Shown here in pieces: positions 1 to 64,000 of a DNA stretch of 64,000 nucleotides. Source of the stretch: an uncultured Bacilli bacterium (GTDB lineage Bacteria > Bacillota_I > Bacilli_A > RF39 > UBA660). The notes beneath the pieces are model-generated. The model was given only the letters and a program-made list of their open reading frames with translations, was not told the origin of the DNA and ran no database searches. The stretch lies in contig OZ007038.1 in assembly GCA_963931685.1 (NCBI GenBank), positions 810,940-874,939 of the forward strand, in the 5' to 3' direction. The translations under genes and the position numbers were made by a program. Positions within the stretch are counted from its first letter, which is position 1; each line of letters begins with the position of its first letter.

Positions 1-126
1 AGTATGAGCTAATATGTTTTGCTCATATTTAAAAGCATATTTTAAACCATCAAAGGCATAAGAAAAACTTTTGAATAGCCTATTAATTCCTTTCTTTTTT
101 AATTCATCTCTTGAGACCGTAGGCAT
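1..126 (-). CDS. dgkA: diacylglycerol/undecaprenol kinase (DgkA-like), N-terminal part; runs off the window
   Basis: Too short for the ORF track. ATG at 126-124 is preceded by GGAGGAG and overlaps the ybeY 3' end. It reads MPTVSRDELKKKGINRLFKSFSYAFDGLKYAFKYEQNILAHT, which is DgkA-like. The ybeY-dgkA order is conserved in Firmicutes. Confidence 0.5.
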   Translation of the reverse strand, partial: MPTVSRDELKKKGINRLFKSFSYAFDGLKYAFKYEQNILAHT

Positions 127-550
127 CTAAAATCTCCTCCTGCTTAGTAAACATTACTTTTTCTTCTTCTTTAGTCATGTGATCATATCCTAGTAAATGA
201 AGTAAGCCATGAACGGTTAAAAAACCCATTTCTCTTGTTTCACTATGACCATATTCTTCAGCTTGAGCTTTCATTTTAGGTACACATATATAAATATCAC
301 CTAATAATCTACCAAATTCAAAGTTTATATTGGCTTCTCCATCTTCTAAAGCAAAGCTTATAACATCGGTTTCTCTATCTATTCCTCTATAATCTCTATT
401 CAACTCTTTTATTTTTTCATTATCCACAAATATTACGTTGAATGTTACGTTATTTAAATTTTCGTGTTTAAGTGCGAATTCGATTATTTTCTTTTCTTCT
501 TTGATGTCTATGTTTTCATCAGTTTCATTAAATACTTCATAATTATTCAT
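104..550 (-). CDS. ybeY: rRNA maturation endoribonuclease YbeY
   Basis: 148 aa with the zinc-binding motif HGLLHLLGYDH near the C-terminus. Confidence 0.9.
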   Translation of the reverse strand: MNNYEVFNETDENIDIKEEKKIIEFALKHENLNNVTFNVIFVDNEKIKELNRDYRGIDRETDVISFALEDGEANINFEFGRLLGDIYICVPKMKAQAEEYGHSETREMGFLTVHGLLHLLGYDHMTKEEEKVMFTKQEEILDAYGLKR

Positions 551-552
551 TA

Positions 553-1164
553 TTATACTCCTAACTCAATTAAATTAAACATGTACATAGCCATAAAAAT
601 GGCACATAACACTATAATTATATTATAAACAATAGGATTTTTCAATACTGATGGTAGGTGGTCATTGATTAAGTCTAATAATTTATATATAACAAATCCT
701 ATCATTCCACCTACTATATTTAAAATGATGTCATCAATGTCAAATACTCTGCCAATTAATAATTGAGTTGTTTCAATAGAGGTTGATACTAATAAAACTA
801 GTAAAAATGCAGATAATGGTTTTTTTAAATCTAAATAATAAGAAACGAAGAATCCATATGGAACAAACATTATAATATTACCGAGGACGTTTTTGATAAA
901 TAGATTACTACCAAATGAATATCTAAACATTTCTTTGAATGGTATAAAATTTGAGTTAGACCACCCAACATCACCAAAGGTTACAACATAGAATAAACAT
1001 AATACATAAATAATAAATATTAAAGAAAGCATTTCTCTATATAAAATTATTTTTTGTTTATTTTTGATTAAGTATACTAATCTCATACTGATGGCAATAA
1101 CACTACTAATTAAAATAGTTGGCCAAACTTCACCTAGTATTTCTAAAATACTACTTCTAATCAA
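553..1164 (-). CDS. VanZ-like family membrane protein
   Basis: 203 aa, multi-TM. GRVFDIDDIILNIVGGMIGF resembles the VanZ-family C-terminal signature. Confidence 0.6.
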   Translation of the reverse strand: MIRSSILEILGEVWPTILISSVIAISMRLVYLIKNKQKIILYREMLSLIFIIYVLCLFYVVTFGDVGWSNSNFIPFKEMFRYSFGSNLFIKNVLGNIIMFVPYGFFVSYYLDLKKPLSAFLLVLLVSTSIETTQLLIGRVFDIDDIILNIVGGMIGFVIYKLLDLINDHLPSVLKNPIVYNIIIVLCAIFMAMYMFNLIELGV

Positions 1165-1170
1165 CTTACA

Positions 1171-2319
1171 TCACCCAATTTCTGCATAATCGGTAATGTC
1201 TTCATATACCGCAAAGAACATTTCCACTTCTACTATACTCTCTTTTACGGTACTTTTCAAATATTTACTTCTAATGATGTATTCATCTTTTGAAAGATTT
1301 TTTTTGATTTCATCTATAGCTTTTTCTTTAGCTTTACTGATAGCTTCTTCTGGGGTTAAGATGATATCTGTTACTTTAGTTTCTGTTTGTTTTTGTTTAA
1401 CTAATTTAATCGGAATTAATGGATGTTTTATTATTTCTTCTTCGTTTATTTTTTTTGTTTTAAATTTATTTAGTGCGAATTCAAAGGTATGATTTAGAAA
1501 TTTAATGGCATATACATCTTTTGTTTTACCGGTTTCTTTTTCTTCATGTGCGGCAAAAGGATATTCTGTTTTGGTGACATACCATACTTCAGCATAAGCT
1601 TTACCAGTGGCTTTTACTTTTCCTGTAACTTTTTCATTAAAAATTAGTTCACCATTAACAATTAAATCGCCTTTTTTGACATAATCATTCATGTCTTTGA
1701 CAATATCTCCTTTTTCAGCAATAACTTTTTTTAATACCCCATCTTTCCCAGCTATAATATTTCTAGGAGTATTATCCTCTTCTTTTTTTATTATTTCTCT
1801 TTCTTCTACTCTGACTGTGTATTTTGTACCAGTGGATTCTATTTCTAACCATTCTATTTTATCTGGATATTTATTGAGAATTTTTTCTTTGATTTTGGTT
1901 ATTTCTTTATATGATTTTTTAAATGAGTATTTTTTTATACCTTCTTTTTCTAATTCTGTCAAAAGTAAAATTCTAATATCTTTATTAGAGTGAATAACTT
2001 CAACATTAAAAATAACGTGGGTAAAGATTAGAAATATAATAAACGAAATTATGGTTATAATGATTAAATGTTTTGAAAGTTTTATTTTTCTTTTTATTTT
2101 GATAAGTCCAAAAACATCTAATTCTGTTATCTCATAAATACTTTTTATTTTTAATACTTTTTCATAATCTTTTTTATATATGATGATATCAGCTTGATTT
2201 GAATCTTTATATTTTAAGGATAGAATTTCTATTTTTTTACTTCTAAGTTTTTTGATGAACCTATTGATGTTTTTTCCTTTAACATTTAAGGAAACTTTAC
2301 TGATTAGTTTTTCTATCAA
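1171..2319 (-). CDS. yqfD: sporulation protein YqfD
   Basis: 382 aa with one TM about 90 aa in. Its start overlaps the yqfC-like gene by 4 nt, and its size and context match stage IV sporulation protein YqfD. Confidence 0.7.
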   Translation of the reverse strand: MIEKLISKVSLNVKGKNINRFIKKLRSKKIEILSLKYKDSNQADIIIYKKDYEKVLKIKSIYEITELDVFGLIKIKRKIKLSKHLIIITIISFIIFLIFTHVIFNVEVIHSNKDIRILLLTELEKEGIKKYSFKKSYKEITKIKEKILNKYPDKIEWLEIESTGTKYTVRVEEREIIKKEEDNTPRNIIAGKDGVLKKVIAEKGDIVKDMNDYVKKGDLIVNGELIFNEKVTGKVKATGKAYAEVWYVTKTEYPFAAHEEKETGKTKDVYAIKFLNHTFEFALNKFKTKKINEEEIIKHPLIPIKLVKQKQTETKVTDIILTPEEAISKAKEKAIDEIKKNLSKDEYIIRSKYLKSTVKESIVEVEMFFAVYEDITDYAEIG

Positions 2320-2561
2320 TTAAATTCAACCGCTTTTATTTTTCCAAGTATTAGAAGTTCATCATTAAGTAATTTGGAAATCGTTAAGTTTTCTCCTTTT
2401 ATTATAACAATGCCTTTTTCAAATCTCACTATAATTTTTGTGTCGTCAAAGTGGTCAATTTCTAAATAATTAACAATATCAATCCGACCCATTAAAATGG
2501 TTATTTTAAATTCATTTTCTAGTATGTATGTGCGCAAATGATTTAGCATGATATCACCCAT
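2316..2561 (-). CDS. yqfC: sporulation protein YqfC (YabP family)
   Basis: 81 aa beta-rich small protein directly upstream of and overlapping yqfD. The start could instead be the internal ATG at 2549. Confidence 0.65.
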   Translation of the reverse strand: MGDIMLNHLRTYILENEFKITILMGRIDIVNYLEIDHFDDTKIIVRFEKGIVIIKGENLTISKLLNDELLILGKIKAVEFN

Positions 2562-2713
2562 ATAATTTTATGGGTGATATCTTTTAAATATACTAATAAA
2601 TAGTTATTATTTCATCATAAATATGATATTTATATGTCATTTTAATCACCTAAATTTATTTTAAAATAAATTAAGTAAATAAAATGTCAAAAAAAGTAAA
2701 AGATTAAATACTT

Positions 2714-3601
2714 TTACTTTTTATCTTTAAACATTTCTGAAAGTGTTGTTCCTAAAGTAGCTAAATCTTGTAAGTTTGATGGAACGATTATTTTTGTTGC
2801 TTGTCCATTAGCCATGTTAGCTAGGGCATCAAAACTTCTTAGGGTTAAAACTGATTGGTCTGCTCCAGCATCTTTTAGATTTTTGATTGCTTCGGCTTCG
2901 GCAACACTTCTTTTTAATATAGCTTCGGCTTCACCTTCGGCTTTTTTAATTTGAGCTTCTTTTGCAGCTTCTGCCTGCAGAATCAAGCTTTCTTTTTGAC
3001 CTTCGGCAATTAAGATACTTGATTTCTTTTCACCTTCGGCTTGTAGTATTTTTTCTCTTCTTTCTCTTTCAGCACGCATTTGCTTTTCCATAGCATCTTG
3101 AATATCACGGGGTGGTACAATGTTTTTAACTTCAACACGGTTAATTTTAATACCCCATGGATTAGTAGCTTCATCTAAAATTGCTCTCATTTTTGAATTA
3201 ATAATATCTCTTGATGTTAATGTTTGGTCTAATTCTAACTCACCTATAATATTTCTTAATGTTGTTGCAGTTAAATTTTCGATTGCGTTGACTGGATTTT
3301 CAACACCATAAGTATATAATTTGGGGTCTGTTATTTGATAATATACAACTGTATCTATTTGCATAGTTACATTATCTTTGGTAATAACTGGTTGTGGTGG
3401 GAAATCTTTTACTTTTTCTTTTAAACTAATTATTCCTGATACTCTATCAATAAAAGGAATTTTAAAATGAAGTCCATTTGTCCATGTTTCATAATATGAA
3501 CCCAATCTTTCAATAATATAACACATTGATTGTGGGACAATTTTGACATTTGGTATAACGATAACTAAAACTAAAACTAAAATTATTATTAGTGCAGACA
3601 T
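2714..3601 (-). CDS. SPFH/band-7 (stomatin-like) membrane protein
   Basis: 295 aa: N-terminal TM, SPFH core, and an Ala/Glu-rich coiled coil (AEGEAEAILKRSVAEAEAIK). Paired with an upstream NfeD gene. Confidence 0.85.
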   Translation of the reverse strand: MSALIIILVLVLVIVIPNVKIVPQSMCYIIERLGSYYETWTNGLHFKIPFIDRVSGIISLKEKVKDFPPQPVITKDNVTMQIDTVVYYQITDPKLYTYGVENPVNAIENLTATTLRNIIGELELDQTLTSRDIINSKMRAILDEATNPWGIKINRVEVKNIVPPRDIQDAMEKQMRAERERREKILQAEGEKKSSILIAEGQKESLILQAEAAKEAQIKKAEGEAEAILKRSVAEAEAIKNLKDAGADQSVLTLRSFDALANMANGQATKIIVPSNLQDLATLGTTLSEMFKDKK

Positions 3602-4029
3602 TATTCTTCTCCTACTTTCTCTACTTTAATTTTTACCCCTTTTATTTCTAATATTTTAACTAATTCATCTTTTTTTATTGGTTTATCTGCATATGCAGTC
3701 CATTTTTTTCCATCAACTTTTACTTCTCCATCACTATTTTTACCTATATCTTCGGTTACAATTCCTGTCATATCTATTATTCTATCAACATTTGTTTTAA
3801 CTTTATGCTTTTTAAAAAATTTTGTTAAAAATGGTTTTGTTGTAATTAATAATATTACACCAAATATGACAAATGCTCCAAACTGTATAATGTAATTATC
3901 AATAAATAATGAGATTATTAAGGCAATAATACCACTCATAACAAACCAGATGGTGGTTAAATTAATAGTTGCGATTTCAATTAATGCTAATAAAATAACA
4001 ATTATTAACCATACTAACCATTGTTCCAA
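3601..4029 (-). CDS. NfeD-family membrane protein
   Basis: 142 aa: N-terminal TM helices plus a C-terminal OB-like segment (GEVKVDGKKWTAYADKPIKKDELVKI). Its stop abuts the SPFH start, the classical NfeD-SPFH operon. Confidence 0.8.
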   Translation of the reverse strand: MEQWLVWLIIVILLALIEIATINLTTIWFVMSGIIALIISLFIDNYIIQFGAFVIFGVILLITTKPFLTKFFKKHKVKTNVDRIIDMTGIVTEDIGKNSDGEVKVDGKKWTAYADKPIKKDELVKILEIKGVKIKVEKVGEE

Positions 4030-4085
4030 AGTTATCCCCTCCTACACACAATATAGTATAACATAGCAATTTTTAAATTACAATA

Positions 4086-4111
4086 AAAGCATCGACAATT
4101 TTCGATGCTTT
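4086..4111 (-). terminator. rho-independent terminator after the coiled-coil protein gene
   Basis: 10-bp perfect stem AAAGCATCGA / TCGATGCTTT with a 6-nt loop, 18 nt past the stop at 4129. A T-rich tract follows on the minus strand. Confidence 0.6.
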
Positions 4112-4128
4112 AAGGTATTTACGTAAAA

Positions 4129-5787
4129 TTATCTAGTTCTTCCTTTTGAATTTTCTTGGTTTGCTTTAGCAGCATACTCAGCTGCAACTTGTTCTTTTGC
4201 TTCATCAAAAGTAAGGTTATTTTCTAACATTCTCTGAAATGCTTCTTGCCCAATTTTTGCTCTTGTTTCAGGGTCAAATTCCATATTGGAGTCGTTTTTA
4301 TTTGAATTTACTATTGGTGATGGCTCCCATTTGGCCTCTGCATTTCCTTTATTATCTATAGTAATAGTTCCTGGATAATTTGGGTCAGTTGAAGCAAAAA
4401 TTGAAACTGAATTTGAATCATCAAAATGGTCAAGTTCTTGCATTAAAGAATCTTTTGAATTAGAAGTTTCTTTTGCTGAAGATGTCTGTGGTTCTTCTTT
4501 AGTTTCACTATTTTCTTCAGTGCTATTACTACCGTATACATTCTTGTTGATATCATTCATCATTTTGTCAACTTGGATATCAGGTTCAGTTTTAACAGCA
4601 GACTCTTCTTTAGTTTCACTATTTTCTTCAGTGCTATTACTACCGTATACATTCTTATTGATATCATTCATTATTTTGTCAACCTGAGTGTCAATTTCAG
4701 TTTTAACTGCTGATTCTTCTTTAGCTTTTGCTCTTTCTTTAGCACGCTCATCAATACCTGAAATTTTTTCATTAGCAGTATTAATAATATCACTGATGGC
4801 TTTAATGCCTACCAAGTCAGCTTTTTCTTGAATTTGTGCAAGTGATTCTGTAGTTACTTTTAATTTTGAATTTAATGTTCTATTTTTGCTTCTTGCTGTT
4901 TCTAGTTTTTCATTAAGACTATCTACTTCTTTTTGACGTTCATCGATTGCAGCTTGAACATCGGCTTGGCGTTTTTGCTCAGCTTGTGTCATTTCTTCTT
5001 TATGTTTTTTCTTTATTTCAGAAATTTCTTTTGCCTTTACTTGTTTAGCTTTTTTATCATTAAACTGCGCCTCTGTAAGTAGAGTTCTAAATTGATTTAC
5101 ATCAGCAACTTTAGCTAAATCTTTAGCAACGCTATCTAAAACATCAGCATCATATTTATTTATTTTATAATTCCAGAAATAAGCGTATTTATAATCTTTA
5201 TATGTTGCAAATTCTGTTAAATCTTCTAAATTCTTTTTCTCTTTTTTAGGTTTTTCTTCTACTTTTACTGGTAATTCAACTTCTTCTGCTTTTGCTGGTT
5301 CATTTTTAGTTTCTTCTAAATTCGCTCTATTTTCAGCAGCTTTTTTTAATACTTCAGTAAGGCTTTTTCCTTTTACAATTGTTTTATCTTCTTTATCTTT
5401 AGTTTCTTTTTGTTCTTTTACTTCCTCTGCATTATTTTTGTCGGTTTTTTTCACTTGTCCTTTTTTAATTGTATCTTCTGCCACATATTTATTTACTTTT
5501 TCCTCTACTCGTTCACTAAATGTTTTTTCTTTTACTTCTTGGTTTCGTTTTTCTGTTTCATCTTCTTTACCTTTAGTTTTTTCTTTTTTCGCTGTTTCTT
5601 TATGAAGTTTAGCTAGAGCAAAAATTGCACCTGGAATATATGGCACTGTTTTTACACCTTCAGCAATTTTATTTAAGAAACTAAAGACTTTTTTTAACAT
5701 TTTATTAGTGATTTTAACTTTTTTCTCTTTAAACTCATTATTTTCAGTTACTGACTCTACATCTAGCAATTTAATTTCTTTTGCCAT
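4129..5787 (-). CDS. Lys/Glu-rich coiled-coil protein of unknown function with an internal 37-aa tandem duplication
   Basis: Long ORF. The preferred start is ATG 5787 (MAKEIKLL) behind GAGGAG, rather than the track start at 5817, which overlaps the upstream gene. Composition is highly charged and low-complexity. Confidence 0.6.
   Translation of the reverse strand: MAKEIKLLDVESVTENNEFKEKKVKITNKMLKKVFSFLNKIAEGVKTVPYIPGAIFALAKLHKETAKKEKTKGKEDETEKRNQEVKEKTFSERVEEKVNKYVAEDTIKKGQVKKTDKNNAEEVKEQKETKDKEDKTIVKGKSLTEVLKKAAENRANLEETKNEPAKAEEVELPVKVEEKPKKEKKNLEDLTEFATYKDYKYAYFWNYKINKYDADVLDSVAKDLAKVADVNQFRTLLTEAQFNDKKAKQVKAKEISEIKKKHKEEMTQAEQKRQADVQAAIDERQKEVDSLNEKLETARSKNRTLNSKLKVTTESLAQIQEKADLVGIKAISDIINTANEKISGIDERAKERAKAKEESAVKTEIDTQVDKIMNDINKNVYGSNSTEENSETKEESAVKTEPDIQVDKMMNDINKNVYGSNSTEENSETKEEPQTSSAKETSNSKDSLMQELDHFDDSNSVSIFASTDPNYPGTITIDNKGNAEAKWEPSPIVNSNKNDSNMEFDPETRAKIGQEAFQRMLENNLTFDEAKEQVAAEYAAKANQENSKGRTR
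4494..4715 (-). repeat. 2 x 111-bp in-frame tandem repeat inside the coiled-coil ORF
   Basis: Units start at 4494 and 4605. They encode EESAVKTE(I/P)D(T/I)QVDK(I/M)MNDINKNVYGSNSTEENSETK twice with only a few substitutions. Confidence 0.9.
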
Positions 5788-5791
5788 TCTA

Positions 5792-6055
5792 TCACTCCTC
5801 ATTCCTAATAATTTCACGCATTACTTCTTTTACATCTTTCCATTCATCATCTGAAATTGTATTTAATTCATATCCTTTATCTTTTTCTTTTAATTCAGCT
5901 GCATTAATAGTAATCATTTCTTGATCACTTTTACGTCCTATAGTATAAAGAATATATTTTTTTCCAGTTTTTTCTAATTCAAAGCATAGTAATACTTCAG
6001 CTTCCACTTCTTCTCCGTTGGATTTTTTAACTTTAATTTTTTGTAATTTTTCCAT
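5792..6055 (-). CDS. DUF1292-like small acidic protein
   Basis: 87 aa. The pattern (GEEVEAEVLLCFELEKTGKKYILYT ... ELKEKDKGYEL ... DDEW) resembles the DUF1292 family. Confidence 0.5.
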   Translation of the reverse strand: MEKLQKIKVKKSNGEEVEAEVLLCFELEKTGKKYILYTIGRKSDQEMITINAAELKEKDKGYELNTISDDEWKDVKEVMREIIRNEE

Positions 6056-6195
6056 AGAAAACCCCTCCTATTCTAGTAATAATTATAGCATACCATTTTT
6101 TAGTTGACAACTTTTTTTGTAAAATACTTTACTTTTTATGGACATTTTTCTAATTATAACTTTTAAAACTAACTTTATTTGTCTAATTTTGAGAT

Positions 6196-6858
6196 TTATT
6201 TATAAATTATTTGGGCATTACCACCACAATATGTCGTGATTAAATGAATAATTTCACTAGCTACTTCCATGAGGTATTCAGCACTAGTTGCTTCATTACC
6301 TTGTACAGTTATAAAAATATTTTTTGTTGTTTCTGTTACAAAGGTTTTTGGATTTTGATATACTTCTAATTTAAAGATGATATTTTTTTTATCAGTATAA
6401 ACATATTGGTTTTGGTTAAGAGTTTTTATTTCGCCTGTGATAGATGTGTATTTTTCATCTGCTCCTGCAATTTTTAGATTAACATTACCTGATATTTTAT
6501 CTATATCATGCATGCCAATGGATAATCTAGAATCTAGTGTTACAATATTATAAATACTTATTAATTTATTTGTATCTGGCATTTTTTCTTCTTTTAAAAA
6601 TCTTTTTAATATATTCTCGCTAATTGGTGTATTTTTTCTTCTTTTAACATTGATTTTTTTATGGAGTTCGTGAAATCCTTTTAAGATCATATCTGTTTCT
6701 ATATCAAAATCTTGATATTTTTGTTTTAATGCTTTATATGCTTTATCTTTAAAGGTTAAAAAAAATTCATCTTGTGTTTTGTTATCTACATTAGTAATTA
6801 GAATTCCAATTACTTTTAAACCTAAATCTAAAACTTCTCTTTCAACGGTAAATTTCAT
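6196..6858 (-). CDS. B3/B4 (PheT-like tRNA-binding) domain protein
   Basis: 220 aa. The overall pattern (MKFTVEREV..., ...ISIYNIVTLDSRLSIGMHDIDKISGNVNL..., ...NIFITVQGNEATSAEYL...) resembles stand-alone B3/4 domain proteins. It lies 13 nt downstream of the csoR paralog. Confidence 0.5.
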   Translation of the reverse strand: MKFTVEREVLDLGLKVIGILITNVDNKTQDEFFLTFKDKAYKALKQKYQDFDIETDMILKGFHELHKKINVKRRKNTPISENILKRFLKEEKMPDTNKLISIYNIVTLDSRLSIGMHDIDKISGNVNLKIAGADEKYTSITGEIKTLNQNQYVYTDKKNIIFKLEVYQNPKTFVTETTKNIFITVQGNEATSAEYLMEVASEIIHLITTYCGGNAQIIYK

Positions 6859-6870
6859 GATTCCTCCTTT

Positions 6871-7167
6871 TTATTTTTTCCTTTTAATAATATCCATAAT
6901 TTCATCAATTGCTTCTTTGTTTCCTTTTTTTATTTCCTCGGTTATACAAGTTCGCATATGATTTTCAAGTATGTTATTAGATAGACTTCTTAGGGCTTGT
7001 TCTGCTGAACTTATTTGTATTAATATATCTTTACAGTATCTTTCTTTTTTTACCATATCAGATATACCTCTTATTTGTCCTTCGATAATTGCAAGCCTTT
7101 TTATTATTTTATTTTTATCTTCAAGATTTTGGTATTTTAATTTATGACAATCTTTTTTATTTCTCAT
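6871..7167 (-). CDS. csoR: CsoR/RcnR-family metal-sensing repressor (paralog 1)
   Basis: 98 aa with the C-H-C ligand pattern (..RYCKDILIQ.. / ..NHMRTC..), as in the copper-sensing repressor CsoR. Confidence 0.8.
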   Translation of the reverse strand: MRNKKDCHKLKYQNLEDKNKIIKRLAIIEGQIRGISDMVKKERYCKDILIQISSAEQALRSLSNNILENHMRTCITEEIKKGNKEAIDEIMDIIKRKK

Positions 7168-7184
7168 ATTATCACCATTTTAAG

Positions 7185-7206
7185 TATATACTCCATAGGG
7201 GTATAT
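7185..7206. promoter_or_regulatory. putative CsoR operator (imperfect palindrome)
   Basis: TATATACTCCATAGGGGTATAT sits 18 nt upstream of the csoR paralog start. The arms ATAC(T/C)CC / GGGGTAT resemble the perfect palindrome at 49410-49425. Confidence 0.55.
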
Positions 7207-7434
7207 GTCAATCTAAATTGCAAATAAAAAAATCCGTAATTAAATACGAATTTTTCATCTTTATTCTTTAATTTATTATGTAACTTTAAACATACTAAAT
7301 TGGGAAGATAAACAAAATGCGTCTCATTTCTTATCAATAGTGATTTTAATATTGCTTTAGTTACTAAAGTATTTAGCACTCCCCTTGACTCTACCATTTC
7401 TTTTATGGGCAGTTTGAAAGATAACTATGTCTTC

Positions 7435-7734
7435 TTAATCACATTTATGATATTTCCTAATCAAGTCTGCCTCTTTCTTATATCCTCTTTTTTCTAATTC
7501 TTTTACAAATATTGGCCATGGAGGAATATTACTCATATATGGTTCCCCGGGTCCATTATAGGCTCCTCCACTTGGACCTGTGTATAATCCACCACCCGGG
7601 CCTGTATATAATCCGCCACCGGGACCTGTGTATGCTCCACCACCGGGGCCTGTATATAATCCGCCACCGGGACCTGTGTATAATCCGCCACCCGGGCCTG
7701 TATAATTATTTCTAGGCCATTTATTAATTTCCAT
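7435..7734 (-). CDS. small protein with six to seven YTGPGGG(L/A) repeats and a basic/acidic C-terminal tail
   Basis: Preferred start is ATG 7734 (MEINKW), 9 nt after AGGAGG and 22 nt after the Fic gene stop. No signal peptide or TM is visible. Confidence 0.65.
7546..7704 (-). repeat. 24-nt in-frame tandem repeat (about 6.6 units) encoding YTGPGGG(L/A)
   Basis: Units read directly: YTGPGGGL x2, [16 protein letters not shown] x2, [13 protein letters not shown]. This is a locally GC-rich patch in an AT-rich genome. Confidence 0.9.
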
Positions 7735-7756
7735 TAATCTCTTCCTCCTTATCAAG

Positions 7757-9120
7757 TTATTCTTCATCTATCTCATCTATAAATAAATATTGGTGTAATT
7801 CAATCATAGTGTGAATTATTCTTTTCTCAATAAACATTATGAATGGTACTGGATTTTCTTCTGAATCCATTTTTGATAATGCATCATAATATTCTTTTCT
7901 GCATTTTTGATCAATGTATATTGGTGGAATTTTTTTCTTACTTAATAACCAATTTAATAAAGCTCTTGATATTCGGCCATTTCCATCTCCAAAAGGATGA
8001 ATAACGAGAAATTTATATGTGAAATATGCAACTTGCTCTATATATTCTCCAACATCATAATTATCTATATTTTTCATAAAAAATTGTAGTTCTTTATCAA
8101 CTTCATTAATTCTATCATTTATTTCATAATATGGTACAGGTTCTGTTGTTCCGTTGCTTAATAATGCTGTTACATTTCTATATTTTCCATTTTCTTCTGG
8201 ATATGGCACATATTTAAATAATAATGAGTGCAGGTGACCACATTTTTTTAATGAAATTTTATCCTTTGTACTAAGTACGTACTTCTGCAGCTCTAAATTT
8301 CCGAGTGTCATTACTACTTCTTCACTACAATTTTCAAAAAATTTACTATTTACACCATTGTAATTTAAATCAGCAAGTATATAATTTAATTTATTTCTAT
8401 CAATTATTACGCCTTCAAGTTTATTGTCATTATAGATATAGTTTTGCAAAAATTTTTGACCAGTATATTTATTTATATCTGCTATAAAAAAACTCATTGA
8501 ACTAACTACATTTGATAATAATGTGCTATCGATTGTATTTTCTATTAATTCTCGTTTTTTAATTGATACCCTATATTCACGCATTCTCTGTTTTAAGGCT
8601 TCTTGTGACGTATCTCCATCTATTAGTTTTAAATCATAAGCTATTCTGTTCAAACAAGCATGAAAACTAACGCCGAAGTATTCTGCTATTATTGTGATAC
8701 TTTCAAAGTCAATATATCCATCTTCATTTTTGTATTGTTCACATATAATTTTTAACTCACCTGTAGGCATAAGTAAATAACCAGCAAAGTCATTTGCAAA
8801 TTTTTCTATTTTATTGTTAGCTTTTTTTAAGCACTCAATATAATCAGTTTCCCCTTCTTCTTTGTTTAAATCTTTTATAAAATGACAATACTCATGTGCG
8901 GCTGTAAACCTTTGCCTTTGCAAACTATTATTTGAATTAATACCTACAATTGTACAATTATCTTCATCATTAATAATGATACCATCTAATTTTTCAAAAT
9001 CTTTTAATACAATATGAACTCCAGCATCGCGAAGAATTTTAAATGGATCTATCGGAAAAGTGAGTTTGCCACTTTTTTTAATTTTTCTAATTCATTGTTA
9101 GCTAATTCTTCTGGAGTCAT
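7757..9120 (-). pseudogene. ImmA/IrrE-type zinc metallopeptidase - Fic (AMPylase) fusion; frame broken in an A7 tract
   Basis: HEYCH (HEXXH) follows the typical ..QRQRFTAAHE.. ImmA context, and the canonical Fic motif HPFGDGNGRISR lies near the C-terminus. The operon-positioned ATG (9120, TAATATG coupling to XRE) is in a different frame from the 7757-8923 ORF. The two frames join if the A7 run (plus-strand T7 at 9073-9079) had 8 residues. Confidence 0.6.
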
Positions 9121-9121
9121 A

Positions 9122-9463
9122 TTAACCATCCTTATTTTGTGATTTTAAAATGTTTTTATATTCAATTAAACTAATAATCTCTCTCTTGTCATTTTCACTC
9201 AATTCATTAAAACCTCTAGCAAACGCAATATCATTACTATTTATTGTATGCTCTTCTGCTGTTAATTCGTCCATACTTATATTGTATAATTTTGAAAAAT
9301 TTATTAGTTCTTGCAAATCAATTTTTCTATCCCCTTTTTCAATTCTCAAAATTGCATCTCTTCCTAATCCTAAAATATCTGCAACTTGTTCTTGTGTAAG
9401 CCCCATATATTTTCTAAGCTTTCTTAATCTTTCACCTATCTTTTTATAATCTAATCCTTTCAT
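9122..9463 (-). CDS. XRE-family HTH transcriptional regulator
   Basis: HTH_3 pattern (IGERLRKLRKYMGLTQEQVADILGLGRDAILRIEKGDRK). Preferred start is ATG 9463 (MKGLDYKK). The gene lies directly upstream of the ImmA-Fic gene. Confidence 0.8.
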   Translation of the reverse strand: MKGLDYKKIGERLRKLRKYMGLTQEQVADILGLGRDAILRIEKGDRKIDLQELINFSKLYNISMDELTAEEHTINSNDIAFARGFNELSENDKREIISLIEYKNILKSQNKDG

Positions 9464-9620
9464 ATACAACACCCCAAAATATATAATTTCATTTATATTA
9501 TACACAAAAAAATGTTGGAAATGTCAACATTTTTATTAAAACGAAAAATTAATTCTTTTTCATAGAATTCATCTTTTTATTATTTGTTTAAAACTTTATA
9601 AATAAAAAGCGAGAGCTAAA

Positions 9621-9635
9621 GCTCTCTTCAGGGGG
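9621..9635 (+). repeat. left copy of the 15-bp direct repeat (candidate att core)
   Basis: GCTCTCTTCAGGGGG, identical to 25834-25848. It forms part of a minus-strand terminator hairpin, GAGAGC-TTTA-GCTCTC followed by a T run. Confidence 0.6.
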
Positions 9636-9739
9636 GCCTGCTCTCTTCAGTTAGAAGAGACCAAATTGTGTTAAACCCTTTAAATATGGGCCTTTTTATA
9701 TTGGTACAAACCGTCATTTACCGTGGTTTTTTAGTATTT

Positions 9740-9762
9740 TTGTACCTAAATTGTACCTAAAA
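9740..9762 (+). repeat. 23-nt repeat TTGTACCTAAATTGTACCTAAAA (candidate arm-type recombinase sites), left copy
   Basis: Identical to 25741-25763. It is itself two tandem TTGTACCTAAA units. Extra GTACC(T/A)A copies lie at 9772-9778 and, inverted, at 9703-9709. Confidence 0.6.
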
Positions 9763-9790
9763 AAAGAATTAGTACCTATTATACTAACTC

Positions 9791-10141
9791 TCAAAATGAA
9801 TACTTTTCTCCAAATAATTTACTTTCAATTATACACAATATAGCATACCCTAAAATGAATAGAAATGCTACTAAGTACAGATTAGTTATAAATTTAGTTA
9901 TCATTAAAAATAAACCTGTTAATATTGCATAGTTAAATAAAAAACCAAGGCTACCAATGAATTTTACATCCCCATCATACCATGTACCTGTTAAAAAATA
10001 TGCGAGTGGTATAAGAGCACCTCCGAATATCCAATTAACTATTTCCGCCGTTCCAGGATTCTTAATTAAATTAGTAAATGGATTAGGTATTAAAAATTGT
10101 CTTACTAAATAGCTAATTACTTTAATCAAATGATACAACAT
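9791..10141 (-). CDS. small integral membrane protein, unknown function
   Basis: 116 aa with three to four hydrophobic helices. Confidence 0.5.
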   Translation of the reverse strand: MLYHLIKVISYLVRQFLIPNPFTNLIKNPGTAEIVNWIFGGALIPLAYFLTGTWYDGDVKFIGSLGFLFNYAILTGLFLMITKFITNLYLVAFLFILGYAILCIIESKLFGEKYSF

Positions 10142-10228
10142 ATCACCCCCTAAATTTAATAAATATTATACCACAGTATTTCTATAATTTAACTAAAAAA
10201 AGTCTGGAGCAATTCCAGACTCATCTTA

Positions 10229-10924
10229 TCAATCAATCTTATTTGGATTTAGCAATTCATTAATTGATTCATTATATTCTTCCCATTTTGGACAATATTT
10301 ATCCATAAGTAACTTAAAATTATTATTGTGTTTTCTTTCAATTAAATGAATTAACTCATGAATTATTACATATTTAATCTCAGTATCTTTCTTTTTGGCT
10401 AAATCTAAATTAAATATTATTTCTTTCTTATCAGTATTACAACTGCCCCATTTGTTTTTCATTTTTCTAATAGAATAATTTTTAGCTTTAACTCCAATTA
10501 GTTCTTCTAGTACTGGCATAAACTTTTCTATTTTAACTTGTAAATTATCTTTGTAAAATGAATTTAATAGACGCTCTTTATTATCAATACTTGAAGATTT
10601 TCTAACATACATTGCAATTATATTATTTTTTTCTATTTTAACACTTGGAACATTTGAATCATAAACTCTTAAAATATAACGTTTTCCATTTAAATAATGA
10701 TCTTCTCCAGAAACATATTCTCTTTTAGTAATACGATTTTGTTCTTCATATTTTTTTAGTTGATTCTTTATCCACTCGTCTTTTGAAATGATCATTGCTT
10801 TTATTTTCGATATATCCATATTTTTAGGAACTGACGCCTTAATAGATAAATCAGGATATACCTTAAGATTTATGTTTTTTACATCTTTTCTATTTATTTC
10901 AATATTATAGTTATTTATTAACAT
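10229..10924 (-). CDS. DUF45/YgjP-like zinc metallohydrolase (M48-like), R-M associated
   Basis: 231 aa with HELIHLIERKHN (HEXXH). It lies 6 nt downstream of hsdR, and DUF45 genes commonly accompany type I R-M loci. Confidence 0.65.
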   Translation of the reverse strand: MLINNYNIEINRKDVKNINLKVYPDLSIKASVPKNMDISKIKAMIISKDEWIKNQLKKYEEQNRITKREYVSGEDHYLNGKRYILRVYDSNVPSVKIEKNNIIAMYVRKSSSIDNKERLLNSFYKDNLQVKIEKFMPVLEELIGVKAKNYSIRKMKNKWGSCNTDKKEIIFNLDLAKKKDTEIKYVIIHELIHLIERKHNNNFKLLMDKYCPKWEEYNESINELLNPNKID

Positions 10925-10930
10925 TTATAC

Positions 10931-13900
10931 CTAACACCCTCTTGTATTTTTCCATAAATTAAAGATTTCATCAGCTTTTGCCTCATCATCTAATTGCATT
11001 AATAATGATAGCTTTAATTCTTTTTGTTTCATCTTAGAATCCATGAAGTCTTTAGGTACATTATTAATTAAAAATTCATAAAGATCAAGTGTTTTATTTT
11101 CATCACTATCTAATATGTCATATAATCCTCTTAATCTTGTGTTATGTATAGAATTAGGATAATGACCACTTAATTCTGGATTTTTAACTTTCTTAACAAG
11201 TTCTATTAACTTTTCTAAATATGCCTGATAATCAAGATTTTGTTCTTTCTTTAGCTCTATTAACTCACTCAACAATTCTGACATTTTACTATAATATCTA
11301 GGATTTTTATTTTGATTGTTAATTATTGTTGAAGCAATATTATTTTCAATTGCTAAAGCCATTGCTTTTTTATTTTTTCTAAATCCTTTAGGCATAATTT
11401 CAGTTGCCTTATCAAGTCCACTAGCTACTATTACATCTAGCAATGTGGCCTCATCTAATTTATATTGCAATTCAGAAGTATCTGCTCCAATATAATTATC
11501 AATCATATATCTCATTGAACTATCATAATTTTTTAGTTCAATATAATCACCTGCAGATTTCATCACTTCATCTCTAGCATTATTGTAATAATTAACATCA
11601 CTCTTTATTTGTTGAATTTCTTCTCTAGAGTATCCTGCCTTAGTCATCTCATCTGCTATATTTGTATAAGCTATTACCAAATCTGAAACTGCATCATAAA
11701 ATTCAATTCTTTTAGATTCAGTATTTTTTAAATTTTCTTCTCTTGACTCACTTATTGTATCAAGATCTTGGGCAACAAAGTAATGCAAAAATTCAAGAGT
11801 TCCTTTGGGATTCTCAATAGGTTCACAAATAGATTTTATTTTCTTTAAAGCATTATTTAATCTATCACTACAGAACTTTAATCTATCTTTTAGTAACCCC
11901 GTAATATCTTCTTTATCAAAATTATCAAATGCACCATTAGTATAATTTTCTACTGCTCCCTCAATATTTTCAAATAAATCTTTATAATCAACTATGTAAC
12001 CTAAATCTTTACCTGCATCAAGTCTATTTACACGACATATAGCTTGAAATAACCCGTGGTCTTGCATTTTCTTATCAATGTATAAATAAGTTGCAGAAGG
12101 TGCGTCAAAGCCTGTTAAAAGTCTATCTACTACTATTAATACTTTCATTTCAGAAGGACTATTAATAAACTTATGAATTGCATCATCTTCAAAACATTGA
12201 GTATAATCATCGTGCTCATTATCGCTTCTTAATTTAGGATATTTATTTTTATCCCACATTTTATCATACACTTCGTAAATTTTTTGTTTATCAGATATTG
12301 TAAATTCACCATCTTCTTCGCCTTTAATATCTGTTACGTATGGTGAATATGAAGATATAATTGCACATTTATCAAAACCTTTTGTTTGAAAGATTTCCCA
12401 ATATCGACATGCTTCATAAATAGAACTTGCTACTAGCATTGCAGTTCCTTTATTCTGTTCAAGTCTTGGGATTTTTTCAAAATCAAATATTATATCCTTT
12501 ACTATTTCTTCCAATCTACTACCTGAGCTAGTAATGCTTTGAAGATTGCCCCATCTTTCTTTCAATTTTTGTTTAGCATATTCATTTAAACCTGCAGTTT
12601 TCGCTTCAAACCACTCATCAATTTTTGCTTTATTATTAATTCTTTGTTCTACGTTTCTTGATTCATAGCATAAATCAACAACTATTCCATCCTTTACTGC
12701 TTGATCAAATTTATATGTATGAATATACTTCCCAAATTTTTCTAATGTTGTAGCTTTTGATTTTTTCATTAATGGAGTTCCAGTAAAACCGAAAAATGTT
12801 GCATTAGGTAACAAGCGTTTCATTTCATCATGTAACAATCCAGCCTGAGTCCTATGACATTCATCTACGAATACAAACAAATCTCCTTTAGCAGAAAACT
12901 CTTCGTTTTTATATTTAGTTAATTCTTTAACATACTCAGAATAGTTTTTGTCTAATTCCTCATCAACCGAACTACCTACTTTATGTATTAAAGAGCAAAT
13001 TAATCTGCCATTAGAATAATCATTTAATGATTTTAATAGATCACTACTGCTGGTTGCTCTATGAATCCTTTCACCTGTACTTTCAAAAACATCTTTTATT
13101 TGTTTATCTAATTCTTTTCTATCAGTAAATATTAATACTCTTGAATTATCAATATGAGATAAAATCCATTTTGCAATTAAGACCATCGATAATGATTTCC
13201 CTGATCCTTGAGTATGCCATATTATTCCACCTTCATGCTTTAAAGCGAATTCTCTTGCGTTTGTTACTCCAAAATACTGATTATATCTTGGGACTTTTTT
13301 AATACCACCGTCAAATACGATGAAATTATCTAATAAATCAATTAATCTTTCTTTTTCAAATAATGATGGTATTTGTTGATCTATTAATAATTCATTTTTG
13401 TTAATAAGATCATTCACTTTTTCATGTAACTTACCGATAGCTTTATAATCTTCTATCCATGGTAGATAATATTTTGCTGGAGTTAACGTTGTTGCATACT
13501 TTAAGCCTTCAGAATCATTTCCCGCTACTATAAATTGAATTGTTGTAAAAAATCTTTCTATGAATATTGGCTTTTGATTATCAAGGTTTTGTCTTATTCC
13601 TTCATTTATAGATACAGTACTTCTTTTTAATTCTATTACACCAATTGCAATACCATTTATATATATAACTATATCTGGCCTTTTCTCATTTTGACCTCTA
13701 TAAGTTACTTCTTCAGCAACATAAAAATCATTATTGTTAAAATCTTCATAATCTATAAAATATACCTTTTCCTCTTTTTGGCCAATGTATAATGTAATTC
13801 CTTTACCATATTTTAATAATTCATATACCTCTTTATTAACTTCATATAACGATTTTGTTTCATTATGAGCAACTTTTTTTAACTCAGCTATTGCTTTACT

Positions 13901-14083
13901 AGCTAATTCTTCAGGATATTTTTTTATTAAAAATTTTAGTAATAATTCTTCCTCAATATTAGAATTATTTTCTCTATCTTCAAAATTACCAAGATAAGTA
14001 TATTTAAGTTTTTCTTCAAACACTTTGTGTAATAATCTATCTTGAGTTTTAATTTCTAATTCATTTACACTACCACTACTCAT
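10931..14083 (-). CDS. hsdR: type I restriction enzyme R subunit
   Basis: 1050 aa. Helicase motif I is HTQGSGKSLSMV and motif II is VFVDECHRTQ. It overlaps hsdS. Confidence 0.9.
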   Translation of the reverse strand: MSSGSVNELEIKTQDRLLHKVFEEKLKYTYLGNFEDRENNSNIEEELLLKFLIKKYPEELASKAIAELKKVAHNETKSLYEVNKEVYELLKYGKGITLYIGQKEEKVYFIDYEDFNNNDFYVAEEVTYRGQNEKRPDIVIYINGIAIGVIELKRSTVSINEGIRQNLDNQKPIFIERFFTTIQFIVAGNDSEGLKYATTLTPAKYYLPWIEDYKAIGKLHEKVNDLINKNELLIDQQIPSLFEKERLIDLLDNFIVFDGGIKKVPRYNQYFGVTNAREFALKHEGGIIWHTQGSGKSLSMVLIAKWILSHIDNSRVLIFTDRKELDKQIKDVFESTGERIHRATSSSDLLKSLNDYSNGRLICSLIHKVGSSVDEELDKNYSEYVKELTKYKNEEFSAKGDLFVFVDECHRTQAGLLHDEMKRLLPNATFFGFTGTPLMKKSKATTLEKFGKYIHTYKFDQAVKDGIVVDLCYESRNVEQRINNKAKIDEWFEAKTAGLNEYAKQKLKERWGNLQSITSSGSRLEEIVKDIIFDFEKIPRLEQNKGTAMLVASSIYEACRYWEIFQTKGFDKCAIISSYSPYVTDIKGEEDGEFTISDKQKIYEVYDKMWDKNKYPKLRSDNEHDDYTQCFEDDAIHKFINSPSEMKVLIVVDRLLTGFDAPSATYLYIDKKMQDHGLFQAICRVNRLDAGKDLGYIVDYKDLFENIEGAVENYTNGAFDNFDKEDITGLLKDRLKFCSDRLNNALKKIKSICEPIENPKGTLEFLHYFVAQDLDTISESREENLKNTESKRIEFYDAVSDLVIAYTNIADEMTKAGYSREEIQQIKSDVNYYNNARDEVMKSAGDYIELKNYDSSMRYMIDNYIGADTSELQYKLDEATLLDVIVASGLDKATEIMPKGFRKNKKAMALAIENNIASTIINNQNKNPRYYSKMSELLSELIELKKEQNLDYQAYLEKLIELVKKVKNPELSGHYPNSIHNTRLRGLYDILDSDENKTLDLYEFLINNVPKDFMDSKMKQKELKLSLLMQLDDEAKADEIFNLWKNTRGC

Positions 14084-15269
14084 AACTTAACCTCACTTTA
14101 CCAGTTAACAAATCTTCCATCATTCCATCTTTTATCTTTTTATACTTAGATAGCTTTTCATTTAATAACTCTATCTCATTATCCATATTCATTAAAATAT
14201 TTGCATATTCTATTTGCTCATTAGTATCTGAAGGGACGCAAATTGAATATTCCATAAATCTCTTTTTTGGCAAATTATATCTTGTTGATCCTTGTGCTAA
14301 TTTCTTTATTATATTTCTTCCATATTTACTTCTATAAAAATATGATAAATATAAATTATTAATCGAATGGTCAGTAATTCTAAATCCAAAACAAAAACTA
14401 TTTAAATATAGCTCATCTATATCAAAATTAATTGTAGAACAAAGAGCAACCTCTTCTGGAGTTTCAGATGATGTGTTAAAAAACAAGTCACCTTTTTGTA
14501 CTTTTTTTTGAACATTGTTGCAATAAAATTTTTCAAATTGTTGTTCCTTTACAATTGGATTACCCAAAACATTTAAAAAAGTAATATATTTTTTGTTACC
14601 ATCTTTAAAATTTTCCGATTTCATTCCACTTAATCCATTATATGCATATCCTATTTTATTCAAACAAATTGTCTTTAACTCACTTTTAAAATTATTTTTA
14701 TCAAATAATATATTCATTGTTTGTTTCTTAATTTTTTCTTTTTTTAGTATTAAAAACTGCAATGAATTAATTAAATTATCTATGTTAATAAAAGTTTTTG
14801 CTATTGCACGTTGTTCGTTTAAATTCTCTGGATAATTAAATGGTATTGAATAAAAATCATCATGATTTAAATCTGGTATAGTACTTGCTCCAGCCTTTTC
14901 TAATATTAAATTTTGTATACTTTTTAGATTTAAATAATATACTAAATAATCTTTATCTATTTTAGATCTATCAAAATTTATTCTAAAAAAATTATTGTGA
15001 AAAACTCCAGATACTCCTGTTACTACACGTCCTGTATTTCCTGTCCTTGTCATTAAAACGTCATTGGGGTTACAAACAACTGAATCATTATGATCTTTAT
15101 CATTTATATATTCATCATCACCAACACTATTTAAATGTTGAATTGTTATGTATATCTTATTGTTTTTTCTTTTATGCTTATCTCTTTTTTCAATGTTAAT
15201 TTGAAAGCCCTGATTAACATAACAAATATCCTTCATTGTTTTATATTGCCAGCCAGACCTTTCTAACAT
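14076..15269 (-). CDS. hsdS: type I R-M specificity subunit
   Basis: 397 aa with a two-TRD architecture and conserved spacers (..LLTGKVRL.. C-terminus). Flanked by, and overlapping, hsdM and hsdR. Confidence 0.85.
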   Translation of the reverse strand: MLERSGWQYKTMKDICYVNQGFQINIEKRDKHKRKNNKIYITIQHLNSVGDDEYINDKDHNDSVVCNPNDVLMTRTGNTGRVVTGVSGVFHNNFFRINFDRSKIDKDYLVYYLNLKSIQNLILEKAGASTIPDLNHDDFYSIPFNYPENLNEQRAIAKTFINIDNLINSLQFLILKKEKIKKQTMNILFDKNNFKSELKTICLNKIGYAYNGLSGMKSENFKDGNKKYITFLNVLGNPIVKEQQFEKFYCNNVQKKVQKGDLFFNTSSETPEEVALCSTINFDIDELYLNSFCFGFRITDHSINNLYLSYFYRSKYGRNIIKKLAQGSTRYNLPKKRFMEYSICVPSDTNEQIEYANILMNMDNEIELLNEKLSKYKKIKDGMMEDLLTGKVRLSYE

Positions 15270-17656
15270 TTAAACCCCATCCTTTCCAAATCTTTTAAAA
15301 CTAAAGATTCTAAACCAGATGCTTTTTCAGAAAGTTGATTTAATGTTTCATCATAGTTTTCATATTCGTTTATTATTTTATTTGATAAATCGTAAATTAA
15401 ATCTTCATACTTATCATCAAATTTTCTTTCAATAGATTTAAACCATTTTTTATTTATTATTAAATCTTTTGATGTTTCTTCATCTAATGAATTATACTTA
15501 TCAATTATTAATTTATTCAATGCCTCTTGATGTGTTCTAATATCCTTTTTTAACTCTTTTTGGGATAATAGAATATCAAGTGTTTTATTTAATGTAGATA
15601 TATTATCTTCTGTTTCTTCTTTAATTTTTTCTTTAATTAATTTTTCATTGATCTTTTCATCATCTTTAAAAATTTCTTCATCACCAGTATTTTCTTGTAT
15701 TATTGAATCAAGTTTTTGACATACATCATTTAAATTATCATTTAATTTTTCGATTTTATCATTTTTCTCTTTAAAATATTCTTCAATGACTATTTCTTTT
15801 GGTAACAGATCTGAATCAAACTCATTCTTCTTAATCTTACCATTTTTATCTTGAGCAAAAACTATTTTAGGGATCCAACCATTTTCTATAATTAAATAAA
15901 AATCATCTTTTAAAGTATCATTAAAATATTCCATTAAATATTCATATGCTTCATATTTATCAATCAATTCATCCTTATCAAAAATATTTAAAATTTTATC
16001 AGATAATGTATTAATTATTTGTTTTACATTGCTATTTAAATTTGTTGAATATAGTAAATCCTTATTTTCTTGCTCCCAAATATTTATCTTTTTATTTAAA
16101 GCTACAGAATAATTAATAAATTCTTCAGAGTTCGTTATTTCTTCATTAAGATTATCCTTATCAACCATTAAGTCAAGATAGCCAACTTTTTTATTGTTGT
16201 TAAATAATTTGTTTCTTAATTTTGGTGCAATATTCCAATACTTAGATAATCTATCAATATCTGCTTTGGGAATACCACCAAGTAAATGAGCTCTTATATC
16301 TTGAATGACTTCATCATCAAAAGAATCAATATATCTTGGAATATTTAGATTATACTCCTCCTTTTCAATATCTTTCATAGAAACACTTTTTGAATAATGT
16401 TCTATTTCGATTTTATTTAAGTATGTATCAGTTATCTTCTTAATATCTTCTTCCCTTAATTTATTTTTATTACCATCTTTAACAAAATACTTACTAGCGT
16501 CTATCATAAATATATTTTTTCTATTACTAGCTTCTTTTTTATCTAAAACAATTATACAAGCGGGAATCCCGGTACCATAAAACAAGTTAGCTGGCAAGCC
16601 AATAATTCCTTCTATAAAACCACTTTTTAATAAATTTTTCCTAATTAATTCTTCTTGCCCACTTCTAAATAAAACTCCATGTGGAAGAATTATAGCACCT
16701 CGGCCATTAACTGAATTCATGGATTTTAACATATGGAGTAAAAAAGCATAATCACCACAATTGTCTGGAGGAGTTCCAAAACCTGTAAATCTATCAAAAT
16801 TATTTTCTGCAGTTAAATCTGTATTCCATTTTTTCACTGAAAATGGTGGATTGGCAACGCAAAAGTCAAATGATCTAATTTTTCTATTTTCTAAAAATTG
16901 AGGATTTGTTAATGTATTACCAGATTTTATTTGAGCGGTAGCATTTCCATGTAAAAACATATTCATAACGCAAAGGCCTGCAGTATTGGTATCTTTTTCT
17001 TGACCATATAAATAAACTTTTGAATTATCAACCGCTTCATTTCCAGCTTTTATTAAAAGTGAACCGGAACCACAAGCCATATCATATACTTCAATTGGAC
17101 TCTTTTTAGATTCTGAAATTTTTAATATTTTTGCCATTATTCTTGAAACTTCAGATGGTGTATAAAATTGTCCTTTACTTTTACCTGCTTCTGAAGCAAA
17201 TTGTTTCATTAGATATTCGTACGCATCACCCAAAACATCATTATCATCCGCTCTATTATTGCTAAAGTCTAATTCTGGATCTTGAAATATTTCAACTAAA
17301 CCAGTTAAAGCATCTATCATATCCTTACCTTTGCCAAGTTTATTTTCATCGTTAAAATCTACAACATCTATAACATTTTGCAAATCGTTCTCTTCAGCAA
17401 TTTTTGCTAATATTTTATTAAATTCTTCTCCAATATTTTTCTTACCTTTTAATGAAATCATTGTGTTAAAATTTGCATCAGCTGGTACATCTATTAAAGA
17501 ATCTTTTTTGTTGTAATACTTATCTGTAATAACCTTCATAAATAGAACGATTAAAACATAATCTTTATATTGTGTTGCATCCATTCCACCTTTGCTTCTT
17601 AAAGTATTACAACTATCCCATATTTTACTATATAAAACACTTTTCTTTACTGCCAT
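15263..17656 (-). CDS. hsdM: type I R-M N6-adenine DNA methyltransferase subunit with a long C-terminal coiled-coil extension
   Basis: 797 aa. It has a SAM-binding region (DMACGSGSLL) and the catalytic motif NPPFS. About 300 extra Lys/Glu/Asp-rich residues follow the methylase core. Confidence 0.85.
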   Translation of the reverse strand: MAVKKSVLYSKIWDSCNTLRSKGGMDATQYKDYVLIVLFMKVITDKYYNKKDSLIDVPADANFNTMISLKGKKNIGEEFNKILAKIAEENDLQNVIDVVDFNDENKLGKGKDMIDALTGLVEIFQDPELDFSNNRADDNDVLGDAYEYLMKQFASEAGKSKGQFYTPSEVSRIMAKILKISESKKSPIEVYDMACGSGSLLIKAGNEAVDNSKVYLYGQEKDTNTAGLCVMNMFLHGNATAQIKSGNTLTNPQFLENRKIRSFDFCVANPPFSVKKWNTDLTAENNFDRFTGFGTPPDNCGDYAFLLHMLKSMNSVNGRGAIILPHGVLFRSGQEELIRKNLLKSGFIEGIIGLPANLFYGTGIPACIIVLDKKEASNRKNIFMIDASKYFVKDGNKNKLREEDIKKITDTYLNKIEIEHYSKSVSMKDIEKEEYNLNIPRYIDSFDDEVIQDIRAHLLGGIPKADIDRLSKYWNIAPKLRNKLFNNNKKVGYLDLMVDKDNLNEEITNSEEFINYSVALNKKINIWEQENKDLLYSTNLNSNVKQIINTLSDKILNIFDKDELIDKYEAYEYLMEYFNDTLKDDFYLIIENGWIPKIVFAQDKNGKIKKNEFDSDLLPKEIVIEEYFKEKNDKIEKLNDNLNDVCQKLDSIIQENTGDEEIFKDDEKINEKLIKEKIKEETEDNISTLNKTLDILLSQKELKKDIRTHQEALNKLIIDKYNSLDEETSKDLIINKKWFKSIERKFDDKYEDLIYDLSNKIINEYENYDETLNQLSEKASGLESLVLKDLERMGFKC

Positions 17657-17877
17657 TATTTACTACCTCTCTTTACCACTACTTGTTCTTTATCATTATC
17701 TGGTGATACTTTGCAATCTTTCCTGTTTGAAATTTTAATATTATTTTTTTCATCCAAGTAAAAGATTACAGAATCTCCTTCTTCTATATTCAATGTTTCT
17801 CGAACAATCTTCGGAATAGTAATTTGTCCTTTTGATGTCAACTTTGCTGAAGCTAACAATTCATTTTTTTCCTTCAT
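17656..17877 (-). CDS. AbrB/MazE/SpoVT-type DNA-binding protein
   Basis: 73 aa with LTSKGQITIPKIVRETLNIEEGDSVIFY, the swapped-hairpin AbrB-like motif. Its stop overlaps the hsdM start codon. Confidence 0.7.
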   Translation of the reverse strand: MKEKNELLASAKLTSKGQITIPKIVRETLNIEEGDSVIFYLDEKNNIKISNRKDCKVSPDNDKEQVVVKRGSK

Positions 17878-18005
17878 ATCATTTCTCCTTACTTTCCTTA
17901 CTATAATAAGTATAACATAATTTGTTGATTTTTAAAATAAATTGACATAAATTGTTGCAAAAAATCAATTTTTAAGTGATTAATACAAGGAATTGGAGGA
18001 ATTGT

Positions 18006-18332
18006 ATGATTAGAAAATGTACTGATGAGGATATTTCTGATGAAGAATTAGAGAAAGTAATTAATCCTTTTTATGATAATTATCATGAGTATATTATTAC
18101 TTACATTATGCCTGAGGTAATTGCATTTTATATAGCTAGTTCTTATAGTAGGAATGCTATGTGGGAAGCTACGTTTTATCAGCATTATAATTCAGCTAAG
18201 GATATATTTAATGTTAGTGATGATGAAGATTATGATAAGGTTAAGGCTGAAGTAATTAAACTATTAAGAATGAAGTATTCTTTAGAAATTATTAGTGAAA
18301 ATCCATTAGATTTTAAAAAAATTGAGTATTAG
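18006..18332 (+). CDS. hypothetical protein
   Basis: The ORF has GGAGG 8 nt before ATG 18006 (MIRKCTDED). No motif recognised. Confidence 0.4.
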   Translation: MIRKCTDEDISDEELEKVINPFYDNYHEYIITYIMPEVIAFYIASSYSRNAMWEATFYQHYNSAKDIFNVSDDEDYDKVKAEVIKLLRMKYSLEIISENPLDFKKIEY

Positions 18333-18422
18333 TTTTTGTTCTAATACTCTTTTTGTTTTCCAAAAAACTCACGGAAAATTTATTTTTGCGTGAATGTATG
18401 TGGGCTGTGGGTGTGGAAAAAA

Positions 18423-18794
18423 TTATATTTTTGGATTACCTACCCTCCGGGGGACCTCTAATAATTCATATAATTCTTCTTTTGTTATTATTCCTTTTTC
18501 TGCTTGTTCATGATGCATTCTACATAGTGTAATTAAATTATCACTATCAAGTCTTTTATTATAATCTTTTGCTATTGGTATGATGTGATGTACTTGTAAG
18601 TTATCATATGTATATACATTATCTTTTAAACATAACTGACATAAATACTTATCTCTTTTCTTTATTTGGTTTCTTTTCTTAATCCAAGCATTAGTATTTC
18701 TAAACTTACTTTCTATAGTATTCTTCTTATATGACCTTTTACACATTTTATCTTCTGGATGTATCCTACCACATACTGAACATGATCTATACAT
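18423..18794 (-). CDS. HNH endonuclease
   Basis: 123 aa with Cys pairs (CSVCGR, CQLC) and HHIIPIAKDYNKRLDSDNLITLCRMHH. Confidence 0.8.
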   Translation of the reverse strand: MYRSCSVCGRIHPEDKMCKRSYKKNTIESKFRNTNAWIKKRNQIKKRDKYLCQLCLKDNVYTYDNLQVHHIIPIAKDYNKRLDSDNLITLCRMHHEQAEKGIITKEELYELLEVPRRVGNPKI

Positions 18795-19222
18795 TATTCT
18801 AAATATTTCTTGTCATTACCTTTTAATTTATTAGATGATTTATTAATATACTTTTGCATATCTTCTAATAAAAATCCTGGTATGATTCCTCTTTCTATCC
18901 ATCTAATTGATTTATCATAGTTTCTTTCTTCTTGCTCTGGTGATAATGGTACTATTCCTAATTTGAAGTATCCATCTTTTTTCATTTCTACTAAAATAGA
19001 TAAATAATAATTATTCTTAACTACTTTAGTTTTATCTAAGATATCATGTATAGTTGGCATATAAGTTCTTTCTTTACAAAGTTCTATAATTGCTTTTTTA
19101 AATACTTCTGGTTCTATGTCTTGTAACATTTCATACCATATTGAAATATCATCATTACTAATTACTTTTTGATAACAAGATGATAGTATTTTGATTCCTT
19201 CTACAAAATCTATTTTATCCAT
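18794..19222 (-). CDS. phage-type replication accessory protein (possible helicase-loader-like), hypothetical
   Basis: 142 aa, translationally coupled between the replisome-organizer gene and the HNH gene. The assignment rests on context only. Confidence 0.3.
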   Translation of the reverse strand: MDKIDFVEGIKILSSCYQKVISNDDISIWYEMLQDIEPEVFKKAIIELCKERTYMPTIHDILDKTKVVKNNYYLSILVEMKKDGYFKLGIVPLSPEQEERNYDKSIRWIERGIIPGFLLEDMQKYINKSSNKLKGNDKKYLE

Positions 19223-20036
19223 TTTGTTTATCTCTCATTTCCTTAGCTCTTCTAATTTCTTCTAAAGATATATCTTGAATAGTTTTAGCTTTAGCTTGTT
19301 GATGTAAGTATCTTTCAAATTTAGGGCCAAATAATGTTTCAGGTGTAAGGTATGGTTTCATTTTAGGATTATTAATCCACTCGCTTGTTTTCTTATCTAT
19401 AACTATTTTAATATCATTAATTGTATATTTTTTTAATATATTAGCTATTAATTTCTTATACTCATCTATTAATATAAAATTAGAATTAGTTTTATAGTTT
19501 AAATAGTCTATTATGTCTTGATACTCTTTTTTATTTATTTCTATTTCTTTTTTATTAGTTATAATTTCTAAATTATGTTTATTAGTTTTATTATCTATAT
19601 ATACCTTACTATTTGACTTACATTTATTCTTACATCTTGGCTTACTTTTGTCAGGATTTTTAATTCTATATTCTCTCATATTCATAGCACCTACTGTAGT
19701 TTGATTAGTAAGTACTAATGCATCTTCTATATAATATTTATTTTCTCTCTTTTCCATCATTCCTGTATCTAAAAAATAATCAATAGCATCGTTTATTAGT
19801 TTTTCTGAATGATTTGTTTCTACTGCTAATTCTTTTATAGAATATGGAATTCTTTTAGATCCTACTTTTTTTATTAAGTAACCATCTTTATTTATTGTTT
19901 TAAATATTAGTTTAAAATATAAAATTATTTTCTCATATCCATTAGGTTCATTTTGTAAGAATTTTAATATATCATTATCAAAAAAGTTTGATTTAAGCAT
20001 AAAGTAATAATATTTTTCTTTATTATAAGTTCCCAT
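19215..20036 (-). CDS. phage replisome organizer / DnaD-like replication protein
   Basis: 273 aa. The N-terminus YYYFMLKSNFFDNDILKFL...EKIILYFKL resembles phage replisome-organizer N-domains. The C-terminus IIDYLNYKTNSNF...TPETLFGPKFERYL resembles the conserved phage C-terminal (DnaD-like) domain. Confidence 0.65.
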   Translation of the reverse strand: MGTYNKEKYYYFMLKSNFFDNDILKFLQNEPNGYEKIILYFKLIFKTINKDGYLIKKVGSKRIPYSIKELAVETNHSEKLINDAIDYFLDTGMMEKRENKYYIEDALVLTNQTTVGAMNMREYRIKNPDKSKPRCKNKCKSNSKVYIDNKTNKHNLEIITNKKEIEINKKEYQDIIDYLNYKTNSNFILIDEYKKLIANILKKYTINDIKIVIDKKTSEWINNPKMKPYLTPETLFGPKFERYLHQQAKAKTIQDISLEEIRRAKEMRDKQNG

Positions 20037-20286
20037 GTTTAGAATTATTAATTGATACTAAAAAATCTACATTGATTTTAAAATAATCAATTACTTTCTC
20101 CATTGGTACTAAGTTATTAGGTAGTTTAAATCCACTTGATATAATTTCTTCTGATATTTTATTTTTAATATCTCTTGCTTTATTTCTTCCCACAGCACCT
20201 ATTTTCATTATATCTTGTACAGTAGCCCACTGACTATTTAGTATTTCTAGCATTTCATCTGCCGATAATATTGTTTTACTTTTCAT
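20023..20286 (-). CDS. hypothetical small phage-like protein
   Basis: 87 aa, lying between the cro-like and replication genes. No motif recognised. Confidence 0.4.
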   Translation of the reverse strand: MKSKTILSADEMLEILNSQWATVQDIMKIGAVGRNKARDIKNKISEEIISSGFKLPNNLVPMEKVIDYFKINVDFLVSINNSKHGNL

Positions 20287-20310
20287 TAAAAAATCTCCTC
20301 TCTGTTATAA

Positions 20311-20640
20311 TTATTTAAGTTTACCGAACTTATTATTTTCATTTTTCTTATTTAAAATTTTTTTACTATTTTCAGAATCTAACATTTCTTTAATTCTTTT
20401 CATTTCTCGATCTAATTTCTTTTGTATTCTTTTCTCTTCTTCCTGTTTATCATGAACAATAAAAGAGTACCAGTTATCAACATCATATACTTCTTGCATT
20501 CTTTTTAAAAGGTTATTATTTGGTATTTTAGTAAAGTTTTCAATTGATCTTAATTCTGATGTTTTTATGTTTAATAACTTTGCGGCTTCTGTAATAGAAA
20601 GACCTTTATTTACCCTAAATGCTTTAGGTGTTGCTTGCAT
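20311..20640 (-). CDS. Cro/XRE-like HTH regulator
   Basis: 109 aa with an HTH (LSITEAAKLLNIKTSELRSIEN). Divergent from the cI-like repressor. Confidence 0.65.
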   Translation of the reverse strand: MQATPKAFRVNKGLSITEAAKLLNIKTSELRSIENFTKIPNNNLLKRMQEVYDVDNWYSFIVHDKQEEEKRIQKKLDREMKRIKEMLDSENSKKILNKKNENNKFGKLK

Positions 20641-20749
20641 TGTATCCTCCTTTCTATTTTAATCATACACTTTTTATAATTGTTTGTAAGCGACCTTTTA
20701 TGCCCAATTCATTTTTTTCACTTTCCCTTCTATTATAAGAATACTACCT

Positions 20750-20825
20750 GATTACGAAAACGTAAATACAAATTACGATTTTTTTCATAATTTTACTTGT
20801 ATGTTTTCGTATTTTAAGTTATACT
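20750..20825. promoter_or_regulatory. divergent promoter/operator region with three TACGAAAAC-type repeats
   Basis: TTACGAAAACGTAA (20752-20765), ATTACGATTTT (20772-20782) and an inverted TGTTTTCGTATT (20812-20823) lie between the cro-like and cI-like genes. Confidence 0.45.
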
Positions 20826-20845
20826 TATTTTAGAGGAGGATGCCT

Positions 20846-21574
20846 ATGAAAAAGCAAGAAACATTTGCTGAAAAAGCAAGAAGACATGACTATTCAATTG
20901 AACAACATTTTGTTAATAACTTAAAGGCTATTATGGCTGAAAAGAAAATAACAAGGACTCAGCTTGCTAAAATGTTAGATATGCCATACACTACCCTTTG
21001 TGATTGGTGTAATGGAAGAATCTATCCTAAGTATGAAAAAATTGAAAAGATAGCTAATGTTTTAAAAGTTGATCCAAGTGAACTCGCAGGACTTGAATTA
21101 ACATCTAACAAAAATAGAGATGATGATTTATCTAATGAAGTTGCAAGAGTAAATGTTTTAAAATACCTTCCTTCAGATGCAAGTGTGAGAAAGCCACATC
21201 CTTCATTAGTTTGGTTTGAGACAAATATTGCACCAGAATTACTGCAAAATAATAGCTACTATTTTGGTTTAAAAGTAAATGACAATACTATGGCTCCTAA
21301 ACTATATAAAAACGATTGGGTAATATTCCGTCAAACAGACACAATAGATGATGATGGAATATATTGCCTAAGACATCCAGGTTGTGAAACAATTATAAGA
21401 AAAGTTGTCTTATTAAAGAATGGATTTTTAGTAATCCAAACTCATTCATCTTGGAAAGAAGGTAAAGATAAATCTAACTCACAATCTTATTCAATTAATG
21501 ATATTGGAAAAGAAATAGAAATACTTGGAAAAGCAATTAGATATTCTATTTCTGAACATGATAATGAATTATAA
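20846..21574 (+). CDS. cI/LexA-like repressor (N-terminal HTH + C-terminal S24 peptidase-like domain)
   Basis: HTH (ITRTQLAKMLDMPYTTLCDWCNG) plus an S24-like C-domain (FGLKVNDNTMAP...IIRKV). GGAGG lies 6 nt before ATG 20846. Confidence 0.75.
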   Translation: MKKQETFAEKARRHDYSIEQHFVNNLKAIMAEKKITRTQLAKMLDMPYTTLCDWCNGRIYPKYEKIEKIANVLKVDPSELAGLELTSNKNRDDDLSNEVARVNVLKYLPSDASVRKPHPSLVWFETNIAPELLQNNSYYFGLKVNDNTMAPKLYKNDWVIFRQTDTIDDDGIYCLRHPGCETIIRKVVLLKNGFLVIQTHSSWKEGKDKSNSQSYSINDIGKEIEILGKAIRYSISEHDNEL

Positions 21575-21726
21575 AAAAAGACCACTGCTGGAACAGTGAT
21601 CGAGTGAAAAATCCCTAATTTAAAGTTCGGTAAACTTAAATAATTATAACAAAGTATAATTTTGGAGATTTCTCGTATTTAATTATATCACCAATTAGGG
21701 ATTTCTACAAGAAAGTTGGTGAAATA

Positions 21727-22836
21727 ATGGCAGTTTACAAAGATCCTAAGCCTACTAAAAATGGTAGAGCTTGGTATTTTAAGTTTAGTTATAAGGATGC
21801 ATTTGGTGCTACTAAGCAATATAGATCAAAAAGATATTTAACTAAAAAGGAAGCAACTGATGCAGAAAGAATGTTTTTAGTTACCTCTACTGATAAAGTA
21901 GAAGATAACAATATGACGTTTAAGGATTTATATGATGAGTTTAGAATGCATAACGATGAAATAATGAAAGATACTACTAAGTATGGCTATGATAATAAAG
22001 AAAGGTTTATAGAATGCTTCTTCCCTGTTAAAGTGAAAGATTTTAATATTATGCAGTTTGAGCAATGGAAACGAGAAATAAATAAACTTAATATATCTCT
22101 TAGATATAAAAATGATATTTATAAATTTCTTAAATCCATTTTAAACTTTGGTGTTAAATGGCATAACTTAAACTTTCAAGCAGTATATAATAAAATGACA
22201 AAATTTCAAGATCCTAATGAGCGGAGAAAAGAAATGGCTTATTATACTTACGATGAGTTCAAAAATTTTATTTCTTATGAAGAAGACTTAAGATGGAGAT
22301 GTGTATTTGAAATATTATATTACTGTGGATTACGTAAAGGAGAATTAAAAGGTCTTACTTGGAAAGACATTTACTTTGATAAAAAAGTACTATCTGTCAA
22401 TAAACAAATAACACAACGAAATAACCGTGTTAAATTTGAATTTTCGGATACTAAGACAAGGGATAGTAGAAGAATAGTTCCTATTACTAAAGTCTTGTTA
22501 AATGACCTTAAAATGCTCTATGAGCAGGATAAAAAAGACTATTATGGATTTAATGATGATTTCTTTGTGGTTTCAGATGCTAAACCTATAGCTGATTCTA
22601 ATATATATCTTAGAAGAACTAAACTAGCTACACTTACAGGTTTAAAGATTATTAGAATTCATGATTTTAGACATTCATGTGCATCATTACTTATTAACAA
22701 TGGTGCTAATGTTACATTAGTTGCCAAATATTTAGGTCATACAAAAATCGAGGAAACCCTAAATACATATTCACATATGTTTAGTACTGCCCTCGACTCT
22801 GTGGTTTCTGTTATAGATAGCTTAGAAGATGACTAA
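21727..22836 (+). CDS. int: tyrosine-type site-specific integrase
   Basis: 369 aa with R...HDFRHSCASLL...LGHTKIEETLNTYSH (R-H-R-Y catalytic signature). Confidence 0.9.
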   Translation: MAVYKDPKPTKNGRAWYFKFSYKDAFGATKQYRSKRYLTKKEATDAERMFLVTSTDKVEDNNMTFKDLYDEFRMHNDEIMKDTTKYGYDNKERFIECFFPVKVKDFNIMQFEQWKREINKLNISLRYKNDIYKFLKSILNFGVKWHNLNFQAVYNKMTKFQDPNERRKEMAYYTYDEFKNFISYEEDLRWRCVFEILYYCGLRKGELKGLTWKDIYFDKKVLSVNKQITQRNNRVKFEFSDTKTRDSRRIVPITKVLLNDLKMLYEQDKKDYYGFNDDFFVVSDAKPIADSNIYLRRTKLATLTGLKIIRIHDFRHSCASLLINNGANVTLVAKYLGHTKIEETLNTYSHMFSTALDSVVSVIDSLEDD

Positions 22837-22854
22837 GCTTTTTTTATTTAAAAA

Positions 22855-22870
22855 GCCTCCAAATGGAGGC
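22855..22870 (-). terminator. hairpin terminator (minus-strand TA operon; possibly bidirectional)
   Basis: GCCTCCA-AA-TGGAGGC. On the minus strand it is followed by TTTTTAAATAAAAAAA. Confidence 0.5.
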
Positions 22871-23118
22871 GCACTTAAAAAGTGAAAAACCACATAAATG
22901 TGCACTAATTAAATGTACTATTATTATATTCAAATACGATTATTTTATTCATATATAAAGCAAAAACTAGCTTACGCTAGTCTTTGAAACACAACTTCCA
23001 TATATGTAAAAACATACATGCATTAATTAAATGTAATTTAATTATACAGATATTTAGATCTTTTGTCAATTTTTTTCAAAAAAGTTTTTGAAAAATTTTA
23101 CAAAAAAATTTTTAATAA

Positions 23119-23850
23119 TTATTTAAATAAATAATATTTCGATATTGCTTTCTTTATTTCAGTATAATCTTTCTTTGTTATTATTGCTAGTTTATCCTTT
23201 GCAAAATAAGGTGCAAGAATTCTTTTTGAACTTAAATTCATCATATTTTCTATCTTAGCGGTTCCTTCTGCTAAACACTCAAGGTCATAGTGAAAATCGT
23301 AAATGTCAGATCTTCTTTTTGTAGTAAGTGGTATCATTGTCCACATTGTTTTATGACTTGCTGGTCTCCATAATATTGCAGGTCTTAGCTTTCTTAATTC
23401 ACTGCCAACACCTATTCCAAAATCAACCCAGTATATTGCGTTTTGAATCAATTTATCTGCTTCGATATCTTTTTGATTAATAATATATTTATCCCTACAC
23501 CATTTTATGTAACTTATTCCATCTATATCGCTTTTAATATTTTTGTTTAAAAATTCAAGTAAGGAATTCTTTCCTTCTTGTAATATTAGATTAAAATCTT
23601 TTTTAGTTAGCTTTAGTGGCTTTCCATGAATATAAATACATCTACTCATTTTAGATCTATTATAATCTGCTATTTTATTAACATCCACATATTTATTAAT
23701 TGAATGGCAATAAATACAGCCTTCTTTTTCTTTAGAATATACTGGCATTCCAACATAATGATTTGCTGAAATGTCATAGATAATTAAAACCCATTCTTTA
23801 TCGACTTTTTCATTAGTTTCGTATATTTGTTTAAAATTAATTGTTAACAT
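23119..23850 (-). CDS. PemK/MazF-fold protein (C-terminal toxin-like domain, N-terminal second related domain)
   Basis: 243 aa. The C-terminal half IYWVDFGIGVGSELRKLRPAILW...MIPLTTK matches the PemK/MazF signature. The N-terminal half (WVLIIYDISANHYVGMPVYSK...) looks like a degenerate copy. Confidence 0.6.
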   Translation of the reverse strand: MLTINFKQIYETNEKVDKEWVLIIYDISANHYVGMPVYSKEKEGCIYCHSINKYVDVNKIADYNRSKMSRCIYIHGKPLKLTKKDFNLILQEGKNSLLEFLNKNIKSDIDGISYIKWCRDKYIINQKDIEADKLIQNAIYWVDFGIGVGSELRKLRPAILWRPASHKTMWTMIPLTTKRRSDIYDFHYDLECLAEGTAKIENMMNLSSKRILAPYFAKDKLAIITKKDYTEIKKAISKYYLFK

Positions 23851-23867
23851 TTACTACACCTCACTAA

Positions 23868-24953
23868 CTAATTACTCCATTTATATCTTTCTCTATATTT
23901 AGCCATAAATGAGTAATCATTAATATCATTTTGAATTCTTCCTATAACAATACCAGGTTTAACATTCTGAGAATTAGCAAACCTTTTTATTTCAGTAATA
24001 TTCATATTACCACTCTTAATAAAGTCTTCATAATCATTTTGATTAATTAACATGTTTCTAGCAAACTTATCTGCTGCTTTTTCTTCTTCACTTTCAATAA
24101 ATTGATAGTCAATATATTGATTGGCAAAATCATCATTTGTTAAATGCCCTATTTCATGGAACAAAGTAAACCAAAATATATCAGAGAAAGATTGTCTTAT
24201 AGTCATACATAAAACAACTTTACCATTTCTTTTTTGAATGAATCCTTGAACAGGTGCTCCAGTAAAATGTTGTACGACTTCAAATGCTATACCACATTCA
24301 GCAAAAATATTTTTTAATTCAGTAACCATATCATTTGCCGGTAAAAACATTGTTCTTTTTATATCTTCATATTTTGTTTTCAATTTTTCTATATCATAAC
24401 TATTAGTAATTTTTATTTTATTTGTAAAATACTCACATAATTTCTGCCATGCATATAATACATATACATTTACTTTATTTGCCTTAGAACCTCTAAAAGC
24501 AGCTTGTTGTATAGATAAACTTGGTATACTACATAAATTGTTTAAATTAAGAAATTTTCTCATATTTAAAACTGTTATTTCTTTTTTTGAATTACATTCA
24601 ATTATTTCTGCATTTTCACAAAATTTAATAACATCTTTTAAATCTTTTAAGATATTTAATTCTTTTTCTTCAATATTACTTAAACTATTAATTTCAAAAA
24701 CTTCTTTATCATAGTTACTTTGAAGGTTCATCCAAAAACTAGCAGGTATACCTAAAGCATACTCTAATCTATTTGCAAACTCAGATGATATATCCTTCTT
24801 TCCCCTCACAACCTCACTAATATGTTTAGGAGAATATTCTGTTCTTATAGCTAATTCTTCTTGCGACATCTTCTTTTCTTCCAAAACTTCTTTAATTGTT
24901 TCCCCTGGATGAACTAACAAATCAAGGGATAAGCCATTCACATTTCCCATCAT
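23868..24953 (-). CDS. HigA-like HTH antitoxin fused to an ImmA/IrrE (COG2856-type) zinc peptidase domain
   Basis: 361 aa. The N-terminus VHPGETIKEVLEEKKMSQEELA... is a HigA/XRE HTH. The C-terminal part carries FHEIGH (HEXXH). Confidence 0.7.
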   Translation of the reverse strand: MMGNVNGLSLDLLVHPGETIKEVLEEKKMSQEELAIRTEYSPKHISEVVRGKKDISSEFANRLEYALGIPASFWMNLQSNYDKEVFEINSLSNIEEKELNILKDLKDVIKFCENAEIIECNSKKEITVLNMRKFLNLNNLCSIPSLSIQQAAFRGSKANKVNVYVLYAWQKLCEYFTNKIKITNSYDIEKLKTKYEDIKRTMFLPANDMVTELKNIFAECGIAFEVVQHFTGAPVQGFIQKRNGKVVLCMTIRQSFSDIFWFTLFHEIGHLTNDDFANQYIDYQFIESEEEKAADKFARNMLINQNDYEDFIKSGNMNITEIKRFANSQNVKPGIVIGRIQNDINDYSFMAKYRERYKWSN

Positions 24954-25275
24954 GATAATCTGCCACTCCTTTCAAATTAACTTTCTTACATTTTCTTAAC
25001 GAATCATCATCTAATTTTTCTGATAATGGTTCTACTATTAATCTATAATTCCTATTAATTTTAATACCAAAAAGATTATCTAAATTTCCTACAAGAGGAT
25101 GAGGATCACCCAAGCCGATATCTAAATACTCTTTAAAATTATCTGCTGCCCTAAGTTGATCTATTCTCTGTTTTAGTGCTCTTGTCATATCAATACCAAT
25201 AGTCTTCTTTAAGTTCTCAATATCACTTAATTTCTTTTCTAACCTTCTGTTATCAGCTTCGATTTGCAACCTCAA
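24922..25275 (-). CDS. HigB-like (RelE/ParE superfamily, 'killer protein') toxin
   Basis: 117 aa with ...PHPLVGNLDNLFGIKINRNYRLIVEP...LKGVADYH, the HigB-type pattern. It overlaps the antitoxin start by 32 nt. Confidence 0.6.
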   Translation of the reverse strand: MRLQIEADNRRLEKKLSDIENLKKTIGIDMTRALKQRIDQLRAADNFKEYLDIGLGDPHPLVGNLDNLFGIKINRNYRLIVEPLSEKLDDDSLRKCKKVNLKGVADYHDGKCEWLIP

Positions 25276-25364
25276 CCCTCCTTTCGTTTTTAGATTACCT
25301 AATAGGTAATTTTATTATATGCTATTTTTTATTTAAATACAACCCTTTTAATAAAAAAAGTTGT

Positions 25365-25553
25365 CTATTTTAATTTAGATAACTCTATATAATCTTTTTC
25401 TTTACCAATTCTTTTTAAATAATCTTTGCCTCCATCAATTGCTACTGCTCCACAAGAACATCTTTTATAATCATTTGTACTTTTCGATTCTATAATATCT
25501 CCGCATTTTTTACATTTGATTTTGTTACTTATTATTTCTTCTTTCTTTTCCAT
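25365..25553 (-). CDS. small zinc-ribbon protein
   Basis: 62 aa with CKKCGD...CSCG, four Cys in a ribbon arrangement. Confidence 0.45.
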   Translation of the reverse strand: MEKKEEIISNKIKCKKCGDIIESKSTNDYKRCSCGAVAIDGGKDYLKRIGKEKDYIELSKLK

Positions 25554-25740
25554 AAGTCATCGCCTCATAATGTATTATATCATGATCTTATACTAATTAT
25601 ATCCTTCTGTTTGCGGTATAATACCATTACAACCATACGGATGAAATCTATATTGTCCGTATCACTGTAAAAAAATCCATTGAGAATTTTTGCCACTTTC
25701 GGTATTTTTTCTCAATGAACTACTTTAAAATCAAATTTTT

Positions 25741-25763
25741 TTGTACCTAAATTGTACCTAAAA
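25741..25763 (+). repeat. 23-nt repeat TTGTACCTAAATTGTACCTAAAA, right copy
   Basis: Identical to 9740-9762 and lies inside the island, about 70 nt from the right direct repeat. Confidence 0.6.
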
Positions 25764-25833
25764 TTATTTTAGCAATATCGATGCCTCACAAACCCTTATA
25801 AAATGGGCATAAAAAATGAGAGCACTGTTAAAT

Positions 25834-25848
25834 GCTCTCTTCAGGGGG
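25834..25848 (+). repeat. right copy of the 15-bp direct repeat (candidate att core), within the recG terminator
   Basis: GCTCTCTTCAGGGGG. On the minus strand it is part of GAGAGCA-N8-TGCTCTC followed by ATTTTTT, downstream of recG. Confidence 0.6.
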
Positions 25849-25975
25849 TTGGTTAGCTACTCACATTTACCGTAAGTAGTAGCCACATAGAATAGTATTC
25901 TATGCATTAAAAGTATAGTTTATTTAAATTTAAAAGTCAATGAATTTTGGACTTGTTTTTGTACACTTTACACAT

Positions 25976-27967
25976 TTAATCTAAGTTTGTAGCTTTAGTA
26001 ATTTCTTTTTTAATAAAAGCATATTTGGGGCTTTGATATTCTTCACTTTTCATGAATGCTTCACTATCTTCTTTTGCTCTTAATAACAAATCATAATCAT
26101 TTTTTATATTAGCCAATTTAAAATTCATGTCACCACTTTGTCTTATTCCAAATATATCTCCACCACCTCTTAATTTGAAGTCTTCTTCACTGACTTTAAA
26201 ACCATCATTTGTTTTTGTTAGAACTTCTAACCTTTTTGTTTCTTTATCACTTATTAGTATGCAGTAGCTTTCTAAATTGTTTCTTCCTACTCTACCTCTA
26301 AGCTGGTGCAAGGCTGAAAGTCCAAAGCGATAACTATCAAATATTACAATCATGGTGGCATTAGCAACATCAACGCCTACTTCAATAACAGTTGTACTTA
26401 TTAAAATTTGAATTTTATTTTCTTTAAATTCATTCATGACTTCATCTTTTTCTTTATTAGTCATTTTACCATGCATGATGCCAACATTACATATTTTTCC
26501 AAATGCTCTTTTCATTTTTTCTTCTAGTTTATAAACATCTTCTAAGTCTATTTTATCACTTTCTTCAATTAATGGAGCAATTACATATATCTGATGATGA
26601 GCTTTTATTTGATCTAACATCATATATAGAACATCTTTTATTTCTTTATTTGTTTTAACATATGTTTTTACTGGTTTTCTTCCACTTGGCATGGTTCTTA
26701 TGCTTGATATATCCATATCTCCATATAGGGTTAAAGCATATGTTCTTGGAATTGGGGTGGCACTCATATATAAAATATCTGGAGTAATTCCTTTATTCTT
26801 TAAATTTCCTCTTTGAGCTACTCCAAAACGGTGTTGTTCGTCTGTAATGACTAAACCTAAGTTATTATATTTTACATCTTCGCTTATAAGAGCATGGGTT
26901 CCTATGATTATATCTGCCTTTTTGCTTTCAATTAATTTTTTACATTCTCTTTTTTCTTTGGATTTTAATTTTCCGGTTAATAGAACAACATTTAAATTAG
27001 GAAAAAGTTTTAAGAAATTAGTGTAGTGCTGGGAAGCTAATATTTCTGTTGGTGCCATTAATGCTCCTTGATAGCCAGCTAAATAATTTATATATAGGGC
27101 GATGAATGAAACAATGGTTTTACCACTTCCTACATCTCCTTGAAGTAATCTATTCATTCTATTTTTGCTAATCAAATCATCATATATGTCTTTTACTGAT
27201 TTTAATTGGTCTACAGTTAATTCAAAAGGTAGATTTTTTATTAAATCTTCTACTTTGTCATATGATACTTTTCTATTTAAACCATCGGCTTGGGTTTTTG
27301 TTTTTTTTAAGTAACTAATTTTCAGCATGTACATGAATAACTCTTCATATTTTAATCTTTTTAATGCTTCATTTAATTCTGTTTTAGTTTTTGGATTATG
27401 AATTATTTTTATGGATTTTGCTTTATTAATAAAATGATATTTATTTATAAAATTATTTGGAATATAATCTTTTATTTTTGTACTTTCTAAGTTTGTTAGG
27501 GCTGATTTGATTATTTTAGATATTTTTGAACTACTTATTTTAAATGATGAATGGTAAATTGGTTCTATTAAGGTTTCTTCAATAAGTCCAAATTTGATAT
27601 CACTAGCAGTAATACTGTTATGTTTTTTATCGTATTTACCAATTACGGTTATCTGACAGCCAATATTTAATTTATCTTTTAAGAATGCTCGATTAAATAT
27701 AGTTATATTGGCTATAAAGCTTCCTGTATTTAAATGAAAACTCATTTTATTTAGTTTTCTATTAAAATGAATGATTGTTGGTATGTTTTCTATGATTCCC
27801 CCAATAACTACTTTATCTCCATCATTTAAATTAGTAATATCAGAATTTTCAATTATTTCATATCTAAATGGGTAATAGTTTATTAAATCCTCTACATTAT
27901 ATATTCCTAATTCATTTAGATATTTTATGGTTGTTTTTCCTATTCCTTTGAGATTTTCTAAGTTCAT
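25976..27967 (-). CDS. recG: ATP-dependent DNA helicase RecG
   Basis: 663 aa. It has an N-terminal wedge/OB region and the helicase motifs GDVGSGKT, DEQHRFG and QLRGRVGR. Confidence 0.9.
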   Translation of the reverse strand: MNLENLKGIGKTTIKYLNELGIYNVEDLINYYPFRYEIIENSDITNLNDGDKVVIGGIIENIPTIIHFNRKLNKMSFHLNTGSFIANITIFNRAFLKDKLNIGCQITVIGKYDKKHNSITASDIKFGLIEETLIEPIYHSSFKISSSKISKIIKSALTNLESTKIKDYIPNNFINKYHFINKAKSIKIIHNPKTKTELNEALKRLKYEELFMYMLKISYLKKTKTQADGLNRKVSYDKVEDLIKNLPFELTVDQLKSVKDIYDDLISKNRMNRLLQGDVGSGKTIVSFIALYINYLAGYQGALMAPTEILASQHYTNFLKLFPNLNVVLLTGKLKSKEKRECKKLIESKKADIIIGTHALISEDVKYNNLGLVITDEQHRFGVAQRGNLKNKGITPDILYMSATPIPRTYALTLYGDMDISSIRTMPSGRKPVKTYVKTNKEIKDVLYMMLDQIKAHHQIYVIAPLIEESDKIDLEDVYKLEEKMKRAFGKICNVGIMHGKMTNKEKDEVMNEFKENKIQILISTTVIEVGVDVANATMIVIFDSYRFGLSALHQLRGRVGRNNLESYCILISDKETKRLEVLTKTNDGFKVSEEDFKLRGGGDIFGIRQSGDMNFKLANIKNDYDLLLRAKEDSEAFMKSEEYQSPKYAFIKKEITKATNLD

Positions 27968-27984
27968 ATTTTTCCTCCTTTTAG

Positions 27985-29653
27985 TAACTATTCAGACTAT
28001 GGCACGCAAAAGTAAAGAGTAATCAGTGATTGATTGCTCTTTTAATTTGCAAATAACACTTTATTTTCAAATATTGCATTAATAGACTCAAAAGGGTTTA
28101 TATTCCTTTTGATAGATGTCTTTATAATTGATAAGGTATTAGCAAAATCTTGGGCAACATTTATGCTTCTAAAGCCTCCTGATATTTTCGTTTTGTTTTT
28201 AAATATTCTTAAATCTCTTTCACTTAGGTTATCATCAAAGGGAACTTTAAAATCTTCTATAAAATACAAATGATTTTGTTTATATTTTACCAATCTATTA
28301 TATAATGGTTTGGCCTTGGTTACCCTGTAATATGAAGATTTTATTTGTTTGTTTTCTTCTTTGGCTAGCTCTAAAATTTCTTCATATTCATCTTTGTATT
28401 CTTTTATCTTATCATCAGAAAATTTTGTTAATCCATAAGCTATAGCTATCTTTCTTGTATTATTCATTCTAAATATTAAATCATACATTAAAAATGGCCA
28501 TTTCGTATCTGGTATATTTTCCATCAGTTCCATTAAATATCTTCCCAAGTGAATATTACATTCATAATTTTTACTACCATAACTATATAATGTTGTATCA
28601 TGATCACCCATTATTCCTCCACAAAATCTTGGCAATATATTATCTTCTTTAATTGGATTATGACCTTTATTTTTATGAACTTTATAGACTACATTCTCTT
28701 CATTACTATAATTTCTTACATATAGCTTTTTCTTATTGAATTTGGTCCCAGTTTCATCAGTAAATCCATTGTCCTTATTTAAAAAGTTATTTTCTAAATT
28801 TATTATTGTAGCTTTACTTTTGTTCCCAAATTCTTTTACAAAATTTACTAATGTTCCATTAGAAATATTATAAACATTATTTGTCACCACACTAAAGAAA
28901 TCACTTAATCTATTATAAGCAACTACGTTATAACATCCTAAATGAATCGATAATGTCTTTATACTATTTCCATATGTCACATCTGTATAAAACTCTTTTG
29001 GCAGTGTTTCTGAAGACTTATCATCATATTTAAATATATGTTTTTCTATGTATGGCTTAATTTCTAATTCATATCTATATTTTATTAAGGGCTCTTTTTT
29101 GGGATTACCCTTGATTGTATGAATAATTTCTCTAACTTCAACTTTATTTTCACTTATTAATTTTTCTGCATCTTTTTTACTTAAATTATATCCTTGATGA
29201 TTATATTGACCGCCTTTCTTTTTGCCGGTTATAGTGCGATAATTATATAAATTAGCTCCTGTTTTCTTTTTAGGCGTAACAATATTAGTCGATGATGGTT
29301 TACTAGAATTATTACTGTTTTTATTATTTTGATTTTTTAGTCTATCTATTTCATTTAATAATTTTTGGATAGTTTTATCTTTTTCTAAAATAATAGCTTT
29401 TAATTCATCTTGTTTTTCTTTGAACTCTTTTTTCAATTCTTTATTTTCTTTAAACAATATATCTAACTTATTATTTAATTCTTCGAATTGTCTGTAAAAA
29501 TCTACAGTTACTGTCATCGTTTTTATTTTTGCCATACTATCACTATCCTCAACTATTTTTATTTTCTCATATTTAAACGAAAAAAGCAGTATCATTGACA
29601 CTACTTTTTACACTTTATTTTTATTTTCTATTCTTTATAGTCTGAATAGTTAC
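27985..29653 (-). mobile_element. IS66-family insertion sequence (single-ORF, ISBst12-like group), 1669 bp
   Basis: Perfect 17-bp terminal inverted repeats GTAACTATTCAGACTAT (27985-28001 and 29637-29653). The flanking 8-bp direct duplication is TCCTTTTA (27977-27984 and 29654-29661). Confidence 0.85.
28042..29535 (-). CDS. IS66-family transposase
   Basis: It has an N-terminal coiled coil/leucine zipper and a DDE region: ..DETGTKF.. / ..GGIMGDHDTTLYSY.. / ..ECNIHLGRYL... Preferred start is ATG 29535 (MAKIKTM). Confidence 0.7.
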   Translation of the reverse strand: MAKIKTMTVTVDFYRQFEELNNKLDILFKENKELKKEFKEKQDELKAIILEKDKTIQKLLNEIDRLKNQNNKNSNNSSKPSSTNIVTPKKKTGANLYNYRTITGKKKGGQYNHQGYNLSKKDAEKLISENKVEVREIIHTIKGNPKKEPLIKYRYELEIKPYIEKHIFKYDDKSSETLPKEFYTDVTYGNSIKTLSIHLGCYNVVAYNRLSDFFSVVTNNVYNISNGTLVNFVKEFGNKSKATIINLENNFLNKDNGFTDETGTKFNKKKLYVRNYSNEENVVYKVHKNKGHNPIKEDNILPRFCGGIMGDHDTTLYSYGSKNYECNIHLGRYLMELMENIPDTKWPFLMYDLIFRMNNTRKIAIAYGLTKFSDDKIKEYKDEYEEILELAKEENKQIKSSYYRVTKAKPLYNRLVKYKQNHLYFIEDFKVPFDDNLSERDLRIFKNKTKISGGFRSINVAQDFANTLSIIKTSIKRNINPFESINAIFENKVLFAN

Positions 29654-29682
29654 TCCTTTTAAAATTTTTTTTATAAAATCTA

Positions 29683-29818
29683 TTGACATATTTTAATTTT
29701 CTGATATTATATATAGCACCAATTCAATTTTAGTTGAATTGGCGCTAGTGTAAACTAGCCAGCCCCTTTTTATTCTTTTATTTGGAACAGTCCTTTCAGG
29801 GGGAACTGTTCCTTTTTT
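29683..29818 (+). ncRNA. candidate orphan small RNA unit (promoter + two hairpins + terminator)
   Basis: TTGACA (29683-29688), a 16-nt spacer, then TGaTATTAT (29702-29710). Next come the hairpin CCAATTCAA/TTGAATTGG and the hairpin CTAG-N6-CTAG. The terminator is GGAACAGT (29784-29791) / ACTGTTCC (29805-29812) followed by T6. No plus-strand ORF lies downstream. Confidence 0.3.
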
Positions 29819-29894
29819 GTGTTTCTATATTAATTATACGACATTTTTAGCTAATTTCCTTTTTTAAACTAAAAAAGTTACTTAAATAAGCAAC

Positions 29895-31163
29895 TTATTT
29901 AATAATATCAATAATTAATTTTGGCTTTTCCACCTTTTCTTTATTGAATTTATAACTTGAAAGAAATTCTTCATCTGTAATTTCTTTTTCATTATAGAAG
30001 ATTGTTGCTAGAACATCACCTTTATTAATATGATCCCCTACTTTATAATTTAAAACAATTCCTACTGAAAGGTCAATATTATCATCTTTAGAAAGTCTTC
30101 CTGCCCCTAGTTTTCTAGATAGTTTTCCTATTTCTAAGGCATCAATATGACTGATATACCCTTCTTCTTTAGAAATAATTTCTTTTTGGTTATTAGCTGA
30201 AGGTATATCATTTATATTACCACCTTGAGCTTTAACCCATTCAAGCATTTTTTCATAGCCTTTACCATTGTATAAGTTTTCCTTTATTCTTTTTTTTGCT
30301 TCTTCTTCACTAATGTTTAGACTCATAGATGTCATTAGTGTTCCTAGTTTGATAACTAGATTTGTTAAATCTTCTGGGCCATCTCCTTTTAATGTATTTA
30401 GAGCTTCAATTACTTCTAGTGAATTTCCAACGGCATTCCCTAGTGGCTCATCCATATCTGTTAAAACGCATGCAATATTTCTATTATTTTCTTTGCCTAT
30501 TTTTACCATTAAGTGTGCTAGTTCTTTAGCTTCAGAAAGATTATTCACTAAAGCTCCACTTCCGACTTTTAAATCAATAACAATGTTTTTAGCGCCACTA
30601 GCTAATTTTTTACTCATAATACTTGAAGCTATTAATGGGATTGAATCAACTGTTCCAGTGACATCTCTTAAGGCATATATTTTTTTATCTGCTGGGACTA
30701 AATTACCCATTTGGCCTACTAAAGCAAGGCCTATTTCATCTACTTGTTTTTTAAAATCTTCTAAAGACATAGATGTTTGAAAACCTTTAATGGACTCTAA
30801 TTTATCGATAGTTCCTCCTGTATGTCCCAGACCTCTACCACTCATTTTAGCTACTTTTACTCCTAATGATGCAACTAAAGGTGCAAGAACAATAGTGGTT
30901 TTATCTCCAACGCCACCGGTTGAGTGTTTATCGGCAAGGTTGTCAAAACCTAAGTCTAAAGTTTCACCACTTTTAAGCATAATATCAGTTAAGTTTACTG
31001 TTTCTTCTTCTGAAAGTCCAAGTAAATCAATTTCAGTTAATAGAGCTGACATTTGGTAATCTTTGATACTACCATTTAAATAACCATCAATGACATATTG
31101 TAATTCTTCTTTGGTTAGTGTTTCTCTTTTTTCTTTTTTATCAATTATATCTAATATATCCAT
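29895..31163 (-). CDS. pdp: pyrimidine-nucleoside phosphorylase
   Basis: 422 aa with DKHSTGGVGDKTT and SGRGLGHTGGTIDKLES signatures. Confidence 0.9.
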   Translation of the reverse strand: MDILDIIDKKEKRETLTKEELQYVIDGYLNGSIKDYQMSALLTEIDLLGLSEEETVNLTDIMLKSGETLDLGFDNLADKHSTGGVGDKTTIVLAPLVASLGVKVAKMSGRGLGHTGGTIDKLESIKGFQTSMSLEDFKKQVDEIGLALVGQMGNLVPADKKIYALRDVTGTVDSIPLIASSIMSKKLASGAKNIVIDLKVGSGALVNNLSEAKELAHLMVKIGKENNRNIACVLTDMDEPLGNAVGNSLEVIEALNTLKGDGPEDLTNLVIKLGTLMTSMSLNISEEEAKKRIKENLYNGKGYEKMLEWVKAQGGNINDIPSANNQKEIISKEEGYISHIDALEIGKLSRKLGAGRLSKDDNIDLSVGIVLNYKVGDHINKGDVLATIFYNEKEITDEEFLSSYKFNKEKVEKPKLIIDIIK

Positions 31164-31238
31164 ATTTTATCCTCCTAATTATATTTTACTAAATTTTGAT
31201 GAAAATAAAAATAGTTTGTTTAATTTATCACAAACTAT

Positions 31239-31610
31239 TTAGTCATCTATTTCTGGTATGACTGTTTTTAAATTTTTATTAATTACTTGAACTGTTCTTT
31301 CAGGGTCAGCTAAAAGAGTTTTATATAATTTCGGATTTGCTTTGATATTTGATAATATTTGCAAATCTTCTTTAGCCAGTTTTACTATATAATCGTCATC
31401 ATCTTGAACTGTTACTTCTCTTCCAAGTACTTCATCTGCTGTTATATTTAAAGCATCTAATAATTTGTTGAATGCTGGCCAACGAGGTGTTCTTTTATTT
31501 GATTCATACTGTGAAATTTCAGCTGCTTTAACTCCAATTATGTTTGCTAATTCTACTTGAGTTAAATTTGCTTTCTTTCTAGCTTCTTTTAATCTTTGTC
31601 CTGCTACCAT
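31239..31610 (-). CDS. XRE-family HTH regulator
   Basis: 123 aa with LKEARKKANLTQVELANIIGVKAAEISQYESNKR. Confidence 0.75.
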   Translation of the reverse strand: MVAGQRLKEARKKANLTQVELANIIGVKAAEISQYESNKRTPRWPAFNKLLDALNITADEVLGREVTVQDDDDYIVKLAKEDLQILSNIKANPKLYKTLLADPERTVQVINKNLKTVIPEIDD

Positions 31611-31700
31611 AATTATCGTTATCCTTTCGTTAACTTAGATTATATCAGCATTTAGCAAACATTACATTAATTCTAACTTTGTGTTATATTTTTCTTGTAA

Positions 31701-31715
31701 TTAACTTTAAGTTAA
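31701..31715. promoter_or_regulatory. perfect palindrome TTAACTT-A-AAGTTAA between divergent XRE genes (possible operator)
   Basis: Read directly. A half-site-like GTTAACTTAG also occurs at 31629-31638. Confidence 0.3.
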
Positions 31716-31768
31716 TATATAATGTAAATGTGATATAAATTTATTTTAAGATAATTAGGAGGTCGAAT

Positions 31769-31972
31769 ATGAACGAATTAAAGGAGATTCGTAAGAAAAG
31801 AAAATTTACTTGTGAATATATGGCAAATCATTTAAAGATAAGTAAACCATTTTACTGGCAGATTGAGAATGGAAAAAGAAGACTTTCATATAAAATGGCT
31901 GTAAAGATTGCGAAAGTATTTAATTTAAAACCAGATGATATATTTTACAAAGATTTTAATGATATGGATTAA
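31769..31972 (+). CDS. small XRE-family HTH regulator
   Basis: 67 aa with LKEIRKKRKFTCEYMANHLKISKPFYWQIENGKRR. An AGGAGG RBS precedes it. Confidence 0.75.
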   Translation: MNELKEIRKKRKFTCEYMANHLKISKPFYWQIENGKRRLSYKMAVKIAKVFNLKPDDIFYKDFNDMD

Positions 31973-32119
31973 AAATAACCCCTTTTGTTGATGTGAACCC
32001 TGTTTGGTAGACATCATAAAAAAACCGGGTTTAAAAAATCAAGGGCGAACGAAGTGAGTTCATCTAGACCCTTGATTTTTATTATATAGTTACAATATTA
32101 TGACAAATAAAGCTTGCCT

Positions 32120-32956
32120 TTATTTGTTATTTTTAGGATATTTATTTTTCTTGGTGGCTTTTTTGCCTTTAAGTCTATCATTATTATAAAATTCTATCCA
32201 TTCTTTAACTAAGGTTATGTATTCTTCCAAAGATGTGATATTATAATTGTATAAAGTTTCCTTTTTAAGGAGAGAGTGCCAGCTCTCTATCGGTGAATCA
32301 TCTATAGGTGTGCCTTTTCTAGCCATAGATATTTGTATGCCATTAGACTCACAGATAGCTTTGTATTCATAAGATGTATATTGGAATCCTTGGTCACTAT
32401 GCAAGATTAATCCATGTACATCTTTTCTTTTTGATATAGCTTCATTTAAAGTGTCCATAACAAGTTTGTTATCATTATATTTAGATATTTTATAAGCGAC
32501 AACTTTTCTATCATATAAATCAATTATTGTAGATAAATAAGCTCTAGCTCCTTTATATATTAGATAAGTTACATCGGTATCCCATACTTTATTTGGCTTA
32601 TCAGTATTAAAGTTACGTTTTAACAAATCAGGTTTGACATTATCTTCTATCCTCTCATTTTTATTCTTTTTCTTTGCTCTCCTAATATAATTAGGCATTA
32701 AATTATATCTTTTCATTATTCTTAAAACCTTCTTTCCATTCATTATAACCCCATATTTTCTCTTTAGGCCTTCCACAATTCTACGATAGCCATATGTGCC
32801 TTTAGAATCATCAAATATTTCTTTAATAACTAAATAATCATAATAGTCAGAATCTTCCTTATTTCGATATTTATAATAAGTTTTTGGGCTTATTTCTAAT
32901 ACGGCACACATGTTATATAACTTATATTTATCCCTATATAAATTAATAAAAGTCAC
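32120..32956 (-). CDS. IS3 transposase OrfB (DDE/rve catalytic domain), expressed as an OrfAB fusion by -1 frameshift
   Basis: DDE residues lie in WDTDVTYL, LHSDQGFQYTS and ESWHSLLKKE. The -1 frame is open from the A7 run (32998) into orfB. Confidence 0.8.
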   Translation of the reverse strand: MTFINLYRDKYKLYNMCAVLEISPKTYYKYRNKEDSDYYDYLVIKEIFDDSKGTYGYRRIVEGLKRKYGVIMNGKKVLRIMKRYNLMPNYIRRAKKKNKNERIEDNVKPDLLKRNFNTDKPNKVWDTDVTYLIYKGARAYLSTIIDLYDRKVVAYKISKYNDNKLVMDTLNEAISKRKDVHGLILHSDQGFQYTSYEYKAICESNGIQISMARKGTPIDDSPIESWHSLLKKETLYNYNITSLEEYITLVKEWIEFYNNDRLKGKKATKKNKYPKNNK

Positions 32957-33249
32957 TTTCTCTCGCGTTGTTCCTTGAGGAAGGCCCGGTATTTTTTTAG
33001 TATTTCAAATCTTTCTTTATAATCTTCTTTGGTTAAATCTTTTTCTTTGGGTCTACCACTGCCAACACCTGCATTAGGATACAATTCAGGATGATTTACA
33101 AATTTTCTTTTCCAAGTTTTAACTGTATATAAAGGAATATTATTTTCTTTAGACAATCTTGTAGCAGGTATTCCTTTTTTAAGTTCATTTACAATTTCTT
33201 GAATAAAAGTATTATCATATTTAGCAAATTTTTGCCCTTTTTTAGCCAT
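32953..33249 (-). CDS. IS3 transposase OrfA (HTH)
   Basis: 98 aa with an HTH followed by a leucine-zipper-like tail. It ends just past the slippery run. Confidence 0.8.
   Translation of the reverse strand: MAKKGQKFAKYDNTFIQEIVNELKKGIPATRLSKENNIPLYTVKTWKRKFVNHPELYPNAGVGSGRPKEKDLTKEDYKERFEILKKYRAFLKEQRERK
32992..32998 (-). promoter_or_regulatory. programmed -1 ribosomal frameshift site (A AAA AAA)
   Basis: CTA AAA AAA TAC in the orfA frame. Slipping -1 reads KKIPGLPQGTTREKVTFINLY, continuous with OrfB. Confidence 0.7.
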
Positions 33250-33352
33250 AATAAATACACCTCCTTTCGGAAGTGTATTATATCATAACCCTTAAATTAG
33301 GATTTTTTTATTGTCTACTCTATGGGGTGCATTTCATGTACGGGGGTTATTT

Positions 33353-33679
33353 TTAGTCTGTTTTTTTACTGGATAAAAATGTTACTTTATCTGCAATTAC
33401 TTCAGTTATGTATCTGCGTCCATGTTCAGTATCATAATTATATGTTTCAACTCGTCCTTTGATACCAATTAAATCGCCTTTTTTACAGTATTCATTGGTT
33501 CTTTTGGCAATTCCTTGCCATAATTTACAATAAATAAAATCTGTTTCATATTCGCCGTCTTGATTTTTATAAGCTCTTGGTACAGCTAGAACTATTCTAA
33601 CTACTGTTTTTCCTGTTTCTGTTTCATATAGTTCTGGGTCACTAGCTAAACGTCCTACTAAAACTATTTGATTCAACAT
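33353..33679 (-). CDS. single-stranded DNA-binding protein, short form lacking the acidic C-terminal tail
   Basis: 108 aa OB fold with MLNQIVLVGRLASDPELYETETGKTVVRIVLAV. Confidence 0.8.
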   Translation of the reverse strand: MLNQIVLVGRLASDPELYETETGKTVVRIVLAVPRAYKNQDGEYETDFIYCKLWQGIAKRTNEYCKKGDLIGIKGRVETYNYDTEHGRRYITEVIADKVTFLSSKKTD

Positions 33680-33845
33680 TCTTTCCCTCCTTTCGGGTTA
33701 GTACTATACACATTTGTTTATTGGGGTGCAAAAGAGGAAAATGATAATTTTGGTACAAAAAAATAGTTCAAAATAATGTTTTGGTTATAGAAATTTTATT
33801 ATTTTGACTAAAAAATAATAGGCAAAATAAAAAAACACAAGTTTT

Positions 33846-34181
33846 TTAACATTTTAGTTCAACTTGTGCATCTTTAGCTTTTCCATTTTTGTAATTAATT
33901 GTTACATTAGCAAAGGTATTTGTTTTATCACATTTTTCTAATCCTTTTAAATCATATTCTTCACCATTTTTATTAGCGTTTTCTAAATCTTCTAAAGTAA
34001 TTTTATACATGTTTACACTATCGTTTGCGCTTACATATTCTTCAAAATAAGCTTTACTTGCTGTTTTCATTTTATTTTCTAGTTTTGTATTTTGACTTTC
34101 AATATTTTCAATATATAGGTATACTCCTACTCCAGCAGCTAAAAAAATGATTAAAACGATTATTGGAATTACTTTTTTCAT
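33846..34181 (-). CDS. membrane-anchored hypothetical protein
   Basis: 111 aa with an N-terminal TM (VIPIIVLIIFLAAGVGVYLYI). Confidence 0.45.
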   Translation of the reverse strand: MKKVIPIIVLIIFLAAGVGVYLYIENIESQNTKLENKMKTASKAYFEEYVSANDSVNMYKITLEDLENANKNGEEYDLKGLEKCDKTNTFANVTINYKNGKAKDAQVELKC

Positions 34182-34199
34182 TATATTTCCCCTTCCTTT

Positions 34200-35522
34200 T
34201 TAAAAATAATTTTTGAGTAGTGCATTTAGTTCAACAGCATATTCCATTGGTAAATTTTCTCTAAATTCATCAATAAAACCAATTATCAATAATTCTTTTG
34301 CTCTTTCTTCATCTAATCCTCTACTCATTAGATAAAATAATTTTTCTTCATCTAGTTTTGATACTGTAGCTTCATGTTCTAGATATGAAGTTGAATTTTC
34401 AACGATGTTTTTTGGAATCGTGTCGCTTTTTGATTTATTATCTAATATTATTGTATCACATTTAATGGTACTTTGGGAATAAACTGCATCTTTACTAATT
34501 TTTACTGTTCCTCTATAGTTACTTATTCCACCACTTGCGGCTATTGATTTACTAATGATTTTACTTGTTGTATTAGGGGCCAAATGAATCATTTTAGCTC
34601 CAGCATCTTGAATTTGATTTTTTGATGCGACAGCAATAGATATACAATCTCCACTAGCTCCTTTTCCTTTTAAAATACATGATGGATATTTCATATTAGT
34701 TTTTGAACCAATATTACCATCAATCCATTCCATTTTACCATTTTCATCAACAATAGCTCTTTTAGTGACTAGATTATATATGTTACTAGCCCAATTTTGA
34801 ATGGTTGTATATCTACAGCTGGCGTTTTTTCCAACAAATATTTCAACAACAGCAGCATGGAGTGAACTAGAGGTATGATAAGTAGCTGTACATCCTTCCA
34901 TATAGTGAATATGACTATCATCATCTACTATTATTAATGTTCTTTCAAATTGTCCCATGTTTTTAGTGTTTAATCTAAAATAACTTTGAAGTGGTCTATC
35001 TATAGTAACACCTTTTGGAACATATATGAATGTTCCTCCACTCCATACAGCTCCATTTAAAGCTGTATATTTGTTTTCATCATATTTTACTAAGGTATTA
35101 AAATATTTTTTAAATAAATCTGGATGATTTTTTAATGCATCATCTGTACTACAGAAAATGACACCTTTTTCTTCTAATTCTTTTATCATACTGTGATATA
35201 CAACTTCACTTTCGAATTGAGCTCCAACACCATTTAGATATTTTTTTTCGGCGTTTATTAGTCCTACTTCTTCAAATGTGTCTTTAATAGGACAAGAGAC
35301 ATTATCCCAGTTATTTTCTACTTTATCTGTTACTTTTTTATAATAATTTATTTTATCAAAATCTATTTTTAATTCTGGTCCAAAGTTTGGATTTGGTGTT
35401 TCTTTAAATGCTTTATAGGCATTTAATCTGAAATCAGTCATCCACTTTGGCTCTTTTTTTATTTTTGATATTTCTTTTATTTTATTTTCGTCTAATCCAA
35501 GTTCTCTACTCATGACTGTCAC
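34200..35522 (-). CDS. sufB: Fe-S cluster assembly protein SufB
   Basis: 440 aa. The SufB/SufD beta-helix region shows typical strings (FERTLIIVDDDSHIHYMEGCTA, NWASNIYNLVTKRA, ..EHEATVSKLDEEKLFYLMSRGL..). Confidence 0.85.
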   Translation of the reverse strand: MTVMSRELGLDENKIKEISKIKKEPKWMTDFRLNAYKAFKETPNPNFGPELKIDFDKINYYKKVTDKVENNWDNVSCPIKDTFEEVGLINAEKKYLNGVGAQFESEVVYHSMIKELEEKGVIFCSTDDALKNHPDLFKKYFNTLVKYDENKYTALNGAVWSGGTFIYVPKGVTIDRPLQSYFRLNTKNMGQFERTLIIVDDDSHIHYMEGCTATYHTSSSLHAAVVEIFVGKNASCRYTTIQNWASNIYNLVTKRAIVDENGKMEWIDGNIGSKTNMKYPSCILKGKGASGDCISIAVASKNQIQDAGAKMIHLAPNTTSKIISKSIAASGGISNYRGTVKISKDAVYSQSTIKCDTIILDNKSKSDTIPKNIVENSTSYLEHEATVSKLDEEKLFYLMSRGLDEERAKELLIIGFIDEFRENLPMEYAVELNALLKNYF

Positions 35523-35565
35523 CTATTAACATTATACTAGATTTTAAGAAAAATAAAAAGGAATT

Positions 35566-36660
35566 TTAACTTTTAAATTTATAAAATAAGTGATAACAAT
35601 TACCTAATTTAAAATGACCTTTATAACTAGCTATTATATGTTCACCATTTTCTATTTTACCTTTCTCAATCAATTTCATTTTTTTCTTAAATCTTTTTTT
35701 CGTATTATTTCGAACTTTTAAAATAATTTTATCTTTAATATAAAACCTAAAGCCTATAAAATCTACTCCTTCTTTACTAACATTGATTATTTTTGTTTTA
35801 TCATTTAATCGTAAACCATAATCTAAAACAAATTTACTAATTTCATCTAAACAATATTTCAAATATTTTTTATCATACTCAAGTAATATCCCATCATCTT
35901 GATACCTTATATAATATTTAATATGTAATTTTTCTTTAATAAAATGATCCAAATCATTTAAAAAAAATATAGCTAATATTTGACTTACTACATTACCAAT
36001 ACCTAAACCTTTACCTTTTTCATATAATGGTATTCTATTTATTTCATCAATCCTTTTATTTTTATCATTTAAATTACTTTTTTTTAAATAATTAATCTCT
36101 TTTTCCTTTAATTTTAAAATTCTTTCATTCACATAATCTTCATCAGTCGAATCAATTATTTTGAATAATATATCTAAATATTTTTTATCCTTGATTTTCC
36201 TTTTTAACATTCTCTTTAAAACACCATGGTCTATATTATAGAAAAATTTACTAATATCAAATTTTAAAGCATATACCTCACCATTCATACTATTCAAATA
36301 CTTTTTTAAACACCTAATCCCATAACTAGTTCCTTTACCTTTTCTAGAAGCTACATTCGCACTTATTAAAGATGGTTCTAATACCTTAATTAAAATATCC
36401 GCCATTAAATGATTAATTATTTTATCATTAATATTTTGACTCATAATTATTCGATATTTTGGATCTTTAATCAAAAATATATTGTATTTACCAACTTTAT
36501 AATCATTAAGTAACCTAAAAACCTTACTTATATTAGAAGTATAATACTCTTCAAATTTATATATTTTGTTTTTATTCAAAGTGTTTTTTCTAACCACCTT
36601 ATAAGCTTTAATAATATTTTCTATAGTAAAATCATTTACTAAATTACCTACTCTTTTCAT
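35566..36660 (-). CDS. DGR reverse transcriptase
   Basis: RT motifs are present, including YIRYQDDGILL (YxDD) and the DGR-typical LGIGNVVSQ ([LIV]GxxxSQ). Preferred start is ATG 36660 (MKRVGNL). It lies next to Avd and TR. Confidence 0.85.
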   Translation of the reverse strand: MKRVGNLVNDFTIENIIKAYKVVRKNTLNKNKIYKFEEYYTSNISKVFRLLNDYKVGKYNIFLIKDPKYRIIMSQNINDKIINHLMADILIKVLEPSLISANVASRKGKGTSYGIRCLKKYLNSMNGEVYALKFDISKFFYNIDHGVLKRMLKRKIKDKKYLDILFKIIDSTDEDYVNERILKLKEKEINYLKKSNLNDKNKRIDEINRIPLYEKGKGLGIGNVVSQILAIFFLNDLDHFIKEKLHIKYYIRYQDDGILLEYDKKYLKYCLDEISKFVLDYGLRLNDKTKIINVSKEGVDFIGFRFYIKDKIILKVRNNTKKRFKKKMKLIEKGKIENGEHIIASYKGHFKLGNCYHLFYKFKS

Positions 36661-36988
36661 ACCTAATCCACCCATATAACTGCTTAATAATATTTAATAA
36701 AAATTTACCGATTTTCAAATATTTTTTATATGAAATATACTTTTTATCACAAGCTATTTTAAAATAAAAATCAATCATTTTAATTTTACTAATTATCCTC
36801 TTTTGATAAACAATTCTTTCTTTAACATCTAATAAATTACTAAAATAAATTAACTCTAAAACCTCATAATATGTATTAGATATCTTATCTTTTAAAACCT
36901 TTTCAGTCCTTGGAAAATTAACAATAATCTTATCCAAATAAAATATAGTTTTTTTAATATCATTTACAACCTCTAATTTTTCATACAT
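36644..36988 (-). CDS. avd: Avd-like accessory variability determinant (four-helix-bundle protein)
   Basis: 114 aa, helical and basic. It overlaps the RT start. Size and position are typical of DGR Avd. Confidence 0.65.
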   Translation of the reverse strand: MYEKLEVVNDIKKTIFYLDKIIVNFPRTEKVLKDKISNTYYEVLELIYFSNLLDVKERIVYQKRIISKIKMIDFYFKIACDKKYISYKKYLKIGKFLLNIIKQLYGWIRYEKSR

Positions 36989-37383
36989 ATTTTTTCAACA
37001 CTTTCTAAAATATTAAATATTTCTTCATTATATTTAATTTCATTTAATCTCTCATTTATAAACTTAATCCTGTCATTAATAGACAAATTATTTTTCAAAA
37101 ACAACTCATAATTTTTACTATTATAATAGGTAATCAAAGATACATCATTTTCATATACTAAATAACTTATTTTTAATTTATCTAAAGTCTCTAATACCTT
37201 ATTTAATGAACCAATAGGAAAACCAACCTTGATAGTATCACTAAATATACTTACCTTATAACCAAATATATTTTTAATAATATAACAGTCCTTACCTAAA
37301 ACATTATAAAAAATACCATTTTTCATAATTATAATAAATTTCTTCTTTTTATCTTTTAACTCAAAATATTTTTTTCTAAACAT
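36973..37383 (-). CDS. small MutS-domain-I-like protein (DGR accessory ORF)
   Basis: 136 aa from ATG 37383, with GGAGGG 4 nt upstream. FIIIMKNGIFYNVLGKDCYIIKNIFGYKV...VGFPIGSLNKVLETLDKLKISYLVYE parallels the MutS N-terminal pattern (GDFYE..DA......L...LT.......aGvP......yl..L...G..VAi.EQ). Confidence 0.5.
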   Translation of the reverse strand: MFRKKYFELKDKKKKFIIIMKNGIFYNVLGKDCYIIKNIFGYKVSIFSDTIKVGFPIGSLNKVLETLDKLKISYLVYENDVSLITYYNSKNYELFLKNNLSINDRIKFINERLNEIKYNEEIFNILESVEKICMKN

Positions 37384-37666
37384 ATTTCCCTCCAAATTTT
37401 ATATTGTTTGTGACCAAGTGATTTTGACATAAGAAAAAGCAATACCAAAAATTTTAGTATTGCTTAAAATGCAGTCTAATCATAATATATCTTTTTCGTG
37501 AGTTCCACCATTTATAATTTCCTACATAGTATAATTATAAATCTTTCCTACTAAAGTTATATACTTTCTGCACCAATATTCGGATATATCATCCAGGGAT
37601 AATACTTGTTTTCTAAATCTTTTCTTTATGACTATATTAGTTCATAAACCTTAGTTTTATAGAAAT

Positions 37667-37754
37667 CTGGGCGGGGAGCATTATTAGAACTATTATAGGC
37701 GTTATTGTTGTTCACATTCGCATTCGAACTATTCACATAACCGTTCCAAACCCC
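37667..37754 (-). repeat. DGR template repeat (TR), 3' portion in coding sense (88 nt)
   Basis: Aligns to VR 39582-39669 with 18 mismatches, all at plus-strand T (coding-strand A). It starts with the GC-rich CTGGGCGGGGAGC block shared with VR. Confidence 0.9.
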
Positions 37755-39305
37755 CTCACTTACGGACAGTTTTTAAAATGAAATTAATTAGAGGTATTAG
37801 TCGTTTATTGACTAATACCTCTTATTTGCCCTTTTTATGCTATTTTTTCACTATATAGATTTTGTAACTCACTTCTGTTAAAATATTTATAATAAACCCA
37901 TAATAGAAAGAAGTGAGTTACATGTCTAAATTATATAATACTCAAAAAGATATTACAAGTAATTTTGAAGATTTTTTGAAAAATGCTGTCCCTAATATTA
38001 GAAAAACCCAACTTAATATTATTCCTTCCATTTTATTTGGTATTATTCAAGCTGAATCTATTGCTTCTTCTGATATCGCCAAAAACTTAAAAGATAATTT
38101 TTTAGATGTTAAACTTGATTCTGTTATTAAAAGAATTAATCGTTTCTTTCGTAACAAATTATTTGACCCTTATACCTTTTATAAACAAATTATTTCTTAC
38201 TCTCTTTCTACTTATAAAAAGAAACATTCTGACAAAAGAGTTCACATTATTTTTGACCACATGTTTTCTCACGAAAATTATACTACTCTTATGTTTACTA
38301 TGCGTTTAGGTTCTCAAGGCATCCCAATTTGGTTTAAATGTTTTAAAGGTGTTTCTGATAATGATGCCTTCATGATTGATACTATATTACAAGGCATTAA
38401 AGAAGTAAGTGATATGTTCTCTAACTATGATTTCGATCTTATTTTTCTAGCTGACCGTTGGTTTAATTCTTGTGATATTCTTAATTATATTGATTCTTTA
38501 GGTCACACTTACTGTATCAGACTTAAAAAGACTTTATATGTCTATTATTTCGATAAAAAAGAAGGTCACATTATCAGAAAAACTGCAGGTGAATTATTTC
38601 ATTACAAACATCTTTCTACTACTTATAACAACATTACCATAACAAAAAACAAACTTAATTGTAATATTGTTATAAGTGATTCTAAAGATACTGATGATCC
38701 TTGGATTATTGCCACTAATGGTGATTATAAAAGAGCCATTAAAGATTATTCTTATAGATTTGGTGCCATTGAATGTGTTTTTAAAAATCAAAAATCTAAT
38801 GGTTTTTATTTAGAAAAAATTACTACTGCCTCTTTAAAAGCTTTTACTTCTATGTTTTGTTTAGTATGCGTTTGTGTTTTATTTTTAACTTTATTAGGCG
38901 CATATTATTCACGTAATCGTAGTTCTTATAAAAAAGAAAATATTACTACTCATAAAAATTATATTATTAATGGAAAAAAATACAAAAGAAGAATTTTATC
39001 CCTATTTAATACTGGGCTCACATTATTCAAGCGAGCCTTTAATTCACATCACTATGTCACAATTTCTTATAAATTTATTTTATATGATATTTAAATTAAA
39101 TTAAATTTTTTTCTTTATATTCACTATTGTTTTTATCATGCCATTTTTATGGCAATTAATTTACAAATTTAGCCAAATTTTTAAAATTTACTATTTGTTA
39201 TTTTTTAAGCATCAAAAATAGACTAAAATGTACATCACTGGGCGTACTTTTTAGTCTATTTTTCCTTGTATTTGCTTGCCTTTTTTAAAACTGTCCGTCA
39301 TTCAG
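37755..39305 (+). mobile_element. IS4-like insertion sequence (1551 bp) inserted in the DGR TR
   Basis: Imperfect terminal IRs CTCACTTACGGACAGTTTT / AAAACTGTCCGTCATTCAG. The 8-bp duplication is CAAACCCC (37747-37754 and 39306-39313), and VR contains that octamer only once. Confidence 0.8.
37913..39094 (+). CDS. DDE transposase, IS4-superfamily-like
   Basis: 393 aa with ..IIFDHMF.., ..FLADRWF.. and YSYRFGAIECVFKNQKSNGF (a near Y-R-E-K signature). Family assignment is tentative. Confidence 0.6.
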   Translation: MSYMSKLYNTQKDITSNFEDFLKNAVPNIRKTQLNIIPSILFGIIQAESIASSDIAKNLKDNFLDVKLDSVIKRINRFFRNKLFDPYTFYKQIISYSLSTYKKKHSDKRVHIIFDHMFSHENYTTLMFTMRLGSQGIPIWFKCFKGVSDNDAFMIDTILQGIKEVSDMFSNYDFDLIFLADRWFNSCDILNYIDSLGHTYCIRLKKTLYVYYFDKKEGHIIRKTAGELFHYKHLSTTYNNITITKNKLNCNIVISDSKDTDDPWIIATNGDYKRAIKDYSYRFGAIECVFKNQKSNGFYLEKITTASLKAFTSMFCLVCVCVLFLTLLGAYYSRNRSSYKKENITTHKNYIINGKKYKRRILSLFNTGLTLFKRAFNSHHYVTISYKFILYDI

Positions 39306-39313
39306 CAAACCCC

Positions 39314-39348
39314 ATTAGAATTGCCACCAGACTCGTTAGAATAAGCAT
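39314..39348 (-). repeat. DGR template repeat (TR), 5' portion in coding sense (35 nt)
   Basis: Aligns to VR 39670-39704 with 4 mismatches, all at plus-strand T (coding-strand A). Homology ends at 39348/39704. Confidence 0.85.
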
Positions 39349-39510
39349 CTCCACTTATCAATATTACCCCTTATTTTGTTCTATAATCACCCCGCTCTTC
39401 ACTTGCCATAGGCACATGAAGAGCGTTTATTAGGACTCAGTTTGCCTAGCAAACTGGTCCTTTTATAAAGGCTTCGCCTTTACTAATTTGTTCTTATTAT
39501 TGTGTATTTA

Positions 39511-40917
39511 TTACACTATTGTAAATGGATCTTCTGAAGTTCCACTTCCGTTCAAAGTAATATCAGATTTCAAAAAGACAACTGGGCGGGGAGCAGCAGT
39601 AGAACTATAAGAGGCGTCAGAGCTGTACACATACGCAGACGAACTACCCACACAACCGCCCCAAACCCCATAAGAAGAGCCACCAGACTCGTAAGAATAA
39701 GCATTTATTGTCCAATATAATAATGAACTAGCACTTCCTTTATCTAATAAGTAATTACTATTACATTCATTGGAACCATTAGCTGAAGTTGTGGCTGATG
39801 TACACTTTGGATTAGTACTTGCTCTTAAGATGTCTGATACATTAACTAATCCCACATTCCCTGTCCATGTATACATTTTTTCTCCTGCTATGTTTTTTTC
39901 TATACTATCCGCTCCACTTTCATCCAATTCTTCTACAGCTCCTATATTAAATGAATGAGAAGTCATTTGTCCTTTAGCTGTACTATTTAAATTATTTACA
40001 TAATAATCTTCATTTAAATATATTTTTATACTTGAATCTTCGGTTACTGTTCCACTTTGTGATCCGCTAGGTGAAGAGAATGTTCCATCAACTGCTGCAT
40101 ATACTCCACACCCTCTTGATGGATCATCACAATATGAGTTATTTTCTGTACTTCGGTGATTTGATGAATCAAATGGTCTCCTTGCTAGAACATCATTCTT
40201 AATTATTTTATATGTTCCATCGGTTTCTTTGGCTATGATTCTCCATAATTCATCATTGAATTCTATATAATTATTTGGTTTTTTTCCTCTATATATTAAT
40301 CTTCCACTTTCATAACTATCTTCATATAAGCCATCTCCTGATTCTACTATTTCGACTTCTTGGCCTCCTATTGTTTGGTCTCCTCCTGGTGTTATTCCTC
40401 CAGTTCCATCTTTTTGTTTATAATTTAAGGTTACTGTTATTGTTGAACTTGTGTTTTCTGGCTGACTAGTTACACTACTATCATAACTTACGATTACGGT
40501 TAAAATATCACTTTGAGATACTTGTAATTCATCTCCGTTTTCTATTCCACTTGTTTGGAATGTAATTGCTGGATTATTTCCATCATTTACTTCTATACTT
40601 TCTAATACTGCATCAATATTACCTTGATTTTCTACAGTTATATCATATTTCATTGAATCTCCTGGTAAAACTAAGTTGGTTTTAAATGTGGCAGTTGTAT
40701 CTGTATGTGTTGGCGCTTCTGCATCACTTGCCCCTCCACTTTGAACTGTGCTTTGTATATCAGTTATTTTAACTAAAAAGTTACTTGCTATATTTGATGT
40801 TCCTGATATTTTTAATTGTGATTGAAATGCTGCATACCCTACTCCCATTATTACTAATATCATACATAATCCGGCTATTATATAATTCCTATTAGTTCTA
40901 TTTAATCTTTTATTCAT
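39511..40917 (-). CDS. DGR target protein: secreted/anchored protein with a hypervariable C-terminal region
   Basis: 468 aa with an N-terminal hydrophobic signal/anchor (IIAGLCMILVIMGVGYAAF) and Ser/Thr/Gly-rich domains. VR lies 24-64 codons from the stop. Confidence 0.8.
   Translation of the reverse strand: MNKRLNRTNRNYIIAGLCMILVIMGVGYAAFQSQLKISGTSNIASNFLVKITDIQSTVQSGGASDAEAPTHTDTTATFKTNLVLPGDSMKYDITVENQGNIDAVLESIEVNDGNNPAITFQTSGIENGDELQVSQSDILTVIVSYDSSVTSQPENTSSTITVTLNYKQKDGTGGITPGGDQTIGGQEVEIVESGDGLYEDSYESGRLIYRGKKPNNYIEFNDELWRIIAKETDGTYKIIKNDVLARRPFDSSNHRSTENNSYCDDPSRGCGVYAAVDGTFSSPSGSQSGTVTEDSSIKIYLNEDYYVNNLNSTAKGQMTSHSFNIGAVEELDESGADSIEKNIAGEKMYTWTGNVGLVNVSDILRASTNPKCTSATTSANGSNECNSNYLLDKGSASSLLYWTINAYSYESGGSSYGVWGGCVGSSSAYVYSSDASYSSTAAPRPVVFLKSDITLNGSGTSEDPFTIV
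39582..39704 (-). repeat. DGR variable repeat (VR) in the 3' end of the target gene
   Basis: 123 nt encoding NAYSYESGGSSYGVWGGCVGSSSAYVYSSDASYSSTAAPRP. Its 3' end (coding sense) is the GC-rich IMH-like GCTCCCCGCCCAG. Confidence 0.9.
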
Positions 40918-41141
40918 ATGTACTTCCTCCTATTTTTATTATGAATCATTAATATTTTTTTATTCATTAATCTAATTATAAAATATTTTTAAATATTTAA
41001 CAACAGTAATTATTTTCCACTTTACACCTATACACTCTCCTTTTATAATAATTAGATATCTTTTTTTGATATCTTCCTTATTTTGATTATAAAACATATT
41101 TAATTAATTAAGCAATACTTTTTCTTATGTTCTATGTATAT

Positions 41142-41235
41142 TATACCTTTTACGCCCATAAATATTTTACACTTATTATGTATAAATCTTTTATAAACAA
41201 AGGCTTTTCAAACTTTTATAATCGTAAAATATTTT
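41142..41235 (+). repeat. RIT left terminal inverted repeat
   Basis: ATACCTTTTACGCCCATAAATATTTTACACTTATTATGTATAAATC...CGTAAAATATTTT. Its reverse complement matches 44148-44241 with scattered mismatches. Confidence 0.8.
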
Positions 41236-41282
41236 TTTGTTTGATATGATTATTTTGTGAAATTATAAAGGAGGTTGATAAA

Positions 41283-42224
41283 ATGATTTCACAAAATAAT
41301 AAACGGAAACACATCAAAAAATATGTGTTTTCAGGAACTTTACTAGAAGAATATCTGGCTTATACAAGATATTTAGAGGAACTTGAGATTACTAAGGATA
41401 CAATGAAATGGAGGTTAAAACATATCAGAGGCTTTTTAGATTATTTAGATAAACATAATATAGTTATTAATAATATCTTGCCAAATGTTGTATATGATTA
41501 TATGATGTCAATCGATGATTTAAGCGTACGTACAAAAGAACATAGAGCTGTTTGTATTAGACTTTTCTTAAATTGGTTATTTAATAATAAAAAGATTGAA
41601 ACAAGCGGAACTCATATTTTACCGAAAATAAAAAACAACAAACAAGATAAAGTGGCTGCCTATTACTCCAATGAAGAAGTGTCTAAAATATTAAATTCTA
41701 TAAACATACATGACGTTAATGGAAAGAGAGATTTAGCTATTATGTTGTTATTCGTGAGATTTGGTTTAAGAGAACGTGATGTCCAACAACTTAAATTGGA
41801 AAATATTAAATGGAATGACAATAAAATTATAATAGTTCAAAGTAAGAATAAACAAATTAATACTTATCCAATGATACCTGAAATTAAATATGCTTTAATT
41901 GATTATTTAAAAAATGAACGTCCTATTTCTAATTTACCATATCTATTTTTAACCGATTCTAAAAATATATGTACTAGTCATTTTTTTTATAAATTAGTAA
42001 ACAAGTATTTTAGGAAAGCAGAAATAAATACAAGTTACAAAAAACACGGTTCACATTCTTTAAGACATAGTTTGGCTACTTCGTTACTTAATGATGGCAA
42101 TTCACTTTATACTATTTCATCTATTCTTGGTCATAAATATATTGCTGATTCTCAAGTCTATACTAAAGTAGATATTGAAAATTTAAAAAAAATACCTTTG
42201 GAAGTGCCTCTATGGAAAGCTTAA
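41283..42224 (+). CDS. ritA: tyrosine recombinase RitA-like
   Basis: 313 aa with RERD..HSLRHSLATSLL..LGHKYIADSQVYTKV. An AGGAGG RBS precedes it. Confidence 0.75.
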   Translation: MISQNNKRKHIKKYVFSGTLLEEYLAYTRYLEELEITKDTMKWRLKHIRGFLDYLDKHNIVINNILPNVVYDYMMSIDDLSVRTKEHRAVCIRLFLNWLFNNKKIETSGTHILPKIKNNKQDKVAAYYSNEEVSKILNSINIHDVNGKRDLAIMLLFVRFGLRERDVQQLKLENIKWNDNKIIIVQSKNKQINTYPMIPEIKYALIDYLKNERPISNLPYLFLTDSKNICTSHFFYKLVNKYFRKAEINTSYKKHGSHSLRHSLATSLLNDGNSLYTISSILGHKYIADSQVYTKVDIENLKKIPLEVPLWKA

Positions 42225-43126
42225 AAGGTCCCTTCAAAGATATTATTCCACAATTCCAAAACTATAAAAAAAGTCTTGGATATTTATATGATAACATATC
42301 TTCTTTTGTACAGTTAGATAATTTTTTATATAATCAGGGTATTTATGACTTTAATGATACAAAAATTATCTTTGAAGTTTTAATTAAAAATGAGCCAAAT
42401 TTGTCTAAGAAAACAAATAGATATACTTGTTTACAACAGTTATACGAATTTATGGAACTATTAGGATATCACAATCTTTATTTTGAAAATATACAATTTG
42501 ATAAAAAACCAAATTTTATTCCTAGAATTTTAAATGCAAAAGAAATTACTTTATTTTTAAAAAAAATAGACCAATTAAGTATTTTGTTAGATAATGATGA
42601 ACAATATATTTATCCAACTTTATTTAGATTATTATATAGTTCGGGATTGAGAATTAATGAAGCTTTAAAACTTAAGATTACTGATATATCTTTAAAAGAT
42701 GGTACAATAACAATTGTTAAGGGTAAAGGTAATATTGCTAGATTAATACCTTTATCTCCAACCATGAAATGTACACTAACTAATTATTTAAAAATAGTTA
42801 ATTGTAAAACTTATCTATTTGAAATTAATAATAAACCAATTACATATATAAAAGTTGCTGATTTCTTTCATAAAATTACAAATAAAATGTTTGACTTTAG
42901 AATACATGATTTACGTCATACTTTTGCTGTTACTGTATTTAATAATTTATATAAAAAAGGGTTGTCTGAATATCAAATACTTTATTTACTTCACATATAT
43001 ATGGGTCATACAAATATTAAAAGTACAGAATATTATCTACGAATGACAGATGAAACTTACAATAGAATTATAAATAATTTTCATAATAAATATCCAAATG
43101 TTATTCCTAAGGTGGGTGAGATGTAA
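42212..43126 (+). CDS. ritB: tyrosine recombinase RitB-like
   Basis: 304 aa with GLRINEAL..HDLRHTFAVTVF..MGHTNIKSTEYYLRM. It overlaps ritA by 13 nt. Confidence 0.75.
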   Translation: MESLKGPFKDIIPQFQNYKKSLGYLYDNISSFVQLDNFLYNQGIYDFNDTKIIFEVLIKNEPNLSKKTNRYTCLQQLYEFMELLGYHNLYFENIQFDKKPNFIPRILNAKEITLFLKKIDQLSILLDNDEQYIYPTLFRLLYSSGLRINEALKLKITDISLKDGTITIVKGKGNIARLIPLSPTMKCTLTNYLKIVNCKTYLFEINNKPITYIKVADFFHKITNKMFDFRIHDLRHTFAVTVFNNLYKKGLSEYQILYLLHIYMGHTNIKSTEYYLRMTDETYNRIINNFHNKYPNVIPKVGEM

Positions 43127-43127
43127 G

Positions 43128-44129
43128 ATGTTAATGAATTTCTCATATTATATTAAAAAATATTTTACTTCTTATCTTCCAGTTACACGAAATTTAAATT
43201 CTTCTACAATTAGAACTTATAAAAATGATATGCTATGTTTTATTAAATATTTAATAGAAATTAATATAAACGTTGATGAGCTACAATTAAAAGACATAAG
43301 TTTTTCATTTATAGAAAATTATATAAAATTTTTAAAAGATGAAAAAAACAATGGGGCTAAAACTATTAATTTAAAACTCACCATATTAAAATCCTTCTTT
43401 TCATATTTAAGTCTTGAAACTGTAGATGCAATTGATGTTTGTGAAATGGTCAGAAAAATTAAGTTATTAAAACCTGAAGTTACTATTCCTAGTTATTTAA
43501 CAGCCAAAGAAATAGAATGTTTATTAATACAACCAATTAAGTTAAACAATATAAAAGAATTAGCTATTTTAACTCTACTTTATGATGGTGCTTTAAGAGT
43601 TAGTGAATTATGTAATTTAAAAGTAGAAAATATTACTTTGGATAGTATTTCTAAAATTAATGTAGTTAAAAGTAAAAATAACAACTTTAGAATTATTCCC
43701 CTTAATAAGCAAACCACTAAAATATTAAAAAAATATATTGATGAATATAATTTAAACAATAACGATTTTTTATTTACTAATAAATATGGTAAAAAATATA
43801 CCCAAAAAGGAATAGCTTATATTTTAAATAAAAATTATAATTTAGCTAAAAAATATTGTAATGATAATACAATGTATAATTATAAGAGTCATCCTCATAT
43901 GTTAAGGCATAGTAAAGCAATACATTTATTAGAAAGTGGAATTGATTTAATAACTATTAGAGATTTTTTAGGACATAAACATGTAAGTACAACAGAAATA
44001 TATGCGCGTATCACTGATGAAAAGAAAGCAGAAATTTTATTAAAAAACACGAAAAAAAAGCCATTAAAACTCAAACGAAGAAAAAAACAAAGAGAAAATT
44101 TAGAAAGTTGGTTAAGAGAAAACTATTAA
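43128..44129 (+). CDS. ritC: tyrosine recombinase RitC-like
   Basis: ALRVSEL..HMLRHSKAIHLL..LGHKHVSTTEIYARI. Preferred start is ATG 43128, one nt after the ritB stop and behind GGTGGGTGAG. Confidence 0.75.
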   Translation: MLMNFSYYIKKYFTSYLPVTRNLNSSTIRTYKNDMLCFIKYLIEININVDELQLKDISFSFIENYIKFLKDEKNNGAKTINLKLTILKSFFSYLSLETVDAIDVCEMVRKIKLLKPEVTIPSYLTAKEIECLLIQPIKLNNIKELAILTLLYDGALRVSELCNLKVENITLDSISKINVVKSKNNNFRIIPLNKQTTKILKKYIDEYNLNNNDFLFTNKYGKKYTQKGIAYILNKNYNLAKKYCNDNTMYNYKSHPHMLRHSKAIHLLESGIDLITIRDFLGHKHVSTTEIYARITDEKKAEILLKNTKKKPLKLKRRKKQRENLESWLRENY

Positions 44130-44147
44130 GTTTTTTCTCTTTTTTTC

Positions 44148-44241
44148 AAAATATTTTACGATTATAAAAGTTTGAAAAGTCCTTATTTATAAAGGATTTA
44201 TGCAAAATAAGTGTAAAATATTTATGGGCGTAAAAGGTATA
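44148..44241 (-). repeat. RIT right terminal inverted repeat
   Basis: AAAATATTTTACGATTATAAAAGTTTGAAAAG...GTGTAAAATATTTATGGGCGTAAAAGGTAT, the inverted partner of 41142-41235. Confidence 0.8.
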
Positions 44242-44265
44242 TTTTGCCCTTAAGGACAAAATATA

Positions 44266-44277
44266 CCCCCCCCCCCC
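44266..44277 (+). repeat. C12 homopolymer tract
   Basis: Twelve consecutive C. A partly complementary G7TGGTGG lies at 44345-44358. Confidence 0.9.
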
Positions 44278-44435
44278 TATAAAAATGTCAAGTAAGTTTA
44301 CACTTTTTTTATAAAAAAACATTATGTTTACCACATATATTAAGTTGGGGGGGTGGTGGTAAACTAAAAGTAGAAGGCAGAGGGTATAATTGTAGACAGT
44401 TATAAAATAACTTTTATGCAATAATATTTTAATGA

Positions 44436-45028
44436 AACTCCCCGCAGCAAGCTACGGGGTATCTTTTTGTGCGATGTCTTTAAAAGACATATATAATTGC
44501 TTATACTCAGTATCTTGTTTACCTTGATTTTTTACATACTCTCTAATTACTGTTTCATTTTGATTTTTGCCTACCGTTGCCACAAAATATCCGTCTGTCC
44601 AAAACTGTCCTCCCCATAGTTTTTTCTTTACCTCTGGGCATTCTGAAAAAATTTGTCTTGCAGTTATACTTTTTATTATTTTTACTATTTGACTTGGAGA
44701 ATAATTTGGAGTGCTTTGTACTAAAAAATGTACATGTTCTTTATCTGTTCCTATCTCCAAAAAACTTATGTAATCATATCTTAATTCTATTCCAAGACAA
44801 ATTTGTTTCAGATGTTCATCTACTGTTTCTTCAAAAACAACACGAAGGTATTTTGCTGGACATACTATATGGTAAACAAGATTACTTGCATTATGGGATA
44901 AATAAATATATTTGCTTTCTTCCATGACATCGCCCTCACTACGTATTATCATACTACGTTCGGCTTTACGCTGCAAGCAGCGGGGAAATGCCCTAGAGTT
45001 TAGGCATACACTGTATGCCTAAACTTAT
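44436..45028 (-). mobile_element. IS200-type element (tnpA only); boundaries approximate
   Basis: A Y1 HUH transposase gene is flanked by hairpins: CCCCG-N10-CGGGG (44440-44459) at the 3' end, and an 11-bp perfect stem GTTTAGGCATA/TATGCCTAAAC (44998-45024) upstream. Confidence 0.65.
44452..44925 (-). CDS. tnpA: IS200/IS605-family Y1 transposase TnpA
   Basis: HVHFLVQSTPNYSPSQIVKIIKS (HUH motif) and ..WTDGYFVATVG.. (catalytic Tyr region). Preferred start is ATG 44925 (MEESKY). Confidence 0.85.
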   Translation of the reverse strand: MEESKYIYLSHNASNLVYHIVCPAKYLRVVFEETVDEHLKQICLGIELRYDYISFLEIGTDKEHVHFLVQSTPNYSPSQIVKIIKSITARQIFSECPEVKKKLWGGQFWTDGYFVATVGKNQNETVIREYVKNQGKQDTEYKQLYMSFKDIAQKDTP

Positions 45029-45097
45029 TATAGATATTTTACGTTCATTATGTATAATTTCTTTATAATAAATACAAAAAAACTTTAAATTTTTGGT

Positions 45098-45529
45098 TTA
45101 AAGTTTATCTTTAATTTGATTTAATATTTTTTCAATGCCCCACCATGATAATAAAGCACATTTTTTTCTATTTGGATTTTTATAGATATCATCATAAACA
45201 ATAGCTTCTTCTAAAACATTAGCATCATATGGTTTTTCATCTAACATATTTAGAAAATTTTGTAAAATATTCTCAGCCTCTTTAGTTGTTTTACCGATTA
45301 ATGTTGTTATCATTATTGAGGTTGAAGATGTACTGATAGCGCATGCTTCTCCATCAAAGCGAATATCTTTGATAATTCCATCTTCTATTTTAACTTCAAG
45401 ATTTACTTCATCTATACAGCTTTCGTTATTCATATTTACTTTCATATATGAATCATCATTTAATAATCCTTTATTTTTGGGATTTTGATAGTTTTCTAGA
45501 ATTATTTCTCTTTTTATATTACTATCCAT
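45098..45529 (-). CDS. sufU: SufU/IscU-like Fe-S cluster scaffold/sulfur-transfer protein
   Basis: 143 aa with YQNPKNKGLL.., ..ESCIDEV.., ..GEACAISTSS.. and ..RKKCALLSW.. (conserved Cys ligands). Confidence 0.8.
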   Translation of the reverse strand: MDSNIKREIILENYQNPKNKGLLNDDSYMKVNMNNESCIDEVNLEVKIEDGIIKDIRFDGEACAISTSSTSIMITTLIGKTTKEAENILQNFLNMLDEKPYDANVLEEAIVYDDIYKNPNRKKCALLSWWGIEKILNQIKDKL

Positions 45530-46212
45530 TACATATCACCTTCGTTTTCTCCATAAACTGTTTCATCTAGTTCAAAGTAAAAGTTTCTAAGCTGTTCAAA
45601 TGAACAAAAGAATACTGTTGGTAAATTTAAGGTAGCTTTTTCTTTTAATGATTTAATAACATCTAAAATATCATCAGCTTTTTTAGTGTTTAATTTACTA
45701 AATTGTTTATCTTTATAAATTGATACACCACATTTACCTTGACTATATAATGTTTCATTGGTTGCGAATAGAATATCAGCTTCTATTATGTTATTTATTA
45801 TTTTAGCAATATTATAAACTGTATTCATTAAAGTTAAATTATGAGTTTTATTTTCTATGGTTTGTTCTTCAACTATTTCTTTTATTCTAGTAAATAATTG
45901 GTCATCATCTTTGCTTTCACATGAAAGTTCAGCATATATTTTACCTTTACTAGATCTAATATTAAACTCACTATCAGGTATTTCTAAGGTTAAATCGATT
46001 AGTCTACCAATTGTGTTTAAGTGAGCATGATCTAGTGTTAGTATGATGTATGCTACTTTATTTTTACCATGGCCTTTGCTTGCTAGCGTTGGAACGATTC
46101 CATTGTTATAACAAGTATGGAGCAAAAGTTCTAAAGAACGTGAATCTTCAGCCATTTCGTGAAAATAAATCCCTCTTTCTTTATCATCTTCTATATTAAT
46201 ATTTTTAATCAT
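45529..46212 (-). CDS. hypothetical protein co-transcribed with sufU
   Basis: 227 aa. Its stop overlaps the sufU start. No motif recognised. Confidence 0.4.
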   Translation of the reverse strand: MIKNINIEDDKERGIYFHEMAEDSRSLELLLHTCYNNGIVPTLASKGHGKNKVAYIILTLDHAHLNTIGRLIDLTLEIPDSEFNIRSSKGKIYAELSCESKDDDQLFTRIKEIVEEQTIENKTHNLTLMNTVYNIAKIINNIIEADILFATNETLYSQGKCGVSIYKDKQFSKLNTKKADDILDVIKSLKEKATLNLPTVFFCSFEQLRNFYFELDETVYGENEGDM

Positions 46213-46285
46213 AAACTACCTCCTTTTAAATTTTTGTAATTTTCCATATTTATTTTCATATATTTAAACAAAGGAGGAAATAAAC

Positions 46286-46546
46286 ATGGAAACACTTAAA
46301 GTACGCGCTAAAAGCAATCCTAATTCAGTAGCTGGAGCTTTAGCTAATGTTTTTCGCGAGAAAGGAACTGTGGAAATTCAGGCAATTGGAGCCGGAGCTT
46401 TGAATCAAGCTATTAAGGCTGTCGCAATTGCGAGAGGTTTTGTCGCTCCTAGTGGCAAAAACTTGATATGCATTCCTGCTTTTACCGATATTGTGATCGA
46501 TGGTGAGGAACGCACAGCTATCAAATTAATTGTCGAAGCAAGATAG
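46286..46546 (+). CDS. spoVS: stage V sporulation protein S
   Basis: 86 aa with LKVRAKSNPNSVAGALANVFREKGTVEIQAIGAGALNQAIKAVAIARGF, the highly conserved SpoVS sequence. Confidence 0.9.
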   Translation: METLKVRAKSNPNSVAGALANVFREKGTVEIQAIGAGALNQAIKAVAIARGFVAPSGKNLICIPAFTDIVIDGEERTAIKLIVEAR

Positions 46547-46646
46547 GAAACTATCTTTTTTCTATATCAAGTATATCATAATTCTTATTTAATGAGTGAA
46601 ATTACGACAAATGTTGACACAATTTTATTATTTTTTATACCATTTA

Positions 46647-46676
46647 AAAACCACCATGAATATTTTTGGTGGTTTT
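46647..46676. terminator. bidirectional hairpin terminator (copA / spoVS convergent)
   Basis: AAAACCACCA-N10-TGGTGGTTTT with T/A runs on both sides. It overlaps the copA stop. Confidence 0.6.
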
Positions 46677-48879
46677 AGTTTAGTTTTTTTAATCTTAAAG
46701 TGTTTAAAATAACAGTGATACTACTAAAGACCATAGCTAAACTCGCAATCATTGGAGTAACTATAATACCAATAGGTTTTAATATGCCTATAGCAATAGG
46801 AATCATGATAAGGTTATAGAAAAAGGCCCAGAAAAGATTTTGTTTGATAATCTTAAATGTTTTTTTACTAATGTCTATCAGTTTTAAAATACTGTTTAAA
46901 TTGTTTTGCGTCAAAATAACATCTGATGAATCCATGGCAATATCAGTAGCTCCATGAATACTGACACCGATATCGCTTAATGATAAAGCCGGTGAATCGT
47001 TGATGCCGTCACCACACATCATGACATATTTGTTCTCTTCTTTTAATTTTTTAATAACTTCAGCTTTTTCGGATGGAACAACATTACTATAAACTATATT
47101 TATACCTAGTTCTTCAGCAATTTTACTGGCTGTTTTTTCGTTATCTCCGGTAAGCATAACGGTCGTAATTCCCCTATTTTGTAGTTCTTTAATTACATTT
47201 TTAACATTTTCTCTAATGATATCGCAGGCTCCAATTAAAGCAATAATTTCATTATTCTTTATAACATATATTATTGAATTACCATTTAAAGATAGTGTAT
47301 TTTCATCAGTTATATGAGTGTTTTTAATATTATATTTATTTAACAGTTTAGAGTTACCAAGCATTATTTCTTCTTTTTCTACTTTTCCTTTAATACCAAA
47401 ACCTGGAATGTTTTCAAAGTCCGATACTTCTAATGGGTTTACATTATTTTCGGACATATAACTTTCAAAAGCTTTACTGATTGGATGGTTTGACTTAGCT
47501 TCGAGGCTACCGACTAACTGCAATAATTTTTGATTCTCTAAATTACTATAGTTTATAACTTTAGAAATTTTTAGTTTACCATAGGTTAAAGTTCCAGTTT
47601 TATCAAATATAACTGTATCAATTTTTTGAACGTTTTCTAATATTTCACTTGTTTTAATTAAAATACCTTCTTTCGCACATTGGCCACTACTCACAACGAT
47701 TGCGAGTGGTGTGGCCAAGCCTAAACTACAAGGACAAGCGATAACTAAAATGGTGACAAAGGTTGTTAACGACTCACTTAAATCTTTGGTTATAAGTAAA
47801 TATAATATTAAAGTTATGATGGCAATTAAGATGACTACAGGAACAAAGATACCTGATACTTTATCGGCTATTTTAGAAATAGGTGCTTTCGTATTACTAG
47901 CTTCAATAACTAATCTAACAATTTCGGATATAGTGGAATCTTTACCTATTTTTTCAGCTTTATATTCGGTATATCCATCATAGTTTAGACTGCCTGCTAG
48001 AACTTTAGAACCGACAGTTTTATTTACGGGTTTACTTTCACCGGTTATAAATGATTCATCAAAATGAGCTTTACCGTAGATTATTTCACCATCGACGGCT
48101 ATTTTTTCACCAGCTTTACAAATAACAATATCCCCTTTTTTAATTTCATCTAAAGTAACTTCTTTATAAGTATTTTCTTTTTTGATGGTTGCTTTAGCTG
48201 GAGTAATAGTTACTAGTTTTTGAATAGCTTCTTTTGTTTTATCTTTACTAGCACCATCGATGAATCTTCCTAATTTTATAAAGTAAATAACAATAGCCGA
48301 TGATTCAAAATATAAATGGATTATGGCATCATGATTACCTTTAAAGACTAGGTACATATTATATAGACTATATAAAAAGCTTGTAATTACACCAATTCCA
48401 ACTAAGGTATCCATATTAGGGGTTTTGTGAATTAGGTTTTTATAACCATTTTTGATAATATCAAAGCCATAGATTAAAAAGGCTACAGTTAATAAAAGTA
48501 AAGTAATCATATATGGGTATATGTGTTTATGTGGATCTAAATAAGGAATCGATGGCAAGTTTAACATGTGGCCCATTGAGATATACATTAAGATTATAGC
48601 TAAAATGGTAAAGATGATTAGTTTGTTTTTTTCATTTTTAGTTTTAGTTTCTAATTTTATTTCTTTAAATTCACCTAGACTTTTGAAGCCGGCTTTTTTG
48701 ACAAATGTTTCTAGTTTTGGAATATCTAATATTTTTTCATCATAATCAATGGTGGCACTTGCCATGACTAAATTAACCGAAGCATTATAAATACCATTTT
48801 GTTTGTTTAGGTATTTTTCTAAACCATTTGAACAAGCAGAACAAGTCATGCCATCTATAGATAAAATTATTTTTTTCAT
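46675..48879 (-). CDS. copA: copper-translocating P1B-type ATPase
   Basis: 734 aa with an N-terminal HMA domain (GMTCSACS), the CPC motif (ACPCSLGLATP), DKTGTLT and GDGINDSPAL. Confidence 0.9.
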   Translation of the reverse strand: MKKIILSIDGMTCSACSNGLEKYLNKQNGIYNASVNLVMASATIDYDEKILDIPKLETFVKKAGFKSLGEFKEIKLETKTKNEKNKLIIFTILAIILMYISMGHMLNLPSIPYLDPHKHIYPYMITLLLLTVAFLIYGFDIIKNGYKNLIHKTPNMDTLVGIGVITSFLYSLYNMYLVFKGNHDAIIHLYFESSAIVIYFIKLGRFIDGASKDKTKEAIQKLVTITPAKATIKKENTYKEVTLDEIKKGDIVICKAGEKIAVDGEIIYGKAHFDESFITGESKPVNKTVGSKVLAGSLNYDGYTEYKAEKIGKDSTISEIVRLVIEASNTKAPISKIADKVSGIFVPVVILIAIITLILYLLITKDLSESLTTFVTILVIACPCSLGLATPLAIVVSSGQCAKEGILIKTSEILENVQKIDTVIFDKTGTLTYGKLKISKVINYSNLENQKLLQLVGSLEAKSNHPISKAFESYMSENNVNPLEVSDFENIPGFGIKGKVEKEEIMLGNSKLLNKYNIKNTHITDENTLSLNGNSIIYVIKNNEIIALIGACDIIRENVKNVIKELQNRGITTVMLTGDNEKTASKIAEELGINIVYSNVVPSEKAEVIKKLKEENKYVMMCGDGINDSPALSLSDIGVSIHGATDIAMDSSDVILTQNNLNSILKLIDISKKTFKIIKQNLFWAFFYNLIMIPIAIGILKPIGIIVTPMIASLAMVFSSITVILNTLRLKKLN

Positions 48880-49091
48880 AGGTCTACTACCTTAAAATCT
48901 AAGTCTTCGATGGCTTCTTTTAAAATATTTATGTCAACATCTTTATTTAAGGTGATTTTAACGTTTTTGTCTATGTGGCTTGCTTTAGCATTTTCAACAC
49001 CATCAATATCTATTAAGACATTTTGAATACGTTTTTCACAGCCTTCACAGGTCATTCCTTCTACTTTTAATTCTATTTCTTTCATAGACAT
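48876..49091 (-). CDS. copZ: copper chaperone CopZ (HMA domain)
   Basis: 71 aa with GMTCEGC. Confidence 0.85.
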   Translation of the reverse strand: MSMKEIELKVEGMTCEGCEKRIQNVLIDIDGVENAKASHIDKNVKITLNKDVDINILKEAIEDLDFKVVDL

Positions 49092-49098
49092 TTCCTTT

Positions 49099-49386
49099 CT
49101 AATTATTGAATTTTTTGAACAGATTTACTACTTCATCAACGGTATCTAAATTCCCCTTTTGTAAGTCTTTGGTGATGCATGTGCGCAAATGAGAGTCTAA
49201 AAGTTCGTTTGACAAACTTTGAACAGAGTTTTTAATAGCAGATAATTGAATTAAGATGTCATTACAATAAGAATCTTCTTCAATCATCTTTTTGACTCCA
49301 TTTACTTGACCGTTTATTCTGTTTAGTCGGTTGATTAAATTTTTCTTAGTTTCCGCACTTCGGTGGGTCTTTTTTATCTTATTCAT
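49099..49386 (-). CDS. csoR: copper-sensing repressor CsoR (paralog 2)
   Basis: 95 aa with ..SYCNDILIQ.. / ..SHLRTC.. (C-H-C). It is the first gene of the csoR-copZ-copA operon. Confidence 0.85.
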   Translation of the reverse strand: MNKIKKTHRSAETKKNLINRLNRINGQVNGVKKMIEEDSYCNDILIQLSAIKNSVQSLSNELLDSHLRTCITKDLQKGNLDTVDEVVNLFKKFNN

Positions 49387-49409
49387 CTTTTATCACCCAC
49401 ATTCATTAT

Positions 49410-49425
49410 ATACCCCACGGGGTAT
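49410..49425. promoter_or_regulatory. CsoR operator
   Basis: ATACCCCACGGGGTAT: ATACCCC/GGGGTAT arms around a 2-nt centre, 24 nt upstream of the csoR start. It matches the known GC-tract CsoR operator type. Confidence 0.7.
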
Positions 49426-49452
49426 TTAGTAAACAGGAAAAAAACAAATCTT

Positions 49453-50793
49453 TTAATTTGATTTGTTTTGAATATTTCTATGAGCCTTTTTCCATTCTTT
49501 GATTTTTTCTAATCTTTGTTTAAATTTTGCTTCATTACCTTGAATGCCCGGTTTATAGTATTCTCTACCCTTTAGAGATGGTGGCAAACATTCCATATTT
49601 GTGAGTTTATCTTTGGTGTCATGGGCATATTGGTAGCCTTTACCATAGTTTAAGTTTTTCATTAGTTTGGTTGGAGCATTTCTTATTACTAATGGAACTG
49701 GTTCAGCTAATGTGTTTTTGGCATCTGAGGCAGCTAATCTATAAGCAACATCACAAGCGTTTGATTTAGGGGCCAGCGACATATAAATTACGGCTTCGGT
49801 TAAATGAACATTACACTCTGGCATACCAATGAAATGGCAGGCTTGATAGACATTAATAGCCACGTTTAGTGCATTAGTATCGGCAAGGCCAATGTCTTCA
49901 GAGGCAAATCTTGTGATTCTTCTTGCAATATAAATTGGATCTTCACCAGCTTCTAACATTCTAGCAAGCCAGTAAACAGCGGCATCAGGATCAGAATTTC
50001 TCATGGATTTATGTAAGGCAGAGATGATGTTATAGTGTTCTTCGCCATTTTTATCATATAGCAAGGCTTTTTTAGATATACAATTTTCGATGATATCTTT
50101 AGATACTTGAATAGTGCCATCTGTATCTTCTTCAGCATTGGTGATGATTATATCTAAGGTAGTTAAAGCATTTCTCGCATCACCGTTTGCATAGTTAGCA
50201 ATTATTTTTAGGTTTTCTTCGCTAATGTTTATCTTTTCTTTGCCGAAACCTCTTTCATCAGTGATGGCTCTTTTAAGTAAGTTTAAAATATCATTACTAG
50301 ATAATTCTTTTAAGACAAATACCCTACATCTTGAAAGTAAGGCGTTATTGATTTCGAATGATGGGTTTTCGGTGGTGGCTCCGATTAAAACGATTGAGCC
50401 TTTTTCGACAAATGGTAAAAAGGCATCTTGCTGAGCTTTGTTAAATCTATGAATTTCATCGACAAAGACAATGGTTTTGATACCTAGTCTCTTATTATTT
50501 TCGGCATCTTCCATAACTTTTTTTATCTCTTTGATACCTGAGGTTACAGCTGAGAATGTGATAAATTCAGATTTAGTTTCATGGGCAATTATTCTGGCTA
50601 ATGTGGTTTTACCGACTCCTGGTGGACCCCAAAAAATCATGGAAGATATGTTATCTGATTCAATCATTTTTCTAAGTAGTTTGCCTTCGCCGATTAGATG
50701 GGTTTGACCAACAAATTCCGTTAGGTTTCTTGGACGCATTCTTGAGGCAAGAGGCTCATTTATGGGCACTTCGAATAAAGATTGTTGATACAT
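49453..50793 (-). CDS. rarA: replication-associated recombination protein A (RarA/MgsA AAA+ ATPase)
   Basis: 446 aa with GPPGVGKTTLA, VFVDEIHRFNK, and a MgsA C-terminal region (..HYNIISALHKSMRNSDPDAAVYWLARML..). Confidence 0.9.
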   Translation of the reverse strand: MYQQSLFEVPINEPLASRMRPRNLTEFVGQTHLIGEGKLLRKMIESDNISSMIFWGPPGVGKTTLARIIAHETKSEFITFSAVTSGIKEIKKVMEDAENNKRLGIKTIVFVDEIHRFNKAQQDAFLPFVEKGSIVLIGATTENPSFEINNALLSRCRVFVLKELSSNDILNLLKRAITDERGFGKEKINISEENLKIIANYANGDARNALTTLDIIITNAEEDTDGTIQVSKDIIENCISKKALLYDKNGEEHYNIISALHKSMRNSDPDAAVYWLARMLEAGEDPIYIARRITRFASEDIGLADTNALNVAINVYQACHFIGMPECNVHLTEAVIYMSLAPKSNACDVAYRLAASDAKNTLAEPVPLVIRNAPTKLMKNLNYGKGYQYAHDTKDKLTNMECLPPSLKGREYYKPGIQGNEAKFKQRLEKIKEWKKAHRNIQNKSN

Positions 50794-50943
50794 TTTTTCA
50801 CCTTCTATCTTCGTTTTCTTTAATATATCACATGCAAGTTATTTTGTAAATGTTTTAACAAACATTTGTTCTTTGTTTACTATTAAAAAAGACAATGTTA
50901 AAGTTTACAATTGTCTTTTATTATATAGTTTTTATTTGAGTAT

Positions 50944-51363
50944 TTATTTACAAGTATAACCTTGCACTTCTAAGACTTGTTTTAATTCGGAGATGGTTAT
51001 TTCTTGGGTGGTGTCTATTCCTATGAAACTACCACCATGTTCTTTGGTTACAAATCTAATTCCATCATCGGTTACAGAGGCGCTCATATATGGTTTAGTT
51101 TGTCTTATCATATTAACATAATTTTGTCTTTGGTCTAAAAGTTCTTCTGGGAAAATCATATTAACGGTAAATACCATATCTTTTATTTTTTTATTATTAA
51201 CTTTTATTTCTAGGTTTGATTTTGTTTTAATATTAGATGAGGTGCCTTCGGCTGTGCAGGTTAAGGTTTTGGTGTTTTTAGAGTCAATTAAGAAAACTAT
51301 AATTCCAAATGCTACGAGTAATAATACTATAAATACTATCAACTTTTTATCTATTTTTTTCAT
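50944..51363 (-). CDS. membrane-anchored hypothetical protein
   Basis: 139 aa with an N-terminal TM. Confidence 0.45.
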   Translation of the reverse strand: MKKIDKKLIVFIVLLLVAFGIIVFLIDSKNTKTLTCTAEGTSSNIKTKSNLEIKVNNKKIKDMVFTVNMIFPEELLDQRQNYVNMIRQTKPYMSASVTDDGIRFVTKEHGGSFIGIDTTQEITISELKQVLEVQGYTCK

Positions 51364-51370
51364 ATATTTC

Positions 51371-51808
51371 CTACTTTCCTAAGGCATCCATTATTTTATC
51401 TTCATTTACGGCTCCAACTAATGTTTCTTTAACTTTGCCATTTTCAAATATTATGAGTGTTGGAGTAGCGCTGATTTCATATTTTTCTATGATTTCATCA
51501 TTTTCACTAGCATCCATGTCAACGGTTGCTATTTTGATATTTTCATTATTTTTGGCAATATCTATTAATGTAGTTAACATAGCTACACAAGGTGGACATG
51601 ATTTAGATGTGAATTCTAAGACAACCGGTTTATCTGATTTTAAAACTTCTTTTGAAAAGTTCTCATCAGTGACTTTAACTATTCCGACATTGGCAGCTTC
51701 TTCTGGCTCTTCTAAGTTACTTTGACTAAAATAATAGATGCCGGTGAATGCACATAATATAGCTATAAAAATTACGATTTCAATTATTAATTTTACTTTT
51801 TTATTCAT
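51371..51808 (-). CDS. membrane-anchored thioredoxin-like protein
   Basis: CPPC active site (SKSCPPCVAM). Preferred start is ATG 51808 (MNKKVKL), 6 nt after AGGAGG. Downstream of ccdA. Confidence 0.8.
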   Translation of the reverse strand: MNKKVKLIIEIVIFIAILCAFTGIYYFSQSNLEEPEEAANVGIVKVTDENFSKEVLKSDKPVVLEFTSKSCPPCVAMLTTLIDIAKNNENIKIATVDMDASENDEIIEKYEISATPTLIIFENGKVKETLVGAVNEDKIMDALGK

Positions 51809-51818
51809 GTTATACCTC

Positions 51819-52472
51819 CTAACCAATTATGCCGATAATTCCTGTGATGGTGTACCAAACTCCACTTAGAATTAAGATGCTTCCCGATATTTTGTTTATG
51901 ATATTATAATGTTTCTTTATGAAGTCAAAGGTGCTTTTCATTTTTTCTAGGAATAAGGTTGTTACAATAAACGGGATGGCAAGTCCTAGAGAATAGATTA
52001 ATAATAAGGTTGCGCCTTTTAAAACACTGCCGGTTGTACTAGCTAATATTAAAGCGGATGATAAGAAGGCACCAACACATGGGGTCCATGATAATGAGAA
52101 GATTATGCCAAATAAGACTGATGTTATAAATGTTAAGTTTTTCTTTTCTTGATTTGTGCCTTTTGTTTTATTTAAAAATTTGATGAATAAGACACCGATA
52201 TAATTTAAACCAATTATGATTAAGAATATTCCAAAGATGATATTAATATAATCTGTGTACTCATGAACAAATTTGCCAAAAGTACCGGCAAATACACCTA
52301 AGAGGATAAAGATTATACTGAATCCACAAACAAAGCCTAATGAATTAATGATGGATTTTTTCATGCTTTTACTTTCGGTAGCAAAATAAGAAATATAAAT
52401 TGGAATTACAGGTAATATACATGGTGAGATGAAAGAAGCAATTCCTTCGATAAATGTAATTAGATATTCCAT
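51819..52472 (-). CDS. ccdA: cytochrome c biogenesis/thiol-disulfide transporter CcdA (DsbD family)
   Basis: 217 aa with six TM helices and conserved Cys in TM1 (FISPCILPVIP) and TM4 (WTPCVG). Confidence 0.8.
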   Translation of the reverse strand: MEYLITFIEGIASFISPCILPVIPIYISYFATESKSMKKSIINSLGFVCGFSIIFILLGVFAGTFGKFVHEYTDYINIIFGIFLIIIGLNYIGVLFIKFLNKTKGTNQEKKNLTFITSVLFGIIFSLSWTPCVGAFLSSALILASTTGSVLKGATLLLIYSLGLAIPFIVTTLFLEKMKSTFDFIKKHYNIINKISGSILILSGVWYTITGIIGIIG

Positions 52473-52539
52473 TTTTAGCCTCCTTCTTATTTACTTAACA
52501 CTATCAATGATATCACAAAAAAGTGGGCTATTCAATATA

Positions 52540-52722
52540 TTAGTTTTTTGAGTTTTTATTTATTTTTTTGTCATTTATTCTAGTAATTTCGTTTATTTTT
52601 TCTTGGTAACCTTTTAAAGCCGAAAAGGGAGCAAACTGAGCGGAACGATTTTTTAATGACATTGGTTTTCTTTTCTTTGATACGTGATGTGGCATATTTA
52701 TAATATCATCATAGTTAGGCAT
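52540..52722 (-). CDS. YolD-like protein
   Basis: 60 aa with ..MSLKNRSAQFAPFSALKGY... It overlaps the 3' end of the Y-family polymerase gene, the typical yolD position. Confidence 0.55.
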   Translation of the reverse strand: MPNYDDIINMPHHVSKKRKPMSLKNRSAQFAPFSALKGYQEKINEITRINDKKINKNSKN

Positions 52723-54202
52723 GATGGCCTCCTATTTGTTCGTTTCGCTTTTTGGTGGTAGCGGCTTTTTCTAAATCCATAAGTTTTAAAATGGAATTTT
52801 TACCATATTTTTCTTTAATATTTAAAAGGGTCCCTTGGAGTTTTCTTTCTTTTGCTTCTTCTTTTTTTTCATTTTCTAAGATGTTAGTTTGTTTTTCTGA
52901 ATCTGAAAATAAATCTAGTTGATGATATTTTGTTTTATGAATTTCTAATTTTTCATCTGTTACATCAATGGCGGTTAGGTTAATTCTTTTGATTAATAGT
53001 TTGGAATTAATAATTTTATCATATAGTTTTATTAAAGCATTCATGATTATTTTAGAAGATGATGTTTTATGAGTTAAGGTGATGGTCCCGTGAGCATGTT
53101 TAGGAATTTTTCTTCCATAAAAGTCAGTGGTTATTTCTCCTTCATAATTATTATTTATGTTTTGAATGTCATAGCCAATGGTTAAGGTTAGTTTATCTGT
53201 GACAAGGCTTTTGGCGGTAAGGTCAAGGGCAAGTGAATCAGCCATTTCACAGATAACTAATTTAGTTTCTTTATAATTATATGGATAGTCAAGTACTTGA
53301 CCTGAGGTTATACATCTATTATTTGGAGTATAGGATTTTATAGACTCTATTGTACATGGCTCATATCCCCAAGCGTGGTCAATTAATAGTTCGGCATTTA
53401 TACCGAATAGTTTATAAAGTAAGTCTTCGTTTTGAATAGAACATCTAGCAATATCTCCCATGGTATAGATGCCATATTTTTCTAATCTTTTGGCTATTCC
53501 TTTACCTACCCGCCAAATATCGGTAATTGGTTTATGATACCATATTTGCTTTCGATAAGTCATTTCATCAAGCTTAGCTATTCTAACTCCATATTTGTTT
53601 GGCTTAGTGTGTTTGGCAACGATGTCCATTGCAACTTTAGCTAGAAATAAATTGGTACCTATGCCAGCGGTGGCAGTAATACCTGTTTGTTTATAAATGT
53701 CATTAATTATTTTGGTGACAAGTTCTTCTGGGGCAAGGTTATAGTATTTTAAATAGTTAGTTATGTCGGCAAATATTTCATCAATTGAATATACGAATAT
53801 GTCATCACTTGATAAATATTTTAGATATATGCTATAGATTTTAGCAGAAGTATCTATATAATGAGCCATTCTGGGTTTGGCTATTATGAAAGATAATTCT
53901 TTGGTTTTATCTTTTTTTAATTCATCATCATTAGATGATCGACCAGTAAATGGTTTATAACTATTTTGTTTTTTTCTTAGTTTATTTATTTCTTTGACTT
54001 TTGATATTACTTCAAATAGTCTTGCTCTACCACCTACTCCATACTGTTTTAATGATGGGCTTACGGCAAGGCAAATGGTTTTTTCAGTTCTTTCTTTATC
54101 AGCAACAACGAGGTTTGTTTTTAAGGGATCTAATCCTCTTTCTACACATTCTACTGAAGCATAGAAACTTTTTAAATCGATACATATATATGTCTTTTCC
54201 AT
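52715..54202 (-). CDS. Y-family (UmuC/ImpB-like) translesion DNA polymerase
   Basis: 495 aa with YICIDLKSFYASVE (catalytic Asp region), ..YSIDEIFADIT.. and a little-finger region. Confidence 0.85.
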   Translation of the reverse strand: MEKTYICIDLKSFYASVECVERGLDPLKTNLVVADKERTEKTICLAVSPSLKQYGVGGRARLFEVISKVKEINKLRKKQNSYKPFTGRSSNDDELKKDKTKELSFIIAKPRMAHYIDTSAKIYSIYLKYLSSDDIFVYSIDEIFADITNYLKYYNLAPEELVTKIINDIYKQTGITATAGIGTNLFLAKVAMDIVAKHTKPNKYGVRIAKLDEMTYRKQIWYHKPITDIWRVGKGIAKRLEKYGIYTMGDIARCSIQNEDLLYKLFGINAELLIDHAWGYEPCTIESIKSYTPNNRCITSGQVLDYPYNYKETKLVICEMADSLALDLTAKSLVTDKLTLTIGYDIQNINNNYEGEITTDFYGRKIPKHAHGTITLTHKTSSSKIIMNALIKLYDKIINSKLLIKRINLTAIDVTDEKLEIHKTKYHQLDLFSDSEKQTNILENEKKEEAKERKLQGTLLNIKEKYGKNSILKLMDLEKAATTKKRNEQIGGHHA

Positions 54203-54227
54203 TTATATCACCATAATTATTTTATCA

Positions 54228-54241
54228 CGAACATTTGTTCT
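54228..54241. promoter_or_regulatory. LexA (Cheo) box
   Basis: CGAACATTTGTTCT fits the Firmicutes SOS box CGAAC-N4-GTTCG/T. It lies 26 nt upstream of the polymerase start. Confidence 0.7.
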
Positions 54242-54304
54242 TTTGAATGGTTTTTTTGTTTTTGGAAAAATTTTACAAAAAAAGATTATCTTTTGATAAC
54301 CTTG

Positions 54305-54979
54305 TTATGTTAAAAATATAAGCCATATTCCTAAAGCTATAAATATGATGAATAGGATTATACTGGTTTTACTTATACTTACTTTTTTTAAGTTATGTTT
54401 TTCTAATTCGTTTGTTTGTTTAATATATTTTAGACCAAATAGTTTGGTTTTACTTAAATCTTTGTTTGTATAGAGTCCAAAAGCCATTGGATTATCGTAT
54501 TCTGAGTATTCAAAGTCTTTTAATTTTAATAGATCCAAAAACATGATTAAATCGGCAGAACATCCTGATATATTTAAAATGGACAACCAAATTAAGACAG
54601 TATTGTTTGTAAGAATTCCTATGATATAAGTAATAACTCCAATTATGATGAATGGGAATAATAAAGAAATTAAGATATTTCTTTTACTCACATTTTGTTT
54701 ACACAAACAACATAGTATCCCCTTCTCTAGGTGTACACCATAGGTAATGTTTTTAAAGCTTGCACCGTTAATAACGTAAGCTAGACTGTGCAGTAGTTCG
54801 TGGAGAATTAGATATGGAATGATAAGTAAAAATATTAATTCAAAATCTTTATCAGTCATAGTAATCTCATTGGAGAAATAGAAAGTTATAAATAGCATAA
54901 TAATTAAAAATATAACTGATATTATTTGGAGAGTTACTCCATTCATTTCATATACATAATATTTCTTTTCTTGATTCAT
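54305..54979 (-). CDS. DUF3267-like membrane protein (putative zincin)
   Basis: 224 aa, multi-TM, with HELLHSLAY. Confidence 0.5.
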   Translation of the reverse strand: MNQEKKYYVYEMNGVTLQIISVIFLIIMLFITFYFSNEITMTDKDFELIFLLIIPYLILHELLHSLAYVINGASFKNITYGVHLEKGILCCLCKQNVSKRNILISLLFPFIIIGVITYIIGILTNNTVLIWLSILNISGCSADLIMFLDLLKLKDFEYSEYDNPMAFGLYTNKDLSKTKLFGLKYIKQTNELEKHNLKKVSISKTSIILFIIFIALGIWLIFLT

Positions 54980-54995
54980 TTCCAGGCTCCTATAA

Positions 54996-55517
54996 TTAAT
55001 TTAGTGACTTATAAAGGTTAAGGATTTCTAGCATTTCTTTAGTGATACCTTTTTTGTCACCATATTTTTGTACATTTTCCTTTAGTTCTTCTTCAACATC
55101 ATTTACAGGAATATATCTTAATTCAAAGTTTCCGTCTTTTTCGCTTTCTGTATAAGAAGTATTATTTAGGTTTGGTTTTTCATCAGTTTTAAGTTCATAA
55201 TAATATATTTCTATTTTTCGGTTTTTACCTTTTTCTGGCCAGTCTTTATAGTAACTTATCATTTTGGCAAAAGGATTAATATTCAAATGATTTAAGACTA
55301 TTCCTGTTTCTTCTTTTATTTCTCTTTTGATTGTTTGAACTAAATTTTCGCCTTTTTCAACATGTCCACCTGGAAATTGGTAATCACTATGAGAATAACC
55401 TAATAAAATTTCATTATTAGAATTGGTTATTAATAATTTAACTCTTTTTACTACTTCTGTGACATCTTTTTCTTTTAAATTGCTTTCATTTCTAATAATT
55501 TCTTTCATATCAATCAC
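54996..55517 (-). CDS. NUDIX hydrolase
   Basis: Nudix box GGHVEKGENLVQTIKREIKEETGI. Confidence 0.85.
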   Translation of the reverse strand: MIDMKEIIRNESNLKEKDVTEVVKRVKLLITNSNNEILLGYSHSDYQFPGGHVEKGENLVQTIKREIKEETGIVLNHLNINPFAKMISYYKDWPEKGKNRKIEIYYYELKTDEKPNLNNTSYTESEKDGNFELRYIPVNDVEEELKENVQKYGDKKGITKEMLEILNLYKSLN

Positions 55518-55696
55518 CTTTTATAAAAATTCTTTTCAAAATTATATTTTTTTAGTGTATTAAGAGAAAAAAACAGAATCTTCTCCAGCCACTTTTGAAA
55601 TTGTATGAATATGAAGATCAATTTTTTTCAATGTAATCTCCTCCTATAAATTATTTTATCATTCTTTGTAGAATTAATAAATATTTATCAGATAAT

Positions 55697-55729
55697 TTAC
55701 TAGGAAATTACTAGGAAATTACTAGGAAA
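55697..55729 (+). repeat. 3 x 11-bp perfect tandem repeat TTACTAGGAAA
   Basis: Read directly. It lies 40 nt upstream of the truncated AlbA_2-like ORF. Confidence 0.9.
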
Positions 55730-55768
55730 TGTGATATGATTAATTTGACAATAATCGGAGGTGTAAAA

Positions 55769-55924
55769 ATGATAGAAGCTATAGAAGATTCAAGGACAGA
55801 ATTTAAAATTAAATTAGTGGATGACTTGGAAGAAACAGTTATAGCCTTTTTAAATAAAGATGGTGGTAGCATCTTTATTGGTGCTGATAAAAATGGCAAA
55901 TGGATTGTTATTGATAGAAAATAA
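55769..55924 (+). pseudogene. N-terminal fragment of an AlbA_2/Schlafen-type putative DNA-binding ATPase gene
   Basis: MIEAIEDSRTEFKIKLVDDLEETVIAFLNKDGGSIFIGADKNGK matches the N-termini of AlbA_2-domain proteins, which are normally several hundred aa. Here the ORF stops after 51 codons, next to the tnpB element. Confidence 0.5.
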
Positions 55925-55989
55925 TTAGAACAGAAAAATTGTAGCAATAAAATGCTATGATTTTTATTTTTAGAATGATTTTTATGTGT

Positions 55990-56160
55990 TGCCAAGCTGC
56001 ATAGGAGTTCGAAAGAACAAAGGTCAAAATAAATTTTGACTAGCTTACCTCGCGGTAAGCTTTTTCTACTTCAACGGAACCTAAAGCTCCTCCATAGACC
56101 AGTATTGGATGGTCGCCACCCTAATTTATATTATTTGTTTGTCAAAATTTATGATTAGAT
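55990..56160 (-). ncRNA. candidate TnpB guide-RNA scaffold (omega/reRNA) and IS right end; boundaries not determined
   Basis: This region lies immediately 3' of tnpB on the same strand. It carries stable hairpins (GCTTACC-GCGA-GGTAAGC, GTCAAAAT-TTA-TTTTGAC, GTTC-TTTC-GAAC). The call rests on the known position of omega RNA in IS605-family elements. Confidence 0.25.
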
Positions 56161-57303
56161 ACCTTGTTCTAAATATAACACGTATTTTTCTAAACCTTTA
56201 AACATTATATTAACTGCTGCATTATAATCACGTTCGTGCTCTGTATGACACACTGGACATTCCCAACTTCTTATACTTAAATCTTTAACTTCCTTATTTT
56301 GATAATCACATACACTGCATATTTGACTGCTTGGATAATACCTATCTATTTGTATTAATTTTTTATTATTAAAGTTAGCTTTGTATTTAAGTACTCTGAT
56401 GATTTCTGATATTGGATTTTCATTTAAGCCTTTTGCCACATAGTGATTCTTTTGCATACTTTTTACATCTAAATTCTCAGTTACTATAATGTCATTTTCG
56501 TTTATTAATTTATTTGTTATATCATGTATCATATGTTTTCTTGCATTTCTTATTTTTTGATATAATCTTTGTATTTTTAATTTCATTTTATATCTATTTT
56601 TACTTCCTTTTTTACATCTAGAAAAGCCCCTTTGTAAGCCTATCATTCTTTTAGTGTTAAGTTTTATATTATTTTCTATTTTCTCATTAAATGATGTTAC
56701 TATTAAATCTTTTATCCCTAGATCTATTCCTATTATACTTGTTGGAACAAAAGATGGTCGTATTAATTCTTCTTCGATTAAGATACTTACATAGTATTTA
56801 CCGGCCTCTTTCTTAACTACTGCACTTTTTACCTCACCAGGTATAATATTTTTATTCCTATATCCTCTTATCTTTACCTCTTTTAATTTTGGTAAAGTGA
56901 TTGTTTTATTTTTTAAATCTAATTTTATACTATTATAATTATTTCCTTTATAACTACTTTTTATATTATTAGTTTTATAACTTTCATGTACTCCTTTTGC
57001 TTTAAATTTAGGATACCCATTTCCATTATAAAAATTGGTAAAAGCATTATCTAAATTAAATAGACTATTTCGAAGTGCGCAACTATCTACTTCTTTTAAA
57101 AATGAATATTCTTTAGAAAGTGATGGTATTAATTTAATTTGGTCATATGCACTTTTACTTTTGCCAGTTTCTTTATATTCTTTTATTTTATCATCTAAGA
57201 AATGATTATATATAAATCTACAGCATCCAATAGTTTTATTAATTAGTTCTTCCTGAGCTTTGTTTGGATACATTCTAAACACATAACCTTTTAGTGTTTT
57301 CAT
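56155..57303 (-). CDS. tnpB: IS200/IS605-family TnpB (OrfB) RNA-guided endonuclease
   Basis: Typical N-terminus MKTLKGYVFRMYPNKAQ. It has a RuvC-like region (IIGIDLGIKDL) and a C-terminal zinc finger CSVCDY...CPVCHTEHERDYNAAVNI. Preferred start is ATG 57303. No tnpA is adjacent. Confidence 0.85.
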   Translation of the reverse strand: MKTLKGYVFRMYPNKAQEELINKTIGCCRFIYNHFLDDKIKEYKETGKSKSAYDQIKLIPSLSKEYSFLKEVDSCALRNSLFNLDNAFTNFYNGNGYPKFKAKGVHESYKTNNIKSSYKGNNYNSIKLDLKNKTITLPKLKEVKIRGYRNKNIIPGEVKSAVVKKEAGKYYVSILIEEELIRPSFVPTSIIGIDLGIKDLIVTSFNEKIENNIKLNTKRMIGLQRGFSRCKKGSKNRYKMKLKIQRLYQKIRNARKHMIHDITNKLINENDIIVTENLDVKSMQKNHYVAKGLNENPISEIIRVLKYKANFNNKKLIQIDRYYPSSQICSVCDYQNKEVKDLSIRSWECPVCHTEHERDYNAAVNIMFKGLEKYVLYLEQGI

Positions 57304-57460
57304 ATCATCACCTTCTATCATTATTGCATTCACTATATCACATACTATTTATTTTGTAAAGTTTTTTGGCGAACGAATGTTTTTGGGTAAAAAATGTACT
57401 TTCCTTATATACAAAAAAATCAAATCCATTTCTGAATTTGATATTTATCATAATGCTCGA

Positions 57461-57492
57461 AAGTTCGAGCAGATTCTTCTCTGGAGCGGGTG
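57461..57492 (+). repeat. left copy of the 32-nt imperfect direct repeat (tRNA-Gly 3'-end-like)
   Basis: AAGTTCGAGCAGATTCTTCTCTGGAGCGGGTG versus AAGTTCGAACAGAAACGTCACTGGAGCGGATG at 63301-63332. 26 of 32 positions are identical, in the same orientation. Confidence 0.6.
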
Positions 57493-57728
57493 TCGTAGTT
57501 ATCTACAACTCTTTTCCAATAACGAAAGAGTACATATAATCTTCCGTTGCTAGTAATAATATACCACGTTTTAAGTGTTTATGGAATAGATTTTTGTTAA
57601 TTTTACAATCCTTCGCACAAATTGTAATTTATAATTTGCTTATTACTTTTTTCTGTCAACTTCTTTGTTTACACTATTGCTAATAATATAGAAATTGGAA
57701 ATATAGCTACTGGATAAAATTCTTATTT

Positions 57729-58640
57729 TCAATTTTTCAATTTAAAAATTTTCTTTTGGCGCTTAGTTTCAAATTTCCAATAACCATGATTACGATTTCG
57801 ATGTTTTTTTTGAATCTTGTTTTGATTGTTTTTCATGGCTTGTTCAGCATTTAATATAATAGCTTTTTTTTCGTTGGAAACAAATTTAAGAAAAACATCA
57901 TATAGGTATAGCCATCCATCGTATGAGATCTCAGTAAGCGTTGACTCTAATTTGATTTTTAAAAACTTGCAAATGCGTTTTTGTTGCTCATAAGTAAACA
58001 ATTTTTTTGTTTTATCTTTGAAAGTATTTCCAGACGCTAAAAATATATATGATAAAAAATTTCTATAGTCTGTCGCATCCTCAACATCTGCTGATGTTTT
58101 TCTTTGAAAGTGAGCAAAACATATTCGTGCATTTGGCACAGGATAAAAATCTGATGGTTTAAACTCATAAATCAATTCAGCGGAAAACCAAGGTTTGTAT
58201 AAAAGAGACCTCAAACTTTCGTTATAAAAAGGCTGTCCAGAATACCTTAGAAAAGCTTCATACTGCATTATGAAATATATATCTTCAGGAGGATTATCAT
58301 CTTCAAATACTTTTTTCATAATATCAGCAGTTATGTTAAATGGAATATTTGCACATACTTTATATGGTTCTTTTACTGATATTTTATATTTTAAAAAATC
58401 CATCTCTATTATTTGAACTTTTTTAGATTCTTTATACCTTTCAGATAAAGTTTTCGCTAATTTTGCATCAAACTCTATTGCTATAACTTTCTTGCTTTTT
58501 TTTGCAAGTTCATTGGTAATAATTCCTTTTCCAGGACCTATCTCAATTACAATATCGTCGTTACAAATATTACTCTTTGATAACAAGGTCGCTACAAGTT
58601 GTTTACTATGTAAATAATTTTGCGAATGTTCTATTCCCAT
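57729..58640 (-). CDS. Erm-like 23S rRNA adenine N6-methyltransferase (candidate MLS-B resistance)
   Basis: SQNYL start, SAM-binding VIEIGPGKGIIT, and YKVCANIPFNITADIMKKV (Erm-type NIPYNIS). At 303 aa it is longer than typical Erm, with a basic C-terminal tail. Confidence 0.6.
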   Translation of the reverse strand: MGIEHSQNYLHSKQLVATLLSKSNICNDDIVIEIGPGKGIITNELAKKSKKVIAIEFDAKLAKTLSERYKESKKVQIIEMDFLKYKISVKEPYKVCANIPFNITADIMKKVFEDDNPPEDIYFIMQYEAFLRYSGQPFYNESLRSLLYKPWFSAELIYEFKPSDFYPVPNARICFAHFQRKTSADVEDATDYRNFLSYIFLASGNTFKDKTKKLFTYEQQKRICKFLKIKLESTLTEISYDGWLYLYDVFLKFVSNEKKAIILNAEQAMKNNQNKIQKKHRNRNHGYWKFETKRQKKIFKLKN

Positions 58641-58786
58641 AAATACCTCCTTTACAAATTACTATTTGTGTATCACTTTTATAATCTAATTATACTACTT
58701 TTTAAGGCATTTTAATAGTGTTTAAGAGCAAAAAAAGAAAACTACTTATAAAGTAATTCATCACTTATAAAACATCCTCTTAAAAA

Positions 58787-60178
58787 CTATAATTCAAAGT
58801 CATCTCGACCTTTATCTTTATGTTTATCATTTTCTTTATTCCAAACATAATCATCTTTAATTGATTCAATAGTTTCATCACTAAATATTCCGTGTTCGTA
58901 CATATCTTTAGATACTTTCCAATAATCCTCTCGTTCCTTTTCTTTACCAAACATCTTATTTTTAATGAATTTTACTAATCTTCTAAATAGATTTTTGAAA
59001 TAATCGACCATTTCTTGTAGGTGTTTATTATCATTTTTTAACTCTTTAATCTCTTTGTTTTTATTATCAATATTTTTAGATAAAGTATCAACTTTAAGAG
59101 TTAATGCTTTATTATTTTCAGTCAGTATTTTAATCTTTTCTCTATTTTCTTGTAATTCAGTATCAACATTATTTAAGGTTACTGATAACATTTCAGTCTT
59201 TTTAAAATCTTTGTTAGTATCCTGAACTTTATCAACATAGTCTATAATCTTATTTCTATCACTCTCTGAAATAGTGTAGGTATTTTTAACTATTGGTGCT
59301 TTTTTTAGATTATTGATAGTATCTTTAATATCATTTGTAGTTTTATCAAGTTCACTAGATTTTTTACTCGCAATTTCTAATGCTTCTTTGTCCTTATTAA
59401 GTTCTTCTTTCATTGCTTGGTAGTTAGTCATATCTTTAACATTTATGTCTTTATTTCTGCCTTTTTCTTTCTTCTTTAAGATATTATTAAGACCATATTC
59501 TTTATTAAAACTTGCAATACACAATGTTCTCATTTTATCTTGAATAGTACGTAAACTATCTCTAGTGAAAACATCGCCTTTACCAACTTGTTTAGACATA
59601 CCATTTTTGCTTTTATATTTTATTGGTACACCTACAACATGAAGATGTGGACTTGTTTCATCATAATGAATAATTGCACTTGCTATTTTAAAATCAGGAA
59701 CTAACTCTTGTAAATCATTAAGTTGTTCTTTAAAGACATTAGTCATTTTATGTTTAAATTTATCATCTTTAGTGTCCCAGTATTTTTTATCTCCAAGTTC
59801 TATAATAATCTCACAAGCAAGATCGTTTTTAGTATTATCACTTATCTTTTTAAAGTAATCAGTAATCTTTCTATCATTTCTACCTTTATTTTCTTGCTCT
59901 TTGTTATATTCAAGTCTTGCTTCTTCAAATTCTTCTAAATAGAGATTTTTAACATCTTCATAAAGAGAAGTAGTACCCTTGATTATTTCTATCAATTCGC
60001 TATTGTTATCATACTTACGATAGTTATGTTTATCTACTCTTGATAATTGCTTTGCATTTTGGATAGCATTATTAGATAGAGAGGTAGAACCAGAAGTATT
60101 GTTCTTTGCCATATTTTTTGATGATGGCTTTCTATTTTTATCACTACTTAAATGTAGTGAGTAAGACAATTCGCTCAT
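58787..60178 (-). CDS. MobV-family (Pre/Mob) relaxase
   Basis: HYDETSPHLHVVGVPI (the MobV HxDE...PHxH motif) followed by a long coiled-coil C-terminus. Confidence 0.8.
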   Translation of the reverse strand: MSELSYSLHLSSDKNRKPSSKNMAKNNTSGSTSLSNNAIQNAKQLSRVDKHNYRKYDNNSELIEIIKGTTSLYEDVKNLYLEEFEEARLEYNKEQENKGRNDRKITDYFKKISDNTKNDLACEIIIELGDKKYWDTKDDKFKHKMTNVFKEQLNDLQELVPDFKIASAIIHYDETSPHLHVVGVPIKYKSKNGMSKQVGKGDVFTRDSLRTIQDKMRTLCIASFNKEYGLNNILKKKEKGRNKDINVKDMTNYQAMKEELNKDKEALEIASKKSSELDKTTNDIKDTINNLKKAPIVKNTYTISESDRNKIIDYVDKVQDTNKDFKKTEMLSVTLNNVDTELQENREKIKILTENNKALTLKVDTLSKNIDNKNKEIKELKNDNKHLQEMVDYFKNLFRRLVKFIKNKMFGKEKEREDYWKVSKDMYEHGIFSDETIESIKDDYVWNKENDKHKDKGRDDFEL

Positions 60179-60193
60179 AAACTATCAACCCCC

Positions 60194-60406
60194 TTATTTA
60201 TCATTAAAATATTTTCTTGCATCTTCTAAAGTAGGGAAGAACTCTTGATTCATCATTGCATTAGAATTTGGTTCAATATAGGTACAAACGATATAGTGAT
60301 TAAAACAATTATCAGCATAGATTAAATACAAGTTTTCTTTCTCATCAATTAGATGGCATTTACCATATTTTAAATTATAAAATTCTCGTTTATATTCAAA
60401 GTCCAT
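60194..60406 (-). CDS. hypothetical small protein
   Basis: About 70 aa, upstream of and co-directional with mob. No motif recognised. Confidence 0.35.
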   Translation of the reverse strand: MDFEYKREFYNLKYGKCHLIDEKENLYLIYADNCFNHYIVCTYIEPNSNAMMNQEFFPTLEDARKYFNDK

Positions 60407-60783
60407 ATATAAAATCACACTCCTTATTTTAAACTTATTTTGGCTTTGTCAAAATGTTTAACCCCCTAGGTATTTTGACGTACCATCAAAATTACCTCGT
60501 GGGCTAGGGCTTCCCTAGAACCCTTTTGACTTATTCCATAATGTTTTAAAGCTAACGCAATAAAACAAAATTACATAAGTCTTGGTAACAAACTATCGCC
60601 ACTTTCATTGAACTTCGTTCAACAAAACGTGCCACGTTTGTTATAACTTTTTTCATTAAAAAGTTAGCAAAAAATCTTTTATGATAGATAAGTCTAAAAC
60701 AAGAAAAGTAAACTTTTTTGTTTTAAACTTGCTCCATTATTTATTTAATTATTTCTAGTCAAGGGTTTCACGAGTAAATAAAT

Positions 60784-62730
<1,947 letters not shown>

Positions 62731-62934
62731 TCACATCCTTTCTAAAAAAATAAGAGATAAAAGCCCATAGATACATCTACTACCTTTATCTCTTTAACTT
62801 ATGTTTTTAAATTGTGTACTTCCAAATCATAACCCCATTAAAAAGATTTGGTATGTAAATTCCCCTTGTTTTCGCTTTATATGATAAGGTTTTAAAGAGA
62901 AAAAGTCAATATCATTTGCAAAACTCATTAGTGT

Positions 62935-63219
62935 TTAAGCCATATTCTTTATGTAATCTTCAAGTTCTACTAATTTAATCTTTTTACTTAAATTACCTAC
63001 ATAAATATCAGTAGAATAGTTAAATGCTAGAAAAGTAGTATTGTTTATAATGATTTTATGTGGTTCTAGGTAGTTCAAGTTAGTATTGTTTATTCGTTTG
63101 ATACTACCATTGATAATCTTTGGTGTAGTATGGCAAAACTCACAAATAAACTCAATACGTTGTTTAAGATTACTTTCCATTTCTAATTCTTGTGTAGTAA
63201 ACTTTATCATAAAAATCAC
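62935..63219 (-). CDS. hypothetical small protein
   Basis: 94 aa ORF between the serine recombinase gene and the tRNA. No motif recognised. Confidence 0.35.
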   Translation of the reverse strand: MIFMIKFTTQELEMESNLKQRIEFICEFCHTTPKIINGSIKRINNTNLNYLEPHKIIINNTTFLAFNYSTDIYVGNLSKKIKLVELEDYIKNMA

Positions 63220-63300
63220 ATCCTTTCCTTATTAATTCTTTTGTAAACACAAAAAAATCAACCCGAACGGATTGATATGTATCTCAAGTTCAAACTATAA

Positions 63301-63332
63301 AAGTTCGAACAGAAACGTCACTGGAGCGGATG
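63301..63332 (+). repeat. right copy of the 32-nt imperfect direct repeat, overlapping the tRNA-Gly 3' end
   Basis: See 57461-57492. Positions 63322-63332 are the last 11 nt of the tRNA. Confidence 0.6.
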
Positions 63333-63395
63333 AGGAGAATCGAACTCCCGTAATCAGCTTGGAAGGCTGGGGTTCTACCATTGAACTACATCCGC
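63322..63395 (-). tRNA. tRNA-Gly (anticodon UCC), CCA encoded
   Basis: GCGGATG-TA-GTTC-AATGGTA-GAAC-C-CCAGC-CTTCCAA-GCTGA-TTAC-GGGAG-TTCGATT-CTCCT-CATCCGC-TCCA folds as a cloverleaf. The T-loop is TTCGATT and the anticodon loop is CT-TCC-AA. Confidence 0.9.
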
Positions 63396-63413
63396 AATTA
63401 GTAGACAATATAA

Positions 63414-63441
63414 ATTATACTATATTTTGAATATTTGTCAA
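63414..63441 (-). promoter_or_regulatory. sigma-A-type promoter of tRNA-Gly
   Basis: On the minus strand: TTGACA, a 16-nt spacer, then TATAAT. The -10 element ends about 18 nt before the mature tRNA 5' end. Confidence 0.6.
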
Positions 63442-63930
63442 TAGCACCCCAGCCGTTTTTTGAAAAAAATATAATACTGGAAATTGACAATTCAGTTTTG
63501 ATAAGTTTGAAAGTATATTAAGAGTAATATACCAGCAATTAAAAAACTACTTCCTAATAATTTTATTTCATATAATCTTTTTTCATGATAAGAAGCTTTT
63601 TCTAATGCTTTATAATTTCTAATAAAGAAGTAAATATAAATTAATAATGTTACTATTAATGTAATTTTAAAAATTTTATTGGATTTATCTTGATATGTTT
63701 CTTGGTTTGTTGGTACATACTCCTCCTCTATTTTATCACCATATACATTTAAAAGAGAGATGATGGCAAAAATAATTCAAAGAAGTTCTTCGAATTTTAG
63801 TCTTTTAATTTCTTTTGTGGTATCATTCATATTATATTTTATTCTATTAAAAATAGTGTAATGATTTTATATTAAAATTAAAAAGTCTTTGATTTTTCAT
63901 TTATATCAAAGACTAATTATTAAATTATAT

Positions 63931-64000
63931 TTATTTTAAATTTTCTAACAACTTTTTACTATTTAATAAGATTCTATCTTTGGCTTCTTTTTCTCTAAAA
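63931..64000 (-). CDS. 3' end of an unidentified minus-strand gene (runs off the window)
   Basis: An open frame reads ..REKEAKDRILLNSKKLLENLK-stop, with the stop at 63933-63931. Only 22 codons are visible. Confidence 0.25.
   Translation of the reverse strand, partial: FREKEAKDRILLNSKKLLENLK

Follow-up and report, generated by a model that had tools for sequence, protein, structure and literature searches.

The 64,000-nt window of contig OZ007038.1 that we analyzed carries three co-oriented genes on its minus strand, encoding an XRE-type repressor, a protein that joins an M78 peptidase of the ImmA/CapP type to a Fic domain (M78-Fic), and a small repeat protein (Table 1). A terminator-like hairpin ends the upstream gene, and the cassette therefore begins its own transcription unit. 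Alignment of 19 upstream regions revealed a putative operator, a conserved 8-5-8 palindrome with the half-sites AATGTTGA-N5-TCAACATT, which overlaps the -35 box. In these regions, ATGTTGA..CAACA is invariant or nearly so, as is the TATAAT box, and the palindrome together with TTGAC-17 nt-TATAAT is kept across the aligned loci, down to 53% protein identity. The spacer between the -35 and -10 boxes measures 19 nt in the window versus 17 nt in the 18 other loci, due to a T7 run (an A-run at 9506-9512 on the plus strand) with an extra TT at 9511-9512 compared to locus L001. In the window, the palindrome is a single-copy sequence, present solely at the cassette's own promoter.

Table 1. Features of the cassette (positions in the window; residues are those of the fusion protein)
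Feature	Position	Strand	Details
Terminator-like hairpin and T-run, closing the upstream gene (9791-10141)	9611..9626	-	
Promoter and putative operator of the cassette	9497..9530	-	Alignment of 19 upstream regions
Palindrome ATGTTGACATTTCCAACAT	9530..9512	-	Contains -35 box TTGACA (9527..9522)
Putative XRE operator sequence			AATGTTGACTTTTTCAACATT
-10 box TATAAT	9502..9497	-	
XRE/CapH-like repressor gene, 113 aa	9122..9463	-	HTH_3, E 2.9e-13 (Pfam)
M78 (ImmA/CapP-like)-Fic fusion gene, frameshifted, 11 codons short	7757..9120	-	Pfam, PADLOC, AlphaFold2, Foldseek
A7 homopolymer joining the two frames of the fusion gene	9073..9079	-	A8 in intact alleles
M78 domain	~residues 20-160		Motif QRQRFTAAHEYCH, HEYCH at 8896..8882; C97, E106
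Helical linker	residues 160-218		
Fic domain	residues 219-454		Pfam, Foldseek, profile alignment
Inhibitory-helix motif DNKLEG (Fic domain)	8428..8411	-	
Fic motif HPFGDGNGRISR	7999..7964	-	Complete HPFxDGNGRxSR
Premature TAA of the fusion gene	7759..7757	-	Codon 455, GAA in intact L001
Repeat-protein gene, 99 aa	7435..7734	-	RBS AGGAGG at 7749..7744

The XRE protein, identical in the window and in L001 (100%), consists of a helix-turn-helix (HTH) domain (residues 10 to 67) and a C-terminal tail of ~45 aa with the conserved pattern AFARGF..LS..DK.EI. The PADLOC capH model matches residues 6 to 107 (1.5e-12), and by this match the protein is CapH-like along its whole length.

The second gene had originally been predicted to combine an ImmA/IrrE-type peptidase with a Fic domain carrying a canonical active-site motif. 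Pfam bears out both domains (Peptidase_M78, 1.5e-16; Fic, 6e-13), and the motif is indeed complete. PADLOC models for capP (2e-26), PDC-S04 (8e-19), and SoFic (2.2e-16) also matched, the capP profile covering only positions 7 to 151 of 242. An AlphaFold2 model of M78-Fic (pLDDT 88.8, pTM 0.86) retrieved FICD (1.5e-10) and Thauera CapP 7t5t (8.6e-6) in Foldseek, together with SoFic and BT_2513; the target-normalized TM score was 0.73 to both CdFic and BT_2513. Across 109 sequences, no substitution was seen in the zinc ligands H76, E77, H80, and E106 or in C97, D232, E236, H375, P376, F377, G380, N381, S385, and R386, and the Fic-motif residues D379, G382, and R383 are kept in 90% or more. E106 aligns with CapP E129. 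C97 lies in a predicted strand (residues 93 to 98) between HExxH and E106; phmmer places CapP C113 at T92, five residues away. With its HExxH, downstream glutamate, and invariant cysteine, the N-terminal half resembles CapP/ImmA at the sequence level. In the Fic half, profile alignment sets D232-N-K-L-E236-G on T-V-A-I-E234-G of FICD, which makes NKLEG, noted earlier for its imperfect resemblance to the autoinhibitory helix, a homolog of the class II inhibitory motif; here the motif opens with an invariant aspartate (DxxxEG) and not with Ser/Thr. By this alignment, the domain belongs to class II, is FICD-like, and has its putative inhibitory glutamate in cis, N-terminal to the core.

In the window, the fusion gene is disrupted by a one-base frameshift. 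The XRE stop codon and the next ATG had been read as coupled, and the junction does read TAA-T-ATG; however, the ATG at 9120 opens only 24 codons (MTPEELANNELEKLKKVANSLFR and a stop), the M78-Fic frame being -1 to it. Both domains are thus encoded, but not in one open reading frame: the two frames meet at the A7 tract, and the program-made list of open reading frames opens the fusion only at MQRQRF (7757..8923). Adding one A to the tract yields a 454-aa protein with 99% identity to P0001, an intact protein of 465 aa whose DNA (locus L001) carries A8. The A8 allele is also found in L009, L010, L090, and L096, and A7 is confined to the window and L002/L003; the change falls at codons 14 to 16. 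A second lesion, GAA to TAA, strips the last 11 codons and thus removes the acidic tail and the overlap with the repeat gene. In intact L001, the Fic reading frame runs through the supposed ribosome binding site and overlaps the ATG of the repeat gene by 11 nt. The predicted 99-aa reading frame 22 nt downstream, behind AGGAGG, is therefore present as read, but its spacer is the product of this nonsense mutation.

Three lesions distinguish the window from a strain whose sequence is only ~0.5% different. Disrupted copies account for 5 of 38 (the window, L002/L003, L027, L028, and L031) and are hit at different places; L002/L003 combine an internal deletion with a lost start codon beside A7. Such repeated damage would suit a cassette that is costly to its host, but could also reflect ordinary gene decay instead of toxicity. 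The central gene of this genome is best annotated as a frameshifted pseudogene or a phase-OFF allele.

Homologs of M78-Fic form 330 protein clusters (at least 50% identity, E ≤ 1e-5), and ~35 to 40 full-length cluster representatives, 27 to 52% identical, were found among 1.84 billion proteins. Intact pairs of XRE and M78-Fic genes occur in genome bins of gut Bacilli and Clostridia. An XRE gene precedes M78-Fic in all 37 of the loci compared. In loci found through the fusion protein alone, the repeat gene follows in 18 of 25, with an overlap of 11 nt that amounts to translational coupling in the M78-Fic clade; it is missing from the other 7, otherwise intact cassettes, through at least four independent losses. 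The three-gene arrangement proposed from this single genome is hence conserved in others. Since both proteins have hundreds of homologs and the arrangement recurs, the features of the cassette are far beyond chance. Its flanks are mostly housekeeping genes that differ between loci (among 108 genes flanking 20 loci, only four encode integrases and two type I methylases), and most loci lie outside recognizable defense islands. No copy of M78-Fic was found among the 2.9 million viral contigs of IMG/VR, and phages in GenBank gave only partial, single-domain matches; a phage origin was therefore rejected. A distant full-length relative (29% identity) resides on a phage-like Bacillus pumilus plasmid, between lysis genes and an integrase, without a repeat gene. 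The architecture had not been recognized as a described one, and our literature search likewise found no paper on the M78-Fic fusion or on the repeat protein.

The repeat protein consists of an N-terminal WPRNNY, six (L/A)YTGPGGG units, and a C-terminal two-helix module that includes LIRKY. The units are encoded by a 24-bp DNA tandem repeat of 5.2 copies (7562-7704). The L001 gene harbors five more repeats (a 120-bp indel), so that the window lacks five of eleven. No match was obtained in Pfam, PADLOC, NCBIfam, or PHROGs, and neither the repeat nor the C-terminal motif strings appeared in any paper in the literature searched. AlphaFold2 returned an overall pLDDT of 53, with values below 40 for the repeats and of 82 to 86 for the C-terminal helices; because of this low confidence, no fold search was attempted.

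The third gene nevertheless brings to light a large, widespread family of small repeat proteins, 863 homologous clusters without annotation. A tie between the repeat protein and Fic, as originally proposed, does not hold for this family: it has no constant partner, and its members mostly stand alone on plasmids, ICEs, and P2-like prophages or in defense islands, so that the family as a whole is independent of Fic. Among the carriers are P2-like prophages of Escherichia coli, Enterococcus plasmids, the plasmid pJY33, and Tn916-like elements, and one sub-group of the family has a signal peptide. On one 2.4-kb plasmid, the repeat gene is the sole cargo, the only other gene being rep. Two Pfam surveys and one PADLOC survey (77 and 150 neighbor genes) identified no dominant partner family, and the neighbors of defense or mobile flavor comprise AAA_15/21, SMC_N, LmuB, SspH, Abi_C, integrases, and DUF961/FtsK. 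A profile search with the C-terminal module alone turned up no informative fusions; all matches were short members of the family, and many had been called from an internal Met codon. In another locus (L083), a repeat gene is coupled to the gene for a 392-aa protein, which was discarded as a relative of M78-Fic because the two have no similarity. Overall, this distribution suggests a role in mobile-element biology.

We lean, by a modest degree, towards a model in which the genes make up a cassette of the ImmR/ImmA - CapH/CapP type, two or three genes long, that is self-contained and represses itself. It would presumably be a protease-triggered Fic toxin or defense-type module, inactivated, decaying, or phase-OFF in the window. 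XRE dimers bound to the palindrome would keep expression of the operon close to nil until a signal of stress or infection switches on the peptidase, which would cleave XRE and so derepress the operon. Displacement of the inhibitory helix would then free the Fic half to AMPylate a cellular target and arrest growth, a toxin or abortive-infection-type output. The third gene would have been recruited from the large repeat family of mobile elements and defense islands, as a dispensable modulator, acceptor, or cargo. Cleavage of XRE, the trigger, the Fic activity, its target, and a phage phenotype are all predictions from sequence. In CapP/CapH, a peptidase activated by single-stranded DNA cleaves the HTH repressor (bioRxiv 10.1101/2022.04.27.489752; 10.64898/2026.05.16.725639). 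M78-Fic lacks the GAF domain, which in CapP makes up one half of the groove for ssDNA, and the trigger may therefore differ.

Were the model correct, the sensor protease of a CapP/ImmA-type switch would be physically fused to its effector, a FICD-like AMPylase, so that a single polypeptide, on sensing damage or infection, would derepress the operon and also deliver a post-translational toxin. The cassette would be a candidate defense or toxin module from poorly studied gut Firmicutes, and M78-Fic a compact system of few parts in which to study how class II Fic autoinhibition is lifted in bacteria. Dimeric FICD acts as a de-AMPylase. By analogy, an M78-Fic domain that keeps its inhibitory glutamate may work mainly in this direction, which counts against the model, as do the aspartate at the start of the inhibitory motif, the co-directional genes with a fused effector, and the location of most loci outside recognizable defense islands and of none in the viral contigs.

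The repeat protein might instead be the substrate or decoy of the fused enzyme, with Fic AMPylating its Tyr/Thr hydroxyls and the product serving as sponge, timer, or true output. Within the clade, the Fic reading frame ends inside the repeat gene, with 11 nt in common, and the linkage of the two genes reaches the deepest branches (54 to 100% identity). Furthermore, the repeats are predicted to be disordered and therefore accessible, and hydroxyl side chains are kept at both variable positions over 735 repeat units (Y 78%, S 16%, F 4%; T 82%, S 7%). However, Phe-type repeats do exist (P0154), the gene has repeatedly been lost from intact cassettes, and one member travels as the only cargo of its plasmid. 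Outside the clade, the family has no Fic neighbor, and its very varied neighbors include only one kinase. We thus consider such a pair unlikely. Slightly less likely still is an extended version, in which the repeat protein would be a multi-site hydroxyl acceptor, analogous to a CTD-like scaffold and AMPylated by the fused Fic, with the number of repeats setting a threshold or timer for toxin release. The family would then be a general sponge or modulator of protein-modifying enzymes in conflicts between bacteria, phages, and plasmids, and the homopolymer tracts in the promoter spacer and in codons 5 to 16 would switch the cassette ON and OFF.

About as improbable as the substrate pair is a toxin-antitoxin system of the Rosmer kind, in which HTH and M78 would form the antitoxin and repressor, as in RmrA/spr1629, and the toxin would be either the Fic domain fused in cis or the repeat protein. 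This idea draws on the observation that ImmA-domain antitoxins pair with many different toxins (Ernits et al. 2023, PMC10440598). RmrA models match the M78 half (down to 1.5e-10) and the XRE protein (1.9e-8), and at one locus (L085) a repeat-family member directly follows a genuine RmrA-type HTH-M78 protein (RmrA, 3.7e-119). The NCBIfam "spr1629 family repressor/antitoxin" model also matches residues 31 to 235, but with 39.9 bits versus a cut-off of 335. Moreover, the HTH is a separate protein here and the Fic domain is fused to the supposed antitoxin, while the repeat protein stands alone on plasmids and at prophage ends without an antitoxin-like neighbor, which is hard to square with a toxin role.

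There is a smaller chance that the A7 allele is still alive, either by phase variation (A8/A7 in the gene, T5/T7 in the promoter) or by -1 ribosomal or transcriptional slippage on A_AAA_AAA. The zero frame, TTA AAA AAA GTG, contains a textbook X_XXY_YYZ heptamer, and a -1 shift there gives ...LKKSGKLTFP, identical to P0001. A7 also turned up independently in two data sets, that of the window and that of L002/L003, and the same cassette was hit by two separate homopolymer length changes between near-identical strains. However, we found no stable stimulatory structure downstream of A7 (z = +1.07), and the tract is interrupted (AAGAAAAAGT) in most family members and hence is not a conserved recoding site. 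The A7 copies carry further lesions (the nonsense codon in the window; the deletion and missing start codon in L002/L003), and other cassette copies are broken at unrelated sites. A programmed frameshift was therefore retained as a minor alternative only. Finally, XRE/M78 is very unlikely to serve the adjacent integrated element as its immunity (ImmR/ImmA) module, or the neighboring type I restriction-modification system as its C-protein, and both ideas were rejected: although an integrase, CI/Cro-like regulators, a replisome organizer, and the type I system do lie directly upstream (~9.6-22.8 kb) and XRE weakly matches "Control_protein" models (2e-8), the cassette lies elsewhere between unrelated housekeeping genes, with few integrases or methylases nearby, its operator is unique in the window, the element has its own CI/S24 repressor, and synteny with L001 ends just upstream of the XRE promoter, which makes the element a neighbor and not the owner.

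The self-repressed, protease-triggered Fic cassette that we favor shares with CapH/CapP, ImmR/ImmA of ICEBs1, and DdrO/IrrE an XRE-type HTH repressor next to an M78 peptidase. It is closest in appearance to CapH/CapP: the capH match is full length, the capP match is N-terminal, the model has a structural counterpart in Thauera CapP, and a palindrome, the predicted operator, lies on the promoter. A subset of CapP proteins has a "cysteine switch," a loop over the active site; C97, in a predicted beta-strand between HExxH and the distal glutamate, may be its counterpart, although phmmer puts the CapP cysteine five residues away. However, M78-Fic does not have the three-domain build of CapP and IrrE (peptidase, HTH, and GAF), since a Fic domain takes the place of the GAF domain. 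In addition, capH/capP pairs typically point away from an immune operon that is a unit apart, whereas the genes of the cassette are co-directional and form a unit of their own.

With class II Fic proteins such as human FICD/HYPE, CdFic of Clostridioides difficile, and BT_2513 of Bacteroides thetaiotaomicron, M78-Fic shares the Fic fold, the HPFxDGNGRxSR motif, and an inhibitory helix whose glutamate aligns with FICD E234. Identity is only ~22%, the Fic domain is preceded by an M78 peptidase where those proteins have TPR repeats or no partner, and the inhibitory motif is DxxxEG and not (S/T)xxxE(G/N). The matches to the single-gene defense system SoFic and to the PADLOC candidate PDC-S04, both stand-alone Fic proteins, point to Fic domains of defense contexts. 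Nevertheless, the SoFic equivalog model of NCBIfam (NF046030) scores 31.2 bits versus a cut-off of 550, and SoFic has neither a peptidase domain nor an XRE partner. RosmerTA (RmrA) and spr1629 have a homologous M78 domain and following helical region, and there, too, a protease-bearing regulator guards a toxic activity; here, by contrast, the HTH has a gene of its own, protease and toxin-like domain share one chain, and matches to RmrA are partial, with scores well below the family thresholds. Similarly, in the class I systems FicT/FicA and VbhT/VbhA, Fic is held by an inhibitory glutamate within a small autoregulated cassette. In those systems, a separate antitoxin supplies the helix, whereas M78-Fic carries it in cis and would be regulated by proteolysis and at the level of transcription.

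The cassette of the window lies on the minus strand, and its middle gene is broken. The ATG at 9120, one base past the XRE stop (TAA-T-ATG), reads MTPEELANNELEKLKKVANSLFR and then stops, and three-frame translation from 9125 to 8900 showed an open -1 frame for the peptidase reading (...IKKSGKLTFPIDPFKILRDAGV...). Both reading frames of the fusion gene join at an A7 run (9073-9079), which accounts for the late start of the middle ORF, and inserting one A at this run yields an uninterrupted 454-aa fusion protein. The single fusion gene of the original prediction had thus been read across a frameshift; the motifs quoted from it (HEYCH, DNKLEG, and HPFGDGNGRISR) were all found. The downstream repeat gene is built on a 24-bp unit present in 5.2 copies (Tandem Repeats Finder).

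Coordinates of the cassette, of neighboring elements in the window, and of repeat-family genes on two other replicons
Feature	Position	Strand	Remark
XRE gene	9463..9122	minus	ORF list and sequence
Middle ORF	8923..7757	minus	ORF list; begins only at 'MQRQRFTAAHEYCH'
99-aa repeat-protein gene	7734..7435	minus	ORF list and sequence
HEYCH motif	8896..8882	minus	fusion gene
DNKLEG motif	8428..8411	minus	fusion gene
HPFGDGNGRISR (Fic motif)	7999..7964	minus	fusion gene
Palindrome	9530..9512	minus	window copy; promoter spacer 19 nt
Terminator-like hairpin	9626..9611	minus	ends upstream gene
116-aa membrane protein	9791-10141		at end of integrated-element-like block
YgjP-like metallopeptidase	10229-10924		in end portion of the block
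hsdR	10931-14083		complete type I R-M system
hsdS	14076-15269		complete type I R-M system
hsdM	15263-17656		complete type I R-M system
HNH nuclease	18423-18794	-
Phage replisome organiser	19215-20036	-
Cro-like HTH	20311-20640	-
CI-like HTH+S24 repressor	20840-21574	+
Tyrosine integrase	21727-22836	+
243-aa protein	23119-23850	-	C-terminal PemK/MazF toxin domain
361-aa HTH protein	23868-24953	-	adjoins PemK/MazF protein
IS66 transposase	28042-29601		beyond PemK/MazF-HTH pair
Repeat-family gene, E. coli 300709 chromosome (L174)	10200-10514		P2-like prophage, after CI / AAA ATPase / DUF4276 / int block
Repeat-family gene, Weissella cibaria plasmid pJY33, 2,365 bp (L167)	208-609		complete, 133 aa, 13 repeats

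The joined 454-aa protein is 99% identical to P0001, an intact 465-aa protein encoded by the gut metagenome contig L001. The flanks of the two copies differ by ~0.5% at the DNA level, the downstream genes are common to both (CsoR-like, B3_4, DUF1292, NfeD, Band_7, YabP/YqfD), and the XRE genes are identical. Four events separate them within the cassette: the tract in the fusion gene is A7 in the window and A8 in L001, codon 455 is TAA in the window and GAA in L001, the promoter spacer of the window has two extra T, and its repeat gene lacks 120 bp, corresponding to five repeats. In L001 the Fic ORF runs on past codon 455 and overlaps the repeat-gene ATG by 11 nt. The 22-nt spacer with AGGAGG predicted before the 99-aa gene therefore exists in the window, after the TAA, but in the intact form these bases are coding. 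The window and L001 differ in repeat length at a second place as well: relative to L001, the window has a 111-bp (37-aa) tandem duplication at 4576-4686, in a minus-strand ORF (4129-5817) encoding a repetitive, Lys/Glu-rich 562-aa product.

Disruption of the fusion gene is recurrent, affecting 5 of 38 copies (37 related loci plus the window) at differing sites. The A7 allele is also found in the L002/L003 data set, together with an internal Fic-domain deletion and an ATG>ATA change at the repeat-gene start. Elsewhere, the fusion gene is frameshifted at residue 223 (L027, 5001-6388) or at residue 62 (L028, 3619-5006), or cut short at 133 aa beside a housekeeping ATPase (L031, 5001-5402). At another locus (L015, 6370-6807) it is the repeat gene that is split by a frameshift. 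We consider the window copy a frameshifted allele that is probably silent. Alternatively, the A7 allele could be expressed through slippage or phase variation: in frame 0 it reads TTA AAA AAA GTG, a perfect A_AAA_AAA heptamer, and a -1 slip on it would restore the wild-type sequence. However, we found no structure downstream of the heptamer (z = +1.07), and the slippery site is not conserved across the family; the A8 tract is confined to few lineages, with AAGAAAAAGT at the same position in most. Because of these two observations, inactivation is our main reading and slippage or phase variation a minor rival.

The joined protein combines Peptidase_M78 (residues 33-160, 1.5e-16) and Fic (residues 291-393, 6e-13) domains in Pfam. 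With PADLOC, the capP model matched residues 9-161 (2e-26), covering profile positions 7-151 of 242, and the C-terminal half matched PDC-S04 (8e-19) and SoFic (2e-16). AlphaFold2 gave a confident model (109 homologues, pLDDT 88.8, pTM 0.86), for which Foldseek retrieved from the PDB FICD/HYPE (E 1.5e-10), C. elegans Fic-1, BT_2513, CdFic (TM 0.73, normalised to target), and SoFic, as well as Thauera CapP 7t5t for the N-terminal part (E 8.6e-6, rmsd 3.9 over 182 columns). The zinc, catalytic, and inhibitory residues are conserved. Invariant in 109/109 sequences are H76, E77, H80, C97, and E106 in the M78 part, D232, N233, and E236 in the inhibitory-motif part, and H375, P376, F377, G380, N381, S385, and R386 in the Fic motif, where D379, G382, and R383 reach 90% conservation or more. 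E106 aligned with CapP E129, the third zinc ligand. A predicted beta-strand (93-98) between HExxH and E106 contains C97, a possible counterpart of the CapP cysteine switch, which occupies this place; the pairwise alignment of the two cysteines, however, is five residues out of register. When the family profile was aligned with PDB sequences, 'nyiyydnkleg' fell on FICD 'HHIYHTVAIEG', so that E236 corresponds to the autoinhibitory E234 of FICD.

The XRE protein matched the PADLOC capH model over nearly its full length (residues 6-107, 1.5e-12). When we compared the 120-nt regions preceding the XRE start in the window and in 18 further loci, with protein identities as low as 53%, the alignment revealed a near-invariant palindrome, AATGTTGA-CTTTT-TCAACATT, whose left arm includes the -35 box TTGAC(T/A), with TATAAT 17 nt further. 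No second occurrence of the palindrome was found in the 64-kb window. Palindrome, promoter, and the terminator-like hairpin upstream would together form the anatomy of a self-repressed transcription unit.

A word-indexed search recovered 330 fusion-protein clusters at E <= 1e-5; the matches listed (120 of the 330) share at least 50% identity, and the complete ones measure 449-469 aa. An exhaustive search of 1.84 billion representatives gave 62 at E <= 1e-30, and among those listed about 35-40 are full-length fusions with 27-52% identity. Full-length copies occur in gut-derived bins labelled uncultured Bacilli, Mollicutes, Clostridia, and Erysipelotrichaceae (GTDB, one genome per species). Linkage to XRE is obligatory, the gene lying directly upstream of the fusion at 37/37 loci, and the repeat gene follows directly downstream at 18 of 25 loci that were retrieved by means of the fusion protein only, being absent from 7. 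The predicted three-gene arrangement thus recurs elsewhere. The surrounding genes change between loci, most of them having housekeeping roles (Pol III alpha, tRNA synthetases, cell-wall genes); integrases and type I methylases made up 4 and 2, respectively, of 108 flanking genes at 20 loci. No M78-Fic relatives were found in IMG/VR. A phage-like plasmid of B. pumilus (L166, NZ_CP154914) encodes a distant full-length homologue (29% identity; 3555-5290) between holin/lysin (lysis) genes and an integrase; an overlapping 111-aa gene precedes this homologue, and there is no repeat gene. A second, separate ImmA/IrrE gene adjoins the integrase of this plasmid. Overall, the behavior of the cassette is that of an autonomous module of two or three genes, comparable to toxin-antitoxin and small defence modules.

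In the window, an integrated-element-like block (9560-22836) adjoins the cassette on its upstream side. Synteny with L001 breaks at about 9555. The PemK/MazF protein and its HTH neighbor may form a further pair of the toxin-antitoxin or defence type within this variable region.

The repeat protein had no match in Pfam, PADLOC, NCBIfam, or PHROGs, and its motif strings were absent from the literature searched; it has 863 homologous clusters. Members share an N-terminal W-x-R-(N/D)-x-Y, an array of one to more than ten [L/M/A][Y/S/F][T/S]GPGGG units, and a C-terminal PYxSNIPPWPxF(V/I)xELExxG...A.LIR. AlphaFold2 left the repeats disordered (pLDDT <40) and folded the last 30 residues into two helices (pLDDT 82-86). 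This model pairs the N-terminal WP with residues 67-68, which would turn the array into a base-closed loop. In a sub-group (P0127, P0128, P0132, P0196) from Gram-negative-like contigs, the protein begins with a signal peptide and a conserved Cys flanks the array at either end (..CPxGTW.., ..YC(T/S)N..), which fits such base closure and suggests that these members are exported and held closed by a disulfide bond.

Outside the M78-Fic clade, the neighbors of the repeat gene are highly varied: dynamin-like LeoBC proteins and a NERD helicase (L082), a genuine RmrA-type HTH-M78 protein (L085), AAA_21 with RloB and a kinase (L086), a reverse transcriptase (L083), Tn916-type DUF961/FtsK genes (L111-113, L147, pJIR4150), and IS elements on E. 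faecium plasmids. In P2-like prophages it sits at the integrase-proximal end; a query made of this prophage end, with the integrase and the repeat gene, had matches in 113 of 5,426 complete E. coli genomes, and in 17 the match spanned 80% or more of the query. On pJY33 it is the only ORF apart from rep. The deposited annotation of pJY33 begins the gene at an internal Met (343). Most members lie 70-400 nt from the preceding gene, tight coupling being found only in the M78-Fic clade and L083. Thus, the repeat gene is promiscuous among mobile elements and defence islands and was recruited by the cassette; the family as a whole is not a dedicated Fic partner. Both deep branches of the tree of fusion proteins include the repeat gene, with at least four losses along the tree; the gene is therefore ancestral in the M78-Fic clade, yet dispensable. 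These repeated losses and the distribution of the family weaken the possible role of the repeat protein as substrate or decoy of the fused Fic domain, a role with which the coupling of the two genes and the conserved hydroxyls of the repeats would agree.

By analogy with CapH/CapP and ImmR/ImmA, XRE would repress its own promoter until a signal activates the M78 peptidase and XRE is cleaved. The Fic domain, derepressed and de-inhibited, would then AMPylate a cellular target, as class II Fic enzymes suggest, and growth would halt. Since the Fic domain occupies the place of the GAF half of the CapP ligand groove, one may speculate that a single ligand-induced movement opens the peptidase site together with the Fic inhibitory helix.

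In agreement with the original prediction, which did not recognise the architecture as described, we found neither the M78-Fic fusion nor the repeat family described in the literature open to searching; database labels read only 'ImmA/IrrE family metallo-endopeptidase', 'Fic family protein', or 'hypothetical'. Identity with SoFic (31 bits vs 550) and with RmrA/spr1629 (39.9 bits vs 335) was rejected. The Fic half agrees in sequence and fold with class II Fic enzymes, except that the inhibitory motif has D in place of S/T. CapP has a peptidase-HTH-GAF build, and ssDNA bound in its peptidase/GAF groove leads to cleavage of CapH (Lau et al. 2022, 10.1101/2022.04.27.489752; Calloji et al. 2026, 10.64898/2026.05.16.725639). 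In the M78-Fic family, the Fic domain stands in place of GAF. The cassette would work like a CapH/CapP or ImmR/ImmA switch, but it departs from CapP systems in two defining respects, having neither the GAF domain nor the divergent immune operon.

Follow-up and report, generated by a model that had tools for sequence, protein, structure and literature searches.

The diversity-generating retroelement (DGR) of Bordetella phage BPP-1 (mtd-avd-TR-brt) is the mechanistic prototype of these elements. Cis-primed reverse transcription in Bordetella needs approximately 20 nt upstream of the template copy (TR), which pair with positions 59-70 of the spacer (Sp59-70; 10.1101/2023.10.23.563531). One of the accessory genes described for DGRs is MSL, which codes for a MutS domain I-like protein and co-occurs with avd (Wu et al., PMC5758913). 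In Thiohalocapsa PB-PSB1, parts of DGRs have been broken up or removed by insertion sequences, and related strains differ in having an intact or a degraded locus (Dore et al. 2024, PNAS; PMC10907252).

The locus described here is part of a stretch of 64,000 nucleotides, the whole of which is referred to as the window, and is almost certainly a DGR. The host, an uncultured gut member of Bacilli, has a small, low-GC genome. Read along the minus strand, the element consists of the target gene with the variable copy (VR), TR, spacer, MSL, avd and RT (Table 1), and the MSL-avd-RT layout is of a known kind, Architecture D of Wu et al. 2018. The element is best described as a chromosomal DGR of the MSL-avd-RT type in which the TR has been split by a presumably recent insertion sequence (IS), so that the element is probably disabled and the VR probably frozen; we give this reading a probability of about 0.85. 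The initial annotation called the DGR complete. No part is missing and none of the ORFs, RT, avd and MSL included, is broken, but the IS cuts the TR into two separate pieces.

Table 1. Features of the DGR locus (positions counted from the first nucleotide of the window)
Feature	Position	Strand	Size	Evidence or remarks
DGR reverse transcriptase (RT)	35566-36675	-	369 aa	motifs LGIGNVVSQ and YQDD
avd (accessory variability determinant)	36644-36988	-	114 aa	Pfam bAvd and NCBIfam DivGenRetAVD
MSL accessory gene (MutS domain I-like)	36973-37383	-	136 aa from ATG (140 aa from upstream TTG)	Pfam MutS_I
Spacer (Sp) between TR and MSL	37396-37666	-	271 nt	duplex strand, stem-loop and terminator-like hairpin
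Terminator-like hairpin in spacer	37437-37465	-		predicted
Short stem-loop directly after spacer duplex strand	37582-37594	-		predicted
Spacer strand of predicted duplex, Sp 61-72	37595-37606	-		predicted pairing
TR, 3' part	37667-37754	-	88 nt	gap-free match to VR; includes IMH*-like GC block 37667-37679
Target-site duplication CAAACCCC, first copy, belongs to TR	37747-37754	.		direct sequence match
IS4-like insertion sequence	37755-39305	+	1551 bp	imperfect terminal inverted repeats CTCACTTACGGACAGTTTTTAAAA / CTGAATGACGGACAGTTTTAAAA
Transposase gene of IS	37922-39094	+	390 aa	DDE_Tnp_1 and NF033591 matches, both sub-threshold
Target-site duplication CAAACCCC, second copy	39306-39313	.		direct sequence match
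TR, 5' part	39314-39348	-	35 nt	gap-free match to VR; cut off from remaining TR by IS
Upstream strand of predicted duplex with spacer, AGGGGUAAUAUU, -23 to -12 from TR start	39360-39371	-	12 bp	predicted pairing
Target (variable protein) gene	39511-40917	-	468 aa	ORF; VR = aa 405-446
IMH-like GC-rich block at VR 3' end	39582-39594	-		coding sense GCTCCCCGCCCAG; flank diverges from TR flank right after
VR	39582-39704	-	123 nt	gap-free TR alignment; 22 differences, all at TR adenines

The TR was rebuilt by joining its two parts after removal of the IS and one copy of the 8-bp duplication. The resulting 123 nt align to the VR without gaps and with 22 mismatches (18 in the 3' part and 4 in the 5' part). 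All 22 are a T in the TR on the plus strand, i.e. an A on the coding (minus) strand, and are replaced on the plus strand by C (8), A (8) or G (6). Adenine occupies 36 of the 123 TR positions, and the probability that all 22 mismatches fall on adenine is (36/123)^22 = 1.8e-12. Both copies end in the block CTGGGCGGGGAGC (coding sense GCTCCCCGCCCAG) and diverge after it, with ATTTCT in the TR and TTGTCT in the VR; the next 6 nt are unlike at 3 positions, and beyond them the similarity stops. In DGRs, divergence behind a shared GC-rich end is what gives the transfer its directionality. The 3' end of the VR is located 23 codons ahead of the target-gene stop codon. A search for a hairpin downstream of the VR gave nothing convincing (z = -1.2). 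The initial annotation had reported this pair with the same counts, mismatches at template adenines only and an IMH-like shared GC-rich end, and had attributed the differences to adenine-directed mutagenic retrohoming; re-alignment and tabulation by TR base agree on each of these points. With all differences at adenines, the element has rewritten its VR in the past. The mismatches are a record of past diversification, not of present activity.

An intact sister element with an adjacent VR was found in the uncultured Bacilli BRZ_T bin41 (L006), with 23 of 25 TR/VR mismatches at A. Two further sister elements are in Firmicutes bacterium CAG:822-like genomes (L008 and L038). Compared with the window, the RT of these elements is 85-93 % identical, the TRs are 85-90 % identical and the spacer is near-identical, with the MSL-avd-RT order unchanged. 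The TR of all three is contiguous across the position of the IS junction, whereas that of the window is split, and the joined sequence is therefore regarded as the real ancestral TR. The IS-TR junction itself is the same in the independent short-read contigs L001, L004 and L005. An identical GC-rich block is found in the TR/VR pairs of L006 and in the remote family copies L110 and L111.

Reverse transcriptases of the DGR clade have an IGxxxSQ motif where those of group II introns and retrons have QGxxxSP, and a catalytic YxDD. The RT ORF of the window matches Pfam RVT_1 and contains LGIGNVVSQ and IRYQDDGILL. Among solved structures it comes closest to Bordetella phage bRT, 8ub7, with E 8e-31 as compared with 1e-10 for group II RTs, and LGIGNVVSQ and YQDD align to I181-Q187 and D215/D216 of bRT. 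The structure 8ub7 was taken to be the Bordetella bRT because I181/Q187 and D215/D216 fit the numbering in the preprint 10.1101/2023.10.23.563531. Among the NCBIfam models, group II RT TIGR04416 gave 97 bits (cut-off 300) and Drt3a 37 (cut-off 200), while the PADLOC matches were to generic RT or weakly to DRT. No group II intron or retron RNA was detected in an Rfam scan of 35000-41500. Adenine-specific TR/VR pairs were found upstream of the RT at more than 60 loci, which had been retrieved by RT homology alone; homologues of the RT are nearly always accompanied by such a pair. Judged from sequence, the RT would belong with the DGR RTs rather than those of retrons, Abi/DRT systems or group II introns, and the comparisons support this affiliation, for which a check had been proposed initially.

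The avd product matches bAvd (E 2.9e-8) and DivGenRetAVD (E 3.9e-12), both over the full profile length, and is basic (pI 9.7); Avd proteins are small, basic four-helix bundles. Because neither score reaches its curated cut-off (34.6 against 40 for bAvd and 46.4 against 80 for DivGenRetAVD), it is regarded as a divergent Avd. The MSL product matches MutS_I at aa 6-71, and its 24.7 bits exceed the gathering cut-off, which is 20.6. An HRDC domain was not matched in any ORF of the cassette. The three ORFs downstream of the TR are thus what they had been described as from the sequence, MutS-I-like, Avd-like and RT.

The target protein is acidic (pI 4.4) and has an N-terminal hydrophobic/signal segment, an Ig-like domain (aa ~49-168, assigned from a weak Pfam match) and a C-terminal domain of ~280 aa that bears the VR. 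The variable positions are close to the C-terminal end of what would be a secreted or surface protein. In DGRs the VR is typically, though not by strict definition, displayed on a C-type-lectin-like or Ig-like ligand-binding fold. AF2 modelled aa 49-168 with confidence, and no other part. The C-terminal domain had pLDDT below 50 in two AF2 runs, and gave no match in a Foldseek search of the PDB with its model or in a profile-versus-PDB sequence search. Pfam returned DUF6273 only (E 0.81; E 0.0018 in some family members), and of more than 1700 homologues none had a Pfam domain. Paralogues of the target family are scattered through these genomes.

The TR contains 14 variable AAY codons, besides the invariant boundary codon N405, and a stop codon cannot be reached by mutation from any of its A-containing codons. 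Among 117 full-length target-protein homologues, mean entropy reached 3.31 bits for the 14 AAY-templated codons, compared with 0.75 for the 21 codons that lack A and 0.67 outside the VR. The AAY-templated positions are hypervariable across the family, and variation in the VR is concentrated where the adenine pattern had led the initial annotation to look for it. For the target protein itself only one VR allele is on record, on 6 contigs; since these may be separate assemblies of the same or related samples, they say little in favour of a frozen VR. The closest other proteins have 37-50 differences outside the VR as well, and therefore represent other strains or paralogues.

By analogy with the Bordetella phage, RT and Avd would bind a non-coding RNA that starts with a short stretch upstream of the TR and continues through the TR into the spacer. 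Synthesis of cDNA would be cis-primed from the spacer, the TR being copied with random misincorporation opposite adenines, and the cDNA would take the place of the VR, with the GC-rich IMH at the VR 3' end as guide. Such rewriting could reach up to 36 positions in 22 codons, which corresponds to about 5e20 protein variants with no stop codon creatable. The IS has since entered the TR and parts its first 35 nt and the upstream strand from the remainder. This presumably recent insertion has probably disabled or severely crippled retrohoming, and the present VR would be frozen as a result.

The predicted 12-bp duplex between the upstream strand and Sp 61-72 has an energy of -15.3 kcal/mol. Helices of 12 bp or more within the same positional window arose in 3 of 2000 shuffles, and the duplex energy was equalled by 2.5 % of shuffles. 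The helix, with the stem-loop that follows it, is kept in L006, L008 and L038 with a single change, G to A in L006, that turns G.U into A-U; the predicted duplex rests on this one single-sided substitution. A weaker alternative pairing of the upstream segment is with Sp 219-233. The helix is a candidate analogue of the 'cPRT Stop' duplex of Bordetella.

The IS has the features of a mobile element: imperfect terminal repeats of ~23 nt, 8-bp duplications at three sites and copies that are 94-99.9 % identical. Its transposase scored 21.2 bits with Pfam DDE_Tnp_1 (cut-off 23) and 77 bits (E 1e-21) with the NCBIfam IS4 model NF033591 (cut-off 152). The insertion point is between TR nt 35 and 36, and the two parts of the TR are 1559 bp apart (IS plus duplication). 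Its boundaries and 8-bp duplication are those initially claimed, and a second copy, L036, which is at an unrelated locus, has identical ends and is flanked by a separate 8-bp duplication. Because this copy is 99.9 % identical, the insertion in the TR is considered recent.

The IS places 1.56 kb between the two strands of the predicted helix. The contiguous template unit of upstream segment, TR and spacer, present in the sister loci, is broken here; this loss bears on present function, not on ancestry. Because the TR is split, normal cDNA synthesis should be prevented if the Bordetella system is a guide, and the DGR is probably inactive at present. That it is still fully or partly active despite the IS is unlikely. 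The 88 nt of the TR 3' part, the IMH* and the spacer would then act as cis-priming RNA, transcribed by read-through or from an outward promoter in the IS end, and cDNAs entering the IS would be resolved through homology within the VR, so that the 3' two-thirds of the VR would still be diversified. The intact RT, avd and MSL ORFs speak for this, and since the sequence from the TR 3' 88 nt and the IMH*-like block through the spacer and its terminator-like hairpin is still contiguous, rewriting of the VR 3' part by truncated cDNAs is conceivable in principle. The proportion of adenines changed, 18/27 in the 3' part and 4/9 in the 5' part, is compatible with it, the difference not being significant. 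Both the division by the IS of the predicted helix equivalent to that of Bordetella and the single recorded VR allele argue against continued activity.

Copies of the IS have also struck the cassette in sister lineages. In L037 a copy of 94 % identity, with its own 8-bp duplication, is inserted 4 nt before the stop codon of a paralogue and keeps the exact C-terminus (TIV*). In L008 and L038 the IS, full or truncated, borders the TR on its upstream side, where the former target gene ended, at a site identical to that of L037, 4 nt before the target-family stop codon; L038 has lost the target gene. Three positions in or beside the cassette family, together with the preserved C-terminus in L037, could suggest a recurrent, possibly selected off-switch that inserts preferentially in the VR-TR cassette and thereby fixes a VR of advantage, reversible by excision or recombination. 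This is improbable: the target duplications differ (CAAACCCC, ACAATAGT and AAAATAAT) and the near-identical copy in L036 is at an unrelated locus, leaving no evident sequence specificity, mainly DGR loci were examined so that the association is open to ascertainment bias, L038 has ended up without its target gene, which amounts to decay, and transposon-mediated degradation of DGRs is already documented (PMC10907252). The wider proposal that the IS4-like element is a recurrent modulator of the DGR family, either a switch freezing a selected VR or the cause of a truncated template mutagenising only the 3' 88 nt of the VR, is rather doubtful; if true, the locus would be a natural experiment on the RNA elements needed by a non-Bordetella DGR.

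An ordinary duplicated fragment or pseudogene remnant of the target 3' end beside an unrelated retron, defence or group II RT, which the dispersed paralogues and the secondary RT matches to group II and DRT models might suggest, has next to no probability. It is refuted by the confinement of 22/22 differences to adenines of one copy (P about 2e-12), the lead of bRT by 20 orders of magnitude and the consistent linkage of RT homologues to adenine-specific repeats; the stop-proof A-containing codons, group II and DRT matches far under their cut-offs and the negative Rfam scan also speak against it.

A DGR split and probably disabled by an IS can be compared with known systems. With the BPP-1 DGR it shares the adenine-specific transfer from TR to VR, a VR at the 3' end of a gene for a surface or receptor-binding protein, the GC-rich IMH that ends VR and TR, and Avd with an RT carrying IGxxxSQ and YxDD motifs. 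The spacer is downstream of the TR in both, and the predicted pairing of the TR-upstream segment with spacer nt ~60-70 resembles avd369-379:Sp59-70. BPP-1 is phage-borne, whereas this element is chromosomal: the window carries housekeeping genes and no close viral relative was found, viral matches having at most 36 % identity. The gene order is target-TR-MSL-avd-RT instead of target-avd-TR-RT, the spacer has 271 nt instead of 140 nt, and unlike BPP-1 the element has an extra MutS-I-like accessory gene and an IS-split TR.

The Architecture D DGRs (Wu et al. 2018, NAR 46:11), which include the Legionella DGR, likewise have a small MutS-like ORF with avd, without HRDC, on the RT strand. The MSL of the window has 136 aa, the reported range being 112-283 aa (PMC5758913), and is basic with a pI of 9.3, compared with a reported mean of 7.2 +/- 1.7 (PMC5758913). 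The element differs from these DGRs in its host, an uncultured low-GC gut member of Bacilli, and in its interrupted TR. The coexistence of intact and degraded variants in Thiohalocapsa PB-PSB1 has a parallel here in the window, the intact L006 and L038 with its lost target. The interruptions reported for Thiohalocapsa are located in the RT gene or involve MITE arrays, whereas in the window the IS lies within the TR and all protein-coding genes are intact.

The two parts of the template repeat (TR), 37667-37754 and 39314-39348 on the plus strand, make 123 nt when joined and align without gaps to 39582-39704, the variable region (VR) of the target gene. The initial annotation had described a 123-nt pair differing only at template adenines, and this is exact to the base. 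All 22 of the 22 mismatches are a T in the TR plus strand (A on the coding, minus strand), replaced in the VR by C (8), A (8) or G (6). Adenines make up 36 of the 123 TR positions, and the chance of all 22 differences falling on A is about 1.8e-12. The GC-rich, IMH-like common end that had also been proposed is found as the coding-sense block GCTCCCCGCCCAG, which closes the 3' end of both copies and beyond which the flanks diverge. The pair carries the mutational footprint of adenine-directed copying. The coding capacity of the TR is about 5e20 protein variants, and stop codons cannot be reached by mutation from any A-containing TR codon. No further TR/VR-like copy was found within the window. 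BPP-1 has a hairpin/cruciform downstream of the VR, whereas none is supported by folding in this diversity-generating retroelement (DGR) (39500-39600, minus strand, folded as DNA; z = -1.2).

Features of the DGR and of the insertion sequence (IS) within its TR
Feature	Position	Strand	Description
RT	35566-36675	-	RVT_1 match; motifs LGIGNVVSQ and YQDD
avd	36644-36988	-	full-length Pfam bAvd (E 3e-8) and NCBIfam DivGenRetAVD (E 4e-12) matches, below curated cut-offs
MSL	36973-37383	-	Pfam MutS domain I, above gathering threshold
IS	37755-39305 (1551 bp)		imperfect terminal inverted repeats (CTCACTTACGGACAG ... CTGTCCGTCATTCAG); 8-bp duplication CAAACCCC on both sides
Target gene	39511-40917	-	468 aa, acidic; N-terminal hydrophobic segment

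Among all solved structures, 8ub7 chain A is nearest to the RT (E 8e-31), and group II intron RTs come second (1e-10). The 8ub7 chain is taken to be bRT of the Bordetella phage, as I181, Q187 and D215/D216 in the alignment fit the residue numbering of bRT in the cryo-EM preprint 10.1101/2023.10.23.563531. Scores against the NCBIfam group II RT and Drt3a models were far under the cut-offs, and PADLOC gave only generic RT or weak DRT matches. Rfam found no group II intron or retron RNA in 35000-41500; its sole match there was miRNA-like, on an IS hairpin, and was judged spurious. A simple self-BLAST detector was run on 109 loci, nearly all of them retrieved as RT homologues (identity as low as about 30 %), and in over 60 it found adenine-specific direct repeats immediately upstream of the RT. 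Such repeats beside RT homologues are the strongest support, short of a tree, for a probable place of the RT in the DGR clade. They agree with the two motifs and the top solved relative in upholding the DGR-type RT first proposed.

The Avd-like and MutS-I-like ORFs were likewise recovered by profile searches, the Avd-like one below curated cut-offs. Neither Avd nor MSL had a significant match among PDB sequences. Avd is basic (pI 9.7), as is the MSL (pI 9.3), in contrast to the near-neutral MSL proteins (pI 7.2 +/- 1.7) of Wu et al. (PMC5758913). In contig L002 the MSL was called at 90 aa only, which may be a frameshift or low-coverage error. MutS-like MSL proteins are a class of DGR accessory protein that always occurs with avd and defines Architecture D (Wu et al. 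2018, PMC5758913), and the gene set is of a known DGR type because MSL and avd together fit that architecture. Judged by sequence-level tests of membership, the element is an Architecture D DGR. It is no new kind of system, and for a specialist the DGR call is routine.

The target protein has an Ig-like domain at aa 49-168, modelled with confidence, and a C-terminal domain of about 280 aa that holds the VR at aa 405-446. The fold of the VR-bearing domain stayed below pLDDT 50 in AF2, both for the full target with 68 homologues and for the C-terminal 283 aa with a two-family alignment; Foldseek against the PDB gave no usable solved relative, and profile search of PDB sequences gave none. The target family has more than 1700 homologues, none of them with a Pfam domain. 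Among 117 full-length homologues of at least 70 % identity, mean column entropy was 3.31 bits at the 14 AAY-templated codons and 2.03 bits at six further codons whose first or second base is A, compared with 0.75 bits at the 21 VR codons without A and 0.67 bits in the remainder of the protein. A check suggested in the initial annotation, that VR variation be limited to adenine-templated positions, thus gave a positive result at the family level.

The nearest target homologues (P0002, P0009 and P0010) were considered as alleles and rejected, being dispersed copies in other genomes. Their loci (L110, L111 and L112; 86-88 % identity) are at three different chromosomal positions with no DGR nearby. 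Two of the three examined, L110 and L111, have the exact IMH block and mostly adenine differences from TRs of the window type, which suggests that dispersed target copies may be trans-targets of multi-target DGRs. A paralogue in the window's own genome, P0018 at locus L037, is 84 % identical to the target and about 122 kb away; it was rejected as a current second VR because, compared with the window TR, it has indels, differs at about 21 non-A positions and has an imperfect IMH. A segment of about 150 nt with three GC-rich stem-loops (39373-39522) runs from the last codons and stop of the target into the downstream region and is 98 % identical to L037:8950-9100, compared with 87 % for the genes themselves. 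The L037 segment is not followed by a TR. The shared segment may be a conserved functional element or a result of recent gene conversion.

The IS that had been proposed to lie between the two TR parts was confirmed by its ends and duplication, and by a TR contiguous across the junction in three of three related loci retrieved by RT homology. These are L008 (Firmicutes bacterium CAG:822; RT 93 % identical), L038 (a human-gut contig; 93 %) and L006 (an uncultured Bacilli MAG; 85 %). Because these loci have the TR in one piece, the IS entered a pre-existing TR in the window lineage. Its product is a DDE transposase of 390 aa with the NCBIfam IS4 model as top family (E 1e-21, under the curated cut-off). 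At L036, an unrelated locus that is probably part of the same genome, lies a copy of 99.9 % identity that shares both ends and has a separate 8-bp duplication, AAAATAAT; a copy in L037 is 94 % identical. The insertion is recent, as indicated by this near-identity to another copy and by the intact RT, avd and MSL ORFs. An assembly artefact is dismissed because three independent short-read contigs with identical RT (L001, L004 and L005) start inside the same IS-TR junction. Another contig (L034) shares 5.9 kb with the window at 100 % identity and thereby assigns it to a long-read metagenome assembly with contigs of up to 1.3-1.5 Mb. No sequence from the same strain with the TR uninterrupted or with another VR was found, L001, L004 and L005 all starting inside the IS.

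By homology with the Bordetella system, RT-Avd would bind an RNA in which a short upstream segment precedes the TR and the spacer. The spacer would prime cDNA synthesis in cis, adenines would be copied unfaithfully, and the cDNA would supplant the VR, guided by the IMH. For the Bordetella phage, the preprint 10.1101/2023.10.23.563531 reports an essential stretch of about 20 nt upstream of the TR; its pairing with spacer nt 59-70 gives the 'cPRT Stop' duplex, and a short stem-loop comes next. In the IS-free reconstruction, a helix of 12 consecutive pairs is predicted between positions -23 to -12 (AGGGGUAAUAUU, 39360-39371) and spacer nt 61-72 (AGUAUUAUCCCU, 37595-37606), with a stem-loop (37582-37594) directly after the spacer strand. 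The helix is kept in L006, L008 and L038, where the sole substitution, G to A in L006, changes a G.U to an A-U pair. Of 2000 shuffles, 3 gave a helix as long as this (at least 12 bp) within that positional window, and the duplex energy was reached by 2.5 % of shuffles. An alternative helix to spacer nt 219-233 is longer, G.U-rich and energetically weaker, and competes with a strong local hairpin (37437-37465). The helix to spacer nt 61-72 is energetically the better and positionally rare, and its support is modest. This local hairpin, just before the MSL gene, resembles an intrinsic terminator, which would fit a discrete TR-spacer transcript.

With the IS in place, the strands of the predicted helix are 1.56 kb apart and the first 35 nt of the template are cut off, and for these reasons the DGR is judged to be probably disabled at present, with a probability of roughly 0.7. 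A single VR allele of the target protein is on record, on six contigs from assemblies that are perhaps not independent, and this is weakly consistent with a frozen VR. Some residual activity from the 3' 88 nt of the TR could in principle persist. The complete DGR of the initial annotation therefore stands for the protein genes, all of which are intact, and not for the template RNA, which is cut by the IS.

The IS is also found in sister cassettes. In L037 (7410-8949) it interrupts the paralogue 4 nt ahead of the stop codon, with the duplication ACAATAGT, and recreates the same C-terminus, TIV-stop; L110 is the empty-site orthologue of this locus. The same IS end is found at the identical site (ACTATAGT), just upstream of an intact TR, in L008 (~400-700) and L038 (3651-3715). 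In L038 the IS is cut down to about 65 nt, and the adjacent target gene is considered lost because this remnant is joined to an unrelated gene. The IS has remodelled the cassette on at least three occasions. The common site in L037, L008 and L038 may be a hot spot for insertion, or may stem from inheritance of one event or from gene conversion. A site preference is not claimed, since the target duplications have no motif in common, one copy (L036) is at an unrelated site, and sampling was biased to DGR loci. Degradation of DGR loci by transposons has been documented (PMC10907252; also PMC7517822).

For a genome of about 1.5 Mb (GC about 27 %), the neighbourhood has many mobile elements. Three consecutive, overlapping tyrosine-recombinase genes (41283-42224, 42212-43126 and 43098-44129, plus strand) are flanked by 94-nt inverted repeats, 94 % complementary (41142-41235 / 44148-44241). 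The layout of this element (41142-44241), which lies directly upstream of the promoter region of the target gene, is the one known from 'recombinase in trio' (RIT) elements. An IS200-like Y1 transposase (44452-44976, minus strand; E 8e-35) and an IS3-like rve/HTH_21 transposase (32120-32956, minus strand) flank the region. A gene for an HTH/S24 (LexA- or CI-like) repressor (20840-21574) lies between 32-nt inverted repeats, 97 % complementary (20300-20331 / 21623-21654), and a tyrosine integrase with an Arm-binding domain (21727-22836) is found just past the second arm; 20300-22836 may mark the border of an integrated element. A type I restriction-modification system (10931-17656, minus strand) comprises HsdR (1050 aa) and HsdM (797 aa), with a 397-aa ORF between them that is presumably HsdS. 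Two minus-strand ORFs, both without a Pfam match, contain tandem repeats: a 24-nt repeat in five to seven copies (7547-7714) encoding a Gly/Pro/Tyr-rich peptide repeat in ORF 7435-7767, and a 111-nt duplication, 90 % identical (4493-4714), in ORF 4129-5817.

To our knowledge, no prokaryotic system other than the DGR hypermutates proteins in a targeted way, and the gut microbiome has a particularly high density of DGRs. A literature search on DGRs in RF39-type Bacilli found no papers. The element adds a well-resolved Architecture D (MSL-avd-RT) DGR from poorly studied, small-genome gut Bacilli, whose target belongs to a large, unannotated and uncharacterised multi-copy family of surface proteins. 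It is also a natural dissection, in which the protein genes are intact and the template RNA is cut into the upstream element with the TR 5' end and the TR 3' end with the spacer, while sister genomes have the uncut version. VR heterogeneity with and without the IS would test the need for the upstream RNA segment in retrohoming outside the Bordetella phage, and a comparison of IS-split and intact populations would reveal how fast a DGR target becomes fixed after loss of the template. The DGR differs from the Bordetella prototype in its gene order, an extra MSL gene, a longer spacer and a chromosomal setting, and from its own sister elements in that the TR is split in the window DGR only.

Follow-up and report, generated by a model that had tools for sequence, protein, structure and literature searches.

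On the evidence of its DNA, an uncultured low-GC gut Bacilli bacterium related to 'Firmicutes bacterium CAG:822' almost certainly carries a recently acquired 1551-bp IS4-like insertion sequence (IS) within the template repeat (TR) of a chromosomal DGR that formerly worked. Mutagenic homing into VR has probably been abolished or strongly reduced by this insertion. Taken together as one joint statement, we give these two parts a probability of about 0.7.

Organization of the DGR

The window, i.e. the whole stretch of 64,000 nt that was analysed, contains on its minus strand a DGR in which the target gene with VR is followed by TR, a MutS-I-like ORF, Avd and the RT (Table 1). The RT displays IGNVVSQ (residue 226) and YQDD (residue 258), in line with the DGR-type motifs [LIV]GxxxSQ and YxDD, and among solved structures it is matched best by 8ub7_A, a reverse transcriptase chain of 328 aa (E 1e-30). 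The BPP-1 bRT likewise has a length of 328 aa. The MutS-I-like ORF adjoins Avd in relatives as well, i.e. the arrangement is conserved. A search of the window revealed no second VR, TR or RT; another RT/TR located elsewhere in the genome might act in trans.

The target protein begins with a membrane anchor or signal, carries VR at its C-terminus and ends in ...RPVVFLKSDITLNGSGTSEDPFTIV*. Its homologues number 1786. A weak Ig-like match (PF22544) was the single hit of the protein in Pfam, and sequence searches of Pfam and PDB with its C-terminal domain, where a DGR target would carry a ligand-binding domain of the C-type-lectin (or Ig) fold, gave no match. VR is located 23 codons upstream of the stop codon, with the AAY codons in frame.

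Table 1. Features of the DGR and of the inserted element (positions in the window)
Feature	Position	Strand	Basis or remark
DGR RT, 364-369 aa, apparently intact	35566..36675	-	PF00078 E 5e-18
Avd accessory gene, 114 aa	36644..36988	-	PF22296 E 3e-8, NF033474 E 4e-12; whole profile covered, each under its curated cut-off
Accessory ORF, 136 aa, MutS domain I-like	36973..37383	-	PF01624 E 2.8e-5, over gathering score
Spacer downstream of TR, candidate priming/'Sp' region	37384..37666	-	93% mean column identity among relatives
TR 3' fragment, TR nt 36-123, 88 nt	37667..37754	-	contains second duplication copy (37747-37754)
IS4-like insertion sequence, 1551 bp	37755..39305	+	IRL 37755-37778, IRR 39282-39305
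Hairpin at IS left end, 13-bp stem, U-rich tail	37786..37826 (terminator scan 37822-37790)		z -6.5
14-bp perfect stem, predicted to pair with transposase RBS and start codon	37863..37922	+	z -6.9
Transposase gene, 390 aa from ATG	37922..39094	+	393 aa if GTG at 37913 is the start
Hairpin at IS right end, terminator of transposase gene on + strand	39214..39263		z -3.3
TR 5' fragment, TR nt 1-43	39306..39348	-	ends in one copy of the target-site duplication (8 nt, 39306-39313)
Leader, target stop codon to TR	39349..39510	-	87% mean column identity among relatives
DGR target gene, 468 aa	39511..40917	-	ORF list, translation
Unoccupied canonical IS site ACTATTGT, last codons of target gene	39515..39522		compared with occupied L086, L087, L088, L008
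VR, 123 nt	39582..39704	-	alignment to reconstructed TR

Instead of the contiguous TR by which a DGR is recognised, the locus has a TR in which 1551 bp follow nt 43 before the repeat continues. On the plus strand, homology between TR and VR runs in two blocks, 37661-37754 versus 39576-39669 (94 nt, 79%) and 39306-39348 versus 39662-39704 (43 nt, 91%). When the IS and one copy of the duplication flanking it are taken out, a TR of 123 nt is obtained. The state before the insertion can therefore be reconstructed, as the sequence-only reading had proposed, and the result is matched by the empty site of a relative described below. All 22 mismatches between this TR and VR fall on TR adenines, whereas none of the 87 non-A positions differs; 22 of the 36 TR adenines are substituted in VR, and every one of the 14 AAY codons is changed. 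By our own arithmetic, the chance of such an adenine-only pattern is approximately (36/123)^22, or roughly 2e-12. The adenine-only differences extend to either side of the insertion point, which means that the TR was still intact when VR was rewritten from it. Thus, as judged from the two repeats, the DGR worked before the IS arrived, and the earlier claim that VR had been diversified prior to the insertion is upheld.

The locus resembles the DGR of the Bordetella phage BPP-1 (mtd VR, TR, avd, brt) in its adenine-specific TR/VR pair, in a VR that occupies the 3' end of a gene for a surface protein, in the GC-rich 3' end common to VR and TR, and in the combination of Avd with an RT that bears the [LIV]GxxxSQ and YxDD motifs. 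In contrast to the BPP-1 system, it is chromosomal and not phage-borne, its order is target, TR, MutS-I-like ORF, avd and RT with the TR split by an IS, and it possesses a long, structured and conserved leader as well as a spacer of ~270 nt.

The column identity of both leader and spacer among the relatives exceeds that of the TR itself. Leader and spacer are therefore probably functional parts of a single RNA. The leader is predicted to fold with -50.2 kcal/mol (z -7.8) into three hairpins at about 39397-39483, and according to a terminator scan the spacer ends in a terminator-like hairpin at 37465-37437. An Rfam search with leader, TR and spacer returned no relevant known RNA. A consensus scan marked a promoter-like site at 39525-39496 in the leader region; in DNA so rich in AT, however, promoter scans find no more than chance would (16 matches versus 15.5 expected), and they were left out of the evidence.

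The inserted element

The interruption at 37755-39305 had been interpreted as an IS with imperfect terminal inverted repeats, an 8-bp duplication, a 393-aa DDE transposase and internal terminator-like hairpins, and nearly all of this description holds. The terminal repeats are 24 nt long and 83% complementary, and their core occurs in the window at the IS ends alone (0.09 occurrences expected by chance). The 8-bp sequence CAAACCCC is present on both flanks and, as claimed, a single time in VR (39662-39669). On the DGR strand it reads GGGGTTTG, which places the entry of the IS between TR nt 43 and 44.

The assignment of the transposase to the DDE type is retained and can be narrowed to an IS4-like enzyme. 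Its length needs correction, as the likely start is the ATG at 37922, and its assignment to Pfam DDE_Tnp_1 is weak. The protein aligns with 314 of the 340 positions of the IS4 family model NF033591 (E 1e-21, under the curated cut-off) and matches PF01609 (DDE_Tnp_1) with E 3e-4, likewise under the cut-off; PF01609 is carried by many of the 1291 homologues of the transposase. The canonical signature of the IS4 family is Y-(2)-R-(3)-E-(6)-K. At residue 276 the transposase contains the YREK-like motif YSYRFGAIECVFKNQK, spaced Y-x2-R-x4-E-x6-K, i.e. with one extra residue between R and E. From these comparisons, we regard the ORF product as a divergent IS4-type DDE transposase. The element shares with members of the IS4 family such as IS10, IS50 and IS231 a single DDE transposase ORF, terminal inverted repeats, the 8-bp duplication, a hairpin folding back over the transposase start and the match to the NCBIfam IS4 model. 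It differs from them in its R-x4-E instead of R-x3-E spacing and in scoring under the curated cut-offs of all IS4, IS1634 and IS701 models.

Three hairpins with z values from -3.3 to -6.9 were confirmed within the element. The hairpin at the left end is terminator-like on the minus strand and lies directly before the IS exit toward the TR 3' fragment. The 14-bp stem is predicted to sequester the translational start of the transposase, and fold-back control of this kind is typical of IS elements. The right-end hairpin is followed on the minus strand by UUUUUG and would halt transcription that comes in from the TR 5' fragment.

An IS copy identical in 1551 of 1551 positions is present in another contig (L040), where it is flanked by its own 8-bp duplication AAAATAAT. 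Further copies are 94% (L086, duplication ACTATTGT), 96.5% (L088) and 91% (L087) identical, and the left boundary of the window copy is shared by the CAG:822 copy. The existence of a completely identical second copy, together with the intact RT, Avd and MutS-I-like ORF, shows the insertion to be recent. A 392-aa ORF at 56155-57333 was considered as a second IS copy within the window and was rejected, as it encodes an unrelated TnpB.

Empty sites in relatives and authenticity of the junction

The sequence-only reading had suggested searching related genomes for an uninterrupted TR, and such TRs were indeed found. The closest relative (L045, RT 96% identical) has an empty site with a single GGGGTTTG, and nt 1-83 of its TR are identical to the reconstructed TR. 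Its positions 1-1824 and 1817-6225 align collinearly to the window beside the IS, the 8-nt overlap between them being the duplication. Contiguous TRs of 120-123 nt occur at the same place in L045, L006, L041-44 and L008. Two objections that could have overturned the interpretation can be weighed against these data. That the TR pieces are separate partial repeats of VR which were never contiguous has practically negligible probability, in view of the single contiguous TR at the matching place in all of these relatives and of the identity of L045 across the junction, with its 8-nt overlap. It is likewise very improbable that the junction is an assembly artefact, in which a chimeric join through the repeated IS conceals an intact TR. 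The IS is indeed multi-copy, and short-read contigs break inside it; against this, short-read and long-read assemblies made independently of one another contain the junction, the IS is surrounded by a perfect 8-bp duplication as at its other copies, and contigs with the identical MutS-I-like gene never show an uninterrupted TR. The placement of the IS inside the TR is supported by the terminal repeats, the duplication, the empty site of L045 and the identical copy in L040.

The junction is seen in all recovered contigs of the strain that reach the TR, which stem from several runs and assemblies. It is identical in L001, L004, L005, L037 and L035 as well as in long-read contigs, and its left side reads the same in five short-read contigs that stem from different runs or assemblies. 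Furthermore, a long-read contig of 604 kb matches the window with full identity, and other contigs of up to 1.54 Mb share the gene neighbourhood. An IS-free allele of the strain was sought through exact matches to three proteins (RT, MutS-I-like protein and target protein), which yielded only IS-bearing contigs or contigs too short to be informative; among contigs with an identical MutS-I-like gene there was none with an uninterrupted TR. An RT-based metagenome scan returned one close locus (L046), a decayed CAG:822-type locus.

The sequence of the target protein is the same in 6/6 contigs carrying the gene, its 90% cluster has no other member, and no VR variant was present in the protein collection. 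We considered the invariance of VR across samples as a sign of freezing and rejected it, because the IS-free loci L041-44 likewise share one VR in four samples, which makes an invariant VR uninformative.

Consequences for DGR function

The RNA unit of the TR would comprise the leader hairpins, the TR, the conserved spacer of ~200 nt and a terminator, and the IS would cut this unit in two. The conserved leader, whose hairpins now lie 1.55 kb away, would be separated from the TR 3' fragment and the spacer. Transcripts arriving from upstream would meet a terminator-like hairpin about 45-90 nt inside the IS, and the TR 3' fragment with the spacer would be left with no promoter of its own and with another hairpin preceding it. 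Under these circumstances, a full-length TR cDNA could no longer be made and the present VR allele would stay fixed. With the TR unit split and terminators on the path, homing has most likely been abolished or strongly reduced, which we hold to be probable; that the DGR is frozen, as previously proposed, can reasonably be inferred from the arrangement and is plausible.

Alternatively, the DGR could be truncated and not dead. Should read-through, or an outward promoter in the left end of the IS, give rise to transcripts of the TR 3' fragment and the spacer, the 3' two-thirds of VR may still be diversified. The 88-nt fragment keeps 27 of the 36 TR adenines, 11 of the 14 AAY codons and the GC-rich end (GCTCCCCGCCCAG, 37667-37679) next to the conserved spacer, so that some activity could remain upon transcription, with homing over VR nt 36-123. 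Short cDNAs would then integrate through homology inside VR, for which there is precedent in BPP-1: there, 5' cDNA integration proceeds with as little as 8 bp of cDNA/VR identity, donors remain functional after large deletions inside the TR, and a VR devoid of its first 20 bp still homes (PMC3240598). The RT, Avd and MutS-I-like ORF are intact, and minus-strand promoter-like sites at 37958-37900 face outward. Between these sites and the IS end, however, lies the 13-bp hairpin with its U-rich tail, the number of promoter-like matches is that expected by chance, the leader hairpins are distant, and the protein collection holds no VR variant of the target protein. We therefore consider residual diversification unlikely and prefer the reading in which homing has been lost or strongly reduced.

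IS copies at the 3' ends of target-type genes

The IS family is repeatedly found at the last codons of genes of the DGR-target type, where it restores the stop codon. Such copies are present in L086, L087, L088 and L008/L046, with transposases at least 90% identical, and in L091, L092 and L096, with a transposase 58% identical. All are in one orientation. The IS terminus supplies the last base of a Val codon and an in-frame stop, so that the protein end remains DPFTIV*. Where both flanks are readable and match (L086, L091, L092), every site shows a local duplication of its own; for a third transposase subfamily (P0137), the contigs found were too short to include the right flank. This marked preference of the IS relatives for the last codons of one gene family is a further difference from the IS4 family. 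A VR-like region in the paralogous target of L086 was considered as a substrate of the TR studied here and was rejected, as, against each of the TRs examined, roughly half of the mismatches of this region fall on non-A positions.

Insertion at the 3' end of a gene with reconstruction of that gene is known from Tn7, which inserts at attTn7 downstream of glmS, and from integrative elements in the 3' ends of tRNA genes. A recurrent single insertion position and the preservation of the host gene product are common to these elements and the present family. In contrast to them, the family consists of simple IS elements with a DDE transposase, for which neither a targeting protein nor an integrase was identified, and its target is a multi-copy, fast-evolving family of surface proteins and not a housekeeping gene.

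It is tempting to view the hit in the TR as non-random, i.e. as a near-miss or off-target event ~170 bp from the usual last-codon site by an IS family drawn to DGR target loci. The recurrent last-codon copies and the empty canonical site beside this TR are consistent with such an origin. Yet neither the TR site CAAACCCC nor the site in L040 (AAAATAAT) has any evident similarity to the canonical site, the sample is biased, with about a dozen sites of which several were reached via target-gene searches, and tolerance of insertions in dispensable DNA could contribute to the enrichment. This origin of the TR insertion is accordingly somewhat unlikely. Tentatively, and at slightly less than even odds, the IS family may be specialised on DGR-target-type surface-protein genes, entering their last two to four codons in one orientation, a few nucleotides ahead of the stop codon, providing its own stop, leaving the protein unchanged and driving recurrent DGR decay. 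If so, an active IS would sit within about 200 bp of the TR in every DGR visited, and the TR hit described here, the disappearance of the target gene from the CAG:822 lineage (L046) and the orphaned target in L086 would be cases of such decay. If precise excision via the 8-bp repeats also occurs, the insertion would act as a reversible off-switch for hypermutation.

Precedent and implications

The suggestion that natural knock-out of a DGR through IS insertion into the TR is not commonly documented was overstated. Transposon-degraded DGR loci are known from Thiohalocapsa PB-PSB1 (Dore et al., PNAS 2024; PMC10907252), in which a transposon disrupts an RT, the TR of DGR 7 has given way to MITE-like arrays, and intact and degraded DGR variants coexist. 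Transposon-mediated DGR decay including loss of the TR is thus already published, and the locus in the window is a clean further example. Both cases have in common that mobile elements disrupt core DGR parts. In our case, however, the TR cleanly harbours one complete IS that was active recently and has both intact ends and a duplication, all other DGR parts are intact, and a relative supplies the empty site; moreover, the host belongs to another phylum, that of a gut Bacilli lineage, and an IS-free variant of the strain was not found.

Overall, this strain and its decayed relatives suggest that a conserved chromosomal DGR of uncultured gut Bacilli has repeatedly been lost through IS activity. 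With the insertion point, the sequence before the insertion and the empty site of a sister lineage all known, the locus probably offers a clean, naturally occurring knock-out of a DGR template. The strain could serve as a natural control for the question of whether VR variation ceases once the TR is cut, as well as for the amount of TR needed in a non-model DGR and the rate at which an unused RT/Avd cassette decays. The homing of the IS family to the 3' ends of target-type genes, with the stop codon rebuilt, may in turn bear on the choice of safe sites by mobile elements and on the turnover of DGRs.

A DGR template repeat interrupted by an IS element

The window (G+C 27%) is identical to part of the 604-kb long-read contig ena:ERZ21549406:tig00016541 and carries a diversity-generating retroelement (DGR). 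Among solved structures, its reverse transcriptase (RT) is best matched by the 328-aa reverse transcriptase chain 8ub7_A (E 1e-30). The 136-aa ORF between the template repeat (TR) and avd is kept in all intact relatives and seems to serve the DGR as a MutS-like accessory gene. The cassette is bracketed by nifU and the sufB/D-type gene sufB, a placement that is conserved across the lineage (33846-46212 compared with the related contigs L041 and L045). Thus, the DGR is a long-resident chromosomal rather than a prophage-borne element.

On the + strand, homology between TR and variable repeat (VR) is found at 37661-37754 and 39306-39348. The proposal of the sequence-only reading that an IS element with inverted ends, a transposase gene and an 8-bp duplication lies inside the TR was borne out at 37755-39305. 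The 24-nt inverted ends are 83% complementary, and their core does not occur elsewhere in the window (0.09 matches expected by chance). CAAACCCC is present on either flank of the IS and once in VR. The sole encoded protein (390-393 aa) shows clear homology to IS4-family DDE transposases, with sub-threshold profile matches (NF033591, E 1e-21; PF01609, E 3e-4). Its 1291 homologues are typically located on contigs of about 1.5 kb, pointing to a multi-copy IS as seen in short-read assemblies.

Coordinates of the DGR, of mobile elements in the window and of related IS copies in other loci
Feature	Position	Strand	Remark
DGR target gene, 468 aa	39511-40917	-	carries VR
VR	39582-39704	-	inside target gene
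Leader, 162 nt, non-coding	39349-39510	-	between target gene and TR
IS element, 1551 bp	37755-39305		between the two TR pieces
Spacer, 283 nt, non-coding	37384-37666	-	downstream of TR
ORF, 136 aa, MutS domain I match	36973-37383	-	between TR and avd
Avd (accessory variability determinant)	36644-36988	-	
DGR reverse transcriptase	35566-36675	-	motifs IGNVVSQ and YQDD (DGR-type)
IS3-family element (rve transposase)	31989-33343		extra relative to L041, L045
IS66-family element	27983-29652		extra relative to L041, L045; 8-nt overlap at empty site
IS200-type Y1 transposase and three consecutive tyrosine recombinases (41283-44129)	block ~41148-45076		extra relative to L041, L045
IS copies at target-type gene ends	L086 8410-9949; L087 4835-6372; L088 ~4834-6300		
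IS at target-type gene ends	L091, L092, L096		read from right flanks
L008 decay stage	1-839 (IS part 1-546)		IS between target and leader

The insertion is a genuine transposition event

A second IS copy on the 1.33-Mb contig L040 is identical at 1551/1551 positions, and a separate 8-bp duplication around it, AAAATAAT, defines where the IS begins and ends. The IS/TR junction, with ACTGTCCGTAAGTGAG abutting GGGGTTTGGAACGG, recurs at the ends of short-read contigs (ERR11860623, ERR11860598, ERR11860615, ERR11860619, ERZ21549444) as well as in long-read contigs, and an assembly artefact was therefore rejected. In contigs with an identical neighbouring gene, no uninterrupted TR was found. Among relatives, contiguous TRs are present in L045, L006, L041-44 and L008, which argues against two independent partial repeats. 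L045, the closest relative found (RT 96% identical), has an empty site and is collinear with the window (1-1824 matching 41123-39306, and 1817-6225 matching 37754-33344); the 8-nt overlap of the two alignments is the duplication, and its TR contains a single GGGGTTTG. Both ways of explaining the split TR away thus fail.

Removal of the IS and one duplication copy yields a reconstructed TR of 123 nt, to which the L045 TR is identical over nt 1-83, so that the pre-insertion TR can, as anticipated, be recovered. All 22 differences between this TR and VR fall on TR adenines, 4 of them 5' and 18 3' of the insertion point, and 14/14 AAY codons are altered in VR. Because adenine-only differences lie on both sides, VR was rewritten from an intact TR, in agreement with the earlier proposal that diversification preceded the insertion. 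Since none of the 87 non-A TR positions differs from VR, ordinary substitutions have not yet accumulated and the rewriting was recent.

The IS3-family, IS66-family and Y1/recombinase insertions demonstrate that the genome is IS-rich. A segment of about 18.6 kb (~7212-25812) is missing from L041 between its RecG-side and metal-repressor-side homology. Probably a defence island or an integrated element, it contains a phage-type integrase (21727-22836), genes for HigB-like and MazF-like toxins, and large ORFs (10931-17656). An IS200/IS605-type TnpB of the RNA-guided endonuclease family (56155-57333, - strand, E 5e-112) has no relation to the element that splits the TR.

The IS family is found at the ends of target-type genes

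About 125 kb from the DGR on tig00016541, the same genome carries an orphan target paralogue (L086; 470 aa, 84% identical) whose last codons hold a 94% identical copy of the IS, flanked by the perfect local duplication ACTATTGT. 3' of this copy follow 150 nt of DGR-type leader (98% identical) and then unrelated genes (region 6770-10100); no TR, Avd or RT is present at the paralogue. Compared with every TR examined, about half of the mismatches in its VR-like region are at non-A positions. L086 therefore resembles what is left of a second DGR, or else a target that has dispersed.

Look-ups of other transposase variants, made without selecting for target genes, again gave sites adjoining target-family genes (L087 and L088, transposase at least 90% identical; L091, L092 and L096, 58%; family range 58-100%). 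The genes, at many unrelated loci, carry the signature ...RPVxxLKS...GxGTxxxP[FY]T[IL]..., and in every case the transposase gene is convergent with the target gene, in one orientation and at the same insertion position. L091 and L092 have their own perfect duplications (ATAACTGAT and CTAATGTAT), the L096-type site apparently has CCAAAGTAT, and L087 and L088 show an imperfect duplication or none. With separate local duplications, that of L086 included, these are independent insertions and were not inherited from a single one. Read as its reverse complement, the IS terminus (CTGA... or CTGAGTAA...) provides an in-frame stop codon, and the protein at occupied sites ends in DPFTIV*, identical to the end of the uninterrupted window gene. 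About a dozen sites were sampled, some of them reached through target-gene searches, and we regard a preference for the last codons of target genes as a lead, not a result. In the window nothing occupies this canonical site (39515-39522), to which the TR site has no evident similarity. Two origins fit the TR insertion: off-target transposition by an IS habitually found next to DGR targets, or a random hit without any such connection.

Consequences for DGR activity

The leader (87% column identity among relatives; three hairpins, -50 kcal/mol, z -7.8) and the spacer (93%; terminator-like hairpin at its end, 37465-37437) are more conserved than the TRs, which differ considerably between relatives. 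Leader, TR and spacer are therefore likely to be parts of a single functional RNA, apparently a discrete, structured RNA of the DGR without an Rfam family. The IS places 1.55 kb between the leader with TR nt 1-43 and TR nt 36-123 with the spacer. A DGR-strand transcript entering the IS would first meet a hairpin of 20 bp with UUUUUG after it (39263-39214); just before the exit lies another of 13 bp with a U-rich tail (37822-37790). Production of full-length TR RNA would be lost, and we infer that homing is abolished or strongly reduced. In BPP-1, however, at least 8 bp of identity permits 5' cDNA integration, cDNA still enters a VR that lacks the first 20 bp, and TRs with internal deletions still serve as donors (PMC3240598). 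Given these tolerances, limited diversification of VR nt 36-123 would be possible, provided that the 3' TR fragment is transcribed. Only one VR allele was found, in 6/6 contigs; as IS-free relatives likewise show one allele across four samples, this does not separate abolished from residual homing.

Other decay stages of this DGR are seen in relatives. In L008 ('Firmicutes bacterium CAG:822'; RT 93%), the TR is intact and a member of this IS family, with 96% identity over 547 nt, lies 9 nt before the target-gene stop codon. Of the IS, the human-gut contig L046, with the same junction, retains only 65 nt (4651-4715), now joined to a truncated aldo/keto reductase gene; its target gene has been lost (4651-5008). 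The RT of L009 lacks its first 147 codons (residues 148-367 only, beside aspartyl-tRNA synthetase; 5040-5995), and no TR is present there. Decay of this DGR has been recurrent.

The sequence-only reading was not aware of DGR knock-out by an IS in the TR being commonly documented. Damage to DGRs by mobile elements has been published: Thiohalocapsa PB-PSB1 has a transposon within an RT, intact DGR variants coexist, and in DGR 7 the TR is replaced by MITE-like arrays (PMC10907252). Our literature search gave no earlier case of a complete IS within a TR. The window adds a clean example to an already known type of event, not a new mechanism, and its value is that of a natural control for DGR activity.
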